From: an uncultured Planctomycetota bacterium | Lineage (GTDB): Bacteria; Planctomycetota; UBA1135; UBA2386 | Direction of reading: 5' to 3' | Length of the DNA stretch: 64,000 bases | Assembly (NCBI GenBank): GCA_963823025.1 | Contig: CAWGKH010000021.1 | Coordinates: forward strand, 17,955-81,954 | Shown here: positions 1 to 64,000 of the stretch, piece after piece | Position numbering within the stretch: the stretch's first letter is position 1 | Layout: each line of letters begins with the position of its first letter | Translations under genes and position numbers: made by a program | Notes under the pieces: generated by a model | What the model saw: the letters and a program-made list of their open reading frames with translations, nothing else | What the model was told of the DNA's origin: nothing | The model's database searches: none

Positions 1-3000
1 AGCCGCTGTTGCCACCACCGGTGAGCGTCCGCTCCACCTGGATCGTGGTCCCGGGGACCGGCGTCCGCGGCACCTCGACGTTCGGGATCACGAGCGGTTC
101 GCCGATCTGCATCGAGACGACGAAATCGACCACCGTGTTGTTCACCGGGTCGTTGACGTCGACCCCGCGTTGGATGATCTCCTGGCTCGTGAGCTCACGC
201 TCCTCCACCGACTGGACGGCGAGCGTCTGCCCGGGCTCGAGGTCGAACTGCACCGTGCTGGTGCCGTCGGGCACGACGACGTTCCGCGACGCCGCGACGT
301 AGCCCTGCTTGAAGGCCGCGAGTCCGCGGGAACCCGCGGGCAGGTGGACCGTGACGTCCCCGGCGCTGTCGGTCGAGAACACGCCGCTCAGGTCCTGGAA
401 CGCCAGGAGCGCTCCGCCGATGGCCGCACCGTTGGTCGAGTCGACGACGTGCACGGTCAGCGAGCTCGTCGGCTGGTCGAACAGGTCGACACGCAGGGCC
501 CCCTGGAACGTGTCGCCACCGCTCGTGCCGACGGCGATGCCGATCGGCTGGACGATCGGGTCGGTGCCGAGCGGCGCGCCGGCCGTGCCGAGCGGCACCG
601 CGAGGTCGCCACGGGCGATCACCGAGCCTCCCGGAGGCACAACGACTCCGGTGGGCGGCGCGACGAACGTCAGCCACGAACTGTCGGCGGTGATCGAGCT
701 CAAGGTCACGCTCGACGCACCGACGTTGCGGATCGTGACGGACACCGATGCCTCGTCACCGGGCCACGACGTGCGTCGCCCGCCGGACACCTTCAGATCG
801 ACCTGGGCGGCGCCGACGTACACCAGCGTCGCCGCGCGGTTGTTCGCCGGCGTGTCATCGGGAGGCGTGAGGTTCTCGACCACGACGTGAATGTCGGTCG
901 GTGTCGCCTCGGTCGGAGTCCACGACACCTGGAACGTCTCGTTGCCCCCGACGCCGATCGTGCTCCCCGTCTGTCCGATCAGCGTGCCGCCGAGATCCGG
1001 ATTGCCGACGTAGAACCGCGCGACCGCGCTGGCGTTGATCTGCCCGCCGTTGACGACACCGACCTGGAGCACGGTCGGCTGGCCCACGGCCGGCGCGGCG
1101 GGACTCGCCAGCAGCGAGCCCGAGGCGACCCGCAGGTCCGACGCGAACGGCGCGAACACGATGGTCCGCGAGATCGTCGGCAGACCGCTGGACGTCCACA
1201 TCAACTCGACGGTCTGCGCCGTGTCGACGCCGATGTCGTCGAAGGTCGCGACGCCGTTCACCGGGGACCGCGACAGCGTGCCGAAGGCGTTGCCGACCAG
1301 CGCCGGAATCTGCACGACGACCGCGTCCGTCGCCTGCGTCGCGACGTTGCCGTAGGTGTCCTCGACCTGCACCGCGATCGCCGGCAGGACGGCGTCCTCG
1401 ACCCCGAGGGACGGTGGTTCGGACACGAACGCGAGCGCCGTCGGATCCGCCGGCGCCACGGTGATCGCAGGACTCGTGACCGGGGTGAATCCCGTGACGT
1501 TCGCCGCGAGCCGGATGGTCTCGGCGTGGGTGTAGACGATGTCGTCGAACGTCGCCACGCCGTCCACGAGCGGCCGTGTCGACGTCCCCTGCAGCGTGTC
1601 GCTGCCGGTGGCGAGGGTCAGCACGACGTTCTGCCCGTTGACGCTGACCGGGTTGCCGAGACCGTCCCGCACTTCGATCGTGAACGCACCGAACACGTCG
1701 CCGGCGGTCTGCGCCGGCGCGGGCGGGGTCCCGAACACCAGGATCTGCGCGGCGCCCGACTGCACCGTGACGTTCGCCGTCAGCGGCGTCGGGATCGACG
1801 CGGCCGAGCAGGCGATCTCGATCGGCTCGGCGAGTCCGTAGGACAGGTCGTCGAACGTCGCGAGGCCGGCGACCGCCGCACGTGTCGTGGTGCCGGCGAG
1901 CGTTCCGCCACCCGACGAGACCGCCACATCGACGTCGTCGGTGAACGCGGTGTCGAGGTTGCCGTAATCATCCTCGGCGCGGACCACGAACGCCGGCCAG
2001 CTGTCCCCCGCCGCCACGGTCGCAGCCGGCGCGGTGCCGAACACGAGAGCCGTGGCCGGTGCCGGGTCGATCGTCACCGACACGCCCTGGATCGGGGTCA
2101 GCCCCCCGGCGACGACGTCGAACGTCCAGGCCCCGGCGACCGTGGCCGAGAGGTCGGCGAACGTCGCGATGCCGCCGACGGCCGGCTGGCTCAACGTCCC
2201 GTAGATCGTGCTGCCGCCGATCGGTTGGATCGTCACGGTCTCGGCGGCGTTGGTGTTCAGCACACCGCTGCCGTTCTCGATGCGCACGGTGAACGCCGGC
2301 CAGGTGTCGCCGGCGGTCGCGGTCGACGCCGGCGGCGTCCCGAACGCGAGCTGCACCGACGCCGACAGCGGCGTGATCTGGATCGTCGACAGGACGTTGG
2401 TCGCGCCGATCACGTCGATCCGCTCGCTGAGCTCGTAGGTGTAGGTCGTCGTCGGATCGAGGTTCTGGTCGACGACCTGGTACGCACCCGGTCCCGTGGC
2501 GTCGCGGGTGGCGACCGTCGTGAACGGCCCGGCCGGATCCGGCGCGCGGCGCAGGACGAAGGCGTCGACGTCGGGTTCGTCGGCCGTCGCCCAGTCGAGC
2601 GTGATCTGCTCGACTCCCGGTGTCCCGGTGAACGACAGCAGATCGGTCGCCTGCGGATCGGCCCAGACCAACAGGTCGCCGGGATCGTTCTCGAACGTCT
2701 CGCCGGAGAGGTCGCCCGCGAAGTTGACGAACGTGATCGGCTGGCTCGTCGGCGACGTCGTCACGTTGAACACGCCGGGGGTGGCCGCGGGATTCTCGAA
2801 CCGCGGGAACCGGATCTCGGTCGGCGTCGTGCGCCGGATGTCGAGCAGCACCGCACCGGCGACCGGGAACGGCTCACCGAACGTGACCGCACGCAGATCG
2901 TTCGGTGCGGGCGCGAGGGTCGCGGACTCCGCGATCTGGACGCCGGCGGCACTCATCTTCTCGAACACGGCGTTCTGCGCGGCGATCGCCCCCGCCAGGC

Positions 3001-5921
3001 TCAGCGTGTAACCGCCGCTCCCGCTGCAGGTGATCGTCGCCGGGGACCCGGCCTCACCGAGCGCGGTCAGGCCGCCGGTCGCTGCGATCGCGACCACCGC
3101 GGTCGGCTCGAACGTGATCCGTCCGCCGACGCCGATCTCGAGGCCTCCGGCGATCGGCACGCTGTCGTCGTCGACCTGGAGGTCGAGGTGATTCGTGCCG
3201 ACGTCGAGCACGGCGGGCGTGTCGATCAGGAGATGCGTCGTCTGGATCGTGACGTCGGTGCTGCCGAGGCTCCGACGGCCGCCGAGGAGCCGCAGGTCGG
3301 TGAATTGCACCGGCTGCCCGGCCGTGGATTGCGACACCGCGCCATCGCCGGTGAGCTCGACGCGGTTGGCGACGACGTAGTTCGTGTCGGTGAGCCAGTC
3401 GCCGCCGCAGCGGAGCACGGGCTGCGCACCGCTGGCCGTGGTGCCGGCGAACGTCACGTTGCCCGCGACGTCGATCTCGCCACCGGCATAAGTCGACAGC
3501 GAGCCACCGAGCAGGTCGGCGTTGCCACCGACCGTCAGCGTGTGGCCGTAGCGCGTCTGCAGATCGCCGGAGACCAGCGTCACGTCGCCGGTCACCGTCA
3601 CCTCGCCGCCGACCCACATCGCGCCGCTGTCCTTCTGGATCTCGACGCTCGGGATCGTGCCGCCGAAGTCGCCCCGCTGGGTCGTGTCGCACACGAAGTG
3701 CCCGGTCGTCGCCACCGCACCGCTCAGATCCAAGCTCGCGCCCACGTGGTGCGTGCCGTTCGCCAGCGTCGCCGTGCCGCTGAGCTGCAGGTTGCCCTCG
3801 ACGTCCACCAGCGTCGAGCCGCCGTTCAACGTCCCGCCGGCGACCAGGCTGCCGGCCACCGACAGGTCGCCCGACGCCGTCGTCAGCGTCCCGTCCACCG
3901 TCAGCGAGCCGCCGATCGTCGGATTGGTCGCGAATGTCACCGATGCGCCGCTCGCGACCGTCACCTCGTCGAACCACGGGCCGCTCCCGCCCACCGACTG
4001 CGCCGCCGTGCCGTCGAACACCACCTGGCCGTTGGTCGGCTGGTAGCTGCCGTCCGCGGTCCAGTTCCCACCACACCGCAACGTCGGCTGTGCACCGCTC
4101 GCCGTCGTCCCGGCGAACGTCACGTGGCCGCCCACGTCGATCTCGCCACCGGCGTAGGTCGACAGCGTGCCGCCGAGGAAGTCGGCATTGCCACCCACCG
4201 CCAGCACGTGGCCGTAGCGCGGCTGCAGGTCACCGGAGACCAGCGTCAGGTCCCCGGACACCGCCACCTCGCTGCCGATGAACACGCCCCCGGTACCCTT
4301 CTCCACCCGCACCTCGGCGATCGGCGACGACGACGCCAACGACATCGTGTTGGCCTGGTCGAGCACCATCACCCCGCTCATCACGAGCGACCCCGAGATC
4401 GACACGTTCGATCCGAACGTGTGGGTCAGGCCACCGAGGTCCAGACCGCCGGTCGACGTCAGCGCACCGTTCACGTCGAGCGCCTGCGCCGACGCATCGA
4501 GGCTGCCCGACACCGTCAGCGTGTCCAGCACCTGCAGCGGCGAGCCCAGCGTCACCGCGCTGCCCGACGCCACCTCGACCCGGTCCAGCCGCAGCGGACT
4601 GCCCTGCACGGTCTGCCCTGCGGTGCCGTCGAACACCACCTGGCCGTTGGTCGGCTGGTAGCTCCCGGCCTGGCTCCAGTTGCCCGCGCACCGCAGCGTC
4701 GGCTGCGGACCACTCGCCGCGGTGCCGGCGAACGTCACGTGGCCCGCCACCTCGATCGTGCCACCGTAGTAGACCGACAGCGTGCCGCCGAGGAAGTCGG
4801 CGTTGCCGCCCACCGTCAGCGTGTGGCCGTAGCGCGGCTGCAGGTCACCGGAGACCAGCGTCAGGTCCCCGGACACCGCCACCTCGCTGCCGATGAACAC
4901 GCTCCCGGTGCCCTTCTCCACCCGCACCTCGGCGATCGGCGACGACGACGCCAACGACATCGTGTTGGCCTGGTCGAGCAGCATCACCCCGCTCATCACG
5001 AGCGACCCGGAGATCGACACGTTCGATCCGAACGTGTGGGTCAGGCCACCGAGGTCCAAGCCGCCGGTCGACGTCAGCGCACCGTTCACGTCGAGCGCCT
5101 GCGCCGACGCATCGAGGCTGCCCGACACCGTCAGCGTGTCCAGCACCTGCAGCGGCGAGCCCAGCGTCACCGCGCTGCCCGACGCCACCTCGACCCGGTC
5201 CAGCCGCAGCGGGCTGCCCTGCACGGCCTGCCCCCCCGTGCCGTCGAACACCACCTGGCCGTTGGTCGGCTGGTAGCTCCCGGCCTGGCTCCAGTTGCCC
5301 GCGCACCGCAGCGTCGGCTGCGGACCACTCGCCGTGGTGCCGGCGAACGTCACGTGGCCCGCCACGTCGATCGTGCCACCGGAGTAGACCGACAGCGTAC
5401 CGCCGAGGAAATCGGCGTTGCCGCCCACCGCCAGCGTGTGGCCGTAGCGCGGCTGCAGATCGCCCGAGCTGAGCGTCAGGTCCCCGGTCACCGTCACATC
5501 GCTGTTGATCTGCACCGACCCGCCGCCGAGCGCGATCCGGAGCTCACGAACACTCCCGGCACCGGCGAATTGGCGAGTCGCCGTGCCGGCGAAGGCCACG
5601 ACCCCCGCGCCGGCGAGTGCACCGTTCACCGTGAGGTTGCCGTAGACGTCGAGCGTCAGCCCGCCGCCGACGTCGACACTCGCACCGGTGTCGACCGTCA
5701 ACGTCCGAACTGCGGCAGCGGTGGCCGCGACGGACGGAAGGAACGGCGTCCCCGCCGGGATCGTGGCGTCGACCGAGGCGCTCGGCACGCCGGCCGACCA
5801 GTTGGCAGGGTCGCTCCAGGCAGTGCTGGTGGCGCCGGTCCAGGTCGTCTGACCGGGGGCCACGGCCGCGGCGACGAGTGACGAAGACGGTGAAGAAGAA
5901 CGGGCGGAGGGCGAGGTGCAT
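1..5921 (-). CDS. Giant secreted/surface protein (adhesin-like): beta-helix-like repeats, FN3-like domain, four Ig-like repeats, CARDB-like domain; 3' end lies outside the window; +1 frame break near 5879
   Basis: ATG at 5921 gives MHLALRPFFFTVFV. The frame starting at 5878 continues LVAAAVAPGQTTWTGATSTAWSDPANWSAGVP and reads without a visible stop to position 1 (about 1960 aa). It is G/T/V/S-rich beta-strand sequence with repeated L(V/A)FGTxP...D.YGN...G.ATF.D Ig-like units. It is missing from the ORF track because no stop falls in the window; the + strand ORF 170..5881 is its antisense shadow. Confidence 0.85.
1150..2370 (-). repeat. Four degenerate Ig-like domain repeats of about 100 aa
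   Basis: LAFGTPP / LVFGTAP / LVFGTPP / LAFVSEPP followed by G(I/L/V)ATF(A/D)D recur at about 305-bp spacing (near 2345, 2040, 1735, 1425). Confidence 0.75.
3420..5490 (-). repeat. Intragenic tandem repeat, about 615-bp (205-aa) unit: two near-identical copies plus a diverged copy and a partial copy
   Basis: The motif gtggccgtagcgcg (peptide PRYGHTL) recurs near 3541, 4207, 4822 and 5437. Shadow ORFs 4278..4661 and 4893..5276 are almost identical and offset by 615 bp. Confidence 0.9.
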
Positions 5922-6082
5922 GGGGTTCCCGAAGCGAGAAAGTCAGCGTCAACAGCCCTGCGGTCCCGGCGCGCCGGCCGGTCTTACAGGCGATTTCGGC
6001 GGATTCGCCGAGGGCCCGATCGCGCCGGCGTGCCGTCGTTCGTCTGGACACGGCCCCGAACGGGCCCGACGATGGTCGGTGG

Positions 6083-6703
6083 ATGCCCCCGCCCCTCGAC
6101 ACCACGGCGCAGGTCCGCCGTGCGATCGCCGGTGACATGCAGAGCCTCGAATGGCTGGTGGAGCGGTTCTCCCCGGGGCTGCTCGCCCAGGCGCGCTACC
6201 GGATGGGACCGGACCTCGCGCGGCTCGTGGACCCCCAGGACGTCGTCCAGGACGCATGGGCGATCGCGATCCCGAAGCTCCACGAGCTGGCGATCGAAGA
6301 CCGCCGGGCGACGCCGATCACGCTCAAGTTCCTGACGTCGATCGTCCTGTTCCGCACCAACCACCTGCTGCGCGCCCACATCCGCCGCACCGCCCAGCGA
6401 AGCACCGAAGACGCGGATGGGCTACCGGCGCGGGAGGACGGTGCGCTGACCACCGCGATCCGGCGGGAGACCGTGCAGATCGTGCTCGATCAGCTCGAGG
6501 CGCTCGACCCGGCGGATCGCGAGGTCCTGATCCTGCGCGGACTCGAGCAACGGCCGGGCAAAGAGGTCGCCGAACTGCTCGCGACGTCCGCGGATGCCAT
6601 CTACGTCCGCTACCACCGCGCGATCCGGCGGCTGCGGGCGGCCCTTCCCGGATCGCTGTTCGCCGATCCGGCGCTGGCCGATCCGGACGGGACCGCGAGC
6701 TGA
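6083..6703 (+). CDS. ECF-type RNA polymerase sigma-70 factor (planctomycete type)
   Basis: Region 2 motif LARLVDPQDVVQDAW; region 4 motif LDPADREVLILRGLEQRPGKEVAELL...RYHRAIRRLR. Confidence 0.9.
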   Translation: MPPPLDTTAQVRRAIAGDMQSLEWLVERFSPGLLAQARYRMGPDLARLVDPQDVVQDAWAIAIPKLHELAIEDRRATPITLKFLTSIVLFRTNHLLRAHIRRTAQRSTEDADGLPAREDGALTTAIRRETVQIVLDQLEALDPADREVLILRGLEQRPGKEVAELLATSADAIYVRYHRAIRRLRAALPGSLFADPALADPDGTAS

Positions 6704-6712
6704 CGCGGGCGA

Positions 6713-9418
6713 TCAGCGCTTGTCGGCGCCTGCGGCCGCCTCGGCGGCCTGTCGCCTCGCCGTGAGCTCGCCCTGCACCTGCTCAGCCGCGGCCTCGTGC
6801 TCCTTCGCTTCCTGCATCCGACCGGTGCTCGCGCAGACCTGCGAGAGCACGATCTCGGCTCGCCTCCGGTAGGTCAGCGCCTGCTCGGAATCGAACGGTG
6901 CGAGCTCCTCGAGCGCGGTGCGCCCCATGCCCTCCGCCTCGTCGAACCGGTGCATCACCCACAAGACCTTGCCGAGCCAGACTCGCGCCTGACCACGCAT
7001 CAGGTGAGGACTCTCGTAGAGGTCGTCGAGCAAGCTCACCTCCTGCACCAGAGCGACTCGCGCGTCCTCGAGTCGACCGGCTCTGAGGAGCATCACCCCG
7101 AGGTTCTCGAGCAGACGCGCCTGGTTCCTGTGGTGACCGAGACCTGCCTTCTCGCGGACCTCGAGCACCGATCGCATCAGCTTCTCCGCCTCGTCGGTCT
7201 TCTTCTCGAACGCCAGGCACTCCGCGAGATCGGAAACGGCCGCCGTCGTCAGGTGGTGCGTCTCGCCGTGGCGCGCCGTCGCGATGCGGACCGCTTCGCG
7301 CAGATGGCGCTCGCCCTCCTCCGGGCGACGGGCCCAGGCATACGCGGGACCAAGCGAACGATGGATGGCGACCGCCGTGTCCGACTCGGGACCGATGGCG
7401 TGCTGGACCAGCTCGAGCAACTGCTCCAGTTCCCGAACCTGCTCCGCACGATCGCCGCCCAGCTTCACGGCGTTCAGCAGGTATCCGTACACCGCGAGCA
7501 CACGGACCGGGTGGCTCTCGGGATAGCTCTCCTCCGCCAGCTTCATCGCCTCGGAGCCGATCTTCGCGCCCGCCGTATAATCGCCGAGTTCACGGAGACA
7601 CGTCGCGGCCGAGCTCCGCGCGAGCACGGCGTCCATGTCCGACAGGCCCGCAAGGCTCACGAGCTTCCGATACCGGGCGAGGGCCTTGTCGTATTGGCCG
7701 CGTCGACGCGCCACATCGGCGAGCAGGAATCGGGCCTGGATCCCGATCCCGGTCGCGTCGCCGCCGCTCGCTTCCAACAACTCGGTGGCCATCCGCTCGG
7801 CCTCGTCCCACTGTCCCCGTGAGCTCGCGACCTCGGCCAACACCGTCCGGGCACGCATCCGGTCATGGCCAGCGTTCGCGGTATCGGATGCCGCGAACGT
7901 GCGCTCGGCCTTCGACGCCAGCTCCTCCGCGACGTCCATCTCGTCGAGGTTCGAGTAGACGCCGGCCAGCATCACCTGGAGCAGGGCGAGCAGTTCCGGA
8001 TCGTGGGCGAAGGTCTTCTCGGCGCGCCCGCGAGTCTGCTCGAGCGCCTCGTACACCGTGACCTCGCGACCTCGCTGCTCGGGGTGGATCGCGCCAAGCG
8101 TCTGCAGCAGCGTCGCGAACGCCGCCTGCTGCCGCTGCGCCTCGCGCTCGGCGATCTGGCGCTGCTGCTGCTCGATCGCCCTGGCGTGGTTCGCGTCCTT
8201 CAACGCGGACTGGGCGATGGTCGTCTGCTCCCGGGCCTCGGCCAGGCCGAGCGACGTGCCGACGACCGCACCGATGAGGCTGAGGACCAGCAACGCACCG
8301 ACCGCGAACAGTGCGCGATTGCGTCGAACCAGCTTCCGCAGTCGGTAGAGTCGCGTCGGCGGGACGGCCTCGACCGCTTCGTTCGCGGCGAATCGGCGGA
8401 GATCCGCTTCGAGTGAGTCCGCGCCGGCGTAGCGCCGCGCCGGGTCCTTCTCCATCGCACGACCGACGATCCAGTCGAGCTCCCGGGGCAGGGCGGGTGC
8501 GACGTTGCGCAGCCGCGGTGGCTCCTCCTCGATCACGGTCCGCAAGGCCTTGGAGAGCGGCATGTCGTGGAGATCGAACGGCGGCCGGCCCGCGAGCAGC
8601 TCGTAGAGGACCACGCCGAGCGCGTAGACGTCGGTGCGCGTGTCGACCTTCTGCGGGTCCTCGAGCTGGTCGGGACTCATGTAGCCGACCGTGCCGATCA
8701 GCTCGCCGGCTACCGTCAGCGTCCGGTGACCGTCGTCGACGTCGAGCGACCGCGCGATGCCGTAGTCGATGATTCGAGGTCGCCCATCTTCGCCGACCAG
8801 GATGTTCGCCGGCTTCAGGTCCCGGTGCACGACACCGAAGCGGTGGCCGTACTGCACGCCCTCGCAGACCTGGCGGAACAGTGCGACTCGCGCCGCCGGA
8901 TCCAGCCCTTCCTCATCGGCGTACCGAGACAGCGACCGGGCGCCCTCGATGAACTCCATCGCGAAGTACGGCACGTCGACGTCGCCGACCCGGTGCATGC
9001 CGGCCTCGTAGATCGTCGCGATCGCCGGATGCGTGAGCTTGCCGAGCACCGCGACCTCGTAGCGGAACCGCTGCAACGCCTCGGCCGATCGCAGTCCGAA
9101 GCGCATCAGCTTCACGGCGACGCGTCGCCGGGGATCGGTCTGCTCGGCCTCGTAGACGTCCCCCATGCCGCCGGACGCGAGGTGGCGGACGATGCGGAAG
9201 CTGCCGAGCACGGCGCCTTCCTCGAGACCCGCCGGCCGCACCGGCAACGGCGTCTCGAGGAAGCTGTCGTCCCGCAGGCACGCCGAGAGGAGCGCTCGGG
9301 CCTCGGCGAGCCCGGCCGGGTCCGCTGCGAACCGACGATCCAGCAGCTCTCCGCGTGCGGCGGCAGGGTGATCGAGAACCTCCTCGACCACAGCGATCAC
9401 ATGGCGCGACGTGGTCAT
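6713..9418 (-). CDS. Membrane-anchored Hanks-type Ser/Thr protein kinase with C-terminal TPR region
   Basis: Motifs ASGGMGDVY, VAVK, HRDLKPANIL, IDYGIA, GTVGYMSPDQ, DVYALG; TM helix LFAVGALLVLSLIGAVVG; TPR-like helices follow. Start set at ATG 9418 (MTTSRH), which overlaps the ECF stop (ATGA). Confidence 0.93.
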   Translation of the reverse strand: MTTSRHVIAVVEEVLDHPAAARGELLDRRFAADPAGLAEARALLSACLRDDSFLETPLPVRPAGLEEGAVLGSFRIVRHLASGGMGDVYEAEQTDPRRRVAVKLMRFGLRSAEALQRFRYEVAVLGKLTHPAIATIYEAGMHRVGDVDVPYFAMEFIEGARSLSRYADEEGLDPAARVALFRQVCEGVQYGHRFGVVHRDLKPANILVGEDGRPRIIDYGIARSLDVDDGHRTLTVAGELIGTVGYMSPDQLEDPQKVDTRTDVYALGVVLYELLAGRPPFDLHDMPLSKALRTVIEEEPPRLRNVAPALPRELDWIVGRAMEKDPARRYAGADSLEADLRRFAANEAVEAVPPTRLYRLRKLVRRNRALFAVGALLVLSLIGAVVGTSLGLAEAREQTTIAQSALKDANHARAIEQQQRQIAEREAQRQQAAFATLLQTLGAIHPEQRGREVTVYEALEQTRGRAEKTFAHDPELLALLQVMLAGVYSNLDEMDVAEELASKAERTFAASDTANAGHDRMRARTVLAEVASSRGQWDEAERMATELLEASGGDATGIGIQARFLLADVARRRGQYDKALARYRKLVSLAGLSDMDAVLARSSAATCLRELGDYTAGAKIGSEAMKLAEESYPESHPVRVLAVYGYLLNAVKLGGDRAEQVRELEQLLELVQHAIGPESDTAVAIHRSLGPAYAWARRPEEGERHLREAVRIATARHGETHHLTTAAVSDLAECLAFEKKTDEAEKLMRSVLEVREKAGLGHHRNQARLLENLGVMLLRAGRLEDARVALVQEVSLLDDLYESPHLMRGQARVWLGKVLWVMHRFDEAEGMGRTALEELAPFDSEQALTYRRRAEIVLSQVCASTGRMQEAKEHEAAAEQVQGELTARRQAAEAAAGADKR

Positions 9419-9996
9419 GACCGATGGTCTCCTTCGTCCGAGAGTTGTTGCCGAAGCCAGCCACGTGCCAGCTTCCAGCGGCGTTCCACCGTCCGGGTCG
9501 ACGTGCCGAGGACCTCGGCCACCTCGTCGTTCTCGAGCCCGCCGAAGTAGCGAAGCTCGACGACCGGCGATAGCCGGGCATCGATCGCCTCGAGCCGCGT
9601 CAGGAGGTCGTCGAGCACGACCAGATCCAGCGCACGGTCCTCGTACGTGACTGCCAGACCGTCCAGCGCGGCGACCGGCACGTCCCCGCCACGCTTGTGC
9701 GCGCGCTTCGCGCGCGCGTGGTCGGTCAGGATCTGACGCATCGCCCGGGCCGCGCACGCGAGGAAGTGCCGGCGATCCCGAAAATCGCTCGAGCTCTGGA
9801 TCAGCTTGATCCACGCCTCGTGCACCAGCGCGGTCGGCTGCAGCGTGTGCCCGCGCCGCCCGGCCATCCGGTGCTGCGCGAGGGACATCAGCTCCGCGTG
9901 CACGATCGGCAGCAGCTCGTGGGCTGCCGCCGGATCGCCGTCGCGAAGCCGCGCCAACAGAACCGTCGCGACGTGCGTTGCGTCTCCGCTCTCCAT
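9415..9996 (-). CDS. ECF sigma factor, TIGR02999-like family
   Basis: Family motifs HTLQPTALVHEAWIKL, HFLACAARAMRQILTDHARAKRAHKRGG, VVELRYFGGL, TVERRWKLARGWL; translationally coupled to the kinase. Start set at ATG 9996. Confidence 0.93.
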   Translation of the reverse strand: MESGDATHVATVLLARLRDGDPAAAHELLPIVHAELMSLAQHRMAGRRGHTLQPTALVHEAWIKLIQSSSDFRDRRHFLACAARAMRQILTDHARAKRAHKRGGDVPVAALDGLAVTYEDRALDLVVLDDLLTRLEAIDARLSPVVELRYFGGLENDEVAEVLGTSTRTVERRWKLARGWLRQQLSDEGDHRS

Positions 9997-10229
9997 ACCC
10001 AGGGAATGGAATCGGGCGGAAGTCCCCGATTCCGACCCGAGGATGCCGTCCTCGCCACCGCGGTGCAAGGCGCCCGGCCGCCGGTCGACGCGGTGACCGG
10101 AAATTCTGTCGGTCGCGCGCTCGCGTTCGCGTTTGGCCGGGCGAAGTCCATCTCACCGATTCGTCCGCAATGCCCGCCGTCGCCCTCGCCCGTGCCAATG
10201 GAGCCCTGCGCAAGCTCTTCGCGCGGCGA

Positions 10230-11237
10230 ATGGCGATGTCGGGCGACTCCGGCGGAGCGAACGAGAACCACCACCCGAACGACGCCGGACCATGGGCCGA
10301 CGCCGTCGACGTCGCGCTGCGCGCAGCGACCAAACATGCGCTCGGTCCGCGCGCGGACGCCTCCTTCGGACCGTTCCGCGTCGAAGCGCTGCTCGGTCGC
10401 GGAGGCCACGCCGTCGTGCACCGCGCCGTCGACACGCGGATCGGCCGACCGGTCGCGCTCAAACGCCCGCGGTCGGATCGTTGGAGCCCCGCCCACCTGA
10501 TGCGCTTCGAACGCGAGGCCCGCATCGCCACGGGCCTGCGACATCCGGCCGTCTGCACGGTATGGGAAGCCGGCGAGCACGACGGAACCGCCTACCTCGC
10601 GACCGAGCTGCTCCCGGGTCCGACCCTGGCCCGTTGCATCGCCGAGCACCGCCGAGCCGGCGCGTCCGGTCCGGTCGGCCTGCCGGGCGCGGCGCCCGAT
10701 CGCGACGCGCGCATCGACGCAATCGTCGAGATGATCGCGCAGGTCGCGAGCGGCGTCGAACACGTACACCAGTCGGGATTCGTCCACGGCGACGTGACGC
10801 CGGGCAACGTGGCGTTCGCCGCCGACGGCGCGCCGGTCCTGTTCGACTTCGGCATCGCCACGGCAATCGACGACCCGCTGTCCGTCGCTTTGGACACCTT
10901 CGGCACGCCCGGCTACACCGCCCCGGAATTGCTCGGGCGGGCCACCGTCGATCCGCGCCAGGACGTCTTCGCTCTGGGAGCGCTGCTCGCCGAGCTGACG
11001 ACCGGACACGCACCGTCGATCGGAGTCGTTCACGACTCGCGATCACCACTGGGGCGCGTGATCCTGCGCGCGCTCCACGCAAACCCGGACCGACGGCCGC
11101 CGAGCGCCGCGGCCTTCCTCGCGGAACTCGCGGCGTGCCGCGTCAATCGTCGTTCGGCGTCAGGAACTCGAGTGAGAACGACTCGTCGTCTTCGCTCTGG
11201 TTCCCCGCGCCCAGCACCTTGTCGAGGGCCGAGTTGA
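10230..11237 (+). CDS. Stand-alone Ser/Thr kinase domain protein with atypical catalytic loop
   Basis: Motifs LGRGGHAVV, VALKR, RFEREA, HGDVTPGNV, FDFGIA, GTPGYTAPE, DVFALG. Start is uncertain (ATG 10230 or 10236). The 3' end overlaps the next gene by about 95 bp. Confidence 0.85.
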   Translation: MAMSGDSGGANENHHPNDAGPWADAVDVALRAATKHALGPRADASFGPFRVEALLGRGGHAVVHRAVDTRIGRPVALKRPRSDRWSPAHLMRFEREARIATGLRHPAVCTVWEAGEHDGTAYLATELLPGPTLARCIAEHRRAGASGPVGLPGAAPDRDARIDAIVEMIAQVASGVEHVHQSGFVHGDVTPGNVAFAADGAPVLFDFGIATAIDDPLSVALDTFGTPGYTAPELLGRATVDPRQDVFALGALLAELTTGHAPSIGVVHDSRSPLGRVILRALHANPDRRPPSAAAFLAELAACRVNRRSASGTRVRTTRRLRSGSPRPAPCRGPS

Positions 11238-12435
11238 GTGCGAGGTCGTCGTCGTTCTCGTCCAGGGCCTCGAAGGCCTCCTGCAGCGACTCCTCGACCG
11301 AGAGGTTGAGCTCCTCGAGGCGTTCCATGCCGCCCGGGACGACGACGGCGCCTTCGCGCGCGAAGTGCACGAGGTGCTGGTAGACCTCGGGCAAGGGCAG
11401 GCCGGTCATCTCGGTGAGCGCGATGGGGCTGTTCTCGCCGTTGACCATCGTCAGCATCTTGATCTCGAGCACACCGAGGTTGAGGCCCGAGATGCGCGCG
11501 AGCATGTCGGGCATCGGCTCGATCGGCGCGTAGGGGTCGGGGAACACCGCGACCAGGGTCCGCCAGTCGTCGAGCTTCTTGCTGATCTCGAGGAGCACCG
11601 GCGTGATGCCGAGTCGGAGGTCGGCCTGCAGCGCGAAGTCCGGCAGCGCATCGAGCTTCTTGTAGTGGAAGTTGCAGCGCTCCTGCTCGCGCAGGAAGTC
11701 GAGCAGCACCTCGGCGCCGAGCTGCCGCAGGACGGTGCGGAGCTCCATGTCCTTGAACACGCCCGCCTCGGCCAGCGCGAGCAGCAACGGCGTCCCTTCC
11801 TGCGTGTGCCGGTGCTCGGCCGCCCGGATCTGCTCGGCCGAGATCTCGCGATACTGCATCGGGGACTGACCCGGCATCACGCGGCGCACCAGGTGATGCG
11901 CGTCCAGCAGCGTGATCTGGCCACGCTGGATGTAGACGTCGAGGCGGTTGTCGTGCTTCTCCAGGCCGAGGCAGCCGGTGTGCTTCCCCGAGCCGAGCAT
12001 CTGCATCACTTCCTCGATGCTGATGAAGTCGGCACGCCCTGCGAAGCTGAAGTCCCGCGGACCGGAGCCGTCGAGGATCGTGCGGTCCACGGCCCCGGCG
12101 AGCTCCTGCAGCGTCGAGCTCCCGACGATCGCGCCGAGCACCCACTCGGCGACCTGGATCTCCTCGCGTGCCTGCGGCGTGTTGAGGAAGCTGCGGAACG
12201 AGCGGCGCAGGCGCGAGAACATCACCTCGCCGATGAGGTCGCGGGTCTCGCTCTTCGTGCCCTTCATCTCCTGCTTGCGCAGGACGAGGTCGCGAACCCG
12301 CCCGAGCACGTGTGTGAAGTCACGCTCCGCGGTGTCGGCCTCTTTGGCCACCACGGCTTCGACGATCCGTCCGATCCGCGCGGTGAGCTCCTCGGTCTCC
12401 GCGCCGGTGGCTTCCTCTTTGCAGGTGTCGGTCAC
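11143..12435 (-). CDS. DUF4388 (PatA N-terminal-like) domain protein
   Basis: FAGRADFISIEEVMQMLGSGKHTGCLGL...VYIQRGQI matches the DUF4388 pattern; acidic C-tail. GTG start at 12435 is inferred. Confidence 0.75.
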   Translation of the reverse strand: MTDTCKEEATGAETEELTARIGRIVEAVVAKEADTAERDFTHVLGRVRDLVLRKQEMKGTKSETRDLIGEVMFSRLRRSFRSFLNTPQAREEIQVAEWVLGAIVGSSTLQELAGAVDRTILDGSGPRDFSFAGRADFISIEEVMQMLGSGKHTGCLGLEKHDNRLDVYIQRGQITLLDAHHLVRRVMPGQSPMQYREISAEQIRAAEHRHTQEGTPLLLALAEAGVFKDMELRTVLRQLGAEVLLDFLREQERCNFHYKKLDALPDFALQADLRLGITPVLLEISKKLDDWRTLVAVFPDPYAPIEPMPDMLARISGLNLGVLEIKMLTMVNGENSPIALTEMTGLPLPEVYQHLVHFAREGAVVVPGGMERLEELNLSVEESLQEAFEALDENDDDLALNSALDKVLGAGNQSEDDESFSLEFLTPNDD

Positions 12436-12535
12436 GGCGGGGCTGCTGATGGATCTTCGACCCCTGGACGGTGGCGCCTTGAGCACGAAGCCGGGTCTTG
12501 CCGGCCGGCGCCCCCGCGCCGAGGATCCGGGCGCG

Positions 12536-13505
12536 ATGCGACGTGCCGCGGCGACCTGCACCCTCCTCCTCGCCGCGCTGGCACAAGGCGCCGGCGGCGC
12601 GCCGGGCGTGGCGCCGGCCGGCCCTCGCGGCCCCGACGACGCCGCGTCGTGTGCGCGCTGCCACCGGCAGATCGCCGACGAGTGGCGGGAATCGGCACAT
12701 GCGCACGCGTTCCGCGACCCCCGCTATCGGCGAGCGCTGGAGACGCGTCGAGAACCCGAGCGGTGCGCCGGCTGCCACGCCCCGAAGCCGGTTCACGAGC
12801 GACTCGGGCGGATGCCGGCCGCACGCGACGAGGCGCGCGAGGACGGCGTCGAGCTGCATCGCCTGCCACCGCGTGGAGGAGCGTATCGCGGGGCCGTTCG
12901 AGACCGACACCGACGCGCACCCGACGACGCGGCATCCGTCGTTCACGGCCGGTGGCTCGGTCAGCCTCTGCGCGTCGTGCCACGACACGACGATCGGGCC
13001 GGTGCACGCGCTGGCAGCGGACTTCCTGGCCTCGGGCCTCGCCGAGCGCGGCAAGAGCTGCATCGGCTGCCACATGCCGCGGGCGCTCCGGGCGATCGCT
13101 ACGGACCCCGATTCCGGCGCCGAAAACGGACCGCCGCGGGACGGCCGGAGCCACGCGTTGCGCGGGCCGGGCGATCCCGAGTTCTGCGCCGAGGCCTTCA
13201 AGATCGCGCTCGCGCCGGCGCCGGGCGGCGCGCTCGAGCTCGCGGTCGGCAACCGCGCCGGGCATCGCGTGCCCGGCCTCGACCTGCGGCGATTCGTGGT
13301 GATCGTGCGGCAGCTCGACGCGAAGGGCGGCCCGGTCGCCGAGAATCGCGTCGTATTCTCGACCGAGAACCCGCTCTATGTTCGCGAGACGCGGCGGTTC
13401 CGGATTCCGCGGGCGCGTGGCGCAGTGCGGGCCGAGACCGTCCTCGTGCACGAGCTGGACGGCGAGGCGGTCGCCGAACTCTCGCGCGAGGAACACACGT
13501 GGTGA
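12536..13505 (+). CDS. Exported multiheme cytochrome c (5 CxxCH, c554-like) with a +1 frame break near 12851
   Basis: Signal peptide, then CARCH and CAGCH in one frame and CIACH, CASCH, CIGCH in the next. Removing one G in ggcgtcGagctgc restores EDGVSCIACH. WRESAHAHAF and NRAGHRVP are family-typical. Confidence 0.85.
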
Positions 13506-13530
13506 ACGAGAACGTGCCGAAGAGAACACC

Positions 13531-14514
13531 GTGACGCCGGACACGACATCGATCGAGCAGCACCTCGAGGACGCCCGACGCGTGCTCGGCGAGCTCGGAC
13601 TGCGAGAGAACCCGGACGTGCGCCTGCGCCCGGTGTCGGGCCACAACACCTCGTTGCTGGTCCCGTGCGTCGGCGGCGAGGACCGCGAGTTCGTCCTCAA
13701 GCTGTTCGTCCCGCCGGCCGACGGCGTGTTCTACCCCGCGGGCGTGCGACTCGAGGACTACGCGCGCCGCGAAGGGGCGTTCTATCGGTTCCTCGACACG
13801 ATCGACCCGACCCGGCGCGAGCTGCCGGCACCGCGCACGATCCTGATCGACAGCGTCGACCCGCCGCGCTGGATCCTGCTCCAGTGGATCCGCGGCGCCG
13901 TCGGCCCGGCCGAAGAGGTGCTCGGCGCGGATCAGATCTTCGACGTGCTGCACCGGCTCCGCGGCATCCCGATCGACCGCATGCTCGGCCGGCGCTACTT
14001 CCCGCTGAATCACTGGGACGTCATCAGCTACCTCGAGCGCGTGCGCGTGATGTACGACGTCGTGCTGCAGGTGATCGGCACGCGGCGGTGGCGAGGCGTG
14101 CAGAGCTTCTTCGACGATGCCGTGCGGTGGACCGAGTCCCGGCCGATGACGCTCGTCCACGGCGACTTCACCGAGCAGAACATCCTCGTCGACGGGGAAG
14201 GGCACCCGTTCCTGATCGACTTCGAGCGCGTGGGGATCGGCAACGAGGACCACGACTTCGCGTGGCTCTGGATCCACTCGGCCCGCTCGCAGGGTTGGAA
14301 GCGCGCGCTGCTCGACCGCCACCTCGGCTCGCGCTACGGCTCCGACCGCATCCGGGCCGAGTGGGGCATCCGTTCGGCCCTCGTCTACCTGGCGCTCCGC
14401 CGCCTGCGCTTCGGGTTCCTCGTGCACGGCGCGGAGGATCCGAACACCGCCCGCAACCTCGCGCTGCTCGACGCCGCGTTGGCCGGCGGCCGCGACCTCT
14501 TTCCGCCCCAGTGA
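13531..14514 (+). CDS. Aminoglycoside phosphotransferase/choline-kinase-like (APH family) protein
   Basis: FVLK, REGAFY, Brenner-type motif LVHGDFTEQNILV and LIDFE. GTG start is inferred. Confidence 0.8.
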   Translation: MTPDTTSIEQHLEDARRVLGELGLRENPDVRLRPVSGHNTSLLVPCVGGEDREFVLKLFVPPADGVFYPAGVRLEDYARREGAFYRFLDTIDPTRRELPAPRTILIDSVDPPRWILLQWIRGAVGPAEEVLGADQIFDVLHRLRGIPIDRMLGRRYFPLNHWDVISYLERVRVMYDVVLQVIGTRRWRGVQSFFDDAVRWTESRPMTLVHGDFTEQNILVDGEGHPFLIDFERVGIGNEDHDFAWLWIHSARSQGWKRALLDRHLGSRYGSDRIRAEWGIRSALVYLALRRLRFGFLVHGAEDPNTARNLALLDAALAGGRDLFPPQ

Positions 14515-14541
14515 AATTTCCGGGCGGGCCGCCTCGGGGCG

Positions 14542-14574
14542 GCGGCACCAAAGGTGCCGCAAACCGGCGGCACC
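14542..14574. promoter_or_regulatory. Perfect inverted repeat GCGGCACC-aaa-GGTGCCGC plus a third GCGGCACC half-site; candidate activator-binding site or terminator hairpin
   Basis: Read directly at 14542-14560 and 14567-14574, about 100 bp upstream of the sigma-54 motif. Confidence 0.45.
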
Positions 14575-14656
14575 TCGACCGGGACCAGCGGGGAACGACG
14601 CGCGCAAACCCCGTGGAATTGCGGGCTGCAGCGTTCCGAAGATCGACGGCAAGCGG

Positions 14657-14672
14657 TGGCACACGCTTTGCT
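14657..14672 (+). promoter_or_regulatory. Sigma-54 (-24/-12) promoter
   Basis: TGGCAC-ACGCT-TTGCT matches the TGGCAC-N5-TTGC consensus with GG-N10-GC spacing; intergenic and oriented toward the ECF gene. Confidence 0.75.
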
Positions 14673-14683
14673 TCTCCCCGCGC

Positions 14684-15349
14684 ATGCCCTCTCGCGCACG
14701 CTTCGTCACCTCTCCCCACCAGCGACGTCTCGCGGCCACGGCGGCGCTGACCGATGACGAGCTGATGGCCATGTTGGAGCGCGGACAGGCCGAGGACGGC
14801 CTCGCCGCTCTTCAGGATCGCTATCACAAGCGCATCCTGCACTTCGTGCGGGGCCTGCTGCGCGATGCTCATCTCGCACAGGACGTGACGCAGGAGGTGT
14901 TCGAGAAGGTCTTCCTCAAGAGCCACCTCTATCAGCCCGGTACCAACTTCCGCGCGTGGCTGTTCGAGGTCGCGCGGAACCAGGCACTGTCGGCGCTGCG
15001 CGCCCGCCGCCGGAGCCCGCGCCCGGTCAGCAGCCTGATCAACCTGCCGTTCGAGGACGACGAGCAGGATCTGCTCGAGTCGCTGCCGGAGGATCGCGAG
15101 AACCGCGACCTCGAGGAGCGCGAGTTCATGGCCGCGTTCGCGCAGGCCGTCGAGGAGCTGCCCGAGCGGTATCAGACGGTGTTCAACCTCTGCGTGCGCG
15201 AAGGCCGGCCCTATCAGGAGGCCGCGGAGCGCCTGAACCTGCCGACGGGGACCGTGGCGATCCGGATCATGCGGGCGCGGAAGCGGCTGTTCCAGGCGCT
15301 GTCGCATCATCTCGGCCGCCTGCGCCGCCCGCCGGCCTGCTTCCAGTGA
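14684..15349 (+). CDS. ECF sigma-70 factor
   Basis: AQDVTQEVFEKVF, FRAWLFEVARNQAL, ELPERYQTVFNL...YQEAAERLNLPTGTVAIRIMRARKRL. Start may instead be ATG 14765. Confidence 0.92.
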   Translation: MPSRARFVTSPHQRRLAATAALTDDELMAMLERGQAEDGLAALQDRYHKRILHFVRGLLRDAHLAQDVTQEVFEKVFLKSHLYQPGTNFRAWLFEVARNQALSALRARRRSPRPVSSLINLPFEDDEQDLLESLPEDRENRDLEEREFMAAFAQAVEELPERYQTVFNLCVREGRPYQEAAERLNLPTGTVAIRIMRARKRLFQALSHHLGRLRRPPACFQ

Positions 15350-15415
15350 CGGGGGTGGATGCCGGTCGCGACCGGCATCGTTGATCCGCGCCGGCGAGGG
15401 GGTAGACCATCGGGC

Positions 15416-17500
15416 ATGAAGCCCGAGGTGCACGCGGAGACGGTCCAGCTCGCCGGTACCGAGCTGACGCTCGAGACCGGTCGTATCGCTCGCCAGGCAT
15501 CGGGCGCGGTCGTGGTGCGCTCGGGCGACAACGTCGTGCTCGCCACGGTGGTCGTCGGTCCGGGACGCGTAGGCCTCGACTTCTTTCCGCTGACCGTCGA
15601 GTACCGCGAGAAGATGGCAGCCGCGGGGCGCATCCCCGGCAACTTCCAGCGGCGCGAGGGTCGCATCAGCGATCACGAGGTGCTGCACAGCCGCCTGATC
15701 GACCGATCGATCCGCTCGCTGTTCCCGAAGGGCTATCGCGCCGAGGTCCAGGTGCAGGTCCAGGTGCTGTCGGCGGATCCGGCGGCGGACCTGACGACGC
15801 TCGGGATCGTCGGCGCGTGCGCGGCGCTGCATCTGAGCGAGGCGCCGGCGCTGGGGCCGGCCGTGGGCGTCCGGATCGCCGACCGCCCAGGCGGTGCCTT
15901 CACGGCGTTCCCGACCAGCAGCCGCCGCACCGAGGCGTCGCTCGACTTCATCGTCAGCGCCGGACCGAACGGGCTGGTGATGGTCGAGGGCGGTGCGCGA
16001 GAGGTCGACGAAGCGACCTGCGTCGCGGCACTCGAGCAGGCGCAGGAGTGGATCGGCCGGCTCGCGCGCGCGATCGACGCGCTGCGCGCACGTGCGGGGG
16101 TGCCGAAAGCCGAGCCACCGGCGACGCGCGAAGCGACCGCGTTGCCCGACCCCCACCGAGCGGCGCTGCGCGAGGCACTCGCGATCCCGCAGAAGGCCGA
16201 ACGGCGCGCGGCGATCGACGCGGCGCGCGCCGCCGCGCTCGCGACGGCGAGCGACGAGGAGGGCGCGGATCTCGCCAAGGCGTTCGACGCGGCGAAGTCG
16301 CAGATCGTGCGCGAGACCATCCTGTCGGGTGGCGCGCGGCTCGACGGGCGCGGCGCGACCGATATCCGACCGATCTGGTGCGAGGTCGGCTGGCTGCCGC
16401 GCGCGCACGGGTCGGCGATCTTCACGCGCGGCGAGACGCAGGCGCTCGTGACCTGCACGCTCGGCACCGCCGAGGAGGCGCAGCGCGTCGACGGCCTGGA
16501 CGGCCTGCACGACGAGCACTTCCTGCTCCACTACAACTTCCCGCCGTACAGCGTCGGCGAGATCCGGCCGCTGCGCGGGCCCGGGCGGCGCGAGATCGGC
16601 CACGGCTTCCTGGCGCGTCGTGGGCTCCTGCCGGCGTTGCCGTCGTTCGAGGAGTTCCCCTACACGCTCCGGCTCGAGTCGGAGATCAGCGAGAGCAACG
16701 GGTCGTCGTCGATGGCCACGGCATGCGGCGGCTGCCTCGCGCTGATGCAGGCGGGTGTCCCGATGTCGAGGCCGGTCGCCGGCATCGCGATGGGGCTCGT
16801 CACCGACGGCGAGCGCACGGTCGTGCTCTCGGACATCCTCGGCGACGAGGACCACCTCGGCGACATGGACTTCAAGGTCGTCGGCACCGCCGAAGGCGTG
16901 ACCGCGCTGCAGCTCGACAACAAGGTCGGCGGGATCACGTCGGAGCAGCTCGGGAAGGCACTCGCGCAGGCTCGCGACGGCCGGCTCCACATCCTCGAAG
17001 AGATGGCGAAGACGCTGGCCGAGCCGGCGAAGGAGCTGAGCCCACGCGCCCCACGGGTCGTCCGGACCGCGATCATGCCCGACTCGGTCGCCGTGCTGAT
17101 CGGGCCACGCGGCCAGACGATCAAGTCGATCGCCGCGACCACCGGCGCGAAGGTCAACGTCGACGACGACGGCGTCGTGCGCATCTACGCCGCCGCGGAC
17201 GCGACGGCGCGCAAGGCGCTGCGCATGGTGGGCAAGGTCGCCGGCGTCGTGAAGCGCGGCGGCTACTACACCGGCACCGTCGTCAGCGTGAAGGACTTCG
17301 GGATGTTCGTCCGGCTCAACGAGGTGGTCGAGGGCCTGGTCGGACGCGACGAGCTCTACGAACGCCGGAACGCACCCGACCGCGCGTTCGAGCCGGGTGA
17401 CGACATCGTCGTCCGCGTGGTCGGACTCGACGACCGGGGGCGCGTCAAGCTCTCGCGCCGCGCCGCGATCGGCGTCGACGAGGCGCTCGTCGAGTTCTGA
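15416..17500 (+). CDS. pnp: Polyribonucleotide nucleotidyltransferase (PNPase)
   Basis: DFFPLTVEYREK, RAHGSAIFTRGETQAL, HYNFPPYSVGE, RREIGHG, SNGSSSMA, DILGDEDHLGDMDFKV; KH (IGPRGQTI) and S1 domains. Confidence 0.96.
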   Translation: MKPEVHAETVQLAGTELTLETGRIARQASGAVVVRSGDNVVLATVVVGPGRVGLDFFPLTVEYREKMAAAGRIPGNFQRREGRISDHEVLHSRLIDRSIRSLFPKGYRAEVQVQVQVLSADPAADLTTLGIVGACAALHLSEAPALGPAVGVRIADRPGGAFTAFPTSSRRTEASLDFIVSAGPNGLVMVEGGAREVDEATCVAALEQAQEWIGRLARAIDALRARAGVPKAEPPATREATALPDPHRAALREALAIPQKAERRAAIDAARAAALATASDEEGADLAKAFDAAKSQIVRETILSGGARLDGRGATDIRPIWCEVGWLPRAHGSAIFTRGETQALVTCTLGTAEEAQRVDGLDGLHDEHFLLHYNFPPYSVGEIRPLRGPGRREIGHGFLARRGLLPALPSFEEFPYTLRLESEISESNGSSSMATACGGCLALMQAGVPMSRPVAGIAMGLVTDGERTVVLSDILGDEDHLGDMDFKVVGTAEGVTALQLDNKVGGITSEQLGKALAQARDGRLHILEEMAKTLAEPAKELSPRAPRVVRTAIMPDSVAVLIGPRGQTIKSIAATTGAKVNVDDDGVVRIYAAADATARKALRMVGKVAGVVKRGGYYTGTVVSVKDFGMFVRLNEVVEGLVGRDELYERRNAPDRAFEPGDDIVVRVVGLDDRGRVKLSRRAAIGVDEALVEF

Positions 17501-17516
17501 CCGCCACCGCGGCCGC

Positions 17517-17996
17517 TCAGCCGTACACGCGCTCGGGCCAGATGCGCTTCACGCGGTCGGCGAGGTGACGCGGCAGCACGCCGTATGCGAACGTGCCCGG
17601 CGGCCCCCGGCGGACGGCCACCAGCGTGCCGCTCGCGAGCTGGTGCCGGTCGGTCTCCGAGGTCCGGAAGAACGGCAGGAAGCCCCCCTCGACCTCGAAG
17701 TGCCAGATCGCGCCACCGCGCGCCGGCTCGCGCGCCTCGTTGTCGAGGATCGCGAGGCACGCGGCGCGCTCGGCCTCCGCCTGCCGCGCGGATTCGGACT
17801 CGAGCTCGCGCGTGCGATCGCGCTCCCGCTCGGCCTGACGTTTCGCCTCGATCTCGCGCTGGCGCTTCGCCTGCTCGCTCTCGAGGCCCTCGCGGCCGAC
17901 CTCCTTGCGCTTCACCCGCTCCTCGTGCGCGAGTCGGCGGGCTTCCTTCTCGGAGAGGACCTTCGCCTTCTTGAGCTGGTCGCGGAGGTTGCCCAT
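17517..17996 (-). CDS. DUF2058 (YaiL-like) family protein
   Basis: N-terminal NLRDQLKKAKVLSEKEA, charged coiled coil, C-terminal QLASGTLVAV...YGVLPRHLADRVKRIWPERV pattern. Confidence 0.7.
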   Translation of the reverse strand: MGNLRDQLKKAKVLSEKEARRLAHEERVKRKEVGREGLESEQAKRQREIEAKRQAERERDRTRELESESARQAEAERAACLAILDNEAREPARGGAIWHFEVEGGFLPFFRTSETDRHQLASGTLVAVRRGPPGTFAYGVLPRHLADRVKRIWPERVYG

Positions 17997-18045
17997 CCCC
18001 GGCATCCTACCGCGCGGGGCAGCTCTCGGCCCGCGTGCGGACCGC

Positions 18046-18339
18046 TCAGATCGGCTCGAGGAACCGCACGGCGACGCCGACCTGGCCCTCGCCGATCGTC
18101 TCGACGCGCACCAGCTCCGCTTCCACCGGCTCGTCGCGCCCCTCGATCCGCACCAGGACCCGCGGGCGGGCGGACGAGACGAAGTAGACCCCGGAGGCCG
18201 AGATGTTGCGCCCCGGACCGACCAACGAGAGGTCCGCGAACGAGACCGTCACCTGACCGTCGAAGAAGACGCGCTCGGCGACGCGGCGCTCCGCGGTGCC
18301 TTGCGCTGGCAGCTCCTGCTGCTCGTCGGGTCGATTCAT
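18046..18339 (-). CDS. Single-domain PilZ protein (c-di-GMP receptor)
   Basis: RxxxR motif (ERRVAER) and (D/N)xSxxG motif (NISASG); ends with GVAVRF. Confidence 0.85.
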   Translation of the reverse strand: MNRPDEQQELPAQGTAERRVAERVFFDGQVTVSFADLSLVGPGRNISASGVYFVSSARPRVLVRIEGRDEPVEAELVRVETIGEGQVGVAVRFLEPI

Positions 18340-18397
18340 CGGATAGGCTCCCCGCCGACTCCCTCCACGACAGCATCGACCGAACCCCCGACCGGCC

Positions 18398-19039
18398 TTG
18401 ACCGCGCCCGACGACAGACGGGTGGAAACCCCGTATCAGCGCGACGCCGACTACCCGCGTCGCTACCGCGACGAACGGTTCCGGACCGGCAGCGGACCCG
18501 CCACGCACCGGCGCGAGGTCCGCGCCATCCGCCGGCTGTTGCGGCGCGCCAGCTGGCGCGACGGCCCATGGCTCGACGTGCCCTGTGGCGCCGGTCGCAT
18601 GAGCGACCTCCTGCCCGGCCCGCCGATCGGTGTCGACCGCGCGGTGGGGATGCTCGCCGCCGGCGGACCGGCGCGGCCCTCGGTGTGCGCTTCGGCGTCC
18701 GCGCTGCCGTTTCCCGACGCGACGTTCGCCGGCGCGCTCTGCCACCGGCTGTTGCATCACATCCCGACGAGCGAAGAGCGCGTGCGGATCCTGATGGAGA
18801 TCGCGCGCGTCACCGACGGCCCGTTGGTCGTGTCGTTCTTCCATGCGCCGAGTCTGCAGCACGCACGGCGACTGATCGCACGGCAGCTCGGCAAACCAAC
18901 GAGCGGCCGCGGCGCGATCACGCTCGGACGGTTCCTCGGCGACCTCCGGGCGGCGGGACTGCGGCCGCGCGCGTTCGAAGCACTGCTCCCGTTCGTCAGC
19001 GAGCAGTGGCTCGTCCTCGCCGAACGCGCGGCTCCCTGA
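18398..19039 (+). CDS. Class I SAM-dependent methyltransferase
   Basis: WLDVPCGAGR motif I, IGVD, ASALPFPDATF, LLHHI. Confidence 0.85.
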   Translation: MTAPDDRRVETPYQRDADYPRRYRDERFRTGSGPATHRREVRAIRRLLRRASWRDGPWLDVPCGAGRMSDLLPGPPIGVDRAVGMLAAGGPARPSVCASASALPFPDATFAGALCHRLLHHIPTSEERVRILMEIARVTDGPLVVSFFHAPSLQHARRLIARQLGKPTSGRGAITLGRFLGDLRAAGLRPRAFEALLPFVSEQWLVLAERAAP

Positions 19040-19056
19040 CGCCCGCGAGGCGCCGC

Positions 19057-20622
19057 TCAGCGGGGCGCGAATCGCGTCTCGCAGAACTCCTCGATCGCCG
19101 CCGCGCGCTCGGCCAGGACGAGCGGCCAGGCCACGCCGTCCGGATCGAGCACGCGGGCGTGTCGATCGCCGCCGAACTGACGCGGGAGATTCAGGAGCGC
19201 CGACGTGGACGGGTGGCCCTGTGCGGGCAGGCCGAGCACGAAGAGATCCGGATGCGCCTCGAGATCGTCCGCCGTCAGCAACCCGCCCGTGGCGAGGACG
19301 ATCCCGAGTGGCGACTCCGGATCCTCGACCGCCGCGCGGGACACCGCGTAGGCGCCCTCGCGCTCGCCGATCCAGACCGTCCGCTTGCCGTCGATCGGCA
19401 ACAGGCGTTCGATCCACCGCAGCGCGTTCTCGACCGCACGCGGCGCACTCGAGAATCGGCCCGGGGATTCCAACACGACGACGTGGTAGCGGTGTTCGGA
19501 ATCGAAGCCCGCCGCGTCGAGTTTCGCGCGCAGCCAACCGGGATCGGTCGACTCGGGTGTGCTCGGGCGGTCGGCGTGCGCGTCCCACGTCGGCGCGCCC
19601 GCCACGAACAGGCACAGCGGCTTTGCGTGGTCCGCGTGGTCGGCATCGGGTACGTCGACCGACACCGCTGCCATCACCTGCGGCTCGCCGACCTCACCCG
19701 GCACCCGATCGACCGGCACCGCGAGGTTCATGCGGCCCGAGAGTCCGTGCAGCGCCGGCCGGTTCGCGCACAGGTTCGCGTAGATGGCCTCGGCGCGCTG
19801 CAGCTCCGCGGCAGGATCGGCTCCGGGGGCGCCGGGTTCGGCGTTGTAGACGCGATCGACCTGCCACAGTGCACCGTTCAGCATCGCGCGAGAGAACGCG
19901 TCGCGCCGCGACTCGGGAATGCGCGACGCGAGTTGCTCGACGCGTAGCGACGTCTCCGGAGTCGTGTCGGTCGCGAGCGGCAGCGCTTCGGCGCGCGTCT
20001 TGAACCCGGGCACGATCCAGAAGTCCGCCCCGGCGACCACGTCCTGCGCTCGCGGCGGTTGATCGTCGACGAGGGTGCGCACGTCGACGTGGTAGCGACC
20101 GGCGGGCAGGTCCTTCACCTCGATCGCGACGGTGGGCCGCGCGCGAAGCAGATCCTCGACCGCGGTCTTCTCGGTCACGAGCTCGCGATGCCTGGTCTCG
20201 CCCTTCGCATCCCGGAGCAGGACCTCGAACGCACACGTGCCGACGTCGGGCACGACGCGCGGCGCGTACATCGTGACGTGCACCTCATGGTAGGTGTCCT
20301 GGTCGACGGCCTCGGGGAGCACGAGGGCCATGACGCCGGCGCGGAACCGCGCGAGGTCGTCCGGCTCGGCGCCGGCGGCGATGGCGAGCGCATCGGCGAC
20401 GACGGTGAACGGCGTGTCCGAGCCGACCTCGGCGAGCCGCGCCGCGATCCGACGACGGACGTCGAGCTCGGCGTCGTGGCTCCGCAAGAAGAGCTGCTGC
20501 CGCAGCTCCTGGAGCCACGCGTAGCCGCGTCGTTCGAGACGCATGAACTGGGCGCTCGCACCGTCCACCAACACGAGGCAAGCGGCGAGCGCGAGGACGG
20601 AGATGCCTGCTGCGCGAGTCAT
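19057..20622 (-). CDS. Exported protein with C-terminal alpha/beta-hydrolase-like domain, nucleophile apparently lost
   Basis: Signal peptide ending GASAQ; KPLCLFVAG...PIDGKRTVWIGEREGAYAV resembles the IDxxRvyLxGxSxGG elbow. ATG overlaps the queE stop. Confidence 0.6.
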   Translation of the reverse strand: MTRAAGISVLALAACLVLVDGASAQFMRLERRGYAWLQELRQQLFLRSHDAELDVRRRIAARLAEVGSDTPFTVVADALAIAAGAEPDDLARFRAGVMALVLPEAVDQDTYHEVHVTMYAPRVVPDVGTCAFEVLLRDAKGETRHRELVTEKTAVEDLLRARPTVAIEVKDLPAGRYHVDVRTLVDDQPPRAQDVVAGADFWIVPGFKTRAEALPLATDTTPETSLRVEQLASRIPESRRDAFSRAMLNGALWQVDRVYNAEPGAPGADPAAELQRAEAIYANLCANRPALHGLSGRMNLAVPVDRVPGEVGEPQVMAAVSVDVPDADHADHAKPLCLFVAGAPTWDAHADRPSTPESTDPGWLRAKLDAAGFDSEHRYHVVVLESPGRFSSAPRAVENALRWIERLLPIDGKRTVWIGEREGAYAVSRAAVEDPESPLGIVLATGGLLTADDLEAHPDLFVLGLPAQGHPSTSALLNLPRQFGGDRHARVLDPDGVAWPLVLAERAAAIEEFCETRFAPR

Positions 20623-21401
20623 TCGAGCCCCAGGATACGGTGCATCTGCGGCAGGACACGATACGCGAAGCCGCGCGCACCGGCCCGGCGCGCGAGCTCG
20701 GCGACCAGCGCCGGGTCGGGCCGCGCCAGGATCGCCCCGAACGGAGTCACCGGCTGCAGGATCAGCAGCAGGTCCTGGCGATGCGGTGCGAGCCGGTCGA
20801 GCGCCCGCTCGAACGACGCGACGCGCACGTCGTTGGTCACGACGATCTTCACGTCGAGGGTGACCGTCCCGCCTCGCTCGACGACGGCGCGCACGCACGC
20901 CGCGTGCTCGTCGGCGGGATCCCCGGACTCGAGCGTCTCGGGCAGCTTCCAGTCGGCGCTGACGTGATGCAGGACCGGCAGGACCGCGCGAAGCGCGTCC
21001 GGGTCGAGCGCGGCGGTCTCGAGGTGCAGCCGGCCGCGCGCCACGAGCAGTTCGCCGAAGGCTCGCACGAACCCCGGCTGGACCAGCGGCTCGCCACCGG
21101 TGATCGACACGGGGACGCCGCCCGGCGCCGCGAACGGCGACGCCGCGGCGCTCTCGAGTGCGAGCGTCACCGCGCGCTCGGCGGTCGCGGGGTTCGGCTC
21201 GCGCCGGACGGCCGCACCGATCGCCACGCGGAACGTCGGCTCCGCGACGTAGCTGTTCGGCGTGTCGCAGTAGCGACAGCGCAACGGACAGACCGCGAGG
21301 CGGACGAACGCCATCGGGACACCGACGTGCCGCCCCTCGCCCTGGATCGAGTGGAAGATCTCGATCAGCGCGGCGCGCCGACTCTCCGGCGAACCGCTCA
21401 T
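20619..21401 (-). CDS. queE: 7-carboxy-7-deazaguanine synthase (radical SAM)
   Basis: EIFHSIQGEG, FVRLAVCPLRCRYCDT, ITGGEPL, LETA, ILQP, RVLPQMHR. Confidence 0.92.
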   Translation of the reverse strand: MSGSPESRRAALIEIFHSIQGEGRHVGVPMAFVRLAVCPLRCRYCDTPNSYVAEPTFRVAIGAAVRREPNPATAERAVTLALESAAASPFAAPGGVPVSITGGEPLVQPGFVRAFGELLVARGRLHLETAALDPDALRAVLPVLHHVSADWKLPETLESGDPADEHAACVRAVVERGGTVTLDVKIVVTNDVRVASFERALDRLAPHRQDLLLILQPVTPFGAILARPDPALVAELARRAGARGFAYRVLPQMHRILGLE

Positions 21402-21429
21402 CGCGGCCACGGGTCGACCCGCGGGCGAC

Positions 21430-22536
21430 TCACGTGAAGCGGCGCGCGAGCGCGTTCAGCGCGACGATCGCGCGACCGAGCTCTTCATCGGTCACCGCGA
21501 ACGACAGCCGGAAATGACTCGCCCGCTGGGAGAACGTGCTTCCCGGCACGATCAGCACCTTGTCGGCGAGCGCAGCGTCGAGGAACGCCTGCTCGTCCCC
21601 ACCCGGCACCGCCGGGAACGCGTAGAACGAGCCCGCCGGGGGCACCAGCTCGAACGCCGGATGCAGCTCGCGCACCAGACGGTCGCGCTTGTTGCGGTAC
21701 TCGTCGATCCAGGCGGTCATGTCGATCTCGAACCCGACCTCCGCGATCGCCACCTGGAACGGTGCCGGCGCGCACACGAAGCTGAACTGCTGCAGCTTCT
21801 TCATCGCGTCCAGCACGTCGGCGGGACCGGTCGCGTAGCCGAGACGCCAACCGGGGACGCCCATCGTCTTGCTGAAGCCGGACAGGTGGATGACGCGGTC
21901 GTAGCGGCCGACCGGCGACACCATCACGTCGTCGTAGACGAACGACTCGTAGATCTCGTCCGTGACCACGTACGCCCCGACGCGCGCGGCCTCGCGCACC
22001 AGCGCGTCGACGGACGCCTCCGTCAGCACGCCGCCCGTCGGGTTGCTCGGCGAGTTGAGCATCACGATCTTGGTGCGCTCGTTGACGAGCTCGGCGACCT
22101 GCGCCGGGTCGGGCTGCCAGTTCGGGTAGAGGTCGTACCAGCGCACCGTCGCGCCGCAGAGCTCGGCGAGCACGCGATACATCGTGAACGCCGGGTCCGG
22201 CAACAGGATCTCGTCGCCCGGATCGAGCAGTGACAGGAACGACAGCATCAGCCCGCCGGAGACGCCGCCGGTGACGATGCTGGCCTCGGGGCGTTGGCCG
22301 TAGGCCGCCTCGATCCTGGCCTTGATCTTCTCGTTGAGCTCCGGGATGCCCTGCGTGACCGTGTAGCGGTTGAAACCCGCGCGAATCGCGCGGCACGCGG
22401 CCTCGACCAGCTCCTCGGGCGGATCGTAGTGGGCCTGCCCGATCGACAGGTTGATCGGGTCCTCCATCGTCGCCATCAGCTCGAAGATGCGGCGGATGCC
22501 GCTCGGCTGGATACGACGGACGCGCTCGGCGAGCAT
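21430..22536 (-). CDS. PLP-dependent aminotransferase class I/II
   Basis: INLSIGQ, LNSPSNPTG, TDEIY, SGFSKTMGVPGWRLGY (PLP lysine), FRLSFA. Confidence 0.95.
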   Translation of the reverse strand: MLAERVRRIQPSGIRRIFELMATMEDPINLSIGQAHYDPPEELVEAACRAIRAGFNRYTVTQGIPELNEKIKARIEAAYGQRPEASIVTGGVSGGLMLSFLSLLDPGDEILLPDPAFTMYRVLAELCGATVRWYDLYPNWQPDPAQVAELVNERTKIVMLNSPSNPTGGVLTEASVDALVREAARVGAYVVTDEIYESFVYDDVMVSPVGRYDRVIHLSGFSKTMGVPGWRLGYATGPADVLDAMKKLQQFSFVCAPAPFQVAIAEVGFEIDMTAWIDEYRNKRDRLVRELHPAFELVPPAGSFYAFPAVPGGDEQAFLDAALADKVLIVPGSTFSQRASHFRLSFAVTDEELGRAIVALNALARRFT

Positions 22537-22609
22537 GCTCAGGTCGGCCGGAGCTCGGGTCGGGAAACGGTTGCAGGCGATCGTCGGCTCGCCAGCCGGA
22601 ACGCCTGGT

Positions 22610-22861
22610 TCAGCCCTTCTTCTCCTCGGCGGGCGTCGGCGTCTCCTCGGCGCCGGGTTCCTTGACCGCGGTGGCCTCGGCCTTGAGCTGCTTCTTGGTC
22701 TTCGACTTGAACCGGGTGCGGACCTTCGGCAAGCCGAGGACGGTCTCGCCCTCCTGCCAGCGGCCTTCCTTCTTCAGCGCCGACAGTCGCTCCATGCGGG
22801 TCCAGACGTTGCGGGACCCGCGGAGGCCGCCGGAGACCTTCAGGCTGGAATGGATCGACAT
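22610..22861 (-). CDS. PVC-superphylum small basic protein (TIGR04137-like)
   Basis: MSIHSSLK...RNVWTRMERLSALKKEGRW...LGLPKVR matches the recalled family pattern, with a Lys-rich tail. Confidence 0.88.
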   Translation of the reverse strand: MSIHSSLKVSGGLRGSRNVWTRMERLSALKKEGRWQEGETVLGLPKVRTRFKSKTKKQLKAEATAVKEPGAEETPTPAEEKKG

Positions 22862-22912
22862 CGTCTCGGGGTGGCTTCGCGCCGTTCAGCGGGGTGAGGG
22901 GTCGGGGCTCGA

Positions 22913-23596
22913 TCAGAAGTGGTACGGCGAGCGCGGCAGCTTCTCGATCACATCGTCCAGCCCATCGGCGAAGTCCGGCTTGTCGACGCCCTTCAGGGCG
23001 TCGATCCGTGCGCGCTCGCGCGCACCGGACTTGTCGGTGTAGCAGACGACGAGATAGATCGGCTCGCCGGTCTCGCGGTGCACCCCCGGCCGGAGCCGGG
23101 TGGTCGTCAGACCGTGATCCCGCAGCCAGGCGGCCAGCCGGGCCGCCGCCTCGCGTTGGGGGGCCGGATACCATACGAGCCCGTAGCCGAAAGTCGAGAG
23201 GGCTTCCTCCTCGTGGCTCCGATCGAGCGGCCGCGAGGCGGGCAGGTAGCTCGGGTTGGTGCCGCGCCGCGCATCGCCGGCGTCGCGTCGGAGCCCCTCG
23301 GCGTGGGCGACGTCGGCTCCCGAGGTCGCGCGGCCGATCGCGAAGCCGAGCCCGAGCGCCCCGAACGCCAGCGCCAGCACGACGAACGCCGGCCAGCCCG
23401 CGGTGGCCGAGGTGCCGCGCCGCCCGCCCTTCGGGGACCGCCGCCCCGCCGGCTCGACGAGGCTGCGGAGCCAGTCCCAGGCGCCGGCCAGTCCCGCCCC
23501 TGCCGTCGCGCCACGCCGGCTCGGCGCCGGTCGCACCCCCTGCGCCCGCGCGCCGAGGATCTCGAACAAGTCACGGCCATGCTTCCTGGCCATCAT
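22913..23596 (-). CDS. Bitopic membrane protein with possible SPOR-like C-terminal domain
   Basis: MMARKHGRDLFEIL start, one TM helix (FVVLALAFGALGLGFAIG), then REAAARLAAWLRDHGL...IYLVV resembling the SPOR beta-alpha-beta pattern. Confidence 0.55.
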   Translation of the reverse strand: MMARKHGRDLFEILGARAQGVRPAPSRRGATAGAGLAGAWDWLRSLVEPAGRRSPKGGRRGTSATAGWPAFVVLALAFGALGLGFAIGRATSGADVAHAEGLRRDAGDARRGTNPSYLPASRPLDRSHEEEALSTFGYGLVWYPAPQREAAARLAAWLRDHGLTTTRLRPGVHRETGEPIYLVVCYTDKSGARERARIDALKGVDKPDFADGLDDVIEKLPRSPYHF

Positions 23597-23693
23597 GCAC
23601 CTCCCGGGCCGGCCGCGTCGGCCGACCCAACGCCCTGGATCGATGTCGTGTGGGTCGCGCGCCACTGACCCTGGCGCGCCGGATTCCGGCCGC

Positions 23694-23722
23694 ACCGTAG
23701 CGACCCGCCGAGGCGTGCGCAA
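23694..23722 (-). promoter_or_regulatory. Candidate sigma-70-type promoter TTGCGC-N17-TACGGT
   Basis: 17-bp spacing, about 100 bp upstream of the 23596 start; same -10 hexamer as the candidate at 28631. Confidence 0.4.
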
Positions 23723-23740
23723 GCGACGGGATCGTCGGGG

Positions 23741-26530
23741 CTACAGTGCGATCGCCACGCGAATCCGCTCGAGCACGTCGGCCTGCGCGGGGCCCGGGTC
23801 CTTCAGGAACGTCTCGCCCCGCTGCCGCGCCTCGTCGTCGCGACCGAGCAGCTGGAGCGCGCGGATCTCGTACAGCACCGCGAGGCTCGCGTCCGCGTCG
23901 CGCGCACGTTGACCCTTCGCCACCGCTTCGAAGCACTTCAGCGCCTCGGCGGCGTGGTCGGGACCGCGCTCGAGGAAGGTCATGCCGAGCTGCAGGTTCG
24001 GGGTGACCTCGTCCGGCCGGAGCGCCAGGCAGCGCCGCAGCGCGGTCTCCGCGGCGTCCAGATCGTGGTGGATCAATGCCTGCTGCCCCGCTTCGAGCTT
24101 TCGATGCCACTCCTGGATCACCGCGTTCCGGACCGCGTCGGTCGGCACCTGGTCCGGCGCGACCGCGAGGAACTTGACGAACTCGTCGAAGGCCGCGTCG
24201 TCCCGTCCGCCGGCGAGCTTCAGCTCCCAGCCCCGATCGCGCAGGGTCTGCGCGTAGAGCTCCAGAATCTCCCGATCGTCCGGCGACTCCTCGTGCAGCC
24301 GTTCCAGCAGGACCAGCGCCTTCAGCATCTCGCGCCGACCGCGCGCGGCCACGGCGCGCATCAGGCGCCCGTCCGCATTGTCGGGCTCGAGCTCGAGAAC
24401 GCGGTCTGCCAGGCGATCCAGCTCGTCGGGTGTCAGCGTGTAGAGCTTCTGATGACCGATCGCCGCGATGACCCGCGCCAGTCCGAGCCGCGCGTCGCGG
24501 TCATTGGGCTTCAGTGCCAGATACGCTTCGTAACGACGGCGCGCGTCCTCCATGTGGTTCTGCGCCATCTGCGCCACCGCCAGGAAGTACTGGATCTGGG
24601 GGTCGTCGACGCCCGCCGCGAGCGCCTGTCGCGCGGCGGACTCGGCGGTGGCCGCCATGCCCTCCTCGCCGAGCAGCATCTCGATGCGGGCCCGGTGCGC
24701 CTCGGGACGCGTCGGATCGATCGCGATCGCGTCCCGAAAGTGCTTCTCAGCCGACAGCAGTGCGCCGGTCGCCGCGTCGCAGCGCCCGAGCAGACACTGC
24801 GCCTCGTAGTCGTTCGGGTTCGTGCTCAGCACGCGCTCGAGCAGGGCGCGCGCCGCGACGACGCCCGGCGCGTCGGGCGCCGCGTGGGCGGACGCGTCGA
24901 GGGCCCCGGCGAGCTGTTGCTCCGCCCGGTCGCACAGCACTTCCGGCGCGTCGGGATCGATCCGCTGCAGGATGCCGAGCTGCTCGGCGACCGCCGCGTC
25001 GTCGCCACGCCGGCGCGCGATCCGGAGCGCCGTCAGGTGGATCCCGACGCGCTGTCGCCGGACGTCCGCGCCGTCACCGAGTGCATCGAGGGCCCGCGCG
25101 GCGCGTTGTGCGTGACGATAGGCCTCCTCCAGCCGACCGTCGAGCTGCGCGCGGCTCGCGAGCCGCTTCTCGGCCTGGAACCGGTGCTCGGGGTATCGCG
25201 CGACCTCGGCCGCGTGCGTGAGCAGCGTGCGCACCTCGTCGTCGAGCGGGTTCCGCGACGCGATGTCTGCGGCGAGATCGATCGACGCGGCGGCATTGTC
25301 GGAGTCGCGCGCGAGACTCGCGCGCCACAATGCATCGCTCGACTCGAAAGCGGCCGCGCGACCATGGGCGAGGATCGCCAGCGGGACGATCGCCACGGCG
25401 CACGCAATGCCACCGATCGGGCGGCGGAGACTGCCCAATGCCAATGCGAGACCCGGTATGGCGAGATACAGATATCGGTCCGCCGCCGCGAGCGCCGTCG
25501 CCGGGAACGCGGTGTTGAACGGCAGCAACGCGAGGGCGAACCACGCGAGTCCGGCCGCCACGCGCGGCGCGCGCTTGCGCAGCAGGACGATCGCCGCGAT
25601 CCACGCCGCGATCACGCACAGCCCCGGCAGGAGCCGGCTCGCGAACGACTCGAACGTCTTGACCTCCGGGTAGAGGACGTCGAGCGACACGGGCCACAGC
25701 GCGGTCGTCACGTAGTGGAGGAACGCCCCGGGCACGCGCGCGAGGCGCTCGGCGACGCTGCCCCCGCCCCGGATCGTGCCCTCCGCCGCCGCGATGCTCA
25801 GGTGATGGAGCCCGGCAGCGACCGCCACCACCAGGAGCGTGAGCACGGCCGGGCGCGCGCGACGCCAGTCGGTTCCGCCGGCCAGCCACGCGACGACCGC
25901 CGCGCACAGCGGCAGGACCAGCGCCGTGCCGTTGCTGTACACGGCGAGCAGCCCGAACGCGCCCGCGAGAAGCGCACTCTTGCCGGGCGCACGGTCCCCG
26001 CGCGCCCCGGCCGCCACCGCGTCGAGCGACAGGAACACGAAGATCCCCGCCAGCAGGACCTTGCGGCTGCTGAGCCAGAGCGCCCCTTCGACCAGCGCCG
26101 GGTGGAGCAGGAACACCGCGGCGACGCCGAACGCCAACCGCCGCCCGAGCCCCAGCCGGCCGCAGAGCCGCGCGAGGAAGAACGCACCCAGGACGTGGAG
26201 CAGCAGCGAGTGCAGGTGCGGCCCGCGCGGCCCCCCGAACAGGTGCAGGTCGAGCCAGATCGAGAGGTGCGTGACCGGGAGCCAGGCGTTCGCGATCGGC
26301 AGACCCGGATCGAGCGCACGCGCGAGGCCACCGGTCGCCAGCGGCGAGGCGGGTCCGTAGTAGAGCGGATCGTCGAAGTTGAGCTGCCCGGCGTGCCACG
26401 CACTCGGACCGAGCACCAGCGCGCAGAGGCCGAGCAAGCAGAGGAAGCCCGTCAGGCCGAGCCGGTTCGAACCTTCGATCTTGCCGTCGTCGCGCATCGC
26501 TGAATCCGAGTTGGATCGCTCCTCGGTCAT
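23741..26530 (-). CDS. TMTC-like GT-C glycosyltransferase (multi-TM) fused to a long TPR region
   Basis: NFDDPLYY acidic loop, WLPVTHLSIWLD, HLHSLLLH, FLLHPALVEGALWLSSRK, ADRYLYL; many TM helices followed by TPRs. Confidence 0.85.
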   Translation of the reverse strand: MTEERSNSDSAMRDDGKIEGSNRLGLTGFLCLLGLCALVLGPSAWHAGQLNFDDPLYYGPASPLATGGLARALDPGLPIANAWLPVTHLSIWLDLHLFGGPRGPHLHSLLLHVLGAFFLARLCGRLGLGRRLAFGVAAVFLLHPALVEGALWLSSRKVLLAGIFVFLSLDAVAAGARGDRAPGKSALLAGAFGLLAVYSNGTALVLPLCAAVVAWLAGGTDWRRARPAVLTLLVVAVAAGLHHLSIAAAEGTIRGGGSVAERLARVPGAFLHYVTTALWPVSLDVLYPEVKTFESFASRLLPGLCVIAAWIAAIVLLRKRAPRVAAGLAWFALALLPFNTAFPATALAAADRYLYLAIPGLALALGSLRRPIGGIACAVAIVPLAILAHGRAAAFESSDALWRASLARDSDNAAASIDLAADIASRNPLDDEVRTLLTHAAEVARYPEHRFQAEKRLASRAQLDGRLEEAYRHAQRAARALDALGDGADVRRQRVGIHLTALRIARRRGDDAAVAEQLGILQRIDPDAPEVLCDRAEQQLAGALDASAHAAPDAPGVVAARALLERVLSTNPNDYEAQCLLGRCDAATGALLSAEKHFRDAIAIDPTRPEAHRARIEMLLGEEGMAATAESAARQALAAGVDDPQIQYFLAVAQMAQNHMEDARRRYEAYLALKPNDRDARLGLARVIAAIGHQKLYTLTPDELDRLADRVLELEPDNADGRLMRAVAARGRREMLKALVLLERLHEESPDDREILELYAQTLRDRGWELKLAGGRDDAAFDEFVKFLAVAPDQVPTDAVRNAVIQEWHRKLEAGQQALIHHDLDAAETALRRCLALRPDEVTPNLQLGMTFLERGPDHAAEALKCFEAVAKGQRARDADASLAVLYEIRALQLLGRDDEARQRGETFLKDPGPAQADVLERIRVAIAL

Positions 26531-26781
26531 GGGCGGCGGAGTCGGAGAAGCCTCGCGGGACGCGAGGATTTCGGCGCCGGAGCGGCCCCGAAGGAACGGC
26601 AGCGCCGCCGACTGCCGCGGTGCATTCCCACCGCAGGCGGGTTCACCCGTTCCGTTGCGGCGGGAGGCGGCGCTGGGTAAAGACGCACAGGTTTAGCGGG
26701 ACGCGATGCGCATGTCGTGCCCCGTCTCGCCGACCGACGAGCCGTGCCCTCCGGATCCCCTCGTACCCGCGACTGCCTTCC

Positions 26782-27831
26782 ATGACGAACGTCCTTCACT
26801 CCGCGACGATCCTCATCGCGCTCGCCTGCTGCTGCACCGCGCCGCTCGCCGCACAGGACAGCCCGCCTCCCGACAGCCCGCCTCCCGACCGTGTCGAACT
26901 CAGCAACGGTGACGTGCTGACCGGCAAGCTCCTCGCCGTCACCGCCGAGAACGTCAAGTTCCACACCGAGGCGCTCGGTGACGTCGAGATCCCGATCGCG
27001 GAAATCGTGCAGCTCTCCTCCGGGCACGCGGTCCAGTTGCAGACGGCGTCCGGCGAGCGCGTGGACGGCCGCGTCGCCGCGCTCGAGAACGGCGCGCTGC
27101 GCGTGCAGGTCGACTCCCAGGAACGGTCCTTCCCGGTGGCCGACCTCGTCGAGCGCCGGCCGCCGGTCCAGTGGACCGGGTCGGTCGCCATCGGCGGCAA
27201 CTACTCGACCGGCAACACCGAGCGCCGCGGCGCGGCGGTGAGTGCGAACGCGGTCCGTCGCACCGACGACACGCGCTTGACCGGTTCGTTCCAATGGGTC
27301 TACGCGGACGACCGCGACCCGACGACGCGCGAGTGGAACCTCACCCAGCGCCGCATCTACGGCGCCGCGGAGTACGACTACTTCCTGAGCAAGAAGCTGT
27401 TCGCGTACGGGCAGGGCAGCCTCGAGAACGACGTCTTCAAGGACCTCGACCTGCGCTCGACGATCGGTGTCGGTCTCGGTTACCAGCTCTACGAGCAGGA
27501 CGACTTCAAGCTCTCGGCCCAGGCCGGTATCTCATACGTCGACGAGAAGCGCAGCATGAGTCCCGACCAGAGCTACATCGCCGCACGCGTCGGCTACGGG
27601 CTCGAATGGAAGCCGATCGAGTCGCTGACGGTCCTGTCCGACGGCCAGATCTTCCCGAGCCTCGAGGACAAGGACGACGTCTACGCGCGCAACGACCTGC
27701 GGCTCCGGATGAAGGTGAACGAGGCGCTGTTCGCGCAGTTCCAGTGGATCGTCGACTGGGACAACTCGCCCGCCCCGGGCACGGATCCGACCGACCAGCA
27801 GTTCTTCCTGTCGGCCGGCTGGTCGTTCTGA
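26782..27831 (+). CDS. DUF481 (YdiY-like) outer-membrane beta-barrel protein
   Basis: Signal peptide, DRVELSNGDVLTG domain, WTGSVAIGGNYSTGNTE, GVGLGYQ, C-terminal AGWSF. A 15-bp tandem duplication encodes DSPPP twice. Confidence 0.88.
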   Translation: MTNVLHSATILIALACCCTAPLAAQDSPPPDSPPPDRVELSNGDVLTGKLLAVTAENVKFHTEALGDVEIPIAEIVQLSSGHAVQLQTASGERVDGRVAALENGALRVQVDSQERSFPVADLVERRPPVQWTGSVAIGGNYSTGNTERRGAAVSANAVRRTDDTRLTGSFQWVYADDRDPTTREWNLTQRRIYGAAEYDYFLSKKLFAYGQGSLENDVFKDLDLRSTIGVGLGYQLYEQDDFKLSAQAGISYVDEKRSMSPDQSYIAARVGYGLEWKPIESLTVLSDGQIFPSLEDKDDVYARNDLRLRMKVNEALFAQFQWIVDWDNSPAPGTDPTDQQFFLSAGWSF

Positions 27832-27843
27832 GGCCGGACCGCG

Positions 27844-28611
27844 ATGCGTGACCGTGTCCTCGAGGTCCTGCGCCACACGGCCGCCGCCTACGGCGACGAC
27901 CTTCCGCTGCCGCGGAGCGCGGCCACGCCGTTCGCCGCCGCACCGCCGCACACCGCGACCTCGCCGCGGCCGGACCGACCGGCCCCAGTCGACACCGGCG
28001 AGCTGCCGCTCGACCTCGACGCGCTGCGGCCGATCGCGCTCGCCTGCACCCGCTGCAAGCTCCATGCAGCGCGCAAGCACGTCGTCTTCGGCGAGGGCGA
28101 TCCGAACGCGCGCGTGATGTTCGTCGGCGAGGCGCCCGGCGCGCGCGAGGACGAACAGGGCCGGCCGTTCGTCGGTCCGGCCGGACAGCTCCTCGACCGC
28201 ATCATCGAGAACGCGATGGGCCTCGCCCGGAGCGACGTCTACATCGCCAACGTCAACAAGTGCCGGCCGCCGGGCAACCGCAACCCGGAACCCGACGAGA
28301 TCGCCGCGTGCGTGCCGTACCTGCGCGCTCAGGTCCGGGCGATCCGCCCGGCGGTGCTCGTCACGCTCGGCCGCGTGGCCGCGCAGAACCTGCTCGGCAC
28401 GGCGCAGCCGATGCGCGCCCTCCGCGGCCGGGACCTGAGCTACGAAGGCATCCCCGTGGTCGCGACCTGGCACCCCGCCTACCTGCTCCGACAGCCGAGT
28501 GCCAAGCGCGAGACCTGGGAAGACGTGAAGCGGGTCAACCGGTTGCTCGGCCGACCCGAGATCCCGACCCGCGCCGCCCCCGGCGAAGCCGATCGCCGAC
28601 CTTCGCCTTGA
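27844..28611 (+). CDS. Uracil-DNA glycosylase, family 4 (Fe-S)
   Basis: [49 protein letters not shown]. Confidence 0.95.
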
Positions 28612-28636
28612 CCCTTGTGCGGCACAGGGCTACGGT
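28608..28636 (+). promoter_or_regulatory. Candidate sigma-70-type promoter TTGACC-N17-TACGGT for secretin 1
   Basis: Near-consensus -35, 17-bp spacer, TAnnnT -10, about 80 bp upstream of ATG 28718; GGGAG Shine-Dalgarno present. Confidence 0.5.
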
Positions 28637-28717
28637 CCGCCGCGCTGCACGCTCGGGCCACCCCCTCTGGCCCGCTCGCCCCATAGGCTGCCACACCTCT
28701 CGCCTCAGGGAGACAGA

Positions 28718-31360
28718 ATGAAGACCCGATTCCTCCTCCGAGGACTTGCCGTCCCCGCAGCGTCCCTGCTGTTCGCGTGCTCCGGCACGCAGGGAACGGG
28801 CGCGGACGAGACCGGCGGCGGCGCACCGTCCGCCACGACGTCCGAAGGCCAGACCGCCCAGCAGCCCGGCGCGACGGGCGAAGCACCGTCCGCGCAGGGC
28901 CAAGGCGACCAGGAGCCCTCCGAGTCGGTCGATCGCCAGCGCCGCGAACTGCTCGTCAAGCAGGGCCTGGAGCGCGCGCGACGCGCGATCCAGCTCAAGC
29001 TGTACGAGGACGCGCTGCACGCGTCCGCCGATGTCCTCGAACTCGACCCGAACAACGACGAAGCGCGCGGCATCTTTCTCTCGGCGGAAGAGGTTCTCGG
29101 CGACGAGGTCTCCCGCATCGCGGAGAAGACCCAGGACAAGATCTTCCGGGCCCGCATCGCGATCGAACGGGACCGCTACCGCGCCATGCAGCTCGTGCAG
29201 CAGGCCGACGCGAAGATCGACCTCGGTCGGTACGGCGACGCCATCGACGACTACGACAAGGCGCTGCTGATCCTCAAGTACAACCCGTGGCTGACCCCGG
29301 GCAACGAGCTCTCGCGCACGATCGAGGCGAAGCTGAAGTCGGCGCAGCAGGGTCAGGTGCAGGCGTTGCGCGACAACGAGGAAGCCGCGCAGGCGAAGTC
29401 GCGCGCCGATCTGGAGGAGTCGGAGCGCCAGCAGCGCCTCGAGCGTGAGGAGCGCGTGAAACGCCTGATGATGCAGGCCAACCGCGACTTCCAGCTCGGC
29501 AACTTCCGCTCTTCGATCCAGCTCCTCGACCAGGTGCTGCGCCTCGAGCCGAACAACGCCGGTGCGCTCCAGCTCCACGACCTGGCCAGCCGGGCGAATC
29601 ACGACAACAACGTCGACCTGGCGAAGCAGCGCTGGAAGCAGGAGTGGGTCAAGACGTTCGACGACCTGAACATGTCGAGCATCCCGCAGTCGGACACCGT
29701 GGTGTTCGACCTCAAGCGTTGGGCCGAGGTCAGCCAGCAGAAGCCGTTGTCGTTCACGCCACCGGAAGAGCTCGAGAGCCCCGAGGAGCGCGCGATCATG
29801 GCGTCGCTCGAGAGCACCAGCCTCGAGCACAACTTCTCGTCGGCGACCATCAACGACTGGTCGAAGTTCTACGCGAGCGTGACCGGCGTCAACTTCGTCG
29901 TCGGTCCGTCGGCGCGCGAGCTGGACGAGGCGACGACGACGCTGACCGACTTCCACCTTCCCAACATGTCGGTGAAGAAGGCGCTCAACGTCATCTCGAG
30001 CCAGACCGGCGTGAAGTGGGTCGTGCGCGATGGTGTCGTGTTGCTGGTGTCGTCCGAGACGCCGACCGGCAAGACCTATCTCTACCCCTACCCGGTCCGC
30101 GACCTCGTGCTCGGCGTGAAGAGCCACCCCGGCCCGAAGCTGAAGCTGTCCGTCCCCGGCGAGGAGTTGGATGCGTTCTTCGACGAAGAAGAGCCCGCGC
30201 CGACCGTCGTCGACGACGGTCGCCTCCAGGACCTGATCCGGAACAACATCGAGCCGACGACCTGGGATGAGGGCATCAGCACGATGAGCTACCAGGCCGG
30301 CGTGCTGCTCGTCCGCAGCACCCGGTCGGTGCACCAGAAGATCGACAAGCTCCTGACGGACCTGCGCCGCGCGGTCGGCATCCAGGTGGACGTCGAAGCC
30401 CGGTTCCTCCGCGTCGAGGACAACTTCCTCGAGGACATCGGCGTCGACTTCCGCGGTCTGGGCGACCAGTCGTCCCAAGGCATCCCGGGACGCGGCCTCG
30501 AGAAGAACAACAACAGCAACGTCCGCTTCAACGACTTCGGTCGCCCGGAGCTGATCACCCCCGCGTCCCCGGGCGAGATCGGCACCGGCACCGAGCCCGG
30601 CGTGTTCTTCGACGATGGCGGCGACGGCGACCTGCTCGCCCGCACCCAGAACCTCTACGACCACGCCCTGGGCGGCGGCCCGAACGGCATGAACAACGCC
30701 GGCGGTCTCTCGCTGCAGTACGCCTACCTCGGCGACACCGAGGTCGAGGTCATTCTCCGCGCGGTCCAGAAGCAGGAGCGGAGCGAGCAGATCGTCGCGC
30801 CGCGGCTGCTGGTGTTCAACAACACGCGCGCGCACATGCAGGCGCTGCGGGCCACGTCCTACATCGCCGACTTCGGCGTCGAGATCGCGCAGGCTGCCGC
30901 GGTGGCGAATCCGGAGATCAACGTGGTGCGCGACGGTGTCGTGCTGGACGTCCGGCCGGTGGTGTCGGCCGACCGCCGCTTCATCACGATGGAGCTACGG
31001 CCGACCGTGATGGAGCTGCTGACGCCGATCCCGACGTTCACCACGACGCTCGGCACGGGCCAGCCGGTCTCGATCCAGCTCCCGACCGTCACCCTGCAGA
31101 GCGTCCGGACGACGGTGACGATGCCCGACGGCGGCTCGATCCTCCTCGGCGGCATGAAGCTGGCCGAACGGCAGAAGCAGGAGTCGGGCGTGCCGATCCT
31201 GAAGGATCTGCCCGGCCTGTCCTTCTTCTTCAGCCGGAAGGGCAGCTACATCGCCAACCGCAAGATCATCGTGCTGATGCGCGCGCGGATCATCGTCCCC
31301 GCGGAACTGGAGCCGGACGTCCCGGCGGACGAGTACCAGACGCTGCTGCAGAACGGCTGA
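28718..31360 (+). CDS. Lipoprotein secretin 1 with N-terminal TPR/coiled-coil region
   Basis: Lipobox LLFAC; secretin motifs QVDVEARFLRV, PRLLVFNNTRA, DGVVLDVRPVVSADRRFITMELRP, TTVTMPDGGSILLGG, GVPILKDLPGLSFFF. Confidence 0.92.
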   Translation: MKTRFLLRGLAVPAASLLFACSGTQGTGADETGGGAPSATTSEGQTAQQPGATGEAPSAQGQGDQEPSESVDRQRRELLVKQGLERARRAIQLKLYEDALHASADVLELDPNNDEARGIFLSAEEVLGDEVSRIAEKTQDKIFRARIAIERDRYRAMQLVQQADAKIDLGRYGDAIDDYDKALLILKYNPWLTPGNELSRTIEAKLKSAQQGQVQALRDNEEAAQAKSRADLEESERQQRLEREERVKRLMMQANRDFQLGNFRSSIQLLDQVLRLEPNNAGALQLHDLASRANHDNNVDLAKQRWKQEWVKTFDDLNMSSIPQSDTVVFDLKRWAEVSQQKPLSFTPPEELESPEERAIMASLESTSLEHNFSSATINDWSKFYASVTGVNFVVGPSARELDEATTTLTDFHLPNMSVKKALNVISSQTGVKWVVRDGVVLLVSSETPTGKTYLYPYPVRDLVLGVKSHPGPKLKLSVPGEELDAFFDEEEPAPTVVDDGRLQDLIRNNIEPTTWDEGISTMSYQAGVLLVRSTRSVHQKIDKLLTDLRRAVGIQVDVEARFLRVEDNFLEDIGVDFRGLGDQSSQGIPGRGLEKNNNSNVRFNDFGRPELITPASPGEIGTGTEPGVFFDDGGDGDLLARTQNLYDHALGGGPNGMNNAGGLSLQYAYLGDTEVEVILRAVQKQERSEQIVAPRLLVFNNTRAHMQALRATSYIADFGVEIAQAAAVANPEINVVRDGVVLDVRPVVSADRRFITMELRPTVMELLTPIPTFTTTLGTGQPVSIQLPTVTLQSVRTTVTMPDGGSILLGGMKLAERQKQESGVPILKDLPGLSFFFSRKGSYIANRKIIVLMRARIIVPAELEPDVPADEYQTLLQNG

Positions 31361-31382
31361 CCGGCCCACGCCCGCCACACGC

Positions 31383-31409
31383 TGCCGGCGACCCGCGCGG
31401 TCGCCGGCA
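31383..31409 (+). terminator. 11-bp perfect stem hairpin after secretin 1, no U-tract
   Basis: TGCCGGCGACC-cgcgc-GGTCGCCGGCA, starting 22 bp after the stop codon. Confidence 0.5.
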
Positions 31410-31411
31410 CG

Positions 31412-31440
31412 TTGGAATTCGCTGAACCGGTCGCTAGACT
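31412..31440 (+). promoter_or_regulatory. Candidate sigma-70-type promoter TTGGAA-N17-TAGACT for the TPR-ExbBD genes
   Basis: Hexamers at 31412-31417 and 31435-31440, 17-bp spacer, intergenic. Confidence 0.55.
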
Positions 31441-31616
31441 CCGGCGTTCCCCCGCGTGATGCGATCGTCCCCTCCGATCGCCACAGCCGGCGAATGCCCC
31501 CGCCGGCCCAGTCCCCTCAGCACAGATTCGACGGCACGGACCCGGCGATGGCGTCGGAACGCGTGTCGTTCCAGACCCCTTTTTCCGCAATCCCCGAGCC
31601 AGGGGGCCCCCTCTTG

Positions 31617-34511
31617 ATGAAGCTTGGAAGGTCCGTGTTGGCGGCCGCGATCGCCGGCGCCCTCCTCACCCTGACGGCGCCGGCCGGAGCGCAGGCCTCG
31701 AAGCCGGACAAGAAGCTCGAGCGCGACATCTCCTTCGTCCGCAAGCTCGCGACCGACCTCCGCTTCATCGGGCTCGCGCAGCAGGAAGTGGAGACGCTGA
31801 AGGCCTCGCACCGCGATTCGGCGGAGTTCAAGGAGGTCTTCCAGCTCGGGATCGAGATCGCGTTGATCGGCGCCCGCTCCCACCCGAACCGTGAGGAGCA
31901 GCGCACGCTGTTCAAAGAGGCTCTCGACCAGTCGCGCGAGTTCATCGACCGGTACGGGAACGACCCGGTCGCCGACCGCGCGCGGCTGACGCTGATCGAG
32001 GCGTGCTACGAGTACGGCAACTTCCTGACCGAGGAGATCGAGATCGCCCGGCAGGAGTCCCCCGACCGGGTCGCCGACCTCGAGGAAGCCGCTCAAAAGG
32101 TGTTCCGCGACGGCATCGAGGCGAGCGACACGGTGATGTCGAAGCTCGCCACTGCGAAGGACGAGCCCGGCTCGGACGCGCAGCGCGACTACTACCGGAC
32201 GTGGCTCTACAAGGCCATCCTCCAACGCGAGATGGCCCGGGCGGTCAAGCGCGACCGCGACGCACTCGCCGCGATCTCGCGCTCCACGTTCGAAGACCTG
32301 ATCCTCGACGTCGGTGAGGAGAGCCTGCTCGGGCTCCGCGCCTGGTTCGAGATGTCGAAGATCAACGAGGTCCTCGGCAACTACGACGGCGCCTTCTCCG
32401 ACTACAAGGACACCATCGACAGCATCCAGACCGCGCTCGATGACGCGCAGCAGCTCGGCTTGCGCCGCGACGCGCAGGAGGTGCTGTTCCAACTGATGCA
32501 GGAGGCCTACGACCGCGGCACGAACGCGCTGTTCACGCAGGGCAAGATCCAGGAGACCCTGCAGTTCATCGAGAAGTTCCGCAGCGACCTCCAGAAGTAC
32601 GGCGAGGAGGGCGCCGATCCGTTCGACATCGCGAGCCCGCAGTACGGGCATCCCGTGTTCCTCACACAGGCACGCGCGATGGCGGAGTCCGGCGATCCCG
32701 AGTCCGTCGCCCGTGCGCTCGAACTCGCGCAGAAGATCAACAGCGCGCACCCGAACGACATCGTCGGCATCAAGGCGAAGAACCTGATCCGCGACATCCT
32801 CGCGGTCCAGAGCAACCTCGTCAGCGGCGCGCTCCTGTACGAGGTCGCGAAGGGCGACTACCAGAACCGCGACTACGAGCGCGCGCTGAAGGAGTTCAAG
32901 CGCGCCTACGCGGCGATGACGCCCGAGGAGAAGACCAAGGACGGCCTCGAGCTGTGGACCTCGATGGGTCGCAGCTACGGGCTGCTCAACCGCTACCTCG
33001 AGGCGACGCTCGCCGCGTCGTACGGGCTGGAGCATCACGGCGACGACGCACCGGAGGAAGCACAGGTCGCCGCCGCGGACGTGCTCGAGAAGGCATGGCC
33101 GCTCTATCGCCGCGACACCAAGAACGATGACGCACCGCCGATCGAGCAGCTCGGTCAGCAGGTGAACGACCTGCTGAAGAAGTTCGGCGGCGAGGGCAGC
33201 GAGGCGAAGGCGCTCTGGCGTGAAGGCAACCGCCTCCTGCAGGAAGGCAAGTACGCGGAGGCCGCGGCGCGCTTCAAGAAGGTGCCCGCCGACACGGCCT
33301 ACCACGAGGTCGCGCAGGGCCGCATCGTCGTCGCCCTCGAGGTCGCCGGCGACTACAAGGCCGCGCGCCAGGCGATCGAGGACTACCGCACCTGGGTGAA
33401 GTCCCCCGAGGCGCAGCTCCCCGACGACCGCCGTGATCTCGTCGACAACCGGAAGCAGACGATCGCGACGATCGAGTTCTACGACGGCTACATGGACTAC
33501 AAGGAGGCGACCGGATTCGGCGACGAGAAGAAGGCCCAGCCGACGAGGTACGAGCCGACGATCCGGAAGCTCGAAGGCTGGCTCGACAAGTACGCCGCCG
33601 ACGGCCCGAACTACGTCGGTCGCTGCTACGACATGATCTCGCGGCTCTACGCGGCGCTCGGCCAGATCGACAAGGCGGAGGAGAACTACCGCACCCTGCG
33701 CCGGCTCGAGCCGAACAGCCCGCTCGTCCCGCTGCTCGCGACCCAGGTCTTCGCATCGCACTTCGAGCAGGTGAAGCGGCTCGAGGTCGAGCTCAAGGCG
33801 CTGCGCGAGAAGGGCGCGCCGGAGAGTGAGTGGAAGCCCGTCACGCAGAAGCTCGACGACGCTCGACGCGCCGCGATCGCGAGCGGCCTCGACTACATGC
33901 ACAACGCGGCCAACCCGCAGTACGGCGTGCTGTTCAACACGATGCTCCTCGCGCACGATCTGCAGGACTGGAAGACCGTCGAGGACGTCGGCCACAAGAT
34001 CGTCGAGCTCTACGCCGACTCGAAGGATGACGGCCCGAAGGTCGAGCAATGGGTCAACCCCATGCTCGGCGAGGCGCTCCTGCGGCAGCGCCGTTTCAAG
34101 GAGGCTGTCGAGCTGCTCGAGAAGGCCGCGAAGGCCAACCCGAACAACTACCCGGTGAAGCGCTACCTCGACCTCGCGCAGGGTGGCTGGTTCGAGTTCG
34201 ACTCGGCCGGCAACCTGGTCGAGGTCGCCGGACTGGACCAGCCGATCCCCGCCTACAACCGGCACTGGAACGAGTACAAGGTCTACGCGCTCAACCCCAA
34301 CCGCGGCGTCGATCAGTTCAGCCTCGACTGGTACCAGTTCTACCTCGAGTGCTACATGTTCGCGAAGCGGGCGGCGCGCAAGGACAGCAAGTACGCCGAC
34401 TACGCGAAGTCGCTCTACAACATCGCGCGGTCCACCGACGACTTCGCCACCCTCAAGAAGAAGGGTGACGAGGGGATGCGCATCTACGGCCTCTTCAACG
34501 CGATTCGGTGA
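31617..34511 (+). CDS. Large exported TPR/alpha-solenoid protein (about 964 aa)
   Basis: Signal peptide MKLGRSVLAAAIAGALLTLTAPAGAQ; all-helical with TPR-like units (e.g. LGEALLRQRRFKEAVELLEKAAKANPNN). Confidence 0.85.
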   Translation: MKLGRSVLAAAIAGALLTLTAPAGAQASKPDKKLERDISFVRKLATDLRFIGLAQQEVETLKASHRDSAEFKEVFQLGIEIALIGARSHPNREEQRTLFKEALDQSREFIDRYGNDPVADRARLTLIEACYEYGNFLTEEIEIARQESPDRVADLEEAAQKVFRDGIEASDTVMSKLATAKDEPGSDAQRDYYRTWLYKAILQREMARAVKRDRDALAAISRSTFEDLILDVGEESLLGLRAWFEMSKINEVLGNYDGAFSDYKDTIDSIQTALDDAQQLGLRRDAQEVLFQLMQEAYDRGTNALFTQGKIQETLQFIEKFRSDLQKYGEEGADPFDIASPQYGHPVFLTQARAMAESGDPESVARALELAQKINSAHPNDIVGIKAKNLIRDILAVQSNLVSGALLYEVAKGDYQNRDYERALKEFKRAYAAMTPEEKTKDGLELWTSMGRSYGLLNRYLEATLAASYGLEHHGDDAPEEAQVAAADVLEKAWPLYRRDTKNDDAPPIEQLGQQVNDLLKKFGGEGSEAKALWREGNRLLQEGKYAEAAARFKKVPADTAYHEVAQGRIVVALEVAGDYKAARQAIEDYRTWVKSPEAQLPDDRRDLVDNRKQTIATIEFYDGYMDYKEATGFGDEKKAQPTRYEPTIRKLEGWLDKYAADGPNYVGRCYDMISRLYAALGQIDKAEENYRTLRRLEPNSPLVPLLATQVFASHFEQVKRLEVELKALREKGAPESEWKPVTQKLDDARRAAIASGLDYMHNAANPQYGVLFNTMLLAHDLQDWKTVEDVGHKIVELYADSKDDGPKVEQWVNPMLGEALLRQRRFKEAVELLEKAAKANPNNYPVKRYLDLAQGGWFEFDSAGNLVEVAGLDQPIPAYNRHWNEYKVYALNPNRGVDQFSLDWYQFYLECYMFAKRAARKDSKYADYAKSLYNIARSTDDFATLKKKGDEGMRIYGLFNAIR

Positions 34512-34522
34512 GGAGCCCTTCG

Positions 34523-35677
34523 ATGACGCGACAGCAGAGAATCCAGATGAAGAACCAGATCGCGCTGTTCCTCGTGGCGAGCGTGCTCGGCACGGCCGTC
34601 GCGACGGCTCAGGACAAGATCAACGACGTCATCCAGACGACCCAGGGCCAGCGCATCCGCGGGGTGGAGGTCACGGCGACCACCAGCAAGACGATCAGCT
34701 ACACAAAGGGCGAGGAGTCCAGCGATCTCCCCGCGACGCGGCTGCTGGACATCGTCTGGTCGGATCCGCCGGAGGAGTACGCGCTGGCGCGTGCCGCGCT
34801 CCGCAACGCTGACTTCGCGACGGCCGCCAACATGTTCACGGAGGCCGCCAACAAGACCAAGCGCGAGCCGCTCGAGGCCGAGTGTCGCTACCAGGCCGCG
34901 GCCGCGCTCGTGCGCGGTGCGGGCACCGACACCGCGAAATCGCAGGAAGCGGTGAAGAGCCTCAACGACTGGCTCGCGAAGTGGCCCGACGGCTACCGTG
35001 CGCCAGACGCACAGCTGATGCTCGGACGAGCCTACGTCGCGGCCGGCGATCCGGCGCAGGCGCAGACGACCTTCAAGAAGTTGTCGGACGACACGCTGAA
35101 GAACGGCTGGGCGCCCATCTGGAACGCTCGCGCGCGCTTCGAGCTCGCTCGCGCGCTGCTCGCGGCTGGCGACTTCGACGGGGCGCGGAACGCGTTCCGG
35201 GCCGCGTCCTCCGCGGCCGACACCGCCGCCGGCCAGGACGGGTCCTCGGAGGAGATCGTCTCGCTCCGCGCGGACGCCGCGGTCGGGATCGGCGAGACGA
35301 TGGTCCGCGAGGGCAAGTTCGAGGACGCGCTCGCCTACTTCCAGGACCTCGTCCATCAGGCCAAGAGCGACGCGATCCGCGCTGCGGCGAAGGCGGGTCA
35401 AGGCGAAGCGCTGTTCCTCAAGGCGCAGAAGGCCGGCACGGTCGACGGACTCCGCGAGGCACAGATCGCCCTTGCCGAGGCCGGCATGCTCGACAGCACC
35501 GCGGGCGAGACGACCGCGAAGGCGCTCTACTACTCGGGCGAGGTCCTGCTCGCGCTCGGCCCCGACCACGAGGCGTCGACCTACAAGCAACGCGCGGCGG
35601 ACTACTTCCAGTCGGTGGTGAAGAACTTCCCGAACACCGTCTGGGCGCCGAAGGCCGCGGAGGCGGCCCGGCAGTGA
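34523..35677 (+). CDS. Exported TPR protein (outer-membrane-assembly/CpoB-like repeats)
   Basis: Signal peptide ending ATAQ, DVIQTTQGQRIRG beta domain, TPRs, C-terminal FQSVVKNFPNTVWAPKA. Start is 34523 or 34547. Confidence 0.82.
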   Translation: MTRQQRIQMKNQIALFLVASVLGTAVATAQDKINDVIQTTQGQRIRGVEVTATTSKTISYTKGEESSDLPATRLLDIVWSDPPEEYALARAALRNADFATAANMFTEAANKTKREPLEAECRYQAAAALVRGAGTDTAKSQEAVKSLNDWLAKWPDGYRAPDAQLMLGRAYVAAGDPAQAQTTFKKLSDDTLKNGWAPIWNARARFELARALLAAGDFDGARNAFRAASSAADTAAGQDGSSEEIVSLRADAAVGIGETMVREGKFEDALAYFQDLVHQAKSDAIRAAAKAGQGEALFLKAQKAGTVDGLREAQIALAEAGMLDSTAGETTAKALYYSGEVLLALGPDHEASTYKQRAADYFQSVVKNFPNTVWAPKAAEAARQ

Positions 35678-35853
35678 AGCACACCACGAGCGCCTCGGGC
35701 ATGCGACTCGAGACCTCGGAAACCACGGTTTTCGGCGGCGAGGGGCTTTCGCTCGGCGCTGCCGTTGCGGACACTCCTCCGGCCCTGTTCGGTTCGAACC
35801 CCTCCCACGGGCACGCCCCCCGCCCGTCAACCCCTGCAAGACACAGACGGCTC

Positions 35854-36585
35854 ATGTTGCGGATCCAGAACCCCCTCCGCGCCGCTCTCCCGGCGCTGAT
35901 GCCCCTCTTCGTGGCCTCGGTCGCGTTCGCTCAGGACAAAGGCGAGGCGCCGCTGACCGCTCCGAATCCGGTCGCCGAAGCCTTCCGGAACGCCGGCGTC
36001 ATCGGCTACGTCATCGTCGGTCTGTCGATCGTCGCGGTCGCGCTGATCATCGAGAACTTCGTCGCGATCAAGCGCGACAAGCTCGCCCCGCCCGACGTCA
36101 TCGACGAGTTGGAGGCCCTGTTCGAGGAAGAGAACTTCCAGGAGGCGATGGACCTCTGTGAGAGCGAGCGCGTCTACCTGACCAACGTCGTCCAGGCCGG
36201 ACTCTCGAAGCTCGGCCACTCGTTCGACACGATCCAGCAGGCCGTGCGCGAGATGGAGGAGGAAGAGACCGTCAAGCTCTTCCAGAAGATCGGCTGGCTC
36301 AGCCTGATCGCCGCGTCGGCGCCGATGCTCGGTCTGCTCGGCACGGTGACCGGTATGTTCGTGACGTTCGGCCAGATCGCACTGGCCGGCGGCTCGGTCA
36401 GCCCGGCCCAGCTCGCCGGTGGTATCAAGCTGGCCCTCGTGACGACCATCTTCGGTCTGATCGTGGCCCTGCCGACCGGCGCGTTCTTCTTCACGTTCCG
36501 CAACAAGGTGGTGCGGACCGCGATCGAGGTCAACGCGATCGCCGAAGACCTGTTCGAGCGCTTCCGCACCGCGAACAAGGGCTGA
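35854..36585 (+). CDS. MotA/TolQ/ExbB proton-channel protein
   Basis: APMLGLLGTVTGM and GGIKLALVTTIFGLIVALP motifs; N-terminal signal-like extension ending AFAQ. Confidence 0.95.
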   Translation: MLRIQNPLRAALPALMPLFVASVAFAQDKGEAPLTAPNPVAEAFRNAGVIGYVIVGLSIVAVALIIENFVAIKRDKLAPPDVIDELEALFEEENFQEAMDLCESERVYLTNVVQAGLSKLGHSFDTIQQAVREMEEEETVKLFQKIGWLSLIAASAPMLGLLGTVTGMFVTFGQIALAGGSVSPAQLAGGIKLALVTTIFGLIVALPTGAFFFTFRNKVVRTAIEVNAIAEDLFERFRTANKG

Positions 36586-36725
36586 TGCCTGGACCCGTCG
36601 CGTCCCTTCCCCCGAACCAGCCGGCGGCGATGAACCCCCCGGTGGGTCTGATCGTTGCGTGAGGGCTCGGCCGGGCGACCCCCCCCCCGGCCGCGCCGAC
36701 ACCACCCGACACCGAGACAGACGAC

Positions 36726-37253
36726 ATGTCAACGCAGTCCGAACGAGCGCAGCAGGAAGTGGAGCTGGACATGACGCCCATGATCGACTGCGTCTTCCTG
36801 CTGATGATCTTCTTCGTGCTGGTCATCGACCTGAGCCAGAAGAACCTCGAAGACCTGATCCTGCCGAAGGCGAAGTACGCGGTGCCGGACGAGAATCCGC
36901 CCGATGTGCGCCCGATCATCAACATCACGCAGGACGGGCACATGGTCTACAAGGGCAACACCTACTACGACCCGGCCCAGAAGGACAATATCAGCGGCTT
37001 GAAACAGATGCTCGTCGAGTGGAAGCGCGACCTCCCGCTCAAGAAGGAGCCGCAGAACATCGGCGGCCACATGGTCGAGCTCGTCAACGACCCGGTCCTC
37101 GTGCGCGCCGACAAGTGGACTGAATGGCACTACGTCGGCGTGTTCATGACCGCTTGCAGCCAGCCCGAGGCCGCGTTCTGGAAGCTCGAGCTGGCGATGT
37201 CGGAGAAGGACAAGGAAGAGCAGATGCTCAGGGGGCGGGGTATCGGCAACTGA
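36726..37253 (+). CDS. ExbD/TolR family protein 1
   Basis: LDMTPMIDCVFLLMIFF with the conserved TM Asp; PVLVRADKWTEW. Confidence 0.93.
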   Translation: MSTQSERAQQEVELDMTPMIDCVFLLMIFFVLVIDLSQKNLEDLILPKAKYAVPDENPPDVRPIINITQDGHMVYKGNTYYDPAQKDNISGLKQMLVEWKRDLPLKKEPQNIGGHMVELVNDPVLVRADKWTEWHYVGVFMTACSQPEAAFWKLELAMSEKDKEEQMLRGRGIGN

Positions 37254-37272
37254 CCCGTTCCCGCCGTTCAGT

Positions 37273-37300
37273 GAGCCTCTGAGCAGGAGCCTCTGAGCAG
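37273..37300. repeat. Exact 14-bp tandem duplication (GAGCCTCTGAGCAG x2)
   Basis: Read directly between ExbD1 and ExbD2. Confidence 0.9.
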
Positions 37301-37342
37301 GCGCCCCCGACCGACGAACGAAACAGCGCGAGAGACGAATCG

Positions 37343-37873
37343 ATGGCCAGCCACCTGAAAGACGCCGAAGAGGAAGCCAAGCCGGACATGACGCCGATGA
37401 TCGACGCCGTGTTCCTGCTGATCATCTTCTTCCTGTGCATCGACTTCAAAACGCTCGAAGCGAAGCTGCCTGCGTATCTGCCGAAGGACAAGGGCTCGCA
37501 GGCGACGTCGTCGCCGCCGGTCGAGCAGCTCTCCCTCAAGATCCTCAACGACGAGTGGGGCCGGGAAGTGCCGCGCATTCCGGGCAAGGCCAAGCCGTTC
37601 GCGCTGATCGGCCACAAGGTCCACTGGCTGCTCGGCCCGAAGAAGTTCACCGAGCTGACCGAGCTCGTCGATGAGCTCGAGCGCATCGCGAGCGACCCGC
37701 GCCAGCGCGTCCCGGACGACAAGAATCCGGGCCGCATGAAGAAGAAGCCGATCGTGATCGAGCCGCAGCCAGGCGCCACCTACGGCGACGTCGCGACGAC
37801 GGTCGACGCCGTGACCAAGGCCGGCTTCGAGGAGATCAACTTCGGCGGCGGACGCGGCACGCGTCAGCAGTAG
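37343..37873 (+). CDS. ExbD/TolR family protein 2
   Basis: PDMTPMIDAVFLLIIFF; YGDVATTVDAVTKAGFEEINF. Confidence 0.93.
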   Translation: MASHLKDAEEEAKPDMTPMIDAVFLLIIFFLCIDFKTLEAKLPAYLPKDKGSQATSSPPVEQLSLKILNDEWGREVPRIPGKAKPFALIGHKVHWLLGPKKFTELTELVDELERIASDPRQRVPDDKNPGRMKKKPIVIEPQPGATYGDVATTVDAVTKAGFEEINFGGGRGTRQQ

Positions 37874-37875
37874 CC

Positions 37876-37935
37876 TGGCCGCGTCCGCGGTCGCTTGGCC
37901 GCGTCCGCGGTAGTCGGGCCGCGCCCGCGGTGAGC
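37876..37935. repeat. Three 20-bp tandem units, each with an internal palindrome CCGCG-nn-CGCGG
   Basis: tggccgcgtccgcggtcgct / tggccgcgtccgcggtagtc / gggccgcgcccgcggtgagc. Confidence 0.85.
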
Positions 37936-38069
37936 GGTCCGCGCGGCGCCCGTCGCGCGCGCGGTGCGCACGCACGACGATCCGCGGAAGGCCTCGTCGT
38001 TGAACCGGGCGCCGCTCGCCCGCGTTCTCGACGCGCCCCCATCCCGTATGGCTCGCCCGGGGACGCGCG

Positions 38070-38600
38070 ATGACGACACCGGTTTCGGCATCGGAGCACG
38101 CCGCGAAGGCCGACACCACGCCGATGATCGACGCGGTGTTCCTGCTGATCGTGTTCTTCCTCTGCCTCGACTTCCGCACGCTGGAGTCGAAACTGGCCGC
38201 CTACCTGCCTCGCGACTCGGGTGGTGGCGTCGACATGCCGCTCCCGGTGGAGCCGCTCACCGTCGCGGTCATCGTCGACGACTGGGGAACGGCGGTGCCG
38301 CGGCTCTCCGGTCGGGAGCAACCCTTCGCGCTGGTCGGTCACCGGATCCACTGGCGCCTCGGTGCGAAGCGATTCGCCGAGCTCCGGGACCTGGTCGACC
38401 AGCTCGCGCGCCTCGCGCGGGACCCGCACCAGCGCGTACCCGACCTCGCGATACCCGGCCGCAGCAAGCAGCGGCCGGTCGTCATCGAGCCCTGGCCCGG
38501 CGCCACCTATGGCGACGTCGCGACGACGGTCGACGCGGTGAGGCAGGCCGGATTCGACGAGATCCAGTTCGGCGGCGGTCGCGGCGCGCGCCAGCGGTGA
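38070..38600 (+). CDS. ExbD/TolR family protein 3 (close paralogue of protein 2)
   Basis: TPMIDAVFLLIVFF; same length (176 aa) as 37343..37873 and shares PGATYGDVATTVDAV and FGGGRG with it. Confidence 0.92.
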   Translation: MTTPVSASEHAAKADTTPMIDAVFLLIVFFLCLDFRTLESKLAAYLPRDSGGGVDMPLPVEPLTVAVIVDDWGTAVPRLSGREQPFALVGHRIHWRLGAKRFAELRDLVDQLARLARDPHQRVPDLAIPGRSKQRPVVIEPWPGATYGDVATTVDAVRQAGFDEIQFGGGRGARQR

Positions 38601-38986
38601 GCGGGCCTCGCCGAGCTCGGGAGGTTCACCCGCACGCCGAGCGGCCCCCGCCCGACCCGGGATCGCAGCCTCCCTCGCCGACGCGGCGTCCGGCCGCAAC
38701 CAGAGGGGCACGCCCACTTTCGGAGGTCGCGCCCCGCGGCGATCGGCCGCGCCTTCGTGTCGAACAAGGTCTGGCATCGGGCCGCTGCCACGGCTAGCTT
38801 GTCGCGACACCTGGACGGGATCCCTCCCCCGCCCCTCGCTGACCCCCCCCCCTTCCCTGCCGATGCCGATCGCCGTCTCGCTCGCCCGAGTGACCCGGTC
38901 CTCGCGCCGCGCAGGGTCGCCCGAAATCGACCCGCGCTCGCCCGGTTCGCCACGCTCCGGACGTGCCCTGAACGACACAGGCTGAG

Positions 38987-41599
38987 ATGACTTTCGAACC
39001 CCGTCGTCTTCTCGCAGGAGCCCTGCCTGTCCTGTTCCTCTGCGTCACCGCGTGCTCCGCTCCGGAGTCCGCGGCTCGCTCGTCGGAGGACAACGCGCCG
39101 ATGGCGAACGAGCCGTCCGCGGACCATGCGAACGAGCCGTCCACCGCTGCCGGCGCGACGCAGGAGCCACAGGATCAGGGTGTTCCCGATCAGGTGCGCC
39201 AGGAGCGCAACAAGCTGCTCGTCGAGCAGTACCTCTCCAACGCCGACCGCCTGCGTCGCCAAGGGGACGAGGCGTCGCTGGAGGCTGCGCGCATCGAGCT
39301 GCTGAAGGCCCAGTCGATCGCACCGAGCGATCCGCGCGTGCAGCACCTGCTCGAGCAGGTCGCCACCGAGCTGAACCTCCCGGCCGCGACGCCGGAGACG
39401 TTCGCCGAGGTGCAGGCCCAGCAGCAGAAGATCCACGAGCAGCGCCGGAAGGCCGAAGTGCGTTCACTGCTCGACCAGGGTCAGCAGGCACTCGCGGACA
39501 ACGACTTCCGCACCGCGATCGACGACTTCCGTCGCGCGGTGTTGAACGTCGAAGTCGGTCGCTACGTCGCGTGGGGGGATCTCGACCCACGCGCGCACGA
39601 ACTGCTCGACAAGGCGACCAAGGCGCGCGACGCCGCCGAGGCGGAAGCCACCGCGGCCGCACGTCGCCAGGCTGCGCAGCAGCGTCGCGAGGCCGAGCAG
39701 GCCGACCAGGCGCGCCGCCGCGCGCGCGTCGACGGCCTGATGGCGCAGGCGAGTCGGGCGTTCGAGCGCAAGCAGTTCGCGCTGTCGCGTGACCTCGCCT
39801 TCCAGGCGATGACGGTCGAGCCCAACAACCAGATGGCGCGCGACCTGCACAATGCCGCGATCAAGGCGGCGCGCGAGACGCGCACCGACGAGTACTACCG
39901 CCAGATGGCCACCTCCATCCGTCGGATGAAGGAGGAGGCCGAGAGCTTGCGCATCCCGCAGACCGACATCCTCTGGGTCGATCAGCAGGTCTGGGACAAG
40001 GCGCTGCACCGCTCGGTGCCGAAGAGCTCGGGTGCGACGCTCGATCCCGACAACCAGGCGCTGCGCAAGCAGCTCGGGGAAGCGACGATCAGCGGCCTGA
40101 CGTTCACCGAGGAGGACGGCGCCTACGGGGACGTCGTGCGGCGCGTCTCCACGATCACGAACATCCCGATGATCATCACGCCCGAGGCGCGCGAGACGAT
40201 CGACAGCGAGGACCTCCGGTTGGCGATGGACGTGACCGCGCCGATCTCGGTGCAGAACTTCCTCAACCAGATGGTCTCGCGCAGCGCGGAGCTGGCGTGG
40301 ATCGTCCAGAACGGGGTCGTCGAGATCACGACGAAGGCCAAGGCCGGCGGCGCGAACTACCTCGACGAGAAGGACGTTCGCGACCTCGTGTTCCCGAAGA
40401 CGGTGTTCCTGCCGCCGACGATCCGCGACATCCCGAACGGTGAGGACACCGGCGGCGCCCCGCGCACCGGTGGCGAAGGCGAGGACAAGACGTTCTTCGT
40501 CGAGCTCGACACCCTGGTCGCGAACATCAAGGACGCGACCGACCCGAACTACTGGGACAGCGAGGGCGGTGGCAGCATCGACCAGGCGGAGTCCGGGTAC
40601 CTGCTCGTCACCGCCAACCCGGACATGCAGGCGCGCGTCGACAAGATCCTGGACGACCTCCGGCGATTCGCGACGACGGTCGTGACGATCGAATCCAAGT
40701 TCCTGCAGATCACGCAGAACTTCCTGCAGCAGATCGGCGTCGACTTCCGCGGCCTTGGCGGCTCGGGGTCGAAGGGCACGGTCGCCCAGCTCGACGACGT
40801 CACGAACGGCCTCAACGACAACGCGTCGCGCGGCCTCGACAACTCGGGCACCCAGGACCCGGCAGCCAGCCCGATCGCCGGCGCGTTCTACAACGACGGT
40901 GGCGACGGCGACGTCCGCGCACGCAGTGAGAACTTCTTCACGAACTCACTCGGTCGCGCGCTCAGCACCAACGGTGGCGCGACCGCCGCGATCGTGTTCC
41001 TGAACGACCTCCAGATCCAGGCGATCATCCGCGCCGTGGAGAAGAAGGAAGACGTCCAGGAGCTGAACGGCCAGAACCTGACCGTGCTCAACAACGAACG
41101 CGGTCACGTCGCGATCATCAACCAGACCGCCTACGTCCGTGACTTCAACGTCGAGGTGGCCCAGGCGGCCTTCATCGCCGACCCGGTCATCGACGTGATC
41201 CAGGACGGCGTCGTGCTCGATGTCCGGCCGACGATCAGCTTCGACCGCAAGCGCATCACGCTCGACATGCAGCCGACCGTCGCCGACCTGGTGCGGCCGA
41301 TCGCGACCTTCTCGACGTCGCTCGCCGGCACGACCCAGCCGGTCACGCTGCAGCTCCCGCAGCTCCTCGTGCGCTCGTTCGCGACGACCGTCGAGGTGCC
41401 GGACGGCGCCTCGGTGCTGATCGGCGGCCTCCGCACGGTGAGCAACAAGGAGCGTCGCGCGCAGATCCCCATCCTCGCCGACATCCCGCTGATCGCGTTC
41501 TTCTTCAAGGAGGAAGGCGTGTCCGACGAGAACAGCTCGCTGATGGTGATGGTCCGCGCGACGATCACGGACGTCAAAGACGTGATGGACAACCGCTGA
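38987..41599 (+). CDS. Lipoprotein secretin 2 with N-terminal TPR/coiled-coil region
   Basis: Lipobox VTAC; VVTIESKFLQI, LTVLNNERG, DGVVLDVRPTISFDRKRITLDMQP, TTVEVPDGASVLIGG, IPILADIPLIAFFF. Confidence 0.92.
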   Translation: MTFEPRRLLAGALPVLFLCVTACSAPESAARSSEDNAPMANEPSADHANEPSTAAGATQEPQDQGVPDQVRQERNKLLVEQYLSNADRLRRQGDEASLEAARIELLKAQSIAPSDPRVQHLLEQVATELNLPAATPETFAEVQAQQQKIHEQRRKAEVRSLLDQGQQALADNDFRTAIDDFRRAVLNVEVGRYVAWGDLDPRAHELLDKATKARDAAEAEATAAARRQAAQQRREAEQADQARRRARVDGLMAQASRAFERKQFALSRDLAFQAMTVEPNNQMARDLHNAAIKAARETRTDEYYRQMATSIRRMKEEAESLRIPQTDILWVDQQVWDKALHRSVPKSSGATLDPDNQALRKQLGEATISGLTFTEEDGAYGDVVRRVSTITNIPMIITPEARETIDSEDLRLAMDVTAPISVQNFLNQMVSRSAELAWIVQNGVVEITTKAKAGGANYLDEKDVRDLVFPKTVFLPPTIRDIPNGEDTGGAPRTGGEGEDKTFFVELDTLVANIKDATDPNYWDSEGGGSIDQAESGYLLVTANPDMQARVDKILDDLRRFATTVVTIESKFLQITQNFLQQIGVDFRGLGGSGSKGTVAQLDDVTNGLNDNASRGLDNSGTQDPAASPIAGAFYNDGGDGDVRARSENFFTNSLGRALSTNGGATAAIVFLNDLQIQAIIRAVEKKEDVQELNGQNLTVLNNERGHVAIINQTAYVRDFNVEVAQAAFIADPVIDVIQDGVVLDVRPTISFDRKRITLDMQPTVADLVRPIATFSTSLAGTTQPVTLQLPQLLVRSFATTVEVPDGASVLIGGLRTVSNKERRAQIPILADIPLIAFFFKEEGVSDENSSLMVMVRATITDVKDVMDNR

Positions 41600-41607
41600 C
41601 AGGGTGT

Positions 41608-41671
41608 GCCTTCTTCGCGGCACGCCTTCTTCGCGGCAGGCCTTCTTCACAGTGTGCCTTGTTCACCGGCG
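41608..41671. repeat. Four degenerate 16-bp tandem units (GCCTTCTTC core)
   Basis: gccttcttcgcggcac / gccttcttcgcggcag / gccttcttcacagtgt / gccttgttcaccggcg, just after the secretin 2 stop. Confidence 0.85.
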
Positions 41672-41947
41672 CACGCTGTCCGCGCCGCGCCGGCGGCGCC
41701 CGGGTCAGGAGCCGAGCGGTAGCCTGGACCCGGTCACCGGCTGCCAGGCCGTGAGGGTCCGCATCACGGGCTCTCGCCCGCTCGGCGGCGCCCGCTCGGC
41801 GGGCGCGGATCCCCCGCCGCGGGCCCGGCGCCGTCGCGCCGGACTCGTCGTCCGTACGGTGTCATCGGCTTCCTGACGAGGGCTGGCGCGAGCCCGCCTC
41901 GACCGGCAAGCTCAGCGCCCCCCCCACCCACCGACAGGTCTCCCACG

Positions 41948-42679
41948 GTGCCCCGCCCGCTCGACGCGATCTTCTTCGACATCGACGACACCCTGTTCTC
42001 CACATCGGTGTTCGCCGACAAGGCACGGCGTGCCGCGGTGGACGCGATGATCGGAGTCGGGTTGCGCTCATCCCGCGAGGAGTGCTTCCGCGAGCTCACC
42101 GAGGTCGTGCACGAGTTCAGCAGCAACTACGGCAGCCACTTCGACAAGCTGATCGAACGACTGCCCATCGAAGCGAGCGCGGGCCTGAACAAGGACATCC
42201 TCGTCGCTGCCGGAGTCGTCGCCTACCACGAGACGAAGTGGCGCGAGCTGAAGGTCTACGACGACGTCTACGAGGTCCTCGAGTGGCTCGCCGGCCATAC
42301 CCTGCTGCGCGGCATCATCTCGGCGGGGCTCGGCATCAAGCAGGCGGAGAAGGTCATCCGGCTGAAGATCTACGAGTTCCTGACGCCCGGGGCGATCTTC
42401 TTCACCGAGCAGATCGGCATCAGCAAGCCGAACCCGAAGCTCTATCGCCGCGTGCTGCGTGAGCTGGGGTTGGAGCCGGAGCGCGTGATGTACGTCGGGG
42501 ACAATCCGGTGAACGACGTCGATCCGGCCAACGCAGTGGGCCTCGTGACCGTGCACAACCGGCGATCCGGACGACACGCGAAGCTCGAGGGCAAGAGCCG
42601 GCCGGACTTCGAGATCTCGACGTTCTACGACCTGCGGGACGTCCTGCAGGGCGAGTTCGCGCTGACCGCCACTTCGTGA
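41948..42679 (+). CDS. HAD-superfamily hydrolase, subfamily IA
   Basis: FFDIDDTL motif I, ISKPNP motif III, YVGDNPVNDV motif IV. Confidence 0.93.
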   Translation: MPRPLDAIFFDIDDTLFSTSVFADKARRAAVDAMIGVGLRSSREECFRELTEVVHEFSSNYGSHFDKLIERLPIEASAGLNKDILVAAGVVAYHETKWRELKVYDDVYEVLEWLAGHTLLRGIISAGLGIKQAEKVIRLKIYEFLTPGAIFFTEQIGISKPNPKLYRRVLRELGLEPERVMYVGDNPVNDVDPANAVGLVTVHNRRSGRHAKLEGKSRPDFEISTFYDLRDVLQGEFALTATS

Positions 42680-42703
42680 GCAAACGCGCCCGCGGGAGCC
42701 GCC

Positions 42704-43801
42704 CTACTTGAGCTGCTCCCAGTACTCCTCGGGCATGTCGTGCGCGATCTTCAGCGCCCCGTTGGCGCCGCCGTAGATCGGCTCCTCGACCCGCACCACC
42801 TTGCCGCCCCCGAGGTCCCGCTGCATCGCTGCCTCGATCGCCGAGTCGAGTCCCTTGATCATCGACCCGCCGCCGGCGAGCAGCACCCGGTTCCGCAGCT
42901 TGTGCTGGAACTCCGGATCGAAGGAGCTGATGAGGTCGTTCAGCCCTTGCACGATCGGGTCGATCAGGATGGTGCACGCCTCCTTGATCTGGTCGGTCAT
43001 GTCGAACTCGGTCGGCTTGCCCTTGACCGGCAGCGTGACCTTCACGCGCTCGAGCGGGTCGCCGAGGTACGAGTGGCGCTCCTTGATGTCCTTGACCATC
43101 TGGATCGTGAACTGCGCCTCCGGGAAGTCGCGTTGGATGAGCGACGCCAACTTCTCGTCGACGGAATCGCCGGCGACGCGGAGGGTGAGCTGATCGGACT
43201 CCTCCGGCATCGTGCCGTGCATCCGACAGAGGTCGGCGGTGCCGGCACCGATGTCGATCACCAGCGCGTCCTCGAGCATGTCGAGCCCGTACGCGACCGC
43301 GAACGGCTCCGAGCACAGCATCACCGAGTCGACCGTCTCGCGAGCCGCCTCGATGATGGCCTCCTTGTTCTGGATCGAGGCCTGTGCGGGCGCGCCGATC
43401 ACCGCGTAGACGAGCTCGTCCTTGCGGGGACGCACCCGTTGGATCGCCTCCCGGATCAGATCACGGGCGGCACGCTCGACTTCCTTGCGCTCGTTCTCGT
43501 CGCCGTCGCTGTAGCGCAGCACGCCTTTCTCGAGCGGCTTGAACATCTTGAGGGAAAGTCGCTTCTCGACGGCTTCCTTGCCGAACAGCACGTCCTTGCC
43601 GAGCAGCTTCCGGCTCACCACGTCCTTCGGGTAGCCGACGACCGAGAACACCGTCTCACGAACGCCGTTGCTGGCCGACACGGACGTGCGCGATGTGCCG
43701 AGATCCATGCCGATGTAGAGGACGCCGTGGTCCTTCTTCTCGGATGCCGGTTCGTCCTTCGGCGCTTCCTTGCTGTCGGTCTTCGGGGTGTCGTCGTTCA
43801 T
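42704..43801 (-). CDS. MamK-like bacterial actin
   Basis: Actin-fold motifs GMDLGTS, SEPFAVAYG, IDIGAGTAD, LAGGGS, plus MamK-type stretches SVVGYPKDVVSRKLLG, GTMPEESDQLTL and C-terminal MPEEYWEQL (compared from memory with magnetospirillum MamK). Confidence 0.88.
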   Translation of the reverse strand: MNDDTPKTDSKEAPKDEPASEKKDHGVLYIGMDLGTSRTSVSASNGVRETVFSVVGYPKDVVSRKLLGKDVLFGKEAVEKRLSLKMFKPLEKGVLRYSDGDENERKEVERAARDLIREAIQRVRPRKDELVYAVIGAPAQASIQNKEAIIEAARETVDSVMLCSEPFAVAYGLDMLEDALVIDIGAGTADLCRMHGTMPEESDQLTLRVAGDSVDEKLASLIQRDFPEAQFTIQMVKDIKERHSYLGDPLERVKVTLPVKGKPTEFDMTDQIKEACTILIDPIVQGLNDLISSFDPEFQHKLRNRVLLAGGGSMIKGLDSAIEAAMQRDLGGGKVVRVEEPIYGGANGALKIAHDMPEEYWEQLK

Positions 43802-43824
43802 CGTGTCTCCGTTGAGGCGAGGTG

Positions 43825-44586
43825 TCAGGGTTTCTTCTGCAGCTTCAAGTTGGCTTGGAAGATGTCGGCCATCAGGGCCCGCTTCTGCTCAGCCTTGGCT
43901 TCGGCGGTGTCGAGGCCTTGCACTTCACGGTAGATGGAGGCGATGCCGGGATCGATGCCTTTGCGCCGCGCGACCTGACCGAGCTCCTGCTCGGCGTCCG
44001 CGAGCGACCGGTTGAGCTTGTCGATCCGGCGTTGCAGGACGGCGATCTCCGAGTCGCGGGCCGCACCGCGCTCGGCCGAGGCCGCGGCGCGTTCCTGCTC
44101 GACGACCGACATGACCAGCTCCTCGAGCCGCTCCTGCATCGAGAGGGCTTCCGCCCCGCCGAGCGGGAGCGTCTCGACGACGGTCCGGATCGTCGCGACG
44201 ATCCGCGCGTCCTCGCGGGCGTAGTCCACTGACCGCTGCGCCCGGGCTTCCTCGAGGCGCTCCTCGAGTTGCTGCTGCAGGCGCTGATGCTCGAGCCGCA
44301 GGGCGTTCGCCTCCTCCTCCGCCCGCGAGTGCGCCGCCTTCAGCTCCTCGTTGCTCTTCAGGAGCCGCAGGAACTCTTCCTTCGTCGCGTCGGCGACCTG
44401 GTACCGCTCGGTGGCCAGCAATCGGTGGCGAAGCGTCCGATGCACCGCCTCGTCGATCAGTGCGACGATGCGATCCAGCCCGATGACGTTGACCTTCTGG
44501 ACGCCGCGCTTCTTGAGCTGATCGACCGACGTCTTGTAGGCGAGTCGGCGAACGGCATCTCTCAGGCTCTGGCGAAAGGTCGACAC
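43825..44586 (-). CDS. Coiled-coil protein of unknown function
   Basis: E/R/L/Q-rich heptads, no TM or signal peptide; conserved-looking ends (KTSVDQLKKRGVQKVNVIGLDRI; GIDPGIASIYREVQGL...IFQANLKLQ). GTG start is inferred. Confidence 0.75.
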   Translation of the reverse strand: MSTFRQSLRDAVRRLAYKTSVDQLKKRGVQKVNVIGLDRIVALIDEAVHRTLRHRLLATERYQVADATKEEFLRLLKSNEELKAAHSRAEEEANALRLEHQRLQQQLEERLEEARAQRSVDYAREDARIVATIRTVVETLPLGGAEALSMQERLEELVMSVVEQERAAASAERGAARDSEIAVLQRRIDKLNRSLADAEQELGQVARRKGIDPGIASIYREVQGLDTAEAKAEQKRALMADIFQANLKLQKKP

Positions 44587-44599
44587 GTTCGATGCGCTC

Positions 44600-45388
44600 T
44601 CACCGTTCGTCCCGGCCCCGATAGGCGAACCGAGGGTCGTTGTCGGGATCGGCGCCCCGAACCTCGGTGACGAACACGCCGAGCACGTTGGCGCCGAGGT
44701 CCTGCAGCGTGCGGATCGCATCGCGGGTCAGGGTCTTCGGCGAATACTCGAGCCGGACCGTCACGAGCGTCCCGTCCGCGCGCGCGGCCGCGACGCCGGC
44801 ATCGGTCGCCGGCAGGATCGGCGGCGTGTCGATCAGCACGTAGCGGAACTCCTCCTTGAGGCGGCTCAGGAGCTCGTCCACGCGCGGCGCCGAGATCACC
44901 TCCGAGGGCGCCGCGAGTCGCGTACCCGCGCCGAGCACCCAGAGGTTGCGGATGCCCGACTGGCGGAGCGCGCCGGCGAGCGGCACCCGCTCCATCAACA
45001 CGTCACCGAGGCCCGCGTGCGGGTTGAGGTGCAGGTAGTCCTCGACGGAAGGCGACCGTAGATCGCCGTCCACGAGCAGGATCCGCGACCGCTCCAACTC
45101 GGCGAACGCCAGCGCCAGGTTGATCGCCGTGATGGTCTTGCCCTCACCCTTCACCGCCGAGGTGATGACGAGCGATTTGGCCTCGCCATCGGGGTTGAGG
45201 GCCATCAGCTGGTTGCGGAGCGCCCGGAACTGCTCGGCGCGGTAGCTGGTCGGCTCGTGGAACACGACCAGGTACGGATTCACGGCGCGGTCGACGACGA
45301 CCAACACGTCGTCGTCGAACGCATCCAGCCCGGCCACCATCTCGGGTTCGCCGGACGCGTCGTCTTTCCGCTTGCGGAATCGGGTCAA
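44600..45388 (-). CDS. CpsD/CapB-family (BY-kinase-like) P-loop protein without a Tyr cluster
   Basis: AEQFRALRNQL, Walker A ITSAVKGEGKT, A' LVDGDLR, Walker B VLIDTPP. TTG start is inferred. Confidence 0.88.
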   Translation of the reverse strand: MTRFRKRKDDASGEPEMVAGLDAFDDDVLVVVDRAVNPYLVVFHEPTSYRAEQFRALRNQLMALNPDGEAKSLVITSAVKGEGKTITAINLALAFAELERSRILLVDGDLRSPSVEDYLHLNPHAGLGDVLMERVPLAGALRQSGIRNLWVLGAGTRLAAPSEVISAPRVDELLSRLKEEFRYVLIDTPPILPATDAGVAAARADGTLVTVRLEYSPKTLTRDAIRTLQDLGANVLGVFVTEVRGADPDNDPRFAYRGRDER

Positions 45389-45542
45389 GTCGCGCTCCTC
45401 GTCTCGGTCGCCCACGAGACTGCGGGTCCCGTCTGTGTATCGACGGCCCGATCGGAGCGGCTGGAGCGCCCGCCTCCCGGGGTGGCCGAGCCGGTCACCA
45501 AAGCCGCTCCGCGGGTCCTCCGCAAGGGGATTCCGAACTGCC

Positions 45543-47213
<1,671 letters not shown>

Positions 47214-47250
47214 CCGGGCATTCTACGGGGCCCGGCGCCCCGGTCACCGC

Positions 47251-48779
47251 TCACTTCAGTGGGCCGCAGATCGCCTCGACCGCACGCAGGAGCTCGCCGG
47301 AGGAGACGAGCTGCTCGGCGGCGCGCAGATCCGGCGCGAGGAAGCGATCCTCGGTCAGTGGCGGCACGACCTCGCGGATCGCCGCGTACGCCGCCTCGAC
47401 GCCCCGTCCGGGGCGCAGCGGTTCGCCGCAATCGAGTCCGGCGGCGGCGCTGATCAGCTCGATCGCGAGGACGCGCGCGGTGTTCTGCACGACCTGCGCC
47501 GCGTGCCGCGCCGCGGTCACGCCCATCGAGACGTGGTCCTCGCGGTTCGCCGACGTCGGGATCGTGTCGACGCTCGCCGGATGGGCGAGCGTCTTGTTCT
47601 CCGAGGCCAGCGCCGCGGCCACGACCTGCTGGATCATCAGCCCGCTCTCGACGCCCGGATCCGCGGCGAGGAATGGCGGCAGCCCGGAGATGTCCGGGTT
47701 GACGAGGTTCTCGGTGCGGCGCTCGCTGATGTTCGCCAGCGTGGCGACGGCGATCTTCAGGTAGTCGAGCGCCTGGCTGACCGGCTGGCCGTGGAAGTTG
47801 CCGGCCGAGACCACGTCGCCGTTCGGGAACACCAGCGGGTTGTCGGTGACCGAGCTCGCCTCGGTCTCGAGCACGCCGCGCACGAACGCCGAGCGCGTCC
47901 TTGGCCGCGCCGTGCACCTGCGGCGCGCAGCGCAGCGAGTAGGCGTCCTGCACCTTTCCGCAGCCGGCGTGGCTCGGGATGATCCGCGAGCCGCGCAGCA
48001 GCGAGCGGAGGTTGGCCGCGGTCCGCTGCTGGCCCGGGTGCGGGCGCACCTCGTGCACCGCGCGGCGGAACGGACCGGGCCGAGCCCCTCAGCGCCTCGA
48101 GGGTGGTCGCGCACGCCACGTCCGACGTGCGGCTCAGGATCGTCGCGCGGTGCAGCGTGACCAGGCCGATCGCGGTCATGATCTGCGTGCCGTTGATCAG
48201 CGCGAGCCCCTCCTTCGCCGAGAGCTCGACCGGCGCGAGACCGACGCGCGCGAGCGCGCGCTTCGACGGCATCGCCTTGCCGTCGAAGAACACCTCGCCC
48301 TCGCCGATCAGCGGCAGCGCCATGTGGGCGAGCGGGGCGAGGTCGCCCGATGCTCCGACCGAGCCCTGCGACGGGATCCACGGCACGATGCCAGCGTTGA
48401 ACATCGCGATCATCGCGTCGACGAGCCCGGTCCGGACCCCCGAGCACCCGCGCGCGATCGCGTGGATACGCAGCGCGAACGCCAGACGGCTGACGTCGAC
48501 CGGCAGCGGGTCGCCGACCCCGGTCGCGTGCGAGAGCAGGAGGTTGCGCTGCAACGTCCCGAGCTTCGCGAGCGGGACGTTCACGCTCGCGAGCTTGCCG
48601 AAGCCGGTGTTGACGCCGTAGACGACGCGGCCCTCGTCGATCGTCGCCTCGACGACGCGCCGCGAGGCGGCGATCCCGCGGCGCGCGTCAGCCGGGAGGC
48701 TCACGCGCGCGTCCGGCAGGGACAGCGAGATCCAGGTGTCGAGCGGGTGGTTCTTCGTGCCGAGGGGGATGGGAGTCAT
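47251..48779 (-). CDS. hutH: Histidine ammonia-lyase with two +1 frame breaks (near 48074 and 47890)
   Basis: YGVNTGFG and the MIO motif [11 protein letters not shown] in the first frame; RPHPGQ...[15 protein letters not shown] in the second; TDNPLVF...GNFHGQP...[11 protein letters not shown] in the third. Confidence 0.93.
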
Positions 48780-48828
48780 GGTTCGGATCGGAGGACCGCC
48801 GGGTCGATCCCCGAGGATGCCGTCCGGA

Positions 48829-51519
48829 TCAGAACCGCGACAGCGAGAAGAACAGTTGCTGGGTGCGGTCGGTCTCCTCGCGGAGGATCGGCCAGCCGAG
48901 GTCCAGGGCCAGGGGGACGTTCAGGAGCGGGAGCTGCAACCGGATGCCGAAGCCGGCGCTCAGCCGCGGCGGACCGAGGTCGTCGATGCCGAGTCCGAGC
49001 ATGCCGAAGTCGGTGAACACGACGCCACGGAGGACCTCGGTCTCGCGGAGCTGCCCCTCGCGGCGGGTCGAGAAGATCGGGAACTGGTACTCGAGGCTCG
49101 ACAGGATCCGCGCTTCGCCACCCGTCGGGTTGCCGAACTGCGACGGTCCCGCCCGGCGCTGGTCGAAGCCGCGCAGCGTGCTGCCGCCCATGTAGAAGCG
49201 CTCGGTCAGGTAGAGGAAGTCCGAGCTGCCGAACGCGTGCCCGTAGTCGAAGCGGTTGCGCCACCGCAGGACGTGCGCGCGGCCGAGCAGGTCGCGATGG
49301 AGCGGCACGAACTGCGTGTAGGCGAGCCCGGTCTTGTAGAAGTCCTGGTCGGCACCGAACGGGCCGCCGACGAGTTCGCCGTAGACGTCGAGCTGCATGC
49401 CGGCGCTCGGCGCCAGCGCCGAGTCGGTCGTCTGGTAGTCGAGGTTGAGCCTCACACCGCGCATCTCGGTCTGGCCTTCGGACTCGAAGACGATCGTCGG
49501 TGCGTTCGCGTCCGGATTGGTGATGTCGACGGTCTCCTGGCGGATCGACAGGCCGGCCGACAGCTGCTCGCTGAAGTTGCGCTGCAGACCGAGCTGGAGA
49601 CCGAGCGAGTCCTGCTCGTAGCTGTCCCAGAACTGCAGGCGCTTGTACCCCTGCACGCGCAGACCGATCGTGTCGAAGTGCTGGCGGAACAGGTCAGGCT
49701 CGTAGAACGAGATCGAGAACAGGCTGATCTCGGTGCCCGGCGCGAGCATGAGCTCGAGGTCCTGGCCGGCGCCGTGGAACGCCTTGTTGCTGCCGATCTC
49801 CTCGAACCAGTCGACCGGATTGAGGCTCGTCGGCAGGCGCGTGAAGTCGAAGTTGCGCTTCGACAGCACGAATCGCGCCTGCACGCCGGTCGCGGTGCTG
49901 ACGCCGGCCCCCCACAGGAACGATCCGGTGTCCCCCTCGCTGACGTCGATCGCGAGGTCGAGCTTGTCCGGCTCGCCCTTCACCGGCAGCAGCTCGAACA
50001 TCACGCCGCTGAAATCCTCCGGGTCCTGGAGGTACCGGAGGCCGTCGAGCGCGCGCTGCGACCGCTCGACCTCGGTCATGTCGAGGATGTCGCCGGGCAT
50101 CAGGAACACCTTGCGCCGCACGACGCGATCGCGCGTGTAGGTGTTGCCGCGGATCACGACATCGTGCAGGTGCTTCGGCGTGCCCTCCTCACAGACGAAC
50201 GTCAGGTGGATCTCGGCCTTCTCGATGTCGAAGCGCTCCGCGGGATCGCCGATCTTGAACGCGTTTTCGATGCCGCGCCCGTACCGCCCGAACAACGGGT
50301 GCCCGCGTCGCCCGTAGAAGTCGATGATCGCCTGTCGGTCCTGCTGGACGAGCTCGTAGTCGTAGTCGTCGCCGGGCTTCATCTTGACCTCGGCGAGCAC
50401 CTGCGACTTCGGGTAGAGCGGCTTGTCTTGACCGGGCGGCGGCACCTGCAGGAGGTCGATGCTCGCGATCTTGTAGCGGCGCCCCTCGACGACGCGGATC
50501 GTCAGGTCGACGGCGGTCCAGTCGGCATTGAACACGAGGTTCGCGAGCTCGACCTCGGCGTCGCGATAGCCCTTCCGCCGGTAGAAGAAGCGCAGACGAT
50601 CGAGATCCTCCTCGACGATCTCCTCCGAGTAGGCATCCCCGTGCAGGATCCCGGCCGGACCGCTCGCCAGCTTCGCACTGCCGATCAGGTTCTCGGAGAA
50701 GCCGAGCGGCACCCAACCCGGGAAGGCCTGGTTGCCGACGAAGTGGATCTGACCGATCGTGACGTAGTTGCCCTCGTCGACCCAGAATTCGAGCGTGTTG
50801 TCGTCGGGCTTCTCGACGATGCGCACCTCGGCGAACGGGTAACCCTCGCGGTGATAACGATCCTTCAACGTGGCCGCGTACTGCTCGGCGGCGCGACGAT
50901 TGATCCGCTGTCGCGCGTCGATCCCGAGCAGCGCCCGCACCTCGCGCTCTTTGAAGTGGTCGAGACCGTGGAACTCGAAGCGGTCGAACGATCGCGACTC
51001 GTCCACGAAGAAGAACACGCGGATCCCGCCGGACACCGGCTCGAACTCGAGCGAGCGCGTGTAGATCTTCAGTCGCTGCCACAGCGTGCGCATGTCGTCG
51101 CGCGCCACGGAGTCGGAGAACGGCTGGCCCACCTTGGTCTTGATGATGCGCAGGATGGTGTCGGCGGACGTCGCCGGCTCGATGCGGATGTCGACGACGG
51201 TCTTGCCCTCGGCCTCGCTGTGCTGCGCGGCCTGCGCGGCGCCCGGCTGCTGCGTGTTCGGCTGCTCGGGCTTCGGCTGCTCGGGCTTCGGCTCCTGGGT
51301 GCCCGGCGGCTCTGCACCCGGCTCCGGCGCACCGGGTTTCGGCGCGGCCGGCACCGGCTTGATCGGCTCCTGCTTGGTCGCGTCCGGCCGGACCGGCTCC
51401 GGATCGTCCTGCGCCGCGCACGGCACGTGCGACAGCCACGCGACGACGAGCACGGCGGCAGCGACGACGCGCCAGAGCGTCCGGACTCGCCCGCGCGACA
51501 CGGCAGGCGGTCCGCTCAC
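48829..51519 (-). CDS. bamA: Outer membrane protein assembly factor BamA (Omp85)
   Basis: Signal peptide, Pro/Gln linker, POTRA motifs (YRRKGYRDAEV, GNTYTRDRVVRR), ERFYMGGSTLRGF, SAGFGIR, terminal Phe. Confidence 0.9.
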   Translation of the reverse strand: MSGPPAVSRGRVRTLWRVVAAAVLVVAWLSHVPCAAQDDPEPVRPDATKQEPIKPVPAAPKPGAPEPGAEPPGTQEPKPEQPKPEQPNTQQPGAAQAAQHSEAEGKTVVDIRIEPATSADTILRIIKTKVGQPFSDSVARDDMRTLWQRLKIYTRSLEFEPVSGGIRVFFFVDESRSFDRFEFHGLDHFKEREVRALLGIDARQRINRRAAEQYAATLKDRYHREGYPFAEVRIVEKPDDNTLEFWVDEGNYVTIGQIHFVGNQAFPGWVPLGFSENLIGSAKLASGPAGILHGDAYSEEIVEEDLDRLRFFYRRKGYRDAEVELANLVFNADWTAVDLTIRVVEGRRYKIASIDLLQVPPPGQDKPLYPKSQVLAEVKMKPGDDYDYELVQQDRQAIIDFYGRRGHPLFGRYGRGIENAFKIGDPAERFDIEKAEIHLTFVCEEGTPKHLHDVVIRGNTYTRDRVVRRKVFLMPGDILDMTEVERSQRALDGLRYLQDPEDFSGVMFELLPVKGEPDKLDLAIDVSEGDTGSFLWGAGVSTATGVQARFVLSKRNFDFTRLPTSLNPVDWFEEIGSNKAFHGAGQDLELMLAPGTEISLFSISFYEPDLFRQHFDTIGLRVQGYKRLQFWDSYEQDSLGLQLGLQRNFSEQLSAGLSIRQETVDITNPDANAPTIVFESEGQTEMRGVRLNLDYQTTDSALAPSAGMQLDVYGELVGGPFGADQDFYKTGLAYTQFVPLHRDLLGRAHVLRWRNRFDYGHAFGSSDFLYLTERFYMGGSTLRGFDQRRAGPSQFGNPTGGEARILSSLEYQFPIFSTRREGQLRETEVLRGVVFTDFGMLGLGIDDLGPPRLSAGFGIRLQLPLLNVPLALDLGWPILREETDRTQQLFFSLSRF

Positions 51520-51574
51520 GCGGGCACTCCGCGGCGCACCGCGGCCCGTGTGTGGTGTCTCGCCCGGGCAGGGC

Positions 51575-52927
51575 TCACGGCAGCGGCTCCGGCCGGCGTT
51601 GGTAGCTCTCGAACCGCATGTACTCGCGAAAGAACTTCAACGTGACGTCGCCGGTCGGGCCGTTGCGCTGCTTCGCGATGATGAGCTGCGCGAGGCCGGC
51701 GTTCTCTTCGGTGCGTCGATAGTACTCCTCGCGGTGCAGCAGCACGATGACGTCGGCGTCCTGCTCGATCGCCCCCGACTCGCGCAGATCGCTCATGCGC
51801 GGTCGGTGGTCCTCGCGACCTTCGACGTCGCGGTTGAGCTGCGACAACGCGATCACCGGCACCTCGAGCTCGCGCGCCAGCCCCTTGAGCGCGCGCGAGA
51901 TCGTCGCGATCTCCTGCTGCCGGCTCTCGGCGCGCTTGCCGATCGTCATCAGCTGCAGGTAGTCGATGACGATCATGCGGATGTCATGCTGCTGCTTGAG
52001 GCGCCGGCACTTGGCGCGGAGCGTCGTCGGCGTCAGACCGGCGGCATCGTCGATGAAGATCGGGGCCTCGTACAGCAACGCCGCCTCGTCCTGGAGCCGC
52101 TTGTACTGCTGGTCGGTGAGGCGGCCGCGGCGCATCGCCTGACCGTCGACCTGGGACCGGCAGCACAGCATGTTCGAGATGACCTGCTGCGCCGACATCT
52201 CGAGGCTGAACACGACGACTCCCTGGCCGTGCGTGGCGACGCGTTCGCAGAGGTTGAGCGCCAGCGACGTCTTCCCCATCGACGGTCGGGCCGCGACGAT
52301 GATCAGCTCGCCCGGCTGGAGGCCGCCGGTCATCTCGTCGAGGTCGGGGAAGTGCGACATCACCCCGGTCGGCTCCCCCTGCCGCGAGCGGAAGTAGTCG
52401 ATGCGCTCGAAGGTCTGCTGCAGCACCGACTCGATGCTCTTGACCTCGTCGGCGACGTTCATGCGGGCGATCTTGAAGATCTTCTCCTCGGCCTCCTCGA
52501 GGAGCTGTCGCGCGTCGTTGGCGTTCTCGTAGGCCATGCGCGAGATGTCGAGGCAGATCTCGAGGAGCTGCCGCTGGATCGACTTCTCGCGGACGATCTC
52601 GGCGTGGAAGCCGACGCCCGCCGCCGACACCACCGCGTCGAGCAGCGCGAGCAGCGCCTCGCGGCCGCCGACCTCGTCGAGCCGCCCGAGCCGCGACAGC
52701 GACTCCTCGACGGTCAGCACGTCGGCCTGCGCCTGGCGGTCGTAGGTCTCGAGGATCGCGTCGAAGACGACCCGGTGCGCGGGCACGTAGAAGTCGCCGC
52801 TCTTCAGCACCTGGCTGACGTCGGCGATCGCGTTGGGATCGAGGAGGAGCGCTCCGAGGACGGAGCGCTCCGCGTCCACACTCCGCGGCACGCCGCGGCT
52901 CTCCGTCGTTGGGCTGAAGTCGACCAC
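51575..52927 (-). CDS. dnaB: Replicative DNA helicase
   Basis: AERSVLGALL, AARPSMGKTS, FSLEMS, IDYLQLM, ALSQLNR, SDLRESGAIEQDAD, AKQRNGPTG. Start is GTG 52927 or ATG 52966. Confidence 0.97.
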   Translation of the reverse strand: MVDFSPTTESRGVPRSVDAERSVLGALLLDPNAIADVSQVLKSGDFYVPAHRVVFDAILETYDRQAQADVLTVEESLSRLGRLDEVGGREALLALLDAVVSAAGVGFHAEIVREKSIQRQLLEICLDISRMAYENANDARQLLEEAEEKIFKIARMNVADEVKSIESVLQQTFERIDYFRSRQGEPTGVMSHFPDLDEMTGGLQPGELIIVAARPSMGKTSLALNLCERVATHGQGVVVFSLEMSAQQVISNMLCCRSQVDGQAMRRGRLTDQQYKRLQDEAALLYEAPIFIDDAAGLTPTTLRAKCRRLKQQHDIRMIVIDYLQLMTIGKRAESRQQEIATISRALKGLARELEVPVIALSQLNRDVEGREDHRPRMSDLRESGAIEQDADVIVLLHREEYYRRTEENAGLAQLIIAKQRNGPTGDVTLKFFREYMRFESYQRRPEPLP

Positions 52928-53106
52928 GCTCTCGAGCCCTCCCTGGTTCGTCGGACGATCCCGCATCGACGACGCGCCGCCACGGGAACGGAGGAGTTTG
53001 CCGCCAGAACGCGGCGACGTGCAAGCACCGATCGAAAGGGTCTCGCGCGGTGCGCGCGCGAAGGTCGGTGGAGAGTCTCGTGGAATCTGGTGGAGACGTG
53101 CGCGGC

Positions 53107-54702
53107 TCACGCGCCGCGATCGATCACGCGCCCGCTGGTCGCACCGGCCTCGCACTCGACGACGCCGCGCCGCGCGAGCTCACCGAGCAGGTCCACCGCC
53201 TCGTCGTGCGACACGCGCAGGCGACGCTTGAGGAAGTTCACGCTGGCGCGGCGGTACTCGAGGACCAGTGCCTCGGCCTCGGTGACGAGCTCCTGGTCCG
53301 ACGCACCGGTGGCGAACAGGGACTTCTGTCCGCTCGGCCGGGGCACGAGCCACGACGCGTCGCCCTCGGCGGCGGCGTCGTCGATCGCGGCCACCGTCGG
53401 CTCGTCGACCATCGGCTCGTCGACCGCATCGGCATCGATCGCGTCGACCTCGTCGTCCGCGTCGACCTCGGCGTAGCCCGCGTCGACGTCGTCGTCGGCA
53501 TCGACCTCGGCGTAGCCCGCGTCGTCGTCGTCCTCGAGGTCCGCTTCGTCCGCCGCGACGACCGCGTCGTCGTGCCGGTCGTCGTCGATCTCCGCATCGT
53601 CCGGATCGCTCGCCGCCAGGATCTCCGCGCCCTCGGCGGGATCCTCCTCGGCCTCCTCCGCATCCTCGGCGTAGACCTCGTCGTCGATCTCCTCGTCGTC
53701 CGCTCGCTCGTCCTCGAAGACGTCCGCGTCCTCGAAGACATCCTCGTCCTCGGCGAGCGCGTCGTCCGCATCGGCCGCCGCCGGCTCGTCGGGGTCCTCG
53801 TCCTCCTCGGCGTGGGCGTCCTCCCCGGCGTAGGCCTCCTCCGCGTCCTCCCCGCCCTCGTCGACGACGTCGTCCGCGGCGTCGTCGTCCGCGGCGAGGG
53901 CACCGGCGTCCGCCGCCGCCGCCGGCTCGTCGTCGGCGTCCTCCTCCTCCTCCTCATCATCGTAGCGGCGGCGCCACCGCCGGTCGCGGCCACGTTCCTC
54001 GAACTCCGTCACGACCTCGTCGACCGCGCGGGCGAGCTCTTCGTCGTCGATGACGATGGTGTCCGACAGCTCGTCGTCGGCGTCCGGCTCCGGCGCCTCG
54101 AGACGCAACGATTCGAGCTCGGCGACGGCCTCGGTCTCGACCCCACCGCTGCTCCGCGGCTTCGCGCTCACCACCTCACCGGCGACGCCGCGCGCCAGCC
54201 CCTCGAACTGCCGGTAGAAGAAGAAGTCGGTCGCGAGCGCCAGCGACGCGAGCGAGGCCAGCGCGACCAGCAGGATCGACAGTGTCGTGCCGAGCACCGC
54301 GCTGAGCCGCACCGCGAAGAACGCCCCCACCGTTCCCGCGGACGCCGGCACCGTGCCGTCGACGCGGAGGCTGACGAGGATCGACAGGCAGAGCCCGAGC
54401 GCACCGATGCGTGCGAGCCGGATCCACGGCCGGTCGATGCGGCCGGTGAGGAACGCGATCGAGCTCCAGGCGAGCACGAGCACGGCCATCATGAACAGCG
54501 GCTCGAAGCCGATCCGGTCGTAGATCGCGACGACCAGTCGGGCGAACAGACCGTCGTCGTCGACGGCGACGGCACCGCGCAGGCGGAACCAGGTCAACGC
54601 CGAGACGAAGAAGCCGGAGACCGCGATCGGAACCAGGGGCCATGCCCAAGGGGGGAAGCGCCCGACGCGCGCCTCCCCGTTCGCGAGGAACGGTGCAGTC
54701 AT
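53107..54702 (-). CDS. FtsK-related protein: 4-TM region, very acidic linker and FtsK-gamma winged helix, no ATPase domain
   Basis: Four TM helices with AGTVGAFF...ATDFFF paralleling GGAFGANL...ATEWLL of the neighbouring ftsK; about 250 aa D/E-rich linker; C-terminal ELVTEAEALVLEYRRASVNFLKRRLRVSHDEAVDLLGELARRGVV; no Walker motifs. Confidence 0.8.
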   Translation of the reverse strand: MTAPFLANGEARVGRFPPWAWPLVPIAVSGFFVSALTWFRLRGAVAVDDDGLFARLVVAIYDRIGFEPLFMMAVLVLAWSSIAFLTGRIDRPWIRLARIGALGLCLSILVSLRVDGTVPASAGTVGAFFAVRLSAVLGTTLSILLVALASLASLALATDFFFYRQFEGLARGVAGEVVSAKPRSSGGVETEAVAELESLRLEAPEPDADDELSDTIVIDDEELARAVDEVVTEFEERGRDRRWRRRYDDEEEEEDADDEPAAAADAGALAADDDAADDVVDEGGEDAEEAYAGEDAHAEEDEDPDEPAAADADDALAEDEDVFEDADVFEDERADDEEIDDEVYAEDAEEAEEDPAEGAEILAASDPDDAEIDDDRHDDAVVAADEADLEDDDDAGYAEVDADDDVDAGYAEVDADDEVDAIDADAVDEPMVDEPTVAAIDDAAAEGDASWLVPRPSGQKSLFATGASDQELVTEAEALVLEYRRASVNFLKRRLRVSHDEAVDLLGELARRGVVECEAGATSGRVIDRGA

Positions 54703-54853
54703 CTGGAAACCTCCCGGCGCCGGAACCCCGTGACGCGCTCGCGCCGCGAAGCCAGGCGACCGCCCAGTCGGTCGGGCCCGATGCTATCCACGGAGCGGGG
54801 CGCGCTCCAGGAGCTGTCGCGAACTCGTTCGCGCGGGTGGCGGGATCGCCGGC

Positions 54854-57511
54854 TCATCCGGATGCCGGATCCTCCGCATCCTCGTCGGCATCCGCGTCCG
54901 GCCCGTCGTCCGACGCCTCGCCCTCGAGCGCCGCCAGCTCCTCGTCCATGGCCGCCTCGCGCGCCCGCCACTCGTCGACCGTCATCAGGACGTCCCGCGA
55001 CTTCGAGCCGACGAAGGGTCCGACGACACCGTCTTCCTCCATCATCTCGAGGAGCCGCGTCGCCCGCGTGTAGCCGACCGACAAGGCCCGCTGGATCAGC
55101 GTCGCCGACCCGCGCTGCTGCCCGAGGATCACCTCGACGGCCTGGTCGTAGAGGTCGTCGCGGTCCTTGAGCCCGCGCTTTCTGCCGGTCTCGGTCTGGA
55201 CGAGCTCCGGCAGGAAGTCCGGCCGCGGCCCATGCTCCTCGAGGAACGACACGACCCCGTGGGTCTCCTCCTCGGACACGAACGCCCCCTGCGCGCGGCG
55301 CATCTGGTGGGACGTCGGCGACACGTACAGCATGTCGCCGTGGCCGAGCAGCTTCTCGGCGCCGTTCGAGTCGAGGATCACGCGCGAGTCGATCTTGCGG
55401 TTCACCTTGAACGCGATCTGGCACGGCAGGTTGGCCTTGATCACGCCGGTGATGACGTCGGTGCTCGGACGCTGGGTCGCGAGGATCACGTGCAGGCCGA
55501 CCGCACGGGACTTCTGCGCGAGCCGCTGGATCGACTCCTCGACGTCCTTCTGCGCGACCGTCATCAGGTCGGCGAGCTCGTCGATGACGATCACCATGTA
55601 GGGCAGGTGTGCGTCGGCCGGATCGATCGGCTTCTGCAGGCGCTGCTCGATCTCCTCCTGCCCGAGCTTGTTGTAGCTCTTGATGTGGTTGGTCCCGACG
55701 GCGGACAGGAGCTGGTAGCGGCGCTCCATCTCCTCGACGGCCCACTCGAGCACCGCCGGGGCCTTCTTCATGTTGGTGACGACGTCGCAGGCGAGGTGCG
55801 GCACGCGGCCGTAGGCCTGCAGCTCGACCATCTTCGGATCGATCAGGATCAGCCGCACCTGCTGCGGCGTCCGCGTCATCAGGATCGACAGCAGGATCGC
55901 GTTGATGCACACCGACTTGCCCGAGCCGGTCGTGCCGGCGATCAGCAGGTGCGGCATCTTCGCGAGGTCCTCGACGATCGGCTCGCCGGCGACGTCACGG
56001 CCGAGGAACAGCGGGATCGCCCGGTCCTCGGCGTGGCCGAACTGCTCGAGCAGCTCGCGCATCACGACCATCCGGCGCCGGACGTTCGGCACCTCGACGC
56101 CGACCGTGTCCTTGCCCGGGATCGGCGCGACCACGCGCACGCTGACCGCGCGCAAGGCGGCCGCGAGGTCGGCCTCGTAGCTGGTGATCTTCGAGAGCTT
56201 GATGCCCTCGCCGAGCTTGACCTCGTACTGCGTGACCGCCGGCCCGACCGACGCCGCGACGACCTTCGCCTCGACCTTGAACGACCCGAGCCGCTGCTCG
56301 ATCGCGGCCTTGTTCGTGTCGAGCGTCTTCTGCGTCGTCTCGGTGTCGCCGTCCTCCGGCTCGCGGAACAGCTCGATCGGCGGGAACGGGTAGGGATGGT
56401 CGAACGGCAGCCCTTGCTGGCGCGCGTCCGTCGCGCGCGGTTTGCGGCGAGCCTTCTGCCTCCGGCGCTCGCGCGCGGCGGCGGCGTGAGGACGATCTCC
56501 GGTTCCTCGGGTTCGGGCTCGGTCGTCGGCGTCGAGCTCCTCGACCTCGGCGAGCTCGACCTCCTCGTGAGGTTCCTCGGGCTCGGGTTCCTCGGGCTCC
56601 GGCTCGGGCTCGGGCTCGTCGACGTCGGCCGGCTCGGGTTCGACCGGCTCGGCGCCCGCCGCCGCGATCTCCGCTTCGGCCCACTCGTCCGCGACGTCGA
56701 CGTCCTCCCGCGCCGCGGGCTCGTCCTCGGCTGCGACCACGGGCTCGCCGCTTCACCCGAGCGCCGCAACGCGTCGGCGGTCCGCCGCCAGGCGGTGCGC
56801 AGCGCGACGAGCCCGAAGCGCGACGGCCGCGCGGGCGCGGCTCGCCGTCCGCCTCGTCGTCGCTCCTCCAGCGCACCCTCCGCGGTCGCGGGCTGCACGA
56901 ACGGCCCACCGAGCCGGCGGAGCGCCGGCCTCGACCAGCTCGCCGAACCGGAGCACCGCGGTCGACAACAGCCACTCGGTCGCCAGCACGAACGAGCACG
57001 CGGCGCCGAACAGCAGCAGCAGCACCCGCCCCGAGCCGCCGAACGCGCGGAGCAGCTTGGGCGAGAGGTTCGCGCCGAACGCGCCGCCCGGCCCCTGTGG
57101 CGCGAGCCGCGACGGCGCCGCGTCGCCGAACGGCCCGGCGAACAACAGCGCCAGCATCGCCGCGAACACGACGATGCCGAGCGTCTTCAGCACCAGCCGG
57201 TCGACCGGCCGGCCGACGAACAGCAGGAGCCCGTAGATCACGGCGCCGAAGCACGGCACGAACGCCGCAAAGCCGAGCGTGTAGGTCAGCCCGAACGCGA
57301 TGCCGTAGCCGACCGTGCCGCCGAGGTTGGTCAGCCCGCCGCGCGGGATCGCACCGTCGATCGGCGCCGGCTGGAACGTCGCCAGCGCCAGCAGCGCGAA
57401 CACCGCCAGTCCGACGATGCACAGCGCGATCAGCTCGCGGCCGCGCGGCCCGAGGCCCGGACCCGGGACGTCCTCGACCGGCACGAAGCGTGGGCCCTTC
57501 TTGCGGCTCAA
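54854..57511 (-). CDS. ftsK: DNA translocase FtsK with several indels in the linker (about 56460-56930)
   Basis: 4-TM N-terminus (NLGGTVG) in ORF 56753..57688; motor (MPHLLIAGTTGSGKS, IDELADLM, LATQRPS, GAEKLLGHGDML) and gamma domain (LIQRALSVGYTRATRL) in ORF 54854..56740. Confidence 0.92.
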
Positions 57512-58182
57512 CCGGATGCCTCCTCGCGCTTCTGCTTGTCCTCGAGCCGCGCCACCGCGAGCGCGACCAGCCGCTCGGCGACCGCGGCCTTCGGCGCCGG
57601 CCCGAAGGTGTCGCACACTCCCTTCGCGTCGAGCACGATCACGCGGTTCTCCTCGGCACCCATCGCGGTCGCGGCGTTCAGCACACACAGGTCGAGCCGC
57701 TTCTGGGCGAGCTTGTCCGCCGCGCGCGCGATCGCATCGTCGGGGACCGCGGTGTCGAACACCTCGAGCGCGAAGCCGACGACGAGCTGCCGTGCGCGCT
57801 TCGCGCGGCCGAGGGCGGCGATGACGTCGGGGTTCGCGGTCAGCTCGATCGGCGCGCCGAGCTCGGCCTTGGACGGCTTGCCGCGCCGGCGCTTCGCCGG
57901 CCGGAAGTCCGCGACCGCGGCGACGCCGAACGCGATGTCGTGGTCGGCGAACGCCGCCACCGCCCGGTCGTGCATCTCCCGCGCCGAGACCACGTCGATC
58001 CGGTCGACGCCGGCTGGGGTGTCGAGCGCGGTCGGCCCGGAGACGAGGAGCACGGGGTGCCCGGCCCGCGCCGCTGCCGCAGCCAGCGCGTAGCCCATGC
58101 GCCCGCTGCTGGCGTTCGCCAGGTAGCGGACGTCGTCCAGATACTCGTGCGTCGGACCGGCTGTGATCAGCAGGCTCGGCAT
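57508..58182 (-). CDS. coaB: Phosphopantothenoylcysteine synthetase (stand-alone CoaB domain)
   Basis: LITAGPTHEYLDDVRYLANASSGRMG, AAVADFRP, VVGFALE, KRLDLCVLN. Confidence 0.9.
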   Translation of the reverse strand: MPSLLITAGPTHEYLDDVRYLANASSGRMGYALAAAAARAGHPVLLVSGPTALDTPAGVDRIDVVSAREMHDRAVAAFADHDIAFGVAAVADFRPAKRRRGKPSKAELGAPIELTANPDVIAALGRAKRARQLVVGFALEVFDTAVPDDAIARAADKLAQKRLDLCVLNAATAMGAEENRVIVLDAKGVCDTFGPAPKAAVAERLVALAVARLEDKQKREEASG

Positions 58183-58283
58183 GAACCCCTCGTCAGGAAC
58201 CGCCCTCGGCTCCGGCTGACCGGCCGGACCGGGAGTGGGGCGGAGTGTAACGGCTAGGGGCGGTGGAGGCTCGGGGAGAGGCA

Positions 58284-58529
58284 GCAATTCACACCCGGTG
58301 TGATCTGCTGCCTCTCGCGCTACCGCAGGACGCGCAGGGTCGCGACCCGCTCGCCCGCCTCCAGGGTCCGCCGCCACGCGGTCGAACCGTCCGGACGGAT
58401 CGCTTCGACCACCGCCGGATCGGTGCCGACGATCAGCTCGGCGACCAGCGTCGGCCGCGTGATCCCGGCACTCCGCGACAGCTCCGGCGACAGCCGGTGC
58501 AATTGACACCCGGTGTGATCCGCTGCCTC
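58284..58529. repeat. 31-bp direct repeat (29/31 identical) with a palindromic core, copies 215 bp apart
   Basis: gcaattCacacccggtgtgatcTgctgcctc at 58284-58314 and gcaattGacacccggtgtgatcCgctgcctc at 58499-58529. Confidence 0.9.
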
Positions 58530-58738
58530 GGCTTCCCGGCAGTCTCGGGCGCGGGATCCGCGCCGGGTGTCGCAGCCGCAGGAGGAGCGGCATCCGTCGT
58601 CGAGTCCGCATCGGTGCCGCGCACGGCCGGCACCCGACCGGCCATCGTCCATCCGGCCACGAACGCCGCGACGATCGCGAACAAGGCGGCGGCCCCGAGG
58701 ACCGCGCGCCGCGGCCAGATCCTCCCGGGCCCACTCAC
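58320..58738 (-). CDS. Small bitopic membrane protein, probably frame-broken near 58490
   Basis: GTG at 58738 overlaps the upstream stop (GTGA); TM helix AVLGAAALFAIVAAFVAGW; the frame stops at 58433 but a plausible continuation (LSPELSRSAGITRPTLVAELIVG...) in another frame ends at 58320. Confidence 0.45.
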
Positions 58739-60909
58739 CACGCCACCTGCACCGGCACGCCATCGCTGACGCCGGCGAACGTCAGCCCGGGCCCGATCGC
58801 CAGCGCCGCCGCGTGGAACGGGTAGCCGCGCAGCGACGGCAGGTTCGGCACCGGCAGCGCGAAGCTGCCGTTCCCCTGCGCATCGAGGATCCCGCCCATC
58901 CACACCGAGAGCGAGGCCAACAGCAACGGGTCGGGGTCGAGCGGCAGCACCTCGGCGCCGAGGTAGGGGCTCGGACCGACGACGATCCCTTCGGCATCGC
59001 TCTCCGAAAGCAGCAGCAGCCACGGCAGCGCGGCCCGCCCCTCGAAGCTCGCCTGGAAGGTCACCGCCGCGCCCGGCGCGACGATCGCGCGGTCGGCGGT
59101 CAGCTCCGCGGGCAACAGCTCGTACAGCAAGTATGGCTGCACCACCCGCGCGTTGTCGTAGGCCGCGACGACCCGCCGGCGGCTCGCGTCGTAGACGTAG
59201 CTGGCCGGCTCGAAGTTGCCGAACGTCCCCGGTGCATGGGGCGGCGCCGAGCCCTGCACCGCGAGCTTCGTCCAGTCCTGCCCGTCGAAGCGCCAGACCT
59301 CGAGGCCCTGCACCCCGGTCTGGTCCGCCGCGATCCGCAGCACACCGCCCGATGCCGGGGCGTAGACGCCTTTCGGCGAGGCGAGCCACGGCGGGGAGTT
59401 CGCCGTCGACACCTGCCGCCAGGTCTGCCCGCTCCATTCCCAGGTCTCGAAGGCCGGCGGACTCGCCGGCGAAGCGGCGCAGCCGACGAAGGCCCCGCGC
59501 GCCGCATCGAACCCGAGCCCGGTGATCGCCGCCGGTCCGGTGCCGAGCGTCCGCCACTGCGAAGCCGGCGTCCACTCCCACATCGCACCGCCCTGCCACA
59601 GCAACAGCCGGTTGCCCGCCGGGTCCGCTGCGAAGCTCCCGCCGGTGGCCGCGGTCGGCCCGACCGTGAACGGCACCGCCGTCCAGCCGGTCGGCCCGTA
59701 GACCCAGGTCTGTCCGGCCGCGAGCGACGCGTCGCTGACGTAGACGATCCGCCCGCTGCCCGGATGCACGGCGACGAGCCCGTGCGGATCGACCGGCGGC
59801 GCCTGCGTCGAGGGCAGCGGCTGCCAGCCGCTGTCCGACCAGGTCCAGCCCGGCGCGAACACCAACCGCCGGTGGACGGGATCGTAGGCTGAGGGCAGGT
59901 CCGGCCGCCCGCGGTAGCTCACCGTCTGGCTCCAGGTGCCCTGCGCCGCGTCGAACCGCCCGGTCACGAGGCCGCCGTTCGGCGCCGTGCTCCAGCCGAG
60001 GCCGACGACCTCATGGCGCAGCAGGTCCGAGGTGCTGCGCAAGGCCACCGGCGCATTCGCTGAGAGCGTCGTCCACTGCGCACTGTCGAACAGCCACATC
60101 TGCTGACCGTCCGAGACCAAGACTCCGCGCCACAGCGGGTCGATCATGACATCAGAACCATTGAGGTCGAACAACGACGGGATCGCTCCCGTGGCCTGGA
60201 TCGCCGACCAGTCGTGGCCGTTCCATTCCCATACAGTTGCTCCATTCAGAGGAGATCCGGAGCCCGCGATTCCGCCGACCAGCTCCAGACGAAGCGTAGC
60301 GGGCTGGAAAGCGATTCTAGCGCCCCCGAACGGCGTCGGTTGAGTTTGCGGAAAACGCCGGGCCCACTGCGTCCCGTCCCACTCCCACGTGTCGTTGAAG
60401 TGTCCGTAGACAGGCTGGTAGGCAAGCCCTCCGTACAACAAGATCGTCCCTCGGATCGGGTCCGCGCCGATCGCCGCCCCGTACCGCGGGCCCGGCAGCG
60501 GGATTCCGCTCACCTCGTGCCAGTCCTGCCCGTCCCACTCCCACATGTCGCCGAGCGTCTGGTCGAGGTAGCCCCAGCCCCCGTACATCACGACCTGGTG
60601 CCGCGTCCAGTCGTAGGCCATCGCCTGCTCGTACCGCCCCGGTGGCGTCGTCGCCGTCGCGGCGTGATGCCACGCCCGACCGTCCCAGATCCAGGTGTCG
60701 GAGAAGACGCCGTAGGTCGAGCTCGCTCTCACCCCCCCGAACATCACGATGACCTCCCGGAACGGGTCGTAGACCATCGTCGACGAGATCGTCCCGATCC
60801 GCGGGATCGGCCGCCAGGCCTGCTGCGCACTCGCCACCGATAAAACGCCCAGCAACGCGAGCGCCGCGAGCAGCGATGAGTCGAGTCCCGACTTCCTGCA
60901 GATGGTCAT
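58735..60909 (-). CDS. Secreted Kelch/beta-propeller repeat protein
   Basis: Signal peptide ending ASAQ; repeated (M/A)xYD...VvMFGG...DTWEWDG units; C-terminal GILDAQGNGSFALPVPNLPSL domain. Confidence 0.85.
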   Translation of the reverse strand: MTICRKSGLDSSLLAALALLGVLSVASAQQAWRPIPRIGTISSTMVYDPFREVIVMFGGVRASSTYGVFSDTWIWDGRAWHHAATATTPPGRYEQAMAYDWTRHQVVMYGGWGYLDQTLGDMWEWDGQDWHEVSGIPLPGPRYGAAIGADPIRGTILLYGGLAYQPVYGHFNDTWEWDGTQWARRFPQTQPTPFGGARIAFQPATLRLELVGGIAGSGSPLNGATVWEWNGHDWSAIQATGAIPSLFDLNGSDVMIDPLWRGVLVSDGQQMWLFDSAQWTTLSANAPVALRSTSDLLRHEVVGLGWSTAPNGGLVTGRFDAAQGTWSQTVSYRGRPDLPSAYDPVHRRLVFAPGWTWSDSGWQPLPSTQAPPVDPHGLVAVHPGSGRIVYVSDASLAAGQTWVYGPTGWTAVPFTVGPTAATGGSFAADPAGNRLLLWQGGAMWEWTPASQWRTLGTGPAAITGLGFDAARGAFVGCAASPASPPAFETWEWSGQTWRQVSTANSPPWLASPKGVYAPASGGVLRIAADQTGVQGLEVWRFDGQDWTKLAVQGSAPPHAPGTFGNFEPASYVYDASRRRVVAAYDNARVVQPYLLYELLPAELTADRAIVAPGAAVTFQASFEGRAALPWLLLLSESDAEGIVVGPSPYLGAEVLPLDPDPLLLASLSVWMGGILDAQGNGSFALPVPNLPSLRGYPFHAAALAIGPGLTFAGVSDGVPVQVAW

Positions 60910-60916
60910 GCCCGCC

Positions 60917-63700
60917 TCATTGCCCGCCGCCGATCGGAGCCACCTCGTCGATCCACACGCCGAACGTCTGCATGTTGTTGTCCGGCATCATGCCGAGCGG
61001 CGAGGGGTCATTCGGCTGGCGCAGGGTGCGGTTGAACTCCACCGTGAAGCGCAGCATCTGCGTGTCGGCGATGGTCCCGGTCGCCCCCGGGCCATTGGCC
61101 GGGATCCGGGTGCCCTGGAACACGTGCCAGCGGCCCGAGGAGCTCACGCCGAACGGACCGCCGAGGCCCCACCCGTCGAAGTCGTCGATCCGCGTGCCGT
61201 CGCTTCGCATTCCGGAATTCTCCCAGTGATTCAGCCGCGCGAACTGCACGGTCGGCATCACCGGCGGCAGGAGCCCGTCGAGATACAGGAAGTCGAAGTC
61301 GCCGTCGGGGCTGCCCGTCACGAAGTAGCCCGCGTAGGCTCCCGGCGGGTTGATCACGTTGCGGCTCGGGTCGAGGTACAGCAGGAAGTTGTACCCGGAA
61401 CGCAGTGCTTCCACTCGACGATGGCGGGAGACGCTCCGAGACCCGCCGGCACCCACCACGGATGCGGATCGGGAAGCAGGTACGGCATGACGTCCGACAC
61501 CGTCGGCAAGTACGGCCCGGACGCAGCCGGGCTGAAGCTCCACTGCTGGAACCAGGTCTCGGCCGCATGCACGCCCGCCGTCGGAAAGCCCACCGGTAGC
61601 AACGGCCACGGCCACCTCGCGTCCGCGGCGAACAGCGAATCGTACCGGTACCACGGTTGCCCCTGGGACGTGTTCTGCAGCACCCCGGTCCCACGCTTGC
61701 CGATGTAGAACATCGCGTCGTTGATCATCAGCGGGATCCCCGTCGGCGGATTGTTGACGATCTTCACGAACGACGTCGTCCCGTACCGATAGCCGGCGAT
61801 GATCAAGCCGTTGGCCTCGTCCGCGCCGAGGTCGATCTCCCGATAGTTGTTGGCGGGCGCGTTCGGCGCGAACGGGTCGTCGACGATCCGCGGGTTTCCA
61901 TAGCCCTCACAGTCGTGCGTCCAGCAGTGGAAGCCCCACGATACCTGGTTGACACCCGACAACGGCAGCCGACCAGGCTCCGACGCGATCGTCAGCCCGT
62001 TCTGCATCGTGCCCGGGAACGGGCCTGCCCAGCCCGCGTCGATCAGCGGGTTGGCCTGGGCCTGTGCGGGCGGCACGGAGATGCCGGATGGCTGCGCGAG
62101 GTACGCGGTCGGCGACAGCCGGAAGTCCATCGGCGACCGGTCGAACTCCGGGTAGATCGGGAAGGCCGAGGCCGCTCCAGCGTTGGGATCGGCACCCCAG
62201 CAGATGAGATCGCGGACGTACAGCACACCTCGGGCCACGAATCCAGGATAGGCACCCGCAGAACAGCCGGAACCGCTCTGAAAGGCGCCCTGATAGCCGG
62301 TGAACGGAGCGATGTTTCGGTCGTGGCCGTTCGTCGTCGGTGTCGGGTCGTTGGTCGTGCGTAGCGAGGTCACCCTCAGGTTGGTCAGGATCGAGCCGCT
62401 GTTCACCTGATGCGTCTCTTGGTTGTACCGCCGACAAGAGGGGTTCTGCCCGTACACCTCGAACGCATTGAAGTTCTCGTAGACCGTCGGATTGGCCCCT
62501 ACCTGGACCGACATGTCTTCCGCGCACAGTCCTTCGAAGTCCGACACGGGAACCGTACCGGTCCACGTGCTCGGCCAAGCTCCGGACGCCACGCCACTCG
62601 GACCACACCGGATGTTCGGGTCGAGATAGCCCCCATCGAACACGTTGTTGAGCACGATCAGCTTGGACAGCCCGATCGCCAGTACGCTGAGCGAGTTGAC
62701 ATCCTGACGGTCCGGTCCCGCCTGCCCGTTCCACACGCCGATCTGGTTGCCGGCGAACGTGTTGTTGACGATCGTCAGTCCGTCGTGGACGACGGGATCG
62801 TCCGGATCCGGCTGGCCCTCCCCGGCGCTGACCAGGATACCGACGTCGTTGAACAGGAAGAAACAGTTCGAGATCGTCGGGCGCGCGGCGGTGTGGTGAT
62901 AGACCAGCACTCCGGCCAGGTGCCGCCAGCCTACGGCGGAGCGGCCTCCCCGCATGATCGTGACGGAGTCGATGAACGTGTCCTCTCCGTTCACCGGGAC
63001 TCCCGGAGACTCCGGATCGAGGAGTGGCTGTCCGCTCATCGGGTCGTAGAACACGCCGAACTCGAACGCGGCGTAGCTCTGGGACTCGTCCGTCGGGTGA
63101 TGGGTGAAACCGTCGAGATCCAGGACCGTGTTCAGCGCGCTGGTGCCCTGGATGCTGACGTGCGGCGGCAGCCAGATCGGGAAGGTCTCGCCGTTGCGGC
63201 GCAGCCCGTTCACCGGATCGCGCGTGCCTCCGTCCGGGTGGTACATGCCCGGGAGCAGGTGGATGATCGCGTGGGTCCAGCGGACCGTGTAGTCGACGTG
63301 ATAGTGGGTCAGGTAGAACTGGTGCGCGATCGCGCTCTGGTACGGTAACGGCGGCGTCGTGGAATTCGGGCTGAGTCGCCAGATCGAATCCACCGCCGCG
63401 GTGATGGTCTTGAACGGCTGCGAGGCGTGCAACAGCAACGACCCCGTGTTGGGGTCGACGACGTCGATGGGCGCCGCCGCGCCCGTGCCACAGTCACTGG
63501 CGCACGATGGGCCGGGGTTGAAGGTCGCGGCCAACGAATCGTCCCCGTATAGCGGATCCACCCACAGATGGAGCACGCGTTCCACGATGGTCTGGGCGTG
63601 CGCCCGTGCCGAAGCGACAGCGCAGACCAGGACCGTCAGGATCGCGGATGCGAAAGCCGAGAGCCTAGAGGTGGCGAGGTGGCGAGGTGGCGAGGTTCAT
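60917..63700 (-). CDS. Large secreted DUF1565/right-handed beta-helix protein with frame breaks at about 63680 (8-bp repeat) and about 61395
   Basis: LWVDPLYGDD, PFKTITAAV, IHLLPGMY, NGETFPIWLP...IQG (DUF1565 pattern); PTISNCFF, IVNNTFAGN, IDLGADE. Signal-peptide codons (AILTVLVCAVASARAHAQ) lie in frame upstream of ORF 61354..63585. Adding one G at ttccgggtac joins ORF 60917..61654. Confidence 0.75.
63668..63696. repeat. 8-bp simple sequence repeat (GAGGTGGC)x3 plus GAGGT
   Basis: Read directly; begins 1 bp after the minus-strand ATG at 63700-63698. Confidence 0.92.
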
Positions 63701-64000
63701 GGGACCCTTGGGGCGAGCTCCCCTTGGTGGAACTTTCCAGCAGCATAGCGGCTCCGTGTGCGCAGGTCACGGGGCTCGTCTCTACTCTCGGTCGGGACAC
63801 GCGCCCGGCCGCGTCTCACCACGCCACCGGCACACCCTTGCTGCACCCTCCAGGAGTTCGTGCAAGTGTTCGAGCCAGTGCCAGCGAACGCAGCGACTTG
63901 GTCGAGTGGAAGCAGCAACGGGGAGCACGGCGAGACGAGGGGTTGCGGGCGGATCCTGCGGGCCGGTACCCCTGAGCAACGGTCATCCCAGGAGCGGGCA

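Follow-up and report, generated by a model that had tools for sequence, protein, structure and literature searches.

A conserved planctomycete gene cluster as a candidate envelope machine combining a TonB-less ExbB/ExbD motor with two liposecretins

Analysis of the window, a 64,000-nucleotide stretch of DNA from an uncultured Planctomycetota bacterium, identified eight genes on the plus strand (positions 28718–41599) in the order S1-T1-T2-ExbB-ExbD-ExbD-ExbD-S2, where S1 and S2 are lipoprotein secretins and T1 and T2 are exported TPR proteins. The best explanation of this cluster, in which we place about even confidence, is a single envelope machine that is driven by the proton-motive force (PMF) and acts on the secretins. 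To our knowledge, an ATPase in the cytoplasm powers every characterized secretin system (T2SS, T3SS, type IV and Tad pili, competence, filamentous phage), and every characterized ExbB/TolQ-type motor acts via a TonB/TolA-like transducer or a dedicated partner. If the explanation is true, a secretin pair on a TonB-less motor would give motors of the 5:2 family a new output and secretins a new source of energy. The gene set (S1, S2, T1, T2, ExbB and the ExbD genes D1 and D2) is concrete and testable. We found no description of a secretin-ExbBD-TPR cluster in a full-text search covering the main texts of a literature library.

Organization of the cluster

The original prediction of eight co-oriented genes with these domains agrees with both the Pfam and NCBIfam profiles and the translations (Table 1). 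The gaps between the cluster genes are 90–387 bp long, and the longest frame of T2 starts 4 nt before the T1 stop, so that the two overlap. Since all eight genes are assigned and the gaps are this short, there is no space in the cluster for an additional gene such as tonB. The longest frame of T1 has 1005 codons, while translation from the probable start at 31617 yields a protein of 964 aa with a Sec signal peptide. The window sits on contig C21 of a genome that is 79.85% complete.

Table 1. Genes of the cluster and the gene directly downstream.
Gene	Coordinates	Strand	Product	Length	Features
S1	28718..31360	+	liposecretin	880 aa	Pfam Secretin (PF00263) and TPR matches
T1	31494..34511	+	large exported TPR protein		TPR_2, TPR_14, TPR_19; Sec signal peptide
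T2	34508..35677	+	exported TPR protein	389 aa	TPR_6; Sec-type signal peptide
ExbB	35854..36585	+	ExbB/TolQ-type proton-channel subunit	243 aa	MotA_ExbB (PF01618), 8e-25
D1	36726..37253	+	ExbD type 1	175 aa	PF02472, 2.6e-14
D2	37343..37873	+	ExbD type 2	176 aa	PF02472, 1.2e-14
D3	38070..38600	+	ExbD type 2 duplicate	176 aa	PF02472, 2.6e-11
S2	38987..41599	+	paralogous liposecretin	870 aa	Pfam Secretin, 9.8e-24; lipobox VTAC
HAD	41948..42679	+	HAD-IA hydrolase		PF00702, 6.9e-19; no signal peptide; directly downstream of S2

A scan of positions 27000–44000 yielded no promoter-like sites (0.8 in shuffled sequences) and six terminator-like sites (7.4 in shuffled sequences), none of the latter being on the plus strand within the cluster. 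Three DNA runs contain 0.05–0.11 of sampled words.

Two anciently duplicated secretins

Both secretins exceed the Pfam cut-off for the Secretin domain (27.5 bits), S1 with 85.1 bits (5.3e-24, residues 682–859) and S2 with 84.3 bits. The lipobox of S1 is LFAC (residues 18–21), and the cysteine of the lipid site, C21, shows conservation of at least 90% in alignment A1. In the AF2 model of S1, which has a moderate mean pLDDT of 70.6 and is of low confidence at residues 569–687, the lipobox cysteine and a disordered linker (about residues 17–68) are followed by a helical/TPR domain (69–319), an N0-like domain (368–459), an N3-like domain (500–567) and the secretin barrel (to about 860). A Foldseek search with this model yielded 44 matches at E ≤ 0.001, the top 40 of which are solved secretins, with BfpB (3.3e-15), PilQ, InvG and PulD as the best ones.

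In NCBIfam, S1 matches Amuc_1098_fam (NF042912) with an E-value of 3.2e-36 over HMM positions 28–615; at 124.7 bits for S1 and 57 bits for S2 against a cut-off of 750, neither protein belongs to the Amuc_1098 equivalog. Both also match the MshL profile (S1, 4.2e-31; S2, 4.5e-32) with 108–111 bits against a cut-off of 250.2, and S2 matches the GspD profile (5.3e-21), again under the cut-off. Indeed, neither secretin reaches the cut-off of any of the NCBIfam secretin classes considered (GspD, PilQ, MshL, SctC, Amuc_1098, PilN-IVB and HofQ). S1 and S2 share 29% identity. In the tree they form a clade separate from GspD and PilQ of the same genome (support 99), within which the S2-type proteins are a single clade (support 100, 31 rows), suggesting that both copies have been retained since an old duplication. 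That these secretins stand outside the T2SS and type IV pilus sets of the genome is supported: the genome has a separate gspD-E-F-G set on contig C11 and pilM...pilQ together with pilT on contig C14, each with its own secretin, GspD and a PilQ-type protein, respectively.

The motor and the TPR proteins

ExbB has a signal peptide and three transmembrane segments, and matches the NCBIfam models tolQ (6.1e-17, 62.1 bits against 221) and exbB (1.8e-9), in both cases far under the equivalog cut-offs. The best specific match of D1 is tolR, with 24.8 bits against a cut-off of 127.3. Residues T17, I20, D21 and F24 are invariant among 34 D1 orthologs (alignment A3), as is the transmembrane Asp21 of D2 (alignment A4). 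The ExbB ortholog is single-copy in nearly all genomes that have one. As for the ExbD proteins, two per motor-bearing locus are usual (18/26 loci in a stratified sample and 41/45 in close relatives), while a third was found at only 7/26 and 3/45 loci, respectively. D3 is 61% identical to D2 and is a recent, family-level duplicate. The three ExbD genes that had been predicted as components are therefore present in the source cluster, but the third is not a feature of the system.

No fusion was found in a Rosetta-stone check of genomes G187, G376 and G092. Long open frames around ExbB in the first two turned out to be artefacts: the frame of ExbB differs from that of T1/T2 in G187, and a stop codon lies between T2 and ExbB in G376. 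In G092, ExbB is likewise not in the frame of T2.

T1 matches TPR_2 (6.8e-15), TPR_14 (2e-11) and TPR_19 (2.2e-9) and is found in the matching position in most related loci; an atlas search with it returned TPR clusters only, which are commonest in Planctomycetota. T2 (TPR_6, 6e-14) is modeled by AF2 with a pLDDT of 92.8 as a small beta domain (residues 40–83) followed by a TPR solenoid (89–388). It resembles tol_pal_ybgF (TIGR02795; 4.7e-16, 59.5 bits against a cut-off of 90.1) in residues 89–193 only, and a fold search returned generic TPR matches only. A match to a chain of a Campylobacter flagellar-motor scaffold, at rank 35, lacks specificity. A complex prediction for T2 (residues 25–389) and the periplasmic parts of D1 and D2 with residues 330–560 of S1 gave a score of 0.00 (mark, 0.32), which weighs neither way on binding.

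Conservation in Planctomycetota

Conservation of the linkage between secretins and ExbB/ExbD, proposed as a test of the original prediction, was confirmed in two samples. In a stratified sample of about 30 families with 35 usable loci (at least 9 kb downstream of S1), ExbB and ExbD were found downstream of S1 in 26 loci, 25 of which also contained S2; in close relatives the linkage was seen in 45 of 54 loci. The common order S1-T1-T2-ExbB-ExbD(n)-S2, on one strand and with short gaps, recurs in many families, the motor module being located between the secretin paralogs. Four stratified and nine close-relative loci contained S1 and S2 with no ExbB detected in the interval, although ExbD matches are present there at one of the stratified loci (L040), and five stratified loci contained S1 alone. 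The T1-T2-ExbB-ExbD module is separated from S1-S2 in some lineages, and in several S1 and S2 remain side by side without it. Two genomes, G034 and G176, have the module on a different contig or at a distance of megabases from S1; it stands alone in G176 and lacks S1 in G034. All of the 80 best-matching loci come from uncultured MAGs.

Co-occurrence was analyzed in 401 Planctomycetota genomes, related genomes among them not being independent, with a threshold of E ≤ 1e-48 for ExbB and the family-specific N-terminal half of S1 as the secretin query. A strict ExbB ortholog was found in 188 genomes and the secretin family in 316, so the cluster is no rarity. Both were present in 183 genomes, ExbB alone in five, the secretin alone in 133 and neither in 80. 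In a check of five genomes that lack the secretin family, the best ExbB match had an identity of only 29–38%. The 133 genomes with the secretin alone are explained partly by divergence, as at locus L033, where an ExbB of 39% identity adjoins S1.

Two cytoplasmic proteins are also encoded next to the cluster: a family-4 UDG upstream (14/40 stratified and 78/80 close-relative loci) and the HAD hydrolase downstream (28/40 and 34/80, respectively). The latter matches TIGR02253 under the cut-off (3.8e-45), and whether it is a part of the system is uncertain. As these neighbors are conserved too, the order of the genes, taken by itself, is less strong as evidence than it seems, and inherited adjacency alone could account for a part of the synteny. 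The original prediction relied on adjacency; the order does recur, but it carries less weight than had been assumed. Many lineages also have an added sulfatase-fold TPR protein, with a weak match to the LPS-modulating YejM/LapC (9.6e-9) in the relatives. We found no clear ortholog of it in the 79.85%-complete source genome, where the best TBLASTN match has 30% identity over 131–223 residues and is on contig C11.

Other secretin, pilus, Ton and Tol genes

The cluster was also predicted to lack an ATPase, a pilin and TonB. This is correct for the cluster and for contig C21, on which profile searches found no T2SSE ATPase, T2SSF or TonB_C, and a prepilin-motif regular expression (a pattern not derived from a tool) had no matches in six frames of the window as compared with 15 genome-wide. 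It is not correct for the genome as a whole, in which TonB_C matches are present on other contigs. A TonB_C match is located near each of the other two ExbB loci of the genome and none near ExbB of the cluster; the sole Plug match (C7:323411) is about 4.5 kb from another ExbB locus. A TonB encoded elsewhere may nevertheless serve the motor of the cluster. T2SSE ATPase matches without an adjacent secretin are found at C11:479–483 kb and on contig C13. TolB_N (PF04052) was absent from the source genome, while the E. coli and Caulobacter controls were matched, and it was found in 2 of 61 sampled Planctomycetota genomes, over the cut-off in one. By these profile matches, Planctomycetota appear to lack Tol-Pal.

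Comparison with characterized systems

The closest characterized homolog of S1 is Amuc_1098 of Akkermansia muciniphila (Verrucomicrobiota), a member of the same superphylum. Proteins of its family are, like S1, about 900 aa long and combine a TPR region at the N-terminus with a secretin domain at the C-terminus. Judging by NCBIfam names, Amuc_1098 presumably adjoins the PilM-like Amuc_1101 and is regarded as the secretin of a pilus, whereas S1 and S2 neighbor ExbB/ExbD and TPR proteins and the PilM gene of the genome sits with a different, PilQ-type secretin. Amuc_1098 is reported to exceed by far all other outer-membrane proteins of Akkermansia in abundance; its location was demonstrated experimentally, and it was interpreted there as a type IV pilus secretin (PMC4960237). 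Given this abundance in a gut bacterium under medical study, what the secretin family does matters beyond planctomycetes.

With the T2SS and type IV pili the cluster shares the secretin barrel and the N0-like and N3-like domains, but it has no GspE/PilB ATPase, GspF/PilC platform, pseudopilin or PilMNOP. With the Ton system it shares ExbB (PF01618) and ExbD (PF02472) with the transmembrane Asp, and a PMF-driven outer-membrane protein would be a common logic. Unlike Ton, it contains neither TonB nor a Plug receptor, canonical ExbB-ExbD-TonB loci being found elsewhere in the genome; it has two heterologous ExbD types, and its outer-membrane partner would be a secretin multimer instead of a plugged 22-strand barrel. 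A TolQ-/TolR-like motor, outer-membrane lipoproteins and perhaps a CpoB-like TPR protein (T2) are shared with Tol-Pal including CpoB/YbgF, but none of the eight proteins gave a TolA, TolB or Pal match and every Tol match is under the NCBIfam cut-off.

In architecture, which was compared here instead of sequence, the cluster resembles the envelope-spanning Agl-Glt core complex described in Myxococcus and relatives, in which AglR with AglQ and AglS, the TPR proteins GltC/D/E and the TonB-like GltG are combined (PMC3169522): both have one TolQ-like and two different TolR-like subunits with exported TPR proteins. As far as that description goes, the cluster differs from it in having no TonB-like GltG and in having secretins as the outer-membrane parts in place of beta-barrel/autotransporter-type Glt proteins. 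Clusters of unknown function reported in PVC bacteria, composed of a TPR protein, a tolQ-like gene, two heterologous tolR-like genes and a vWA transducer (Mol Biol Evol 2025, PMC12204202), are similar in gene content according to their main-text description, which does not mention secretins. We found no vWA domain in the eight proteins, in the ExbD-S2 interval of four relatives or in the five genes downstream of the G176 module.

Proposed mechanism and alternative explanations

If the cluster as a whole encodes a single apparatus that spans the envelope and is inherited vertically in most Planctomycetota, an ExbB pentamer holding a pair of ExbD proteins, probably a D1/D2 heterodimer, would turn the PMF into mechanical work in the inner membrane, as suggested by family membership and by the transmembrane Asp that is invariant in ExbD of both types. 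The likeliest periplasmic adaptors would be the exported T1 and T2, whose genes stay with those of the motor even in split clusters. At the outer membrane, S1 and S2 with their predicted helical/TPR, N0-like and N3-like domains would be the ends on which the motor acts, either by gating their channels or by pushing a macromolecule through; no cytoplasmic ATPase would be involved. The original prediction had the TPR solenoids take the place of TonB and suggested macromolecule uptake or export or surface motility as the function, all of which is conjectural.

The absence of a known force transducer from the cluster argues against coupling of the motor to the secretins, and the two may be unconnected: S1 and S2 would then work as PVC-type secretins for pili or secretion, with ATPases encoded elsewhere, and T1-T2-ExbB-ExbD would be an independent Ton/Tol-like module, the two being neighbors only because this part of the chromosome is seldom rearranged. 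This agrees with the conservation of the unrelated UDG and HAD neighbors, with the loci where S1 and S2 are adjacent without the motor or where the module is alone (G176) or without S1 (G034), and with the match of the S1 N-terminal region to a model named "type IV pilus outer membrane protein"; the T2SSE ATPases without an adjacent secretin could be the required partners, and the secretin family occurs in 133 genomes that lack a strict ExbB ortholog. We judge it unlikely, given that 183 of the 188 genomes with such an ortholog have the secretin family and that the motor module is enclosed by two paralogs on one strand with short gaps in many families. Moreover, the T2SS and pilus clusters of the genome own a dedicated GspD and PilQ, and neither the window nor its contig showed any pilin, platform or ATPase gene.

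Alternatively, the genes may form one unit that is not a transport channel but a substitute for Tol-Pal, in which the motor, the CpoB-like T2 and T1 pull on abundant secretins as outer-membrane anchors, with a role in tethering or constriction of the outer membrane at division or in envelope lipid homeostasis. An abundance such as that reported for Amuc_1098 (PMC4960237) is not usual for a pore dedicated to a pilus, and the YejM/LapC-like match of the added sulfatase-fold protein points in the same direction. The scarcity of TolB_N in the sampled genomes of the phylum leaves room for a substitute, and the best specific matches of T2, ExbB and D1 are YbgF/CpoB, TolQ and TolR, albeit all far under the NCBIfam cut-offs and with no TolA, TolB or Pal-type match among the eight proteins. 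Housekeeping neighbors, the secretin family in 316/401 genomes and mostly vertical clades are what is expected of the core genome. Yet secretins are gated multimeric channels, and we know of none that acts solely as an anchor. Furthermore, one family (f7) has the system in only 1 of 20 genomes and TolB_N in neither of two, so the system is not a universal Tol-Pal replacement. Overall, we regard the anchoring role as improbable.

Returning to a PMF-driven machine that acts on the secretins, we tentatively propose, as a possibility well short of an even chance, that the cluster represents a new class of ATPase-less secretin system, in which a TonB-less ExbB/ExbD motor powers a pair of TPR-liposecretins via periplasmic TPR scaffolds, perhaps as a planctomycete route for macromolecules across the outer membrane. 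The import of polysaccharides by planctomycetes was still ascribed to "an unknown mechanism" in 2024 (PMC11131199). A bolder version is that the machine could scavenge nucleic acid or a phosphorylated polymer, as hinted by the periplasmic, phosphodiesterase-like sulfatase-fold protein of many lineages and by the nucleotidase-like HAD and UDG neighbors.

Gene content and predicted structures

The original prediction of eight co-oriented genes at 28718-41599 (+), encoding two secretins, two TPR proteins, one ExbB and three ExbD, was borne out by gene calls and Pfam matches (see the table). The expected lack of an ATPase, a TonB or a pilin alongside them held as well: profile searches of the contig (C21) gave no match to the T2SSE ATPase, the T2SSF platform or TonB_C, and a prepilin motif had no match within the window. 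Intergenic spacing in the cluster is 90-387 bp, and the longest frame of the TPR gene T2 overlaps the stop of the preceding TPR gene T1 by 4 nt. The window itself is C21:17955-81954. The surrounding genome comprises 5.1 Mb (~70% G+C; 79.85% complete), and the protein relatives of the window are found in Planctomycetota MAGs. Since G+C is that high, we consider the very long antisense frames overlapping cluster genes (two are listed; there are others) to be artefacts; open-frame lengths from genome searches are inflated likewise.

Genes of the cluster, neighbouring genes and other loci discussed in the text
Feature	Position	Strand	Length	Evidence
UDG	27844-28611	+		TIGR00758 6e-64, over cut-off
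S1 (secretin)	28718-31360	+	880 aa	Secretin PF00263 5.3e-24; TPR; lipobox LFAC
T1	31494-34511 (probable start 31617)	+	1005 or 964 aa	TPR; Sec signal peptide
T2	34508-35677	+	389 aa	TPR; Sec signal peptide
ExbB	35854-36585	+	243 aa	PF01618 8e-25
D1 (ExbD)	36726-37253	+	175-176 aa	PF02472
D2 (ExbD)	37343-37873	+	175-176 aa	PF02472
D3 (ExbD)	38070-38600	+	175-176 aa	PF02472
S2 (secretin)	38987-41599	+	870 aa	Secretin 9.8e-24; lipobox VTAC
HAD-IA hydrolase	41948-42679	+		TIGR02253 3.8e-45 (best match)
Antisense frame	28535-30835	-	766 aa	
Antisense frame	31434-34265	-	943 aa	
Sulfatase-fold gene	L010:10554-12467			
Sulfatase-fold gene	L016:10470-12476			
Sulfatase-fold gene	L017:10694-12610			
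Sulfatase-fold gene	L034:12827-14728			
Plug-domain region	C7:323411-330243			
Second ExbB-ExbD-ExbD locus	C9:446208-448484			

In the AF2 model of S1 (built from a 40-row alignment; mean pLDDT 70.6), a lipoprotein signal is followed by a disordered linker (17-68) and a long helical/TPR domain (69-319). Next come an alpha/beta domain of N0-like fold (368-459), a domain resembling N3 (500-567) and the secretin barrel; confidence is low for residues 569-687. The T2 model (pLDDT 92.8) consists of a small five-strand beta domain and a solenoid of about 15 helices; its fold matches are generic TPR proteins, and its only specific sequence match, to YbgF/CpoB of Tol-Pal, is below the cut-off. D3 is 61% identical to D2 and is a recent tandem duplicate of it (37343-38600). 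Related loci carry one to four ExbD genes, two being the commonest count (18/26 stratified and 41/45 close-relative motor-bearing loci, the motor being ExbB plus ExbD). The transmembrane Asp21 is invariant both in the D1 type (34 aligned rows) and in the D2 type (31 aligned rows).

Conservation of the secretin-motor linkage

We surveyed synteny in a stratified set of 40 loci (L001-L040), for which each genome contributed a single S1 match and about 30 families in the phylum were covered, and in the best 80 loci of close relatives (L041-L120) from a public collection of species genomes. Loci were mapped by tblastn with the window proteins and three diverged versions, and were counted if they had at least 9 kb downstream, which excluded 5 stratified and 26 close-relative loci as too short. 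The predicted linkage of secretin and ExbBD is kept in 26 of the 35 usable stratified loci, 25 of them also with S2; four loci have S1 and S2 without ExbB (one still with ExbD matches), and five have S1 alone. Among 54 usable close-relative loci, 45 have ExbB, ExbD and S2, nine have S1 and S2 without ExbB, and none has S1 alone. Where the cluster is split, T1-T2-ExbB-ExbD remains an intact block: in one genome (G034), T1-T2-ExbB-D-D-D-SU-S2 (SU, the sulfatase-fold TPR gene of relatives) and S1 are on different contigs, and a second (G176) has T1-T2-ExbB-D-D alone, megabases away from S1. In the related loci inspected for gene fusions around ExbB, none was found.

S1 directly adjoins S2, with no motor between, in L007, L009, L103, L107 and L115-L119, lineages that include families of the window's own order. 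In two such genomes the best ExbB (36-37% identity) lies elsewhere, adjoining an ExbD, in one case beside a weak T2-like match.

Probed with its family-specific N-terminal half (residues 70-560), the S1 family was present in 316 of the 401 genomes sampled, mostly in two copies; among the 243 high-quality genomes the figure was 179, and in family f7 it was 1 of 20. An ExbB orthologue under a strict threshold (E <= 1e-48) was present in 188 of the 401, in nearly all cases as a single copy. Both occur in 183 genomes, ExbB only in 5, the secretin only in 133 and neither in 80; related genomes among them do not count as independent. The 133 include lineages with ExbB diverged below the threshold (for example, L033); in five genomes without the secretin family the best ExbB identity is 29-38%.

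Two neighbouring genes are kept as well. A family-4 uracil-DNA glycosylase (UDG) gene lies 107 bp upstream of S1 (14/40 stratified and 78/80 close-relative loci), an odd, long-lived neighbour for envelope genes. The HAD-IA hydrolase gene directly 3' of S2, which has weaker matches to YjjG-type pyrimidine nucleotidases, is kept in 28/40 stratified loci, in most of them with the same orientation, and in 34/80 close-relative loci; it may be a ninth operon member or merely a conserved neighbour. Both proteins lack signal peptides and appear cytoplasmic. Their retention indicates that conservation reaches past any obvious functional unit, or that the hydrolase has an unseen role.

Relation to known secretins

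Foldseek with the S1 model retrieved solved secretins of every class, led by BfpB (3.3e-15) and Vibrio PilQ (1.4e-14), and PilQ was also the top hit in a profile search of PDB sequences (2.5e-19). S1 and S2 score far under all NCBIfam secretin class cut-offs, the highest scores being those for Amuc_1098_fam (124.7 bits vs a cut-off of 750) and MshL (108-111 bits vs 250); Amuc_1098 is their nearest characterised protein.

Four secretin-domain genes in the genome pass the cut-off, S1 and S2 among them. Of the remaining two, the one on C11 has GspE, GspF and a GspG-like pseudopilin after it; the other, on C14, is downstream of PilM, with PilT about 4.5 kb beyond and an Rne/Rng ribonuclease gene between. 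Their matches to GspD (1.1e-82) and PilQ (8.3e-71), respectively, are much stronger than those of S1 or S2. In a FastTree phylogeny of 72 S1/S2-type proteins and these two, the S1/S2 family is separate from GspD and PilQ (support 99), and S2 forms one clade (support 100, 31 rows), so that the S1/S2 duplication is old and both copies have been retained; the root within the family is unsure because the outgroup branches are long. Since the linkage is kept and the secretins neither group nor co-occur with the T2SS and pilus sets, which have their own GspD and PilQ, the original prediction withstands these comparisons.

The genome's only Plug-domain (TonB-dependent receptor) match, on contig C7, is about 4.5 kb from a canonical ExbB-ExbB-ExbD-TonB_C locus. 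A second ExbB-ExbD-ExbD locus, on C9, has a weak TonB_C match.

Putative function

The following model builds on what is established: the parts list and where each part is predicted to reside, a proton-binding Asp that is conserved, a secretin pair of ancient origin, a conserved gene order and the co-occurrence. ExbB5 with a D1/D2 pair would form a proton-motive-force motor, and T1 and T2 would be its periplasmic adaptors, because both follow the motor where the cluster splits. Motor work would be passed on to S1/S2 at their N-terminal TPR and N0 domains, and would gate or drive the channel. We give about even odds to the reading in which these genes make up a single machine that acts on the secretins as channels.

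The same gene unit could instead be a Tol-Pal-like device for envelope maintenance. Planctomycetota as sampled seem to be without canonical Tol-Pal: 59 of 61 genomes had no match to TolB_N (PF04052), and only one of the two matches exceeded the cut-off; both controls, E. coli and Caulobacter, gave matches. This pattern favours such a device, as do the below-cut-off YbgF/CpoB match of T2 and the homologue Amuc_1098, which is more abundant than any other outer-membrane protein in Akkermansia (PMC4960237); we still regard it as unlikely. The kept UDG and HAD neighbours lower the weight of synteny as evidence, and motor and secretins might not be coupled at all, which we likewise think improbable.

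The cluster is real, ancient and widespread, and our full-text literature search of main texts retrieved no paper on a secretin-ExbBD cluster and no earlier description. Among described gene arrangements, the PVC cluster of TPR, tolQ, two heterologous tolR and vWA genes comes closest; the main text of that paper names no secretin, and the present cluster lacks the vWA transducer (PMC12204202). In the Agl-Glt core complex, too, one TolQ is combined with two TolR and several TPR proteins; that complex includes a TonB-like GltG and lacks a secretin (PMC3169522). The present cluster is best filed among proton-motor envelope systems, with the secretins as the outer-membrane partner, and may represent a secretin system of a new class.

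An additional gene in related loci

In fifteen of the 26 stratified motor-bearing loci, the last ExbD and S2 are separated by an additional gene (about 635 aa) for a membrane-anchored protein or lipoprotein with a sulfatase fold (PF00884 up to 1.3e-40, PF01663) and a TPR tail. It is absent from the window and the window's family, and this genome, at 79.85% completeness, has no clear orthologue. The protein contains a conserved stretch, TLP[AS]H, which we take to resemble the site of a Thr-nucleophile phosphodiesterase/phosphotransferase rather than that of a formylglycine sulfatase.

Follow-up and report, generated by a model that had tools for sequence, protein, structure and literature searches.

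The locus at positions 42704 to 45388 of the window (the whole stretch of 64,000 nucleotides that was analysed, from an uncultured Planctomycetota bacterium) encodes a BY-kinase-type ATPase, a coiled-coil adaptor and a MamK-family actin; the adaptor and the actin make up its conserved core. The reading towards which we lean is that of a chromosomal, vertically inherited Planctomycetota cytoskeletal operon, in which a saltatorellin-type actin would be combined with a cleft-docking adaptor and with an ATPase that acts via the N-terminal domain of the adaptor. Such a conserved filament-adaptor-ATPase unit would be a variant of actin-adaptor systems, and its cellular role is putative.

Locus organisation and the MamK-family actin

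The features of the locus, in window coordinates, are as follows.

44600..45388, minus strand: BY-kinase-type P-loop ATPase, soluble, 262 aa, TTG start; matches TIGR01007 and Pfam AAA_31
43825..44586, minus strand: coiled-coil adaptor, 253 aa, GTG start; no Pfam or NCBIfam family
44422..44586, minus strand: adaptor N-terminal domain, residues 1-55; three short helices modelled; tracks the ATPase gene
43960..44409, minus strand: adaptor long helical hairpin (coiled coil), residues 60-209, from the AlphaFold2 model
43828..44109, minus strand: adaptor C-terminal conserved module, residues 160-253, from conserved columns and a profile search
43834-43896, minus strand: predicted actin-binding terminal amphipathic helix, adaptor residues 231-251, from the complex prediction
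42704..43801, minus strand: MamK-family actin-like protein (saltatorellin type), 365 aa, from NF040964 and PDB MamK matches
45453..45511, no strand assigned: imperfect inverted repeat in the interval from the hutU stop (45543) to the ATPase start; 24-nt arms, 75% complementary, 11 nt apart

The ORF list gives the actin as 42704-43801 (365 aa), together with maximal ORFs of 43825-44721 for the adaptor and 44600-45622 for the ATPase, the latter overlapping the 3' end of hutU. The starts read from the sequence, TTG at 45388 (with GAGGAG 6 nt upstream) for the ATPase and GTG at 44586 for the adaptor, agree with the start points of orthologues in alignments. On the minus strand, the order from 5' to 3' is thus ATPase (45388-44600), adaptor (44586-43825) and actin (43801-42704), and the gaps are 13 bp between ATPase and adaptor (44587-44599) and 23 bp between adaptor and actin (43802-43824), which reproduces the tight spacing described in an earlier note on this DNA. 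Neighbouring genes encode a HAD hydrolase, a secretin, ExbB/ExbD, hutU, hutH, BamA and DnaB; the locus lies among housekeeping genes (hutU, hutH, BamA, DnaB), is syntenic across many genomes, and has a GC content that resembles its surroundings. Consistent with the earlier claim that the window has no mam or mreCD genes, the large ORFs scanned at approximately 31.5-58 kb of the window include no mam, mreC/D, Wzz or polysaccharide gene, and no PADLOC defence family was matched by any of the three proteins. The inverted repeat may be a hutU terminator or an operator, and its membership in the actin unit is putative. A consensus terminator scan gave no match at this repeat, and promoter and terminator consensus scans of 42400-45800, which are little informative at 70% G+C, found none.

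The actin was assigned to MamK by family-model and PDB scores. It scores 420 bits against the NCBIfam MamK model NF040964 (cut-off 400), compared to 63-74 bits against MreB models (cut-offs 293-366), 221.8 bits against the BeeR model (cut-off 530), and 15.6 bits against the ParM model (cut-off 417). Similarly, among PDB chains it matches solved MamK at 265 bits (residues 26-364), the chain 8r2n at 146 bits, and the best MreB at 51 bits; we take 8r2n to be BeeR, a name that its record title does not carry. The actin therefore groups with MamK and not with MreB, as the earlier note had proposed. The residues of its phosphate-1, phosphate-2, and adenosine motifs are invariant in 40 orthologues.

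The actin itself is already known, since it is 68% identical over its full length to the actin of Saltatorellus ferox Poly30 (record L093), which was named 'saltatorellin' in a 2019 preprint (bioRxiv 10.1101/817700, available in part). In the available part of the preprint, filaments of the S. ferox actin are described in both E. coli and M. gryphiswaldense, and in the cultured S. ferox the actin is reported without magnetosome context (bioRxiv 10.1101/817700). By analogy, the window actin would be expected to polymerise into filaments, a behaviour shown for the S. ferox orthologue only. MamK-like actins without magnetosome genes are widespread in Planctomycetota: the actin occurs in 54 of 151 genomes of an evenly drawn sample of the phylum and in 34 of the 41 genomes in a set made up of its own genome and relatives. 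The description of a MamK-like actin without magnetosome genes is thus borne out, but its novelty is not, as saltatorellin had already been made public (bioRxiv 10.1101/817700, in the part available).

The coiled-coil adaptor and its predicted contact with actin

The adaptor matches no Pfam or NCBIfam family, and its 276 homologues are all annotated as hypothetical; those with names are from Planctomycetota. An AlphaFold2 model built from alignment A5 is all-helical (pLDDT 78.8). In a first model, from alignment A1, which mixed head types, the N-terminus was poor (pLDDT about 50), and the A5 alignment gave a better N-terminus. The coiled-coil helices are similar in both models (58-139/144-208 with A1; 60-138/144-209 with A5), in line with the coiled-coil protein described previously. 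In the A5 model, three short helices (2-15, 21-26, and 37-54) form the N-terminal domain, followed by hairpin helices at 60-117, 122-138, and 144-209 with a pLDDT mostly of 77-94. Invariant and near-invariant columns are concentrated in the C-terminal module (residues 160-253), a profile of which finds 950 cluster representatives at E<=0.001. In nearly all of the 150 representatives listed, no more than about 20 residues separate the end of the module from the C-terminus; exceptions include P0243 and P0238. Foldseek comparison of the adaptor model with the PDB returned nothing at E<=0.001 and generic helical proteins only, and an ESM Atlas search was uninformative (best score 0.87, generic coiled-coil clusters).

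Adaptor and actin genes are closely linked. In a set of 72 related loci, each with at least 2000 nt of upstream flank, the adaptor is directly upstream of the actin and on the same strand in 69. An HMM of the C-terminal module is positive in 114 of 115 loci, the sole exception having a flank of 3 nt. Across the 151-genome Planctomycetota sample, the module is present in 40 of 54 actin-positive genomes and in none of the 97 actin-negative ones, and a comparison of coordinates shows that 43 of the 50 module matches have an actin match less than 1.5 kb downstream on their own strand.

Complex prediction with the actin and adaptor residues 150-253 as input passed, with a median score of 0.72 (runs of 0.69, 0.72, and 0.77) against 0.01 for the best control, where the score is a model confidence and no measurement. 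In calibration, 58 of 80 solved complexes attained this mark, as did 2 of 110 mismatched pairs; these counts are only rough here because custom alignments were used. Additionally, because complexes of actins with a helix in the cleft have already been solved, the pass may partly mirror likeness to known structures. The partner pLDDT is at least 63 and the runs share at least 68% of contacts. On the adaptor, the predicted interface is the last helix (residues 231-250), the hydrophobic face of which is 78-100% conserved; on the actin, 15 of the 21 interface residues are at least 90% conserved, compared to 185 of 365 over the whole protein. The last helix of the adaptor is therefore predicted to dock on conserved actin residues. 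The docking site is presumably the hydrophobic cleft that separates subdomains IA and IIA, beside the conserved C-terminal tail of the actin, as judged from motif offsets and actin residue numbering and not from coordinates. The equivalent cleft site is used by ParR on ParM and by WH2 motifs on eukaryotic actin.

The BY-kinase-type ATPase and its linkage to the pair

The ATPase scores 117.9 bits against the BY-kinase model TIGR01007 (cut-off 108.05) and also matches Pfam AAA_31. Its best solved relatives are CapA/CapB chimeras (99-104 bits), then BceF, VpsO, Wzc, and Etk, in agreement with its description as CpsD/CapB-like, whereas PDB MinD scores 40 bits. It also falls below the cut-offs of MinD models (about 40 vs 202-213 bits) and of a ParA partition model (26 vs 180). 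Walker A, A', and B and the ExxRxxR motif, the last of which has a role in ring oligomerisation of BY-kinases, are conserved in position in 30 orthologues; E52, R55, and R58 of ExxRxxR are invariant in alignment A3, and the motif is also found in 13/13 divergent-type relatives. ATPase or kinase activity of the window protein is putative. The C-terminal tail has one Tyr and no cluster, as was correctly described for the window copy, and a Tyr occupies that column in 25 of the 30 orthologues. Linked relatives in other lineages have two to four Tyr in their last 30 residues, and some have none. Kinase signalling is therefore uncertain, given the single tail Tyr of the window copy and the linked relatives with none.

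No PCP/Wzz activator is fused or adjacent to the ATPase, and no polysaccharide locus was found among the scanned neighbours, which bears out the corresponding earlier observation. The ATPase is the sole BY-kinase-like match at E<=1e-30 in its own genome. There are two kinase-less PCP-like frames elsewhere: a 533-aa ORF on contig C11 (Wzz 20.9-24.5 bits, cut-off 25.5), which adjoins a Wzy_C protein, a near-threshold Poly_export protein, and rml-type sugar genes, and a 592-aa frame on contig C16 with weak Wzz and GNVR matches. These two proteins could be conventional partners of the ATPase. To call the kinase an orphan was thus too strong; no activator is nearby, but the tail Tyr, the Tyr clusters of relatives, and the distant PCP-like genes speak against the term.

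Of the 72 related loci, 48 have the full trio; 21 of the 69 loci with adaptor and actin, S. ferox among them, are without the ATPase, which is therefore not obligatory. In the 151-genome sample, the best stand-alone ATPase matches adjoin the adaptor-actin pair in 17 of 54 actin-positive genomes, 4 of them co-directional and 13 divergent. The divergent loci belong to six other families, with an estimated 150-250 bp between both genes; in family f10, which belongs to the same taxonomic order as the window genome, the best ATPase matches are on other contigs than the actin. Conservation of the trio, which had been named as a check, is thus seen in 48/72 loci and complemented by divergent linkage in 13 further genomes.

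Presence of the adaptor N-terminal domain, as detected by an HMM, closely follows that of the ATPase: both are found in 79 loci, neither in 32, the domain only in 2, and the ATPase only in 1, and all three exceptions are truncated or fragmentary loci. The domain was also detected in 13/13 divergent loci, which are outside the HMM training set. On an actin tree (FastTree, midpoint root), ATPase presence reflects approximately two real transitions, 3 of the 5 counted being truncated loci, and the co-occurrence therefore rests on few independent events. Additionally, a BY-kinase-like domain is fused to the module in five full-length proteins and two fragments among 151 representatives, and in sister loci it is GGDEF heads that the module bears instead. 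The ATPase may contact the N-terminal domain of the adaptor. The proposed filament-adaptor-ATPase module is thus supported by the complex prediction, the domain co-occurrence, and the fusions, but its core is a pair, and the ATPase is absent from Saltatorellus-type loci. The positioning or shape role proposed in the earlier note, like any cargo, is putative.

Proposed mechanism, alternatives and known systems

In the operon that we favour, a MamK-family, saltatorellin-type actin that polymerises would be served by an adaptor made up of a small N-terminal helical domain, a coiled-coil hairpin, and a C-terminal module that docks on the actin, and a soluble BY-kinase-type ATPase would act via the adaptor N-terminal domain. 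The ATPase, which retains ring-forming BY-kinase residues and one tail Tyr that is possibly autophosphorylated, would be tethered by the adaptor to actin monomers or filament ends. Its nucleotide or phosphorylation state could then set where and when filaments grow, or their attachments. In sister lineages, the same actin-binding module would serve as a plug behind GGDEF or fused to a degenerate BY-kinase-like domain. A bolder version, which is doubtful at present, extends this to phylum-wide modular actin control: a ParR/WH2-like helix module would deliver interchangeable heads (a ring-forming BY-kinase, a pseudo-kinase, or a GGDEF domain) to the growing-end cleft of MamK-type actin, and tyrosine phosphorylation or c-di-GMP would set filament dynamics. 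If true, such control could underlie changes of shape or budding, or the positioning of envelope and polysaccharide machinery. To our knowledge, Planctomycetota are without FtsZ.

The ATPase might instead be an ordinary split (Firmicutes-like) polysaccharide-export BY-kinase that serves PCP/Wzz-like proteins encoded elsewhere, its linkage to actin having no direct mechanism or at most positioning export. This would be in keeping with the BY-kinase domain model that is passed, with capsule and EPS kinases as best solved relatives, with no second BY-kinase-like match at E<=1e-30 in the genome, with the PCP-like ORFs on C11 and C16, and with the Tyr clusters retained in linked relatives. However, the linkage of the ATPase to adaptor-actin survives orientation change across seven families, the adaptor has a dedicated domain that occurs together with the ATPase, and natural fusions join BY-kinase-like domains to the actin-binding module. 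Furthermore, the scanned ORFs nearby include no Wzz or polysaccharide gene, and the PCP-like matches are below Pfam cut-offs. Export is thus unlikely to be the whole explanation, although it is compatible with the favoured operon, since both roles could coexist. It is more improbable still that the adaptor avoids the actin cleft, either because its terminal helix targets the membrane or because it is a general coiled-coil scaffold that shares the operon. The terminal helix reads from the alignment as amphipathic with basic ends, a character shared by the membrane-targeting helices of MinD and FtsA; the monomer model is poor over module segment 212-223, and the confident predicted contacts do not include a strictly conserved motif that immediately precedes the helix. 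Against this, the complex prediction passed while controls scored 0.01 or below, the contacted actin residues are conserved, and the module is confined to actin-positive genomes (40/54 vs 0/97).

Two further readings concern the locus as a whole. A ParMRC-like DNA segregation cassette (actin, adaptor, and centromere) or part of a mobile element is brought to mind by the predicted adaptor helix in the actin cleft, which is the ParR-ParM mode. It is very improbable: there are no iterated centromere-like repeats around the genes, where a repeat search gave weak two- or three-copy matches only, all within coding sequence; the adaptor model has helices only and no recognisable DNA-binding fold, with nothing in Foldseek at E<=0.001; the neighbourhood is one of housekeeping genes, syntenic across many genomes and with GC like its surroundings; and the ParM model score is 15.6 bits (cut-off 417), with no PADLOC matches. 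That the locus is left over from a magnetosome gene cluster, or is a dispersed part of one, is scarcely credible, even though the actin passes the MamK family model and metagenomic studies, according to the introduction of a paper available in part (PMC12748827), raise the possibility of magnetotactic bacteria among Planctomycetes. In its own genome, which is 80% complete, no magnetosome marker reached its cut-off: MamP scored at best 28.8 bits (cut-off 300) and MamQ 55.3 (cut-off 250), and there was no match to MamI or to the magnetochrome domain, two blanks that are weak evidence because neither search gave a match in any control genome. Furthermore, the actin is common in the phylum (34/41 in the relatives set; 54/151 in the sample), and the S. 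ferox actin is reported without magnetosome context in the available part of the preprint (bioRxiv 10.1101/817700).

A literature search that was thin on subscription journals, and that had preprint supplements outside its scope, found no published description of the adaptor or ATPase partners. The two are the first candidate partners for MamK-like actins outside magnetotactic bacteria (saltatorellin and BeeR), and the recurrence of the trio in many non-magnetic Planctomycetota points to unstudied bacterial cytoskeleton control. The adaptor family is widespread, and its short predicted actin-binding helix poses a testable question; regulatory heads of two types, BY-kinase and GGDEF, are found on its module. 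If the favoured operon is correct, the wiring of a BY-kinase fold to actin, and not to a polysaccharide co-polymerase, would put this enzyme family to a new use, and a principle known so far from plasmids and eukaryotes would be extended to a chromosomal bacterial actin by a ParR/WH2-like cleft helix.

A known system that matches in predicted binding mode is ParM-ParR-parC plasmid segregation, for which the ParR-ParM binding mode was reportedly described by Gayathri et al. in 2012. As in that system, the C-terminal helix of the adaptor is predicted on the cleft side of the actin, where the mapping to the cleft is inferred. In contrast, the window locus has no centromere repeats, a chromosomal housekeeping context, and a MamK-type actin, and the other end of the adaptor is an ATPase-associated or GGDEF head and not a DNA-binding domain. 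With CapB, CpsD, Wzc, and Etk, the ATPase shares Walker A, A', and B and ExxRxxR, and its best solved relatives are of this family. Unlike these, it is a soluble protein that stands alone, PCP/Wzz being neither fused nor adjacent and polysaccharide genes being missing from the scanned neighbourhood; its tail has a single Tyr and no cluster, and its conserved neighbours are an actin and an adaptor. The closest analogy in function is the reported connection of CpsD with ParB and the cell cycle.

The magnetoskeleton of MamK with MamJ and MamY likewise combines a MamK-family actin with non-enzymatic partner proteins. Similarly, MamK/Mad28 actins of Desulfovibrio magneticus RS-1 have coiled-coil partners, a network of coiled-coil Mad proteins having interacted with them in two-hybrid assays (PMC12748827, in the part available). 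The window locus differs in that it lacks magnetosome genes, and its adaptor, which was compared with Pfam and NCBIfam models, matches no family there; a BY-kinase-type ATPase is described for neither system in the available part of that paper (PMC12748827). BeeR, the three-stranded tubular actin of Verrucomicrobiota, is likewise a MamK-related actin of non-magnetotactic PVC bacteria (PMC11929497), but the window actin scores 221.8 bits on the BeeR model (cut-off 530) and 146 bits against 8r2n; the words operon and neighb are absent from the text of the BeeR paper (PMC11929497). In saltatorellin of S. ferox Poly30, the actin is of the same family (68% identity) with the same C-terminal tail, an adaptor-module gene is directly upstream of it, and there is no magnetosome context; the words operon, tyrosine, and coiled are absent from the main text of the preprint (bioRxiv 10.1101/817700). 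However, the S. ferox copy belongs to a sister clade without the ATPase on the actin tree, its upstream module protein is short, and a second module copy, with a GGDEF head, is located downstream, past DUF3810 and DUF7133/HEAT/cytochrome c genes.

Gene layout at the locus

The three genes lie on the minus strand next to hutU, with a MamK-type actin gene at the distal end. Extents are from the ORF listing, and the two start codons were read from the sequence:

42704-43801, minus strand: actin ORF, 365 aa
43825-44721, minus strand: middle-protein (adaptor) ORF, longest form
44600-45622, minus strand: ATPase ORF, longest form
44586, minus strand: GTG start of the middle protein, 253 aa
45388, minus strand: TTG start of the ATPase, 262 aa, with GAGGAG 6 nt upstream
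45453-45511: imperfect inverted repeat between hutU and the ATPase gene

The middle-gene and ATPase ORFs overlap solely in their longest forms. The chosen TTG and GTG starts match the start positions of orthologues in alignments, and they yield the intergenic gaps of 13 and 23 bp that had been noted earlier. With TTG 45388, the hutU end at 45543 falls outside the ATPase gene. Consensus scans of the locus found no promoter or terminator, which says little because the G+C content is about 70%. Beyond the unit, the histidine ammonia-lyase gene hutH (47251-48779, minus strand) is split over two overlapping frames: 47757-48779 aligns to Lyase_aromatic positions 12-239 and 47251-48447 to positions 284-466, which points to a frameshift, a pseudogene or faulty assembly. 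A plus-strand gene run at 31494-41599 encodes a 1005-aa TPR protein, an ExbB-like protein, three ExbD-like proteins and an 870-aa secretin whose N-terminal half is long and either coiled or of low complexity.

The actin and its predicted contact with the adaptor

The earlier note had read the actin as MamK-type rather than MreB-type, and model and structure scores agree. The protein passes the NCBIfam MamK model (420 bits, cut-off 400) and fails those for BeeR (222 bits, cut-off 530) and MreB (63-74 bits, cut-offs 293-366). Solved MamK chains are matched at 265 bits over residues 26-364, C-terminal tail included, and among other solved structures 8r2n scores 146 bits and MreB at most 51. Related loci belong to Planctomycetota MAGs and to Saltatorellus ferox Poly30, whose actin gene is 68% identical to that of the window. 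Of 41 genomes (the genome of origin, G000, and 40 relatives from the same family and order), 34 have a MamK-family match above the cut-off; of 151 Planctomycetota genomes sampled evenly, 54 match at E<=1e-40 and 41 exceed the cut-off. The actin is a member of a known family whose non-magnetosome form is already named: the available portion of a preprint (10.1101/817700) calls the S. ferox protein saltatorellin, describes filaments formed by an mCherry fusion to it in both E. coli and M. gryphiswaldense, and puts forward shape-shifting as a possible function. The words operon, tyrosine and coiled do not occur in the main text of that preprint.

The middle protein matched no Pfam or NCBIfam family. 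Its 276 homologues are all labelled hypothetical, and the named ones are from Planctomycetota. The AlphaFold2 model is all-helical (pLDDT 78.8), with a three-helix N-terminal domain at residues 2-54, followed by a long hairpin formed by 60-138 and 144-209. Residues 212-223 are poorly modelled, and a last helix spans 232-251. In alignments, the conserved positions cluster in the last ~90 residues, and this C-terminal part (residues 160-253) is here called the module.

Adaptor and actin are the conserved core of the unit. Among the 72 loci with at least 2000 nt upstream (from the best 80 of 229 contig matches), 69 have a middle-gene homologue directly upstream of the actin gene on the same strand. 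An HMM of the module found it in 114 of 115 loci, the lone exception having 3 nt of upstream flank. In the 151-genome sample, the module occurs in 40 genomes, all among the 54 that are actin-positive, and in none of the 97 actin-negative ones; by coordinate comparison, 43 of its 50 matches there have a same-strand actin match less than 1.5 kb downstream. Against 1.84 billion cluster representatives, the module profile retrieved 950 at E<=0.001 (799 at E<=1e-10). The 150 representatives listed are 93-507 aa long, and with few exceptions, P0243 and P0238 among them, at most about 20 residues follow the module.

Complex modelling was among the checks named in the earlier note, and a complex prediction for the actin-adaptor pair passed. 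With actin, adaptor residues 150-253 and custom alignments as input, the median score was 0.72 (runs 0.69, 0.72 and 0.77), against 0.01 for the best control. Scores this high were obtained for 58 of 80 solved complexes and for 2 of 110 mismatched pairs, counts that are only approximate here because the alignments were our own. The partner had a pLDDT of at least 63, and contacts agreed between runs to at least 68%. In the models, adaptor residues 231-250 make confident contacts with actin residues 143-150, 160-163, 171-176, 196-198 and 352-364. Of the 21 actin residues in the predicted interface, 15 are at least 90% conserved among 40 orthologues, compared to 185 of 365 over the whole actin, and the hydrophobic positions of the terminal helix are 78-100% conserved. 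Mapped by offset from the phosphate-2 motif (residue 183) and by the cleft residue numbers of eukaryotic actin, the contacts presumably fall in the cleft that separates subdomains IA and IIA and on the C-terminal helix. Both ParR, on ParM, and WH2 motifs, on actin, bind at the IA/IIA cleft. We infer from the models that the terminal helix of the adaptor would sit in this cleft; the successful prediction may in part reflect likeness to solved helix-in-cleft complexes.

The ATPase and other heads on the module

The ATPase passes the BY-kinase domain model TIGR01007 (117.9 bits, cut-off 108.05). Among solved structures it is closest to CapA/CapB chimeras (99-104 bits), followed by BceF, VpsO, Wzc and Etk, with MinD at 40 bits. 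The Walker A, A' and B and E-x-x-R-x-x-R positions are conserved in 30 orthologues. The C-terminal Tyr cluster is indeed missing, as had been noted: the tail has one Tyr, and the same column holds Tyr in 25 of the 30 orthologues. Among linked ATPases of other lineages, some carry 2-4 Tyr in the last 30 residues and others none.

Synteny of the full trio is kept in 48 of the 72 loci, where the ATPase gene lies upstream of the adaptor gene. In the remaining loci it is absent within 6 kb, including in S. ferox, which has genes for a PMT_2 glycosyltransferase and a UbiA family protein upstream. Across the phylum sample, the top-scoring stand-alone ATPase-profile matches adjoin adaptor-actin in 17 of the 54 actin-positive genomes: four, from the window's family, are co-directional, and in thirteen, from six other families, the ATPase and adaptor genes diverge, at a spacing estimated from tblastn coordinates as 150-250 bp. 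Family f10, which belongs to the window's own order, has its best ATPase matches on other contigs than the actin. One family has a 1236-1655-aa open frame with a BY-kinase domain ~8 kb from adaptor-actin on the opposite strand (genome and contig coordinates G169:C68:199-810 and G184:C50:47466-48083).

Presence of the ATPase coincides with a particular adaptor head. An HMM of the N-terminal 80 residues, trained on 46 co-directional loci, found the head in 13 of 13 divergent loci, all outside the training set. Head and ATPase are both present in 79 loci and both absent in 32; the three exceptions are two loci whose flank is shorter than 800 nt and one with a fragmentary adaptor ORF. On a midpoint-rooted FastTree phylogeny of 110 actins, ATPase presence changes 5 times, and the association rests on about two real transitions because three of these changes are truncated loci.

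Other heads occur on the same module. Among 151 representatives, five full-length proteins (P0217, P0184, P0236, P0230 and P0161) and two fragments have a BY-kinase-like domain fused directly to the module, the five being devoid of the long coiled coil. The fused domain reaches 62-91 bits against the ATPase profile; its Walker A is degenerate and the ExxRxxR helix is missing. P0230 is labelled MinD-like ATPase by JGI. At ATPase-less loci, the module protein often starts with a GGDEF domain, which exceeded the Pfam cut-off in 2 of 10 scanned representatives (P0247 and P0142) and in 7 of 13 ORFs tested, including a second module gene downstream of the S. ferox actin gene. Some module proteins are short (160-190 aa) and have no recognisable head. 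In one family (loci L116-L118; genomes G050, G086 and G132), the module ends 670-765-aa open frames upstream of actin, and the one frame tested matched no Pfam family. The S. ferox locus (L093, 4987-13078) encodes, in order, a short module protein, actin, a DUF3810 protein whose gene overlaps the actin stop, a 1201-aa DUF7133/HEAT/cytochrome c protein and the GGDEF-headed second module protein; this order recurs in L082, L085 and L096. Several genomes (G033, G040, G061, G116, G184 and others) encode two MamK-family paralogues, and a separate module gene lies upstream of each.

Alternative readings and known systems

A magnetosome remnant is disfavoured. The earlier note had found no mam genes in the window, and in the assembly of G000 (5.1 Mb, 22 contigs, 80% complete) MamP (best 28.8 bits, cut-off 300) and MamQ (55.3 bits, cut-off 250) fall far below their cut-offs. 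MamI and the magnetochrome domain gave no match there either, which is weak evidence because the same searches gave no match in any control genome. Neither MreB over the cut-off nor an MreC match was found in the 80%-complete assembly; this is attributed to the missing fifth of the genome, and a second, MreB-like match is found in most relatives, one of them a same-family genome in a single contig. A ParMRC-like cassette is likewise disfavoured: scans around the genes showed no centromere-like repeat array, the neighbours are housekeeping genes, and PADLOC matched none of the three proteins. The actin also fails the ParM model.

The ATPase may alternatively be a conventional polysaccharide kinase, or have a dual role, because it is the only BY-kinase-like match in G000 at E<=1e-30 and the genome has two kinase-less PCP/Wzz-like ORFs (C11:794621-796222 and C16:155214-156992; loci L119 and L120), whose Wzz/GNVR matches are sub-threshold. 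The C11 ORF is clustered with genes for a Wzy_C protein and a Poly_export protein that scores near the threshold, and with rml-type genes; RmlD and a dehydratase are encoded in this cluster. The terminal helix of the adaptor may, alternatively, be membrane-targeting rather than actin-binding.

In the available portions of the literature searched (PMC12748827, PMC11929497, PMC11032199 and PMC10653835 among it), no account was found of the adaptor family or its predicted cleft-binding helix, of recurrent coupling of actin-adaptor to a BY-kinase-type ATPase, or of GGDEF and pseudo-kinase heads on the module. For the docking of the helix in the actin cleft, as predicted, the nearest analogue would be ParM-ParR. 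The nearest for an actin with coiled-coil partners is the MamK/Mad28 network of D. magneticus, as described in the available part of PMC12748827, and CpsD-type BY-kinases are the nearest for the enzyme fold of the ATPase. Overall, the locus is taken to be a variant of actin-adaptor systems, with cell shape, budding and positioning of envelope machinery as candidate roles.

Follow-up and report, generated by a model that had tools for sequence, protein, structure and literature searches.

A conserved motor-less FtsK paralogue with a candidate sliding-clamp motif, encoded beside ftsK in uncultured Planctomycetota

The FtsK protein of Escherichia coli and Pseudomonas aeruginosa is composed of the FtsK_4TM, FtsK_alpha, FtsK_SpoIIIE and FtsK_gamma domains, with a long variable linker. 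Partial paralogues may accompany the full-length translocase: SftA of Bacillus subtilis is a soluble FtsK/SpoIIIE paralogue in which the motor is kept and the membrane anchor is missing. For the gamma domain, residues R1300, E1303 and E1306 of the E. coli recognition helix are reported to contribute to the recognition of KOPS (PMC2680272). Contacts with XerD are attributed to Q1288, R1289, R1292, I1293, G1294 and N1296 (PMC5052618, Table 1); among them R1289 is described as the one that matters most for activating XerD in E. coli, and a short gamma peptide fused to XerC is reported to be enough for some activation (PMC5052618).

A second group of proteins relevant to this work are the clients of the beta sliding clamp, such as Pol III alpha (internal motif QADMF), Pol IV and Hda, which carry a disordered Q-x-x-L-F type pentapeptide beside a folded domain. 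The motif is defined as Q-phi-x-[L/M]-[F/L], where Q, L and F weigh most and position 2 is tolerant (PMC11139829). The text of this clamp review makes no mention of a membrane-anchored clamp binder, the word 'membrane' occurring 0 times. A 2025 study is relevant to the division of Planctomycetota without FtsZ: ftsK is reported there as the sole essential gene of the dcw cluster in Planctopirus limnophila, and FtsK as critical for divisome assembly in Chlamydia (PMC12283558).

The window analysed here, a stretch of 64,000 nucleotides from an uncultured planctomycete, contains at 53107..54702, on the minus strand, a gene (X531) which ORF, domain and homologue analyses define as coding for an FtsK-derived, motor-less paralogue of 531 aa with 4TM and gamma domains. 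The frame starts with ATG and has zero internal stops; 151 nt separate its ATG (54702) from the stop of the ftsK motor ORF (54854). Downstream lies dnaB (Pfam DnaB_C 354.8 bits, DnaB 102.8 bits), whose longest ORF spans 51575..53155 on the minus strand, the true start being probably further in. A previous sequence-only reading of the window had described an uninterrupted ORF without ATPase domain, located downstream of ftsK and before dnaB, and was confirmed on both points. Matches to the alpha/beta RecA-type ATPase motor (PF17854 and PF01580, Walker A/B) and to Pfam FtsK_SpoIIIE were absent from X531, and FtsK_SpoIIIE was absent from all of its 24 aligned relatives as well. Likewise, a HMM built on 12 neighbouring FtsK motors detected a motor in 0 of 153 proteins of the X family, and in none of the best 150 matches. 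Between the two end domains, the AF2 model predicts two short helices in a linker and a disordered stretch of about 200 residues. A NCBIfam scan of X531 returned 0 families; a promoter and terminator scan of 52800-55000 returned 0 and 0 sites, and is uninformative on operon structure.

X531 therefore shares with FtsK the 4TM domain, the gamma domain and a long variable linker, and differs from it in the missing alpha/beta motor, in the polyacidic nature of the linker, in a Q..LF motif preceding gamma and in the replacement of R1300, E1303, E1306 and R1297. Both SftA and X531 are second, partial FtsK paralogues found beside a full-length translocase, but X531 represents the opposite truncation, as the anchor was kept and the motor lost.

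The upstream ftsK (54854..57688, minus strand) is present in the window as two in-frame ORFs, because an in-frame TGA at 56753-56755 splits it into a 4TM part (56753-57688) and an alpha/beta/gamma motor part (54854-56740). In 11/11 relatives, and in the closest relative L037, ftsK is a single open frame. Sequencing data were available as 3 DNA runs of one study (5-8% of words), with no RNA among the runs listed; of the short contigs derived from these runs, many 90-95% alike, none bridges the TGA.

The membrane domain of X531 (aa 17-170, 54193..54654, minus strand) was delimited by hhalign, AF2 and hydropathy, the latter detecting hydrophobic segments within it. When tested as a single sequence it scores 19 bits with Pfam FtsK_4TM (PF13491), under the 23.1 cut-off, and the same model matches 12/24 relatives at E<=0.01. 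The FtsK-like 4-TM region previously proposed is nonetheless well founded, since the comparison of a profile of 14 X-family members with a second profile, built on 12 FtsK N-domains of those genomes, gave a hhalign probability of 98.8% (E 7e-17) over 156 columns spanning all helices. In the AF2 model pLDDT is mostly 85-95, with helices at 23-42, 66-86, 92-111, 124-137 and 139-158. An ESM Atlas features search gave an FtsK_4TM likeness of 0.93, and no taxonomy for the X family; a Foldseek search of the domain against PDB gave nothing credible, only low-probability rows for BAR-domain and other membrane proteins. This domain is the best conserved part of the protein, with G65, W79, G123, G126 and D159 invariant in the X family.

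With a profile of the N-domain alone, 1.84 billion cluster representatives were searched, a word-index search having been swamped by the acidic linker (11 matches, 8000 candidates). The profile matched 448 representatives at E<=1e-3, 200 at E<=1e-10 and 133 at E<=1e-30; the relatives of X531 are all uncultured MAGs. Members of the X family were found in 36 of the 39 sampled genomes of the taxonomic family of the host (G000 not counted) and in two further families, i.e. in 3 of the 8 families sampled in the order. The gamma domain is present in 121 of 126 X-family proteins of at least 380 aa, indicating that the C-terminal module is also under selection, and in 122 of 123 cases the X profile gives it a higher score than the FtsK profile does. 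In a tree of 4TM domains, a branch with SH-aLRT 86 sets the 12 FtsK sequences apart, and the X proteins of the host's own family form a clade of 11 (99); the separation of FtsK from X implies that the paralogy predates the family.

The gene order is largely maintained. Eight of 15 fetched loci show the order coaBC-like, ftsK, X, dnaB, bamA, and in 3 more ftsK and X are adjacent, with no dnaB or bamA match downstream. Among 45 loci of named MAGs, ftsK is directly upstream of X in 24 of the 36 with enough flank, and dnaB is downstream in 29 of 34; in 7 more MAG loci only the gamma part of X was matched, with an ftsK motor 1.5-2.2 kb upstream. The architecture is thus not unique to this assembly, and recurs mostly in the order ftsK-X-dnaB. 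A literature search on FtsK paralogues and planctomycete FtsK gamma, covering titles and the beginnings of abstracts, showed no motor-less FtsK paralogue among the papers listed.

These data also bear on the hypothesis that X531 is the decaying remnant of a tandem ftsK duplication, devoid of a function of its own. Its position beside ftsK, the lack of a catalytic part and a low-complexity linker with a recent 39-bp repeat would fit this explanation. It is nevertheless very unlikely, with a practically negligible chance of being right: 133 representatives at E<=1e-30 conserve both end domains, the gene occurs in 36 of 39 sampled genomes of the family and in two further families, and none of the 14 loci inspected has an interrupted frame. 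The X family also has a distinct conserved sequence signature.

The C-terminal domain (aa 465-526, 53125..53310, minus strand) was characterized by Pfam, PDB sequence matches, AF2 and Foldseek. FtsK_gamma (PF09397) matches aa 469-522 with 33.7 bits, above the 30.6 cut-off, and matches 24 of 24 aligned relatives; phmmer against PDB retrieved solved FtsK gamma chains (2j5o, E 4.9e-4). The domain is modelled by AF2 with pLDDT of about 96, and the ten best Foldseek matches in PDB are all FtsK gamma structures, with TM-scores to the target of 0.66-0.83, so that the C-terminus is indeed a gamma winged helix, as first read.

The activities attributed to it in that reading, i.e. reading KOPS DNA and activating XerD as in FtsK, find no support in that form. 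At the positions of R1300, E1303 and E1306, X531 carries D, G and A, and the E. coli residues are kept in 14, 13 and 12 of 137 X-family members; among the neighbouring FtsK proteins the counts are 11, 10 and 9 of 11, the residue set being that of PMC2680272, which may not be a complete list of DNA contacts. R1297 is kept in 4 of 137 members, and the beginning of the recognition helix is mostly acidic in the X family. The KOPS-reading residues are thus replaced in about 90% of X members and kept by the neighbouring FtsK. A net charge of gamma, estimated by eye, was considered as a further argument and dropped, as it fails to distinguish X from FtsK.

The reading proposed at first, a membrane-DNA tether in which DNA would be bound directly by the gamma winged helix, in a KOPS-like or non-specific manner, appears quite improbable in the light of these replacements, and also because the domain is suspended from about 200 residues of polyacidic tether, which would repel DNA. 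In its favour speak the fold, which is shared with DNA-binding winged helices, the basic cluster Q-R-(R/K)-L-R that the X family conserves where helix 2 ends, and the FtsK-like recognition helix kept by more distant motor-less relatives. The relatives in question, L106 and L107 (family f31), L108 (f12) and L029 (f2), are other Planctomycetota proteins with 4TM, an acidic or disordered linker and gamma, encoded by open frames of 543-679 aa. Unlike X, they keep the recognition helix pattern GY..A..L..RLE and have no Q..LF. All five distant proteins fetched, these four among them, score 52-71 bits with the X N-domain profile, versus at least 92 bits for the X clade. For L029, the fetched flanks contain no match to the ftsK motor.

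The XerD-contacting residues show a mixed pattern. R1289 is kept in 132 of 137 X members, R1292 in 114 and Q1288 in 102, and the I1293 position is occupied by I or V in 126. The glycine of G1294 is found in only 14 of 137 members, being mostly replaced by D or S, and N1296 is missing from the seven commonest residues of its position, which account for 127 of 137 members and are mostly E, D or A. A protein that regulates Xer recombination or FtsK would be compatible with part of this pattern: the membrane-anchored gamma module would contact a recombinase of XerC/D type, or the motor of FtsK, with no reading of DNA, and would in this way activate or sequester dimer resolution at the membrane or set its timing. 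The conserved R1289, R1292 and I/V1293 positions argue for it, as do the partial activity of the gamma peptide-XerC fusion (PMC5052618), the vicinity of ftsK and the two XerC/D-like recombinases encoded in the host genome, which score 306.9 and 239.5 bits with the XerD model, both below the 329.6 cut-off. Such a regulator is still unlikely, given the changes at G1294 and N1296 and the conserved Q..LF, which it leaves unexplained; moreover, a second activator would seem superfluous next to a co-resident FtsK with a complete gamma.

The two end domains are joined by a linker (aa 176-455) in which 122 of 280 residues (44%) are D or E. Its most extreme part is an acidic disordered tether, identified by composition and AF2 pLDDT at aa 251-447 (53362..53952, minus strand), where D and E make up 96 of 197 residues (49%) and K and R just 2; pLDDT is <50 over aa 254-459. 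Neither the length nor the sequence of the tether is conserved among relatives. It includes a 39-bp tandem repeat, found by TRF at 53440..53532 (period 39, 2.4 copies, 92% matches, score 158; repeat pair 53448-53502 / 53487-53541), which encodes DAGYAEVDADD twice, at aa 394 and 407. The D/E-rich linker with its repeat is therefore as initially reported; the repeat lies within low-complexity sequence and is not conserved in relatives.

In addition, three short conserved motifs were recognized in the linker. A short helix follows the last TM helix (aa 187-201, 54100..54144, minus strand), with the family consensus GVE......L..L and an AF2 helix at 190-198. A basic patch at aa 237-247 (53962..53994, minus strand) corresponds to conserved RR....RR columns in alignment A1, where relatives show RR..(Y/F)..RR, and lies at the end of an AF2 helix spanning 220-250, with pLDDT 70-78. 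LVPRP, aa 452-456 (53335..53349, minus strand), represents the 'IPRP' motif of the family, in which P454 is nearly invariant in alignment A1.

These motifs, together with the membrane domain, bear on the possibility that X531 is a divisome scaffold, in which 4TM alone carries the function, like the FtsK N-domain in E. coli division, and the linker motifs recruit partners other than DnaN. The 4TM domain being the best conserved part, with five invariant residues, the three additional linear motifs and the lack of Q..LF in some members all favour a scaffold; so do the reported essentiality of ftsK in Planctopirus limnophila (PMC12283558) and the fact that FtsZ was not found in the host genome, which is 80% complete. 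The maintenance of gamma in 121 of 126 members of at least 380 aa speaks against 4TM acting alone, and a scaffold as the whole explanation has a rather small chance of being correct; it does not exclude the clamp-related function considered below.

The fourth linear motif is QKSLF, aa 459-463 (53314..53328, minus strand), a candidate beta-clamp-binding motif proposed on the basis of conservation, of its match within the lineage and of a modelled complex with DnaN. In X531 the segment has pLDDT 46-60. Of 137 X members, 112 have Q..LF in the 45 aa that precede gamma, versus 0.6 expected from shuffling of the same segments, and in 103 of them it lies 7 or 8 residues before gamma; elsewhere in the linkers it occurs 8 times in 33,312 positions. 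At the corresponding place, none of the 11 aligned gamma segments of neighbouring FtsK contains it. The motif is missing in 25 of 137 X members, and hence cannot be the sole function of the family. Given the fixed spacing of 7-8 residues, it could also be a structural extension of gamma or bind another partner.

Compared with the definition of the clamp motif, QKSLF satisfies Q, L and F, and has K, which is not aliphatic, at position 2, where the X family mostly has Q or G. The clamp motifs of the lineage show a similar deviation. The host DnaE carries GQGSLFG, aligned to the internal clamp-motif site of E. coli Pol III alpha (5fku); a search of 25 genomes yielded 22 DnaE segments, each of which carries GQ[G/K/A]xLF, with G, K or A at position 2, and the host DinB carries RQGMLFG. 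At the level of sequence, the X-family Q..LF thus has the same form as the clamp motifs of DnaE and DinB of its lineage. X531 differs from the known clients of the clamp in being an integral membrane protein of the FtsK lineage, without a catalytic domain and with a polar or small residue at position 2, and its binding is a predicted one.

A complex of X531 aa 440-531 with two DnaN chains was modelled in three runs, along with 3 controls. The score of 0.55 (runs 0.58, 0.53 and 0.55; best control 0.02) lends weak support to the pair, and does not refer to the position of the motif. At least 61% of contacts agree between runs, and the pLDDT of the partner is at least 68. In the calibration of the tool, 116 of 157 solved complexes and 2 of 215 mismatched pairs came up to the mark, and scores <=0.60 include 18 of the 157 solved complexes and both passing mismatches. 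The tool itself expects such a pass to be wrong more often than not, except where the pair was already likely. Since clamp-peptide complexes have already been solved, the pass may also reflect likeness only.

Taken as a whole, the evidence is best explained, tentatively and with a chance that falls a little short of even, by a membrane-anchored sliding-clamp tether acting beside FtsK. The analysis establishes the architecture, homology, conservation and synteny of X, the loss of the KOPS residues, and the conservation of the motif with its match in the lineage; that X binds the clamp, assembles together with FtsK and serves this role in the cell is what we infer. On this reading X531 is a functional, conserved FtsK paralogue, in which the alpha/beta ATPase motor was lost and a long disordered, polyacidic tether acquired. 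The 4TM domain would place it in the cytoplasmic membrane, probably beside FtsK or mixed with it. The acidic tether, of about 200-280 residues and repelled by both DNA and membrane, would let the C-terminal module reach into the nucleoid, where QKSLF could dock in the hydrophobic cleft of the beta sliding clamp (DnaN). Docking would link the replisome, or newly replicated DNA still loaded with clamps, to FtsK's site of action at the membrane or division site, and the winged helix, located at the clamp face, might provide a non-specific DNA contact or a protein contact. Of the tether initially envisaged, tethering would thus be retained, by way of a conserved motif of clamp-binding type, and sequence-specific DNA binding abandoned, the KOPS residues being replaced.

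As X is conserved and usually located between ftsK and dnaB, it is a credible candidate for a segregation or division factor where FtsZ is not found. This had also been suggested from the sequence: conservation and usual placement are substantiated, and the role itself is a proposal. A second, motor-less protein of FtsK type represents a concrete new candidate component for division without FtsZ, and, owing to the clamp-type motif, a specific link of replication to segregation or division can be tested in vitro using just two purified proteins, with no need for a cultured member. In a broader and somewhat unlikely extension, the X family would work as a 'fishing line': anchored with FtsK in the membrane of planctomycetes that lack FtsZ, it would capture clamp-marked, newly replicated DNA by its DnaE-like motif, coupling replication status to FtsK-dependent segregation and division. 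If true, this would be a physical link between replisome and divisome of a kind not described in bacteria.

In public annotation, one member of the family is named 'DNA translocase FtsK' and another 'DNA translocase FtsK 4TM domain-containing protein'; members are thus called translocases although they contain no translocase domain.

X531, the 531-residue motor-less FtsK paralogue (X for its family), is encoded at window 53107-54702 on the minus strand by a 531-codon ORF that starts with ATG and has no interruption, in agreement with the sequence-only reading. Its start lies 151 nt past the stop codon of the ftsK motor's ORF (54854-56740, minus strand); a coaBC-like gene lies upstream of ftsK, while X531 is followed by dnaB (longest ORF 51575-53155) and then by a bamA-like gene. 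Since the G+C content of the region is about 70-74%, long open frames are frequent on both strands, a 706-codon frame at 53050-55170 on the plus strand being one of them. Further long frames within 48000-58000 (up to 969 codons) that overlap real genes, either antisense to them or in another reading frame, were rejected as genes, being Arg/Ala/Gly-rich, as expected at 70-74% G+C. The X531 ORF is a real gene, because its homologues share both of its ends, the frame is open and two folded domains are confidently predicted. The X frame is open in 14/14 loci examined, and a dead remnant of an ftsK duplication is practically excluded.

The membrane domain spans residues 17-170. The AF2 helices (23-42, 66-86, 92-111, 124-137 and 139-158, pLDDT mostly 85-95) agree with the hydropathy segments. 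An FtsK-like 4-TM region, as previously read from the sequence, was recovered by a profile-profile comparison of 14 X-family N-domains with those of 12 FtsK proteins that the same genomes encode (156 aligned columns, hhalign probability 98.8%, E 7e-17), though X531 as a single sequence scores 19 bits against Pfam FtsK_4TM, below the cut-off of 23.1. An L-A-T-(D/E)-(F/W) motif closes the last helix in both X and FtsK, and a language-model look-up of X531 led to FtsK_4TM clusters (0.93). The C-terminal domain, residues 465-526, is the gamma winged helix that had been proposed: it scores 33.7 bits against Pfam FtsK_gamma (cut-off 30.6), matches in a phmmer search the gamma domains solved for FtsK of P. 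aeruginosa and E. coli, and is modelled by AF2 with a pLDDT of about 96; in the PDB, Foldseek's ten best matches are without exception FtsK gamma structures, over ~60 aligned columns with target TM-scores of 0.66-0.83. A gamma domain is found in 121 of the 126 family proteins of at least 380 aa, and in 122/123 the family's own profile gives it a better score than the FtsK gamma profile does.

The lack of an ATPase domain, also part of the sequence-only reading, extends to the family proteins searched. Neither FtsK_SpoIIIE nor FtsK_alpha was found by Pfam in X531 or in 24/24 aligned relatives, an NCBIfam scan returned no model for X531, and HMMs built from neighbouring FtsK proteins detected no motor in 153 family proteins, namely the best 150 of a profile search plus word-index matches. 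X is a paralogue built from two FtsK domains and, because no motor is found, is outside the translocase family in the functional sense. In public records its members are named 'DNA translocase FtsK 4TM domain-containing protein', 'DNA translocase FtsK' or 'hypothetical protein', and literature searches returned, among the listed titles and abstract beginnings, no paper on a motor-less FtsK paralogue.

For residue positions, X531 was aligned to the gamma domain of E. coli FtsK, in E. coli numbering. This numbering is the one we take to be right for the FtsK C-terminal sequence, its sole check being agreement with residues named in two papers. Identities in the alignment match every gamma residue named in the excerpts of PMC5052618 (R1280, R1297, G1318, Q1288, R1289, R1292, I1293, G1294, N1296) and of PMC2680272 (R1300, E1303, E1306). 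DNA contact was judged from the three mutated residues in the excerpt of PMC2680272, which are reported there to contribute to KOPS recognition in E. coli, plus R1297. X531 carries D, G and A at the positions of R1300, E1303 and E1306; among 137 family gamma domains R1300 is R in 14, E1303 is E in 13, E1306 is E in 12 and R1297 is R in 4, the corresponding counts for 11 neighbouring FtsK proteins being 11, 10, 9 and 11. R1289, reported in the excerpt of PMC5052618 as most important for XerD activation, is kept in 132/137 X domains and R1292 in 114/137; G1294 is G in only 14/137 (mostly D or S), and the N1296 position is mostly E, D or A. The X gamma domain retains helix 2's basic end, and the face of helix 3 that reads DNA is gone. 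It is unlikely that X reads KOPS, the DNA read by FtsK gamma and named as such in the sequence-only reading, in a sequence-specific way; a protein contact or a weak, non-specific DNA contact is possible. One rival explanation has X tether DNA directly. The other gamma function named there, XerD activation, bears on a second rival, a regulator of Xer/FtsK acting through the gamma surface: retention of R1289 speaks for it and replacement of G1294 against it. The window's genome encodes two XerC/D-like recombinases.

The two domains are joined by a linker (residues about 176-455) with 122 D+E among 280 residues; its core (251-447) has 96 D+E and 2 K+R in 197 residues, and pLDDT is <50 over residues 254-459. 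The D/E-rich character and the 39-bp repeat already seen in it were both found again. The repeat, at 53440-53532 (2.4 copies, 92% matches), encodes DAGYAEVDADD two times and is local to this genome's low-complexity tract. Linker length and sequence vary among relatives, and four short elements are conserved: a G-V-E-x6-L-x2-L helix directly after the membrane domain (187-201), a basic patch (237-247; relatives have RR..Y/F..RR), an (I/V)-P-R-P element (452-456) and a Q-x-x-L-F element (459-463, QKSLF in X531). A scaffold whose motifs bind other partners is a third rival reading.

The Q-x-x-L-F motif occurs within 45 residues upstream of gamma in 112/137 members, ending 7 or 8 residues before the first gamma profile position in 103 of the 112. 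Shuffling of the same 47-residue segments yields it in 0.6 members on average, and Q..LF is found elsewhere in the linkers 8 times in 33,312 positions. The commonest forms are QQRLF, QQQLF, QQKLF, QQSLF, QGTLF and QKSLF. The clamp-binding motif is given, in the excerpt of a review (PMC11139829), as Q-phi-x-[L/M]-[F/L], with Q and positions 4 and 5 most important, position 2 tolerant, and the internal QADMF of Pol III alpha as an example. The genome's own DnaE has G-Q-G-S-L-F-G at residue 929 of the open frame (L110, contig C6); in a phmmer alignment with entry 5fku it coincides exactly with E. coli Pol III alpha's internal clamp motif site, given as Q-L-D-L-F in the deposited chain. DnaE was searched in 25 genomes of the order, 15 of them of the same family besides the window's own, and G-Q-(G/K/A)-x-L-F is present in 22/22 DnaE segments (L112-L133). 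The own DinB-type polymerase has R-Q-G-M-L-F-G near its C-terminus. With flanks, the X motif reads S-G-Q-K-S-L-F-A in X531 and R-Q-(Q/G)-x-L-F-(G/A) in relatives; it is thus, flanks included, of the form used by the lineage's established clamp clients. Position 2 of the DnaE motif is a small or basic residue in this order, versus an aliphatic one in the textbook consensus.

Binding to DnaN, the beta sliding clamp, was modelled with residues 440-531 of X and two chains of the genome's own DnaN, both as alignments. The score was 0.55 (runs 0.58, 0.53 and 0.55; best of three controls 0.02), classed as weak support: the mark is reached by 116/157 solved complexes and 2/215 mismatched pairs, of which 18 solved complexes and both passing mismatches lie at 0.60 or under. 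Runs agree in at least 61% of contacts, with a partner pLDDT of at least 68. Because structures of clamp-peptide complexes exist, the pass may reflect likeness to them, and the model lends modest support to a guess already made likely by the DnaE/DinB comparison.

X is a conserved membrane protein, usually encoded between ftsK and dnaB, in which an FtsK-type anchor is followed by a long tether, disordered and acidic, a pentapeptide resembling a clamp motif, and a winged helix that is derived from gamma and lacks the KOPS residues. All functional statements on it derive from sequence and models; a search of sequencing runs listed no RNA run. The anchor would put X in the membrane, possibly with FtsK; the tether, whose core of 197 residues would measure about 75 nm if fully extended (0.38 nm per residue), would hold the C-terminal module off the membrane and clear of DNA; the Q-x-x-L-F motif would dock onto DnaN and so link clamp-bearing DNA or the replisome with FtsK's working site, and the winged helix would supply a second, weaker contact. 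As a whole, this membrane-anchored clamp tether is a tentative proposal, which we rate just short of probable; the regulator, scaffold and DNA-tethering readings are not all exclusive of it.

The architecture is not limited to this assembly. The N-domain profile matched 448 of 1.84 billion representative proteins at E<=1e-3, 200 at <=1e-10 and 133 at <=1e-30. A single-protein search of whole genomes found X in 30/41 relatives (22/24 of the same family). Over 201 genomes of the class, profile scores form two classes. Scores of at least 92 bits occur in 46 genomes, the own included, mostly in open frames of about 280-750 aa: 36/39 in the window's own family (own genome excluded), 6/7 in f7 and 3/3 in f8, with none in f2 (4 genomes), f5 (2), f6 (1), f9 (35) and f10 (109). 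The 18 matches at <=80 bits lie in open frames of 667-1183 aa, 9 of them on a contig that also has an X match about 2.8-3.3 kb away, and are read as the N-domain of FtsK itself. Among 301 genomes of the phylum, scores of at least 92 bits were restricted to the window's own family. All X members come from uncultured organisms; the 45 loci from a named genome collection are all MAGs (no cultured strains), labelled Planctomycetota or with inconsistent lower labels. Two X contigs are filed under non-planctomycete MAGs, Luminiphilus sp. (L058, with a planctomycete-like ftsK upstream of X) and Acidimicrobiales bacterium (L066, 2118 bp, holding no other match), labels likely due to mis-binning.

Four weaker matches outside the X clade were fetched and considered together with locus L029; one of them (L109) is cut by the contig end. 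The others, L106 (4404-6032) and L107 (3468-5132) from f31 and L108 (4025-5827) from f12, encode, like L029 from f2 (4538-6574), motor-less proteins of 543-679 aa with a 4TM domain, a disordered linker and gamma. Unlike the X clade, these proteins have retained a recognition helix resembling that of FtsK, and Q..LF is missing from them. Within the phylum the motor-less plan thus extends beyond the studied clade, and it may have arisen more than once. The duplication is older than the own family, because a 4TM-domain tree separates 12 FtsK proteins (SH-aLRT 86) from 11 own-family X proteins (SH-aLRT 99); the placement of the f7 and f8 X proteins and of the looser forms is without support in this tree, built by a quick method with a midpoint root only.

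The order coaBC-like, ftsK, X, dnaB, bamA is found in 8/15 fetched loci; a further 3, which belong to other families of the order, have ftsK-X without dnaB and bamA. Among the 45 named loci, by a strict rule, the ftsK motor lies immediately upstream of X, on the same strand, in 24 of the 36 with at least 3.2 kb of upstream flank, and dnaB directly downstream in 29 of the 34 with enough flank, so that the reported placement between the two genes is the usual one. In 7 further named loci, where the tblastn match covered the gamma part of X alone, the ftsK motor ends 1.5-2.2 kb upstream of that match, a distance that fits the N-part of X being in between. X occurs without ftsK in two own-family loci, one (L015, genome G008) keeping dnaB and bamA, the other (L017, genome G018) neither. 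Q..LF is absent from the G008 form and its close relatives P0002-P0004 and P0030, and present in the G018 form; in one sublineage the motif and the ftsK neighbourhood may have been lost together.

No match to FtsZ (TIGR00065) was found in the window's genome, which is 80% complete, so that this is no proof of absence. The own ftsK (54854-57688, minus strand) contains an in-frame TGA at 56753-56755, separating the 4TM part (ORF 56753-57688) from the linker and motor part (ORF 54854-56740), with a possible GTG restart 12 nt after it. The TGA may reflect misassembly, a genuine split of the gene or a pseudogene, and no available public contig extends across it; FtsK is one open frame in 11/11 relatives and in the closest relative (L037).
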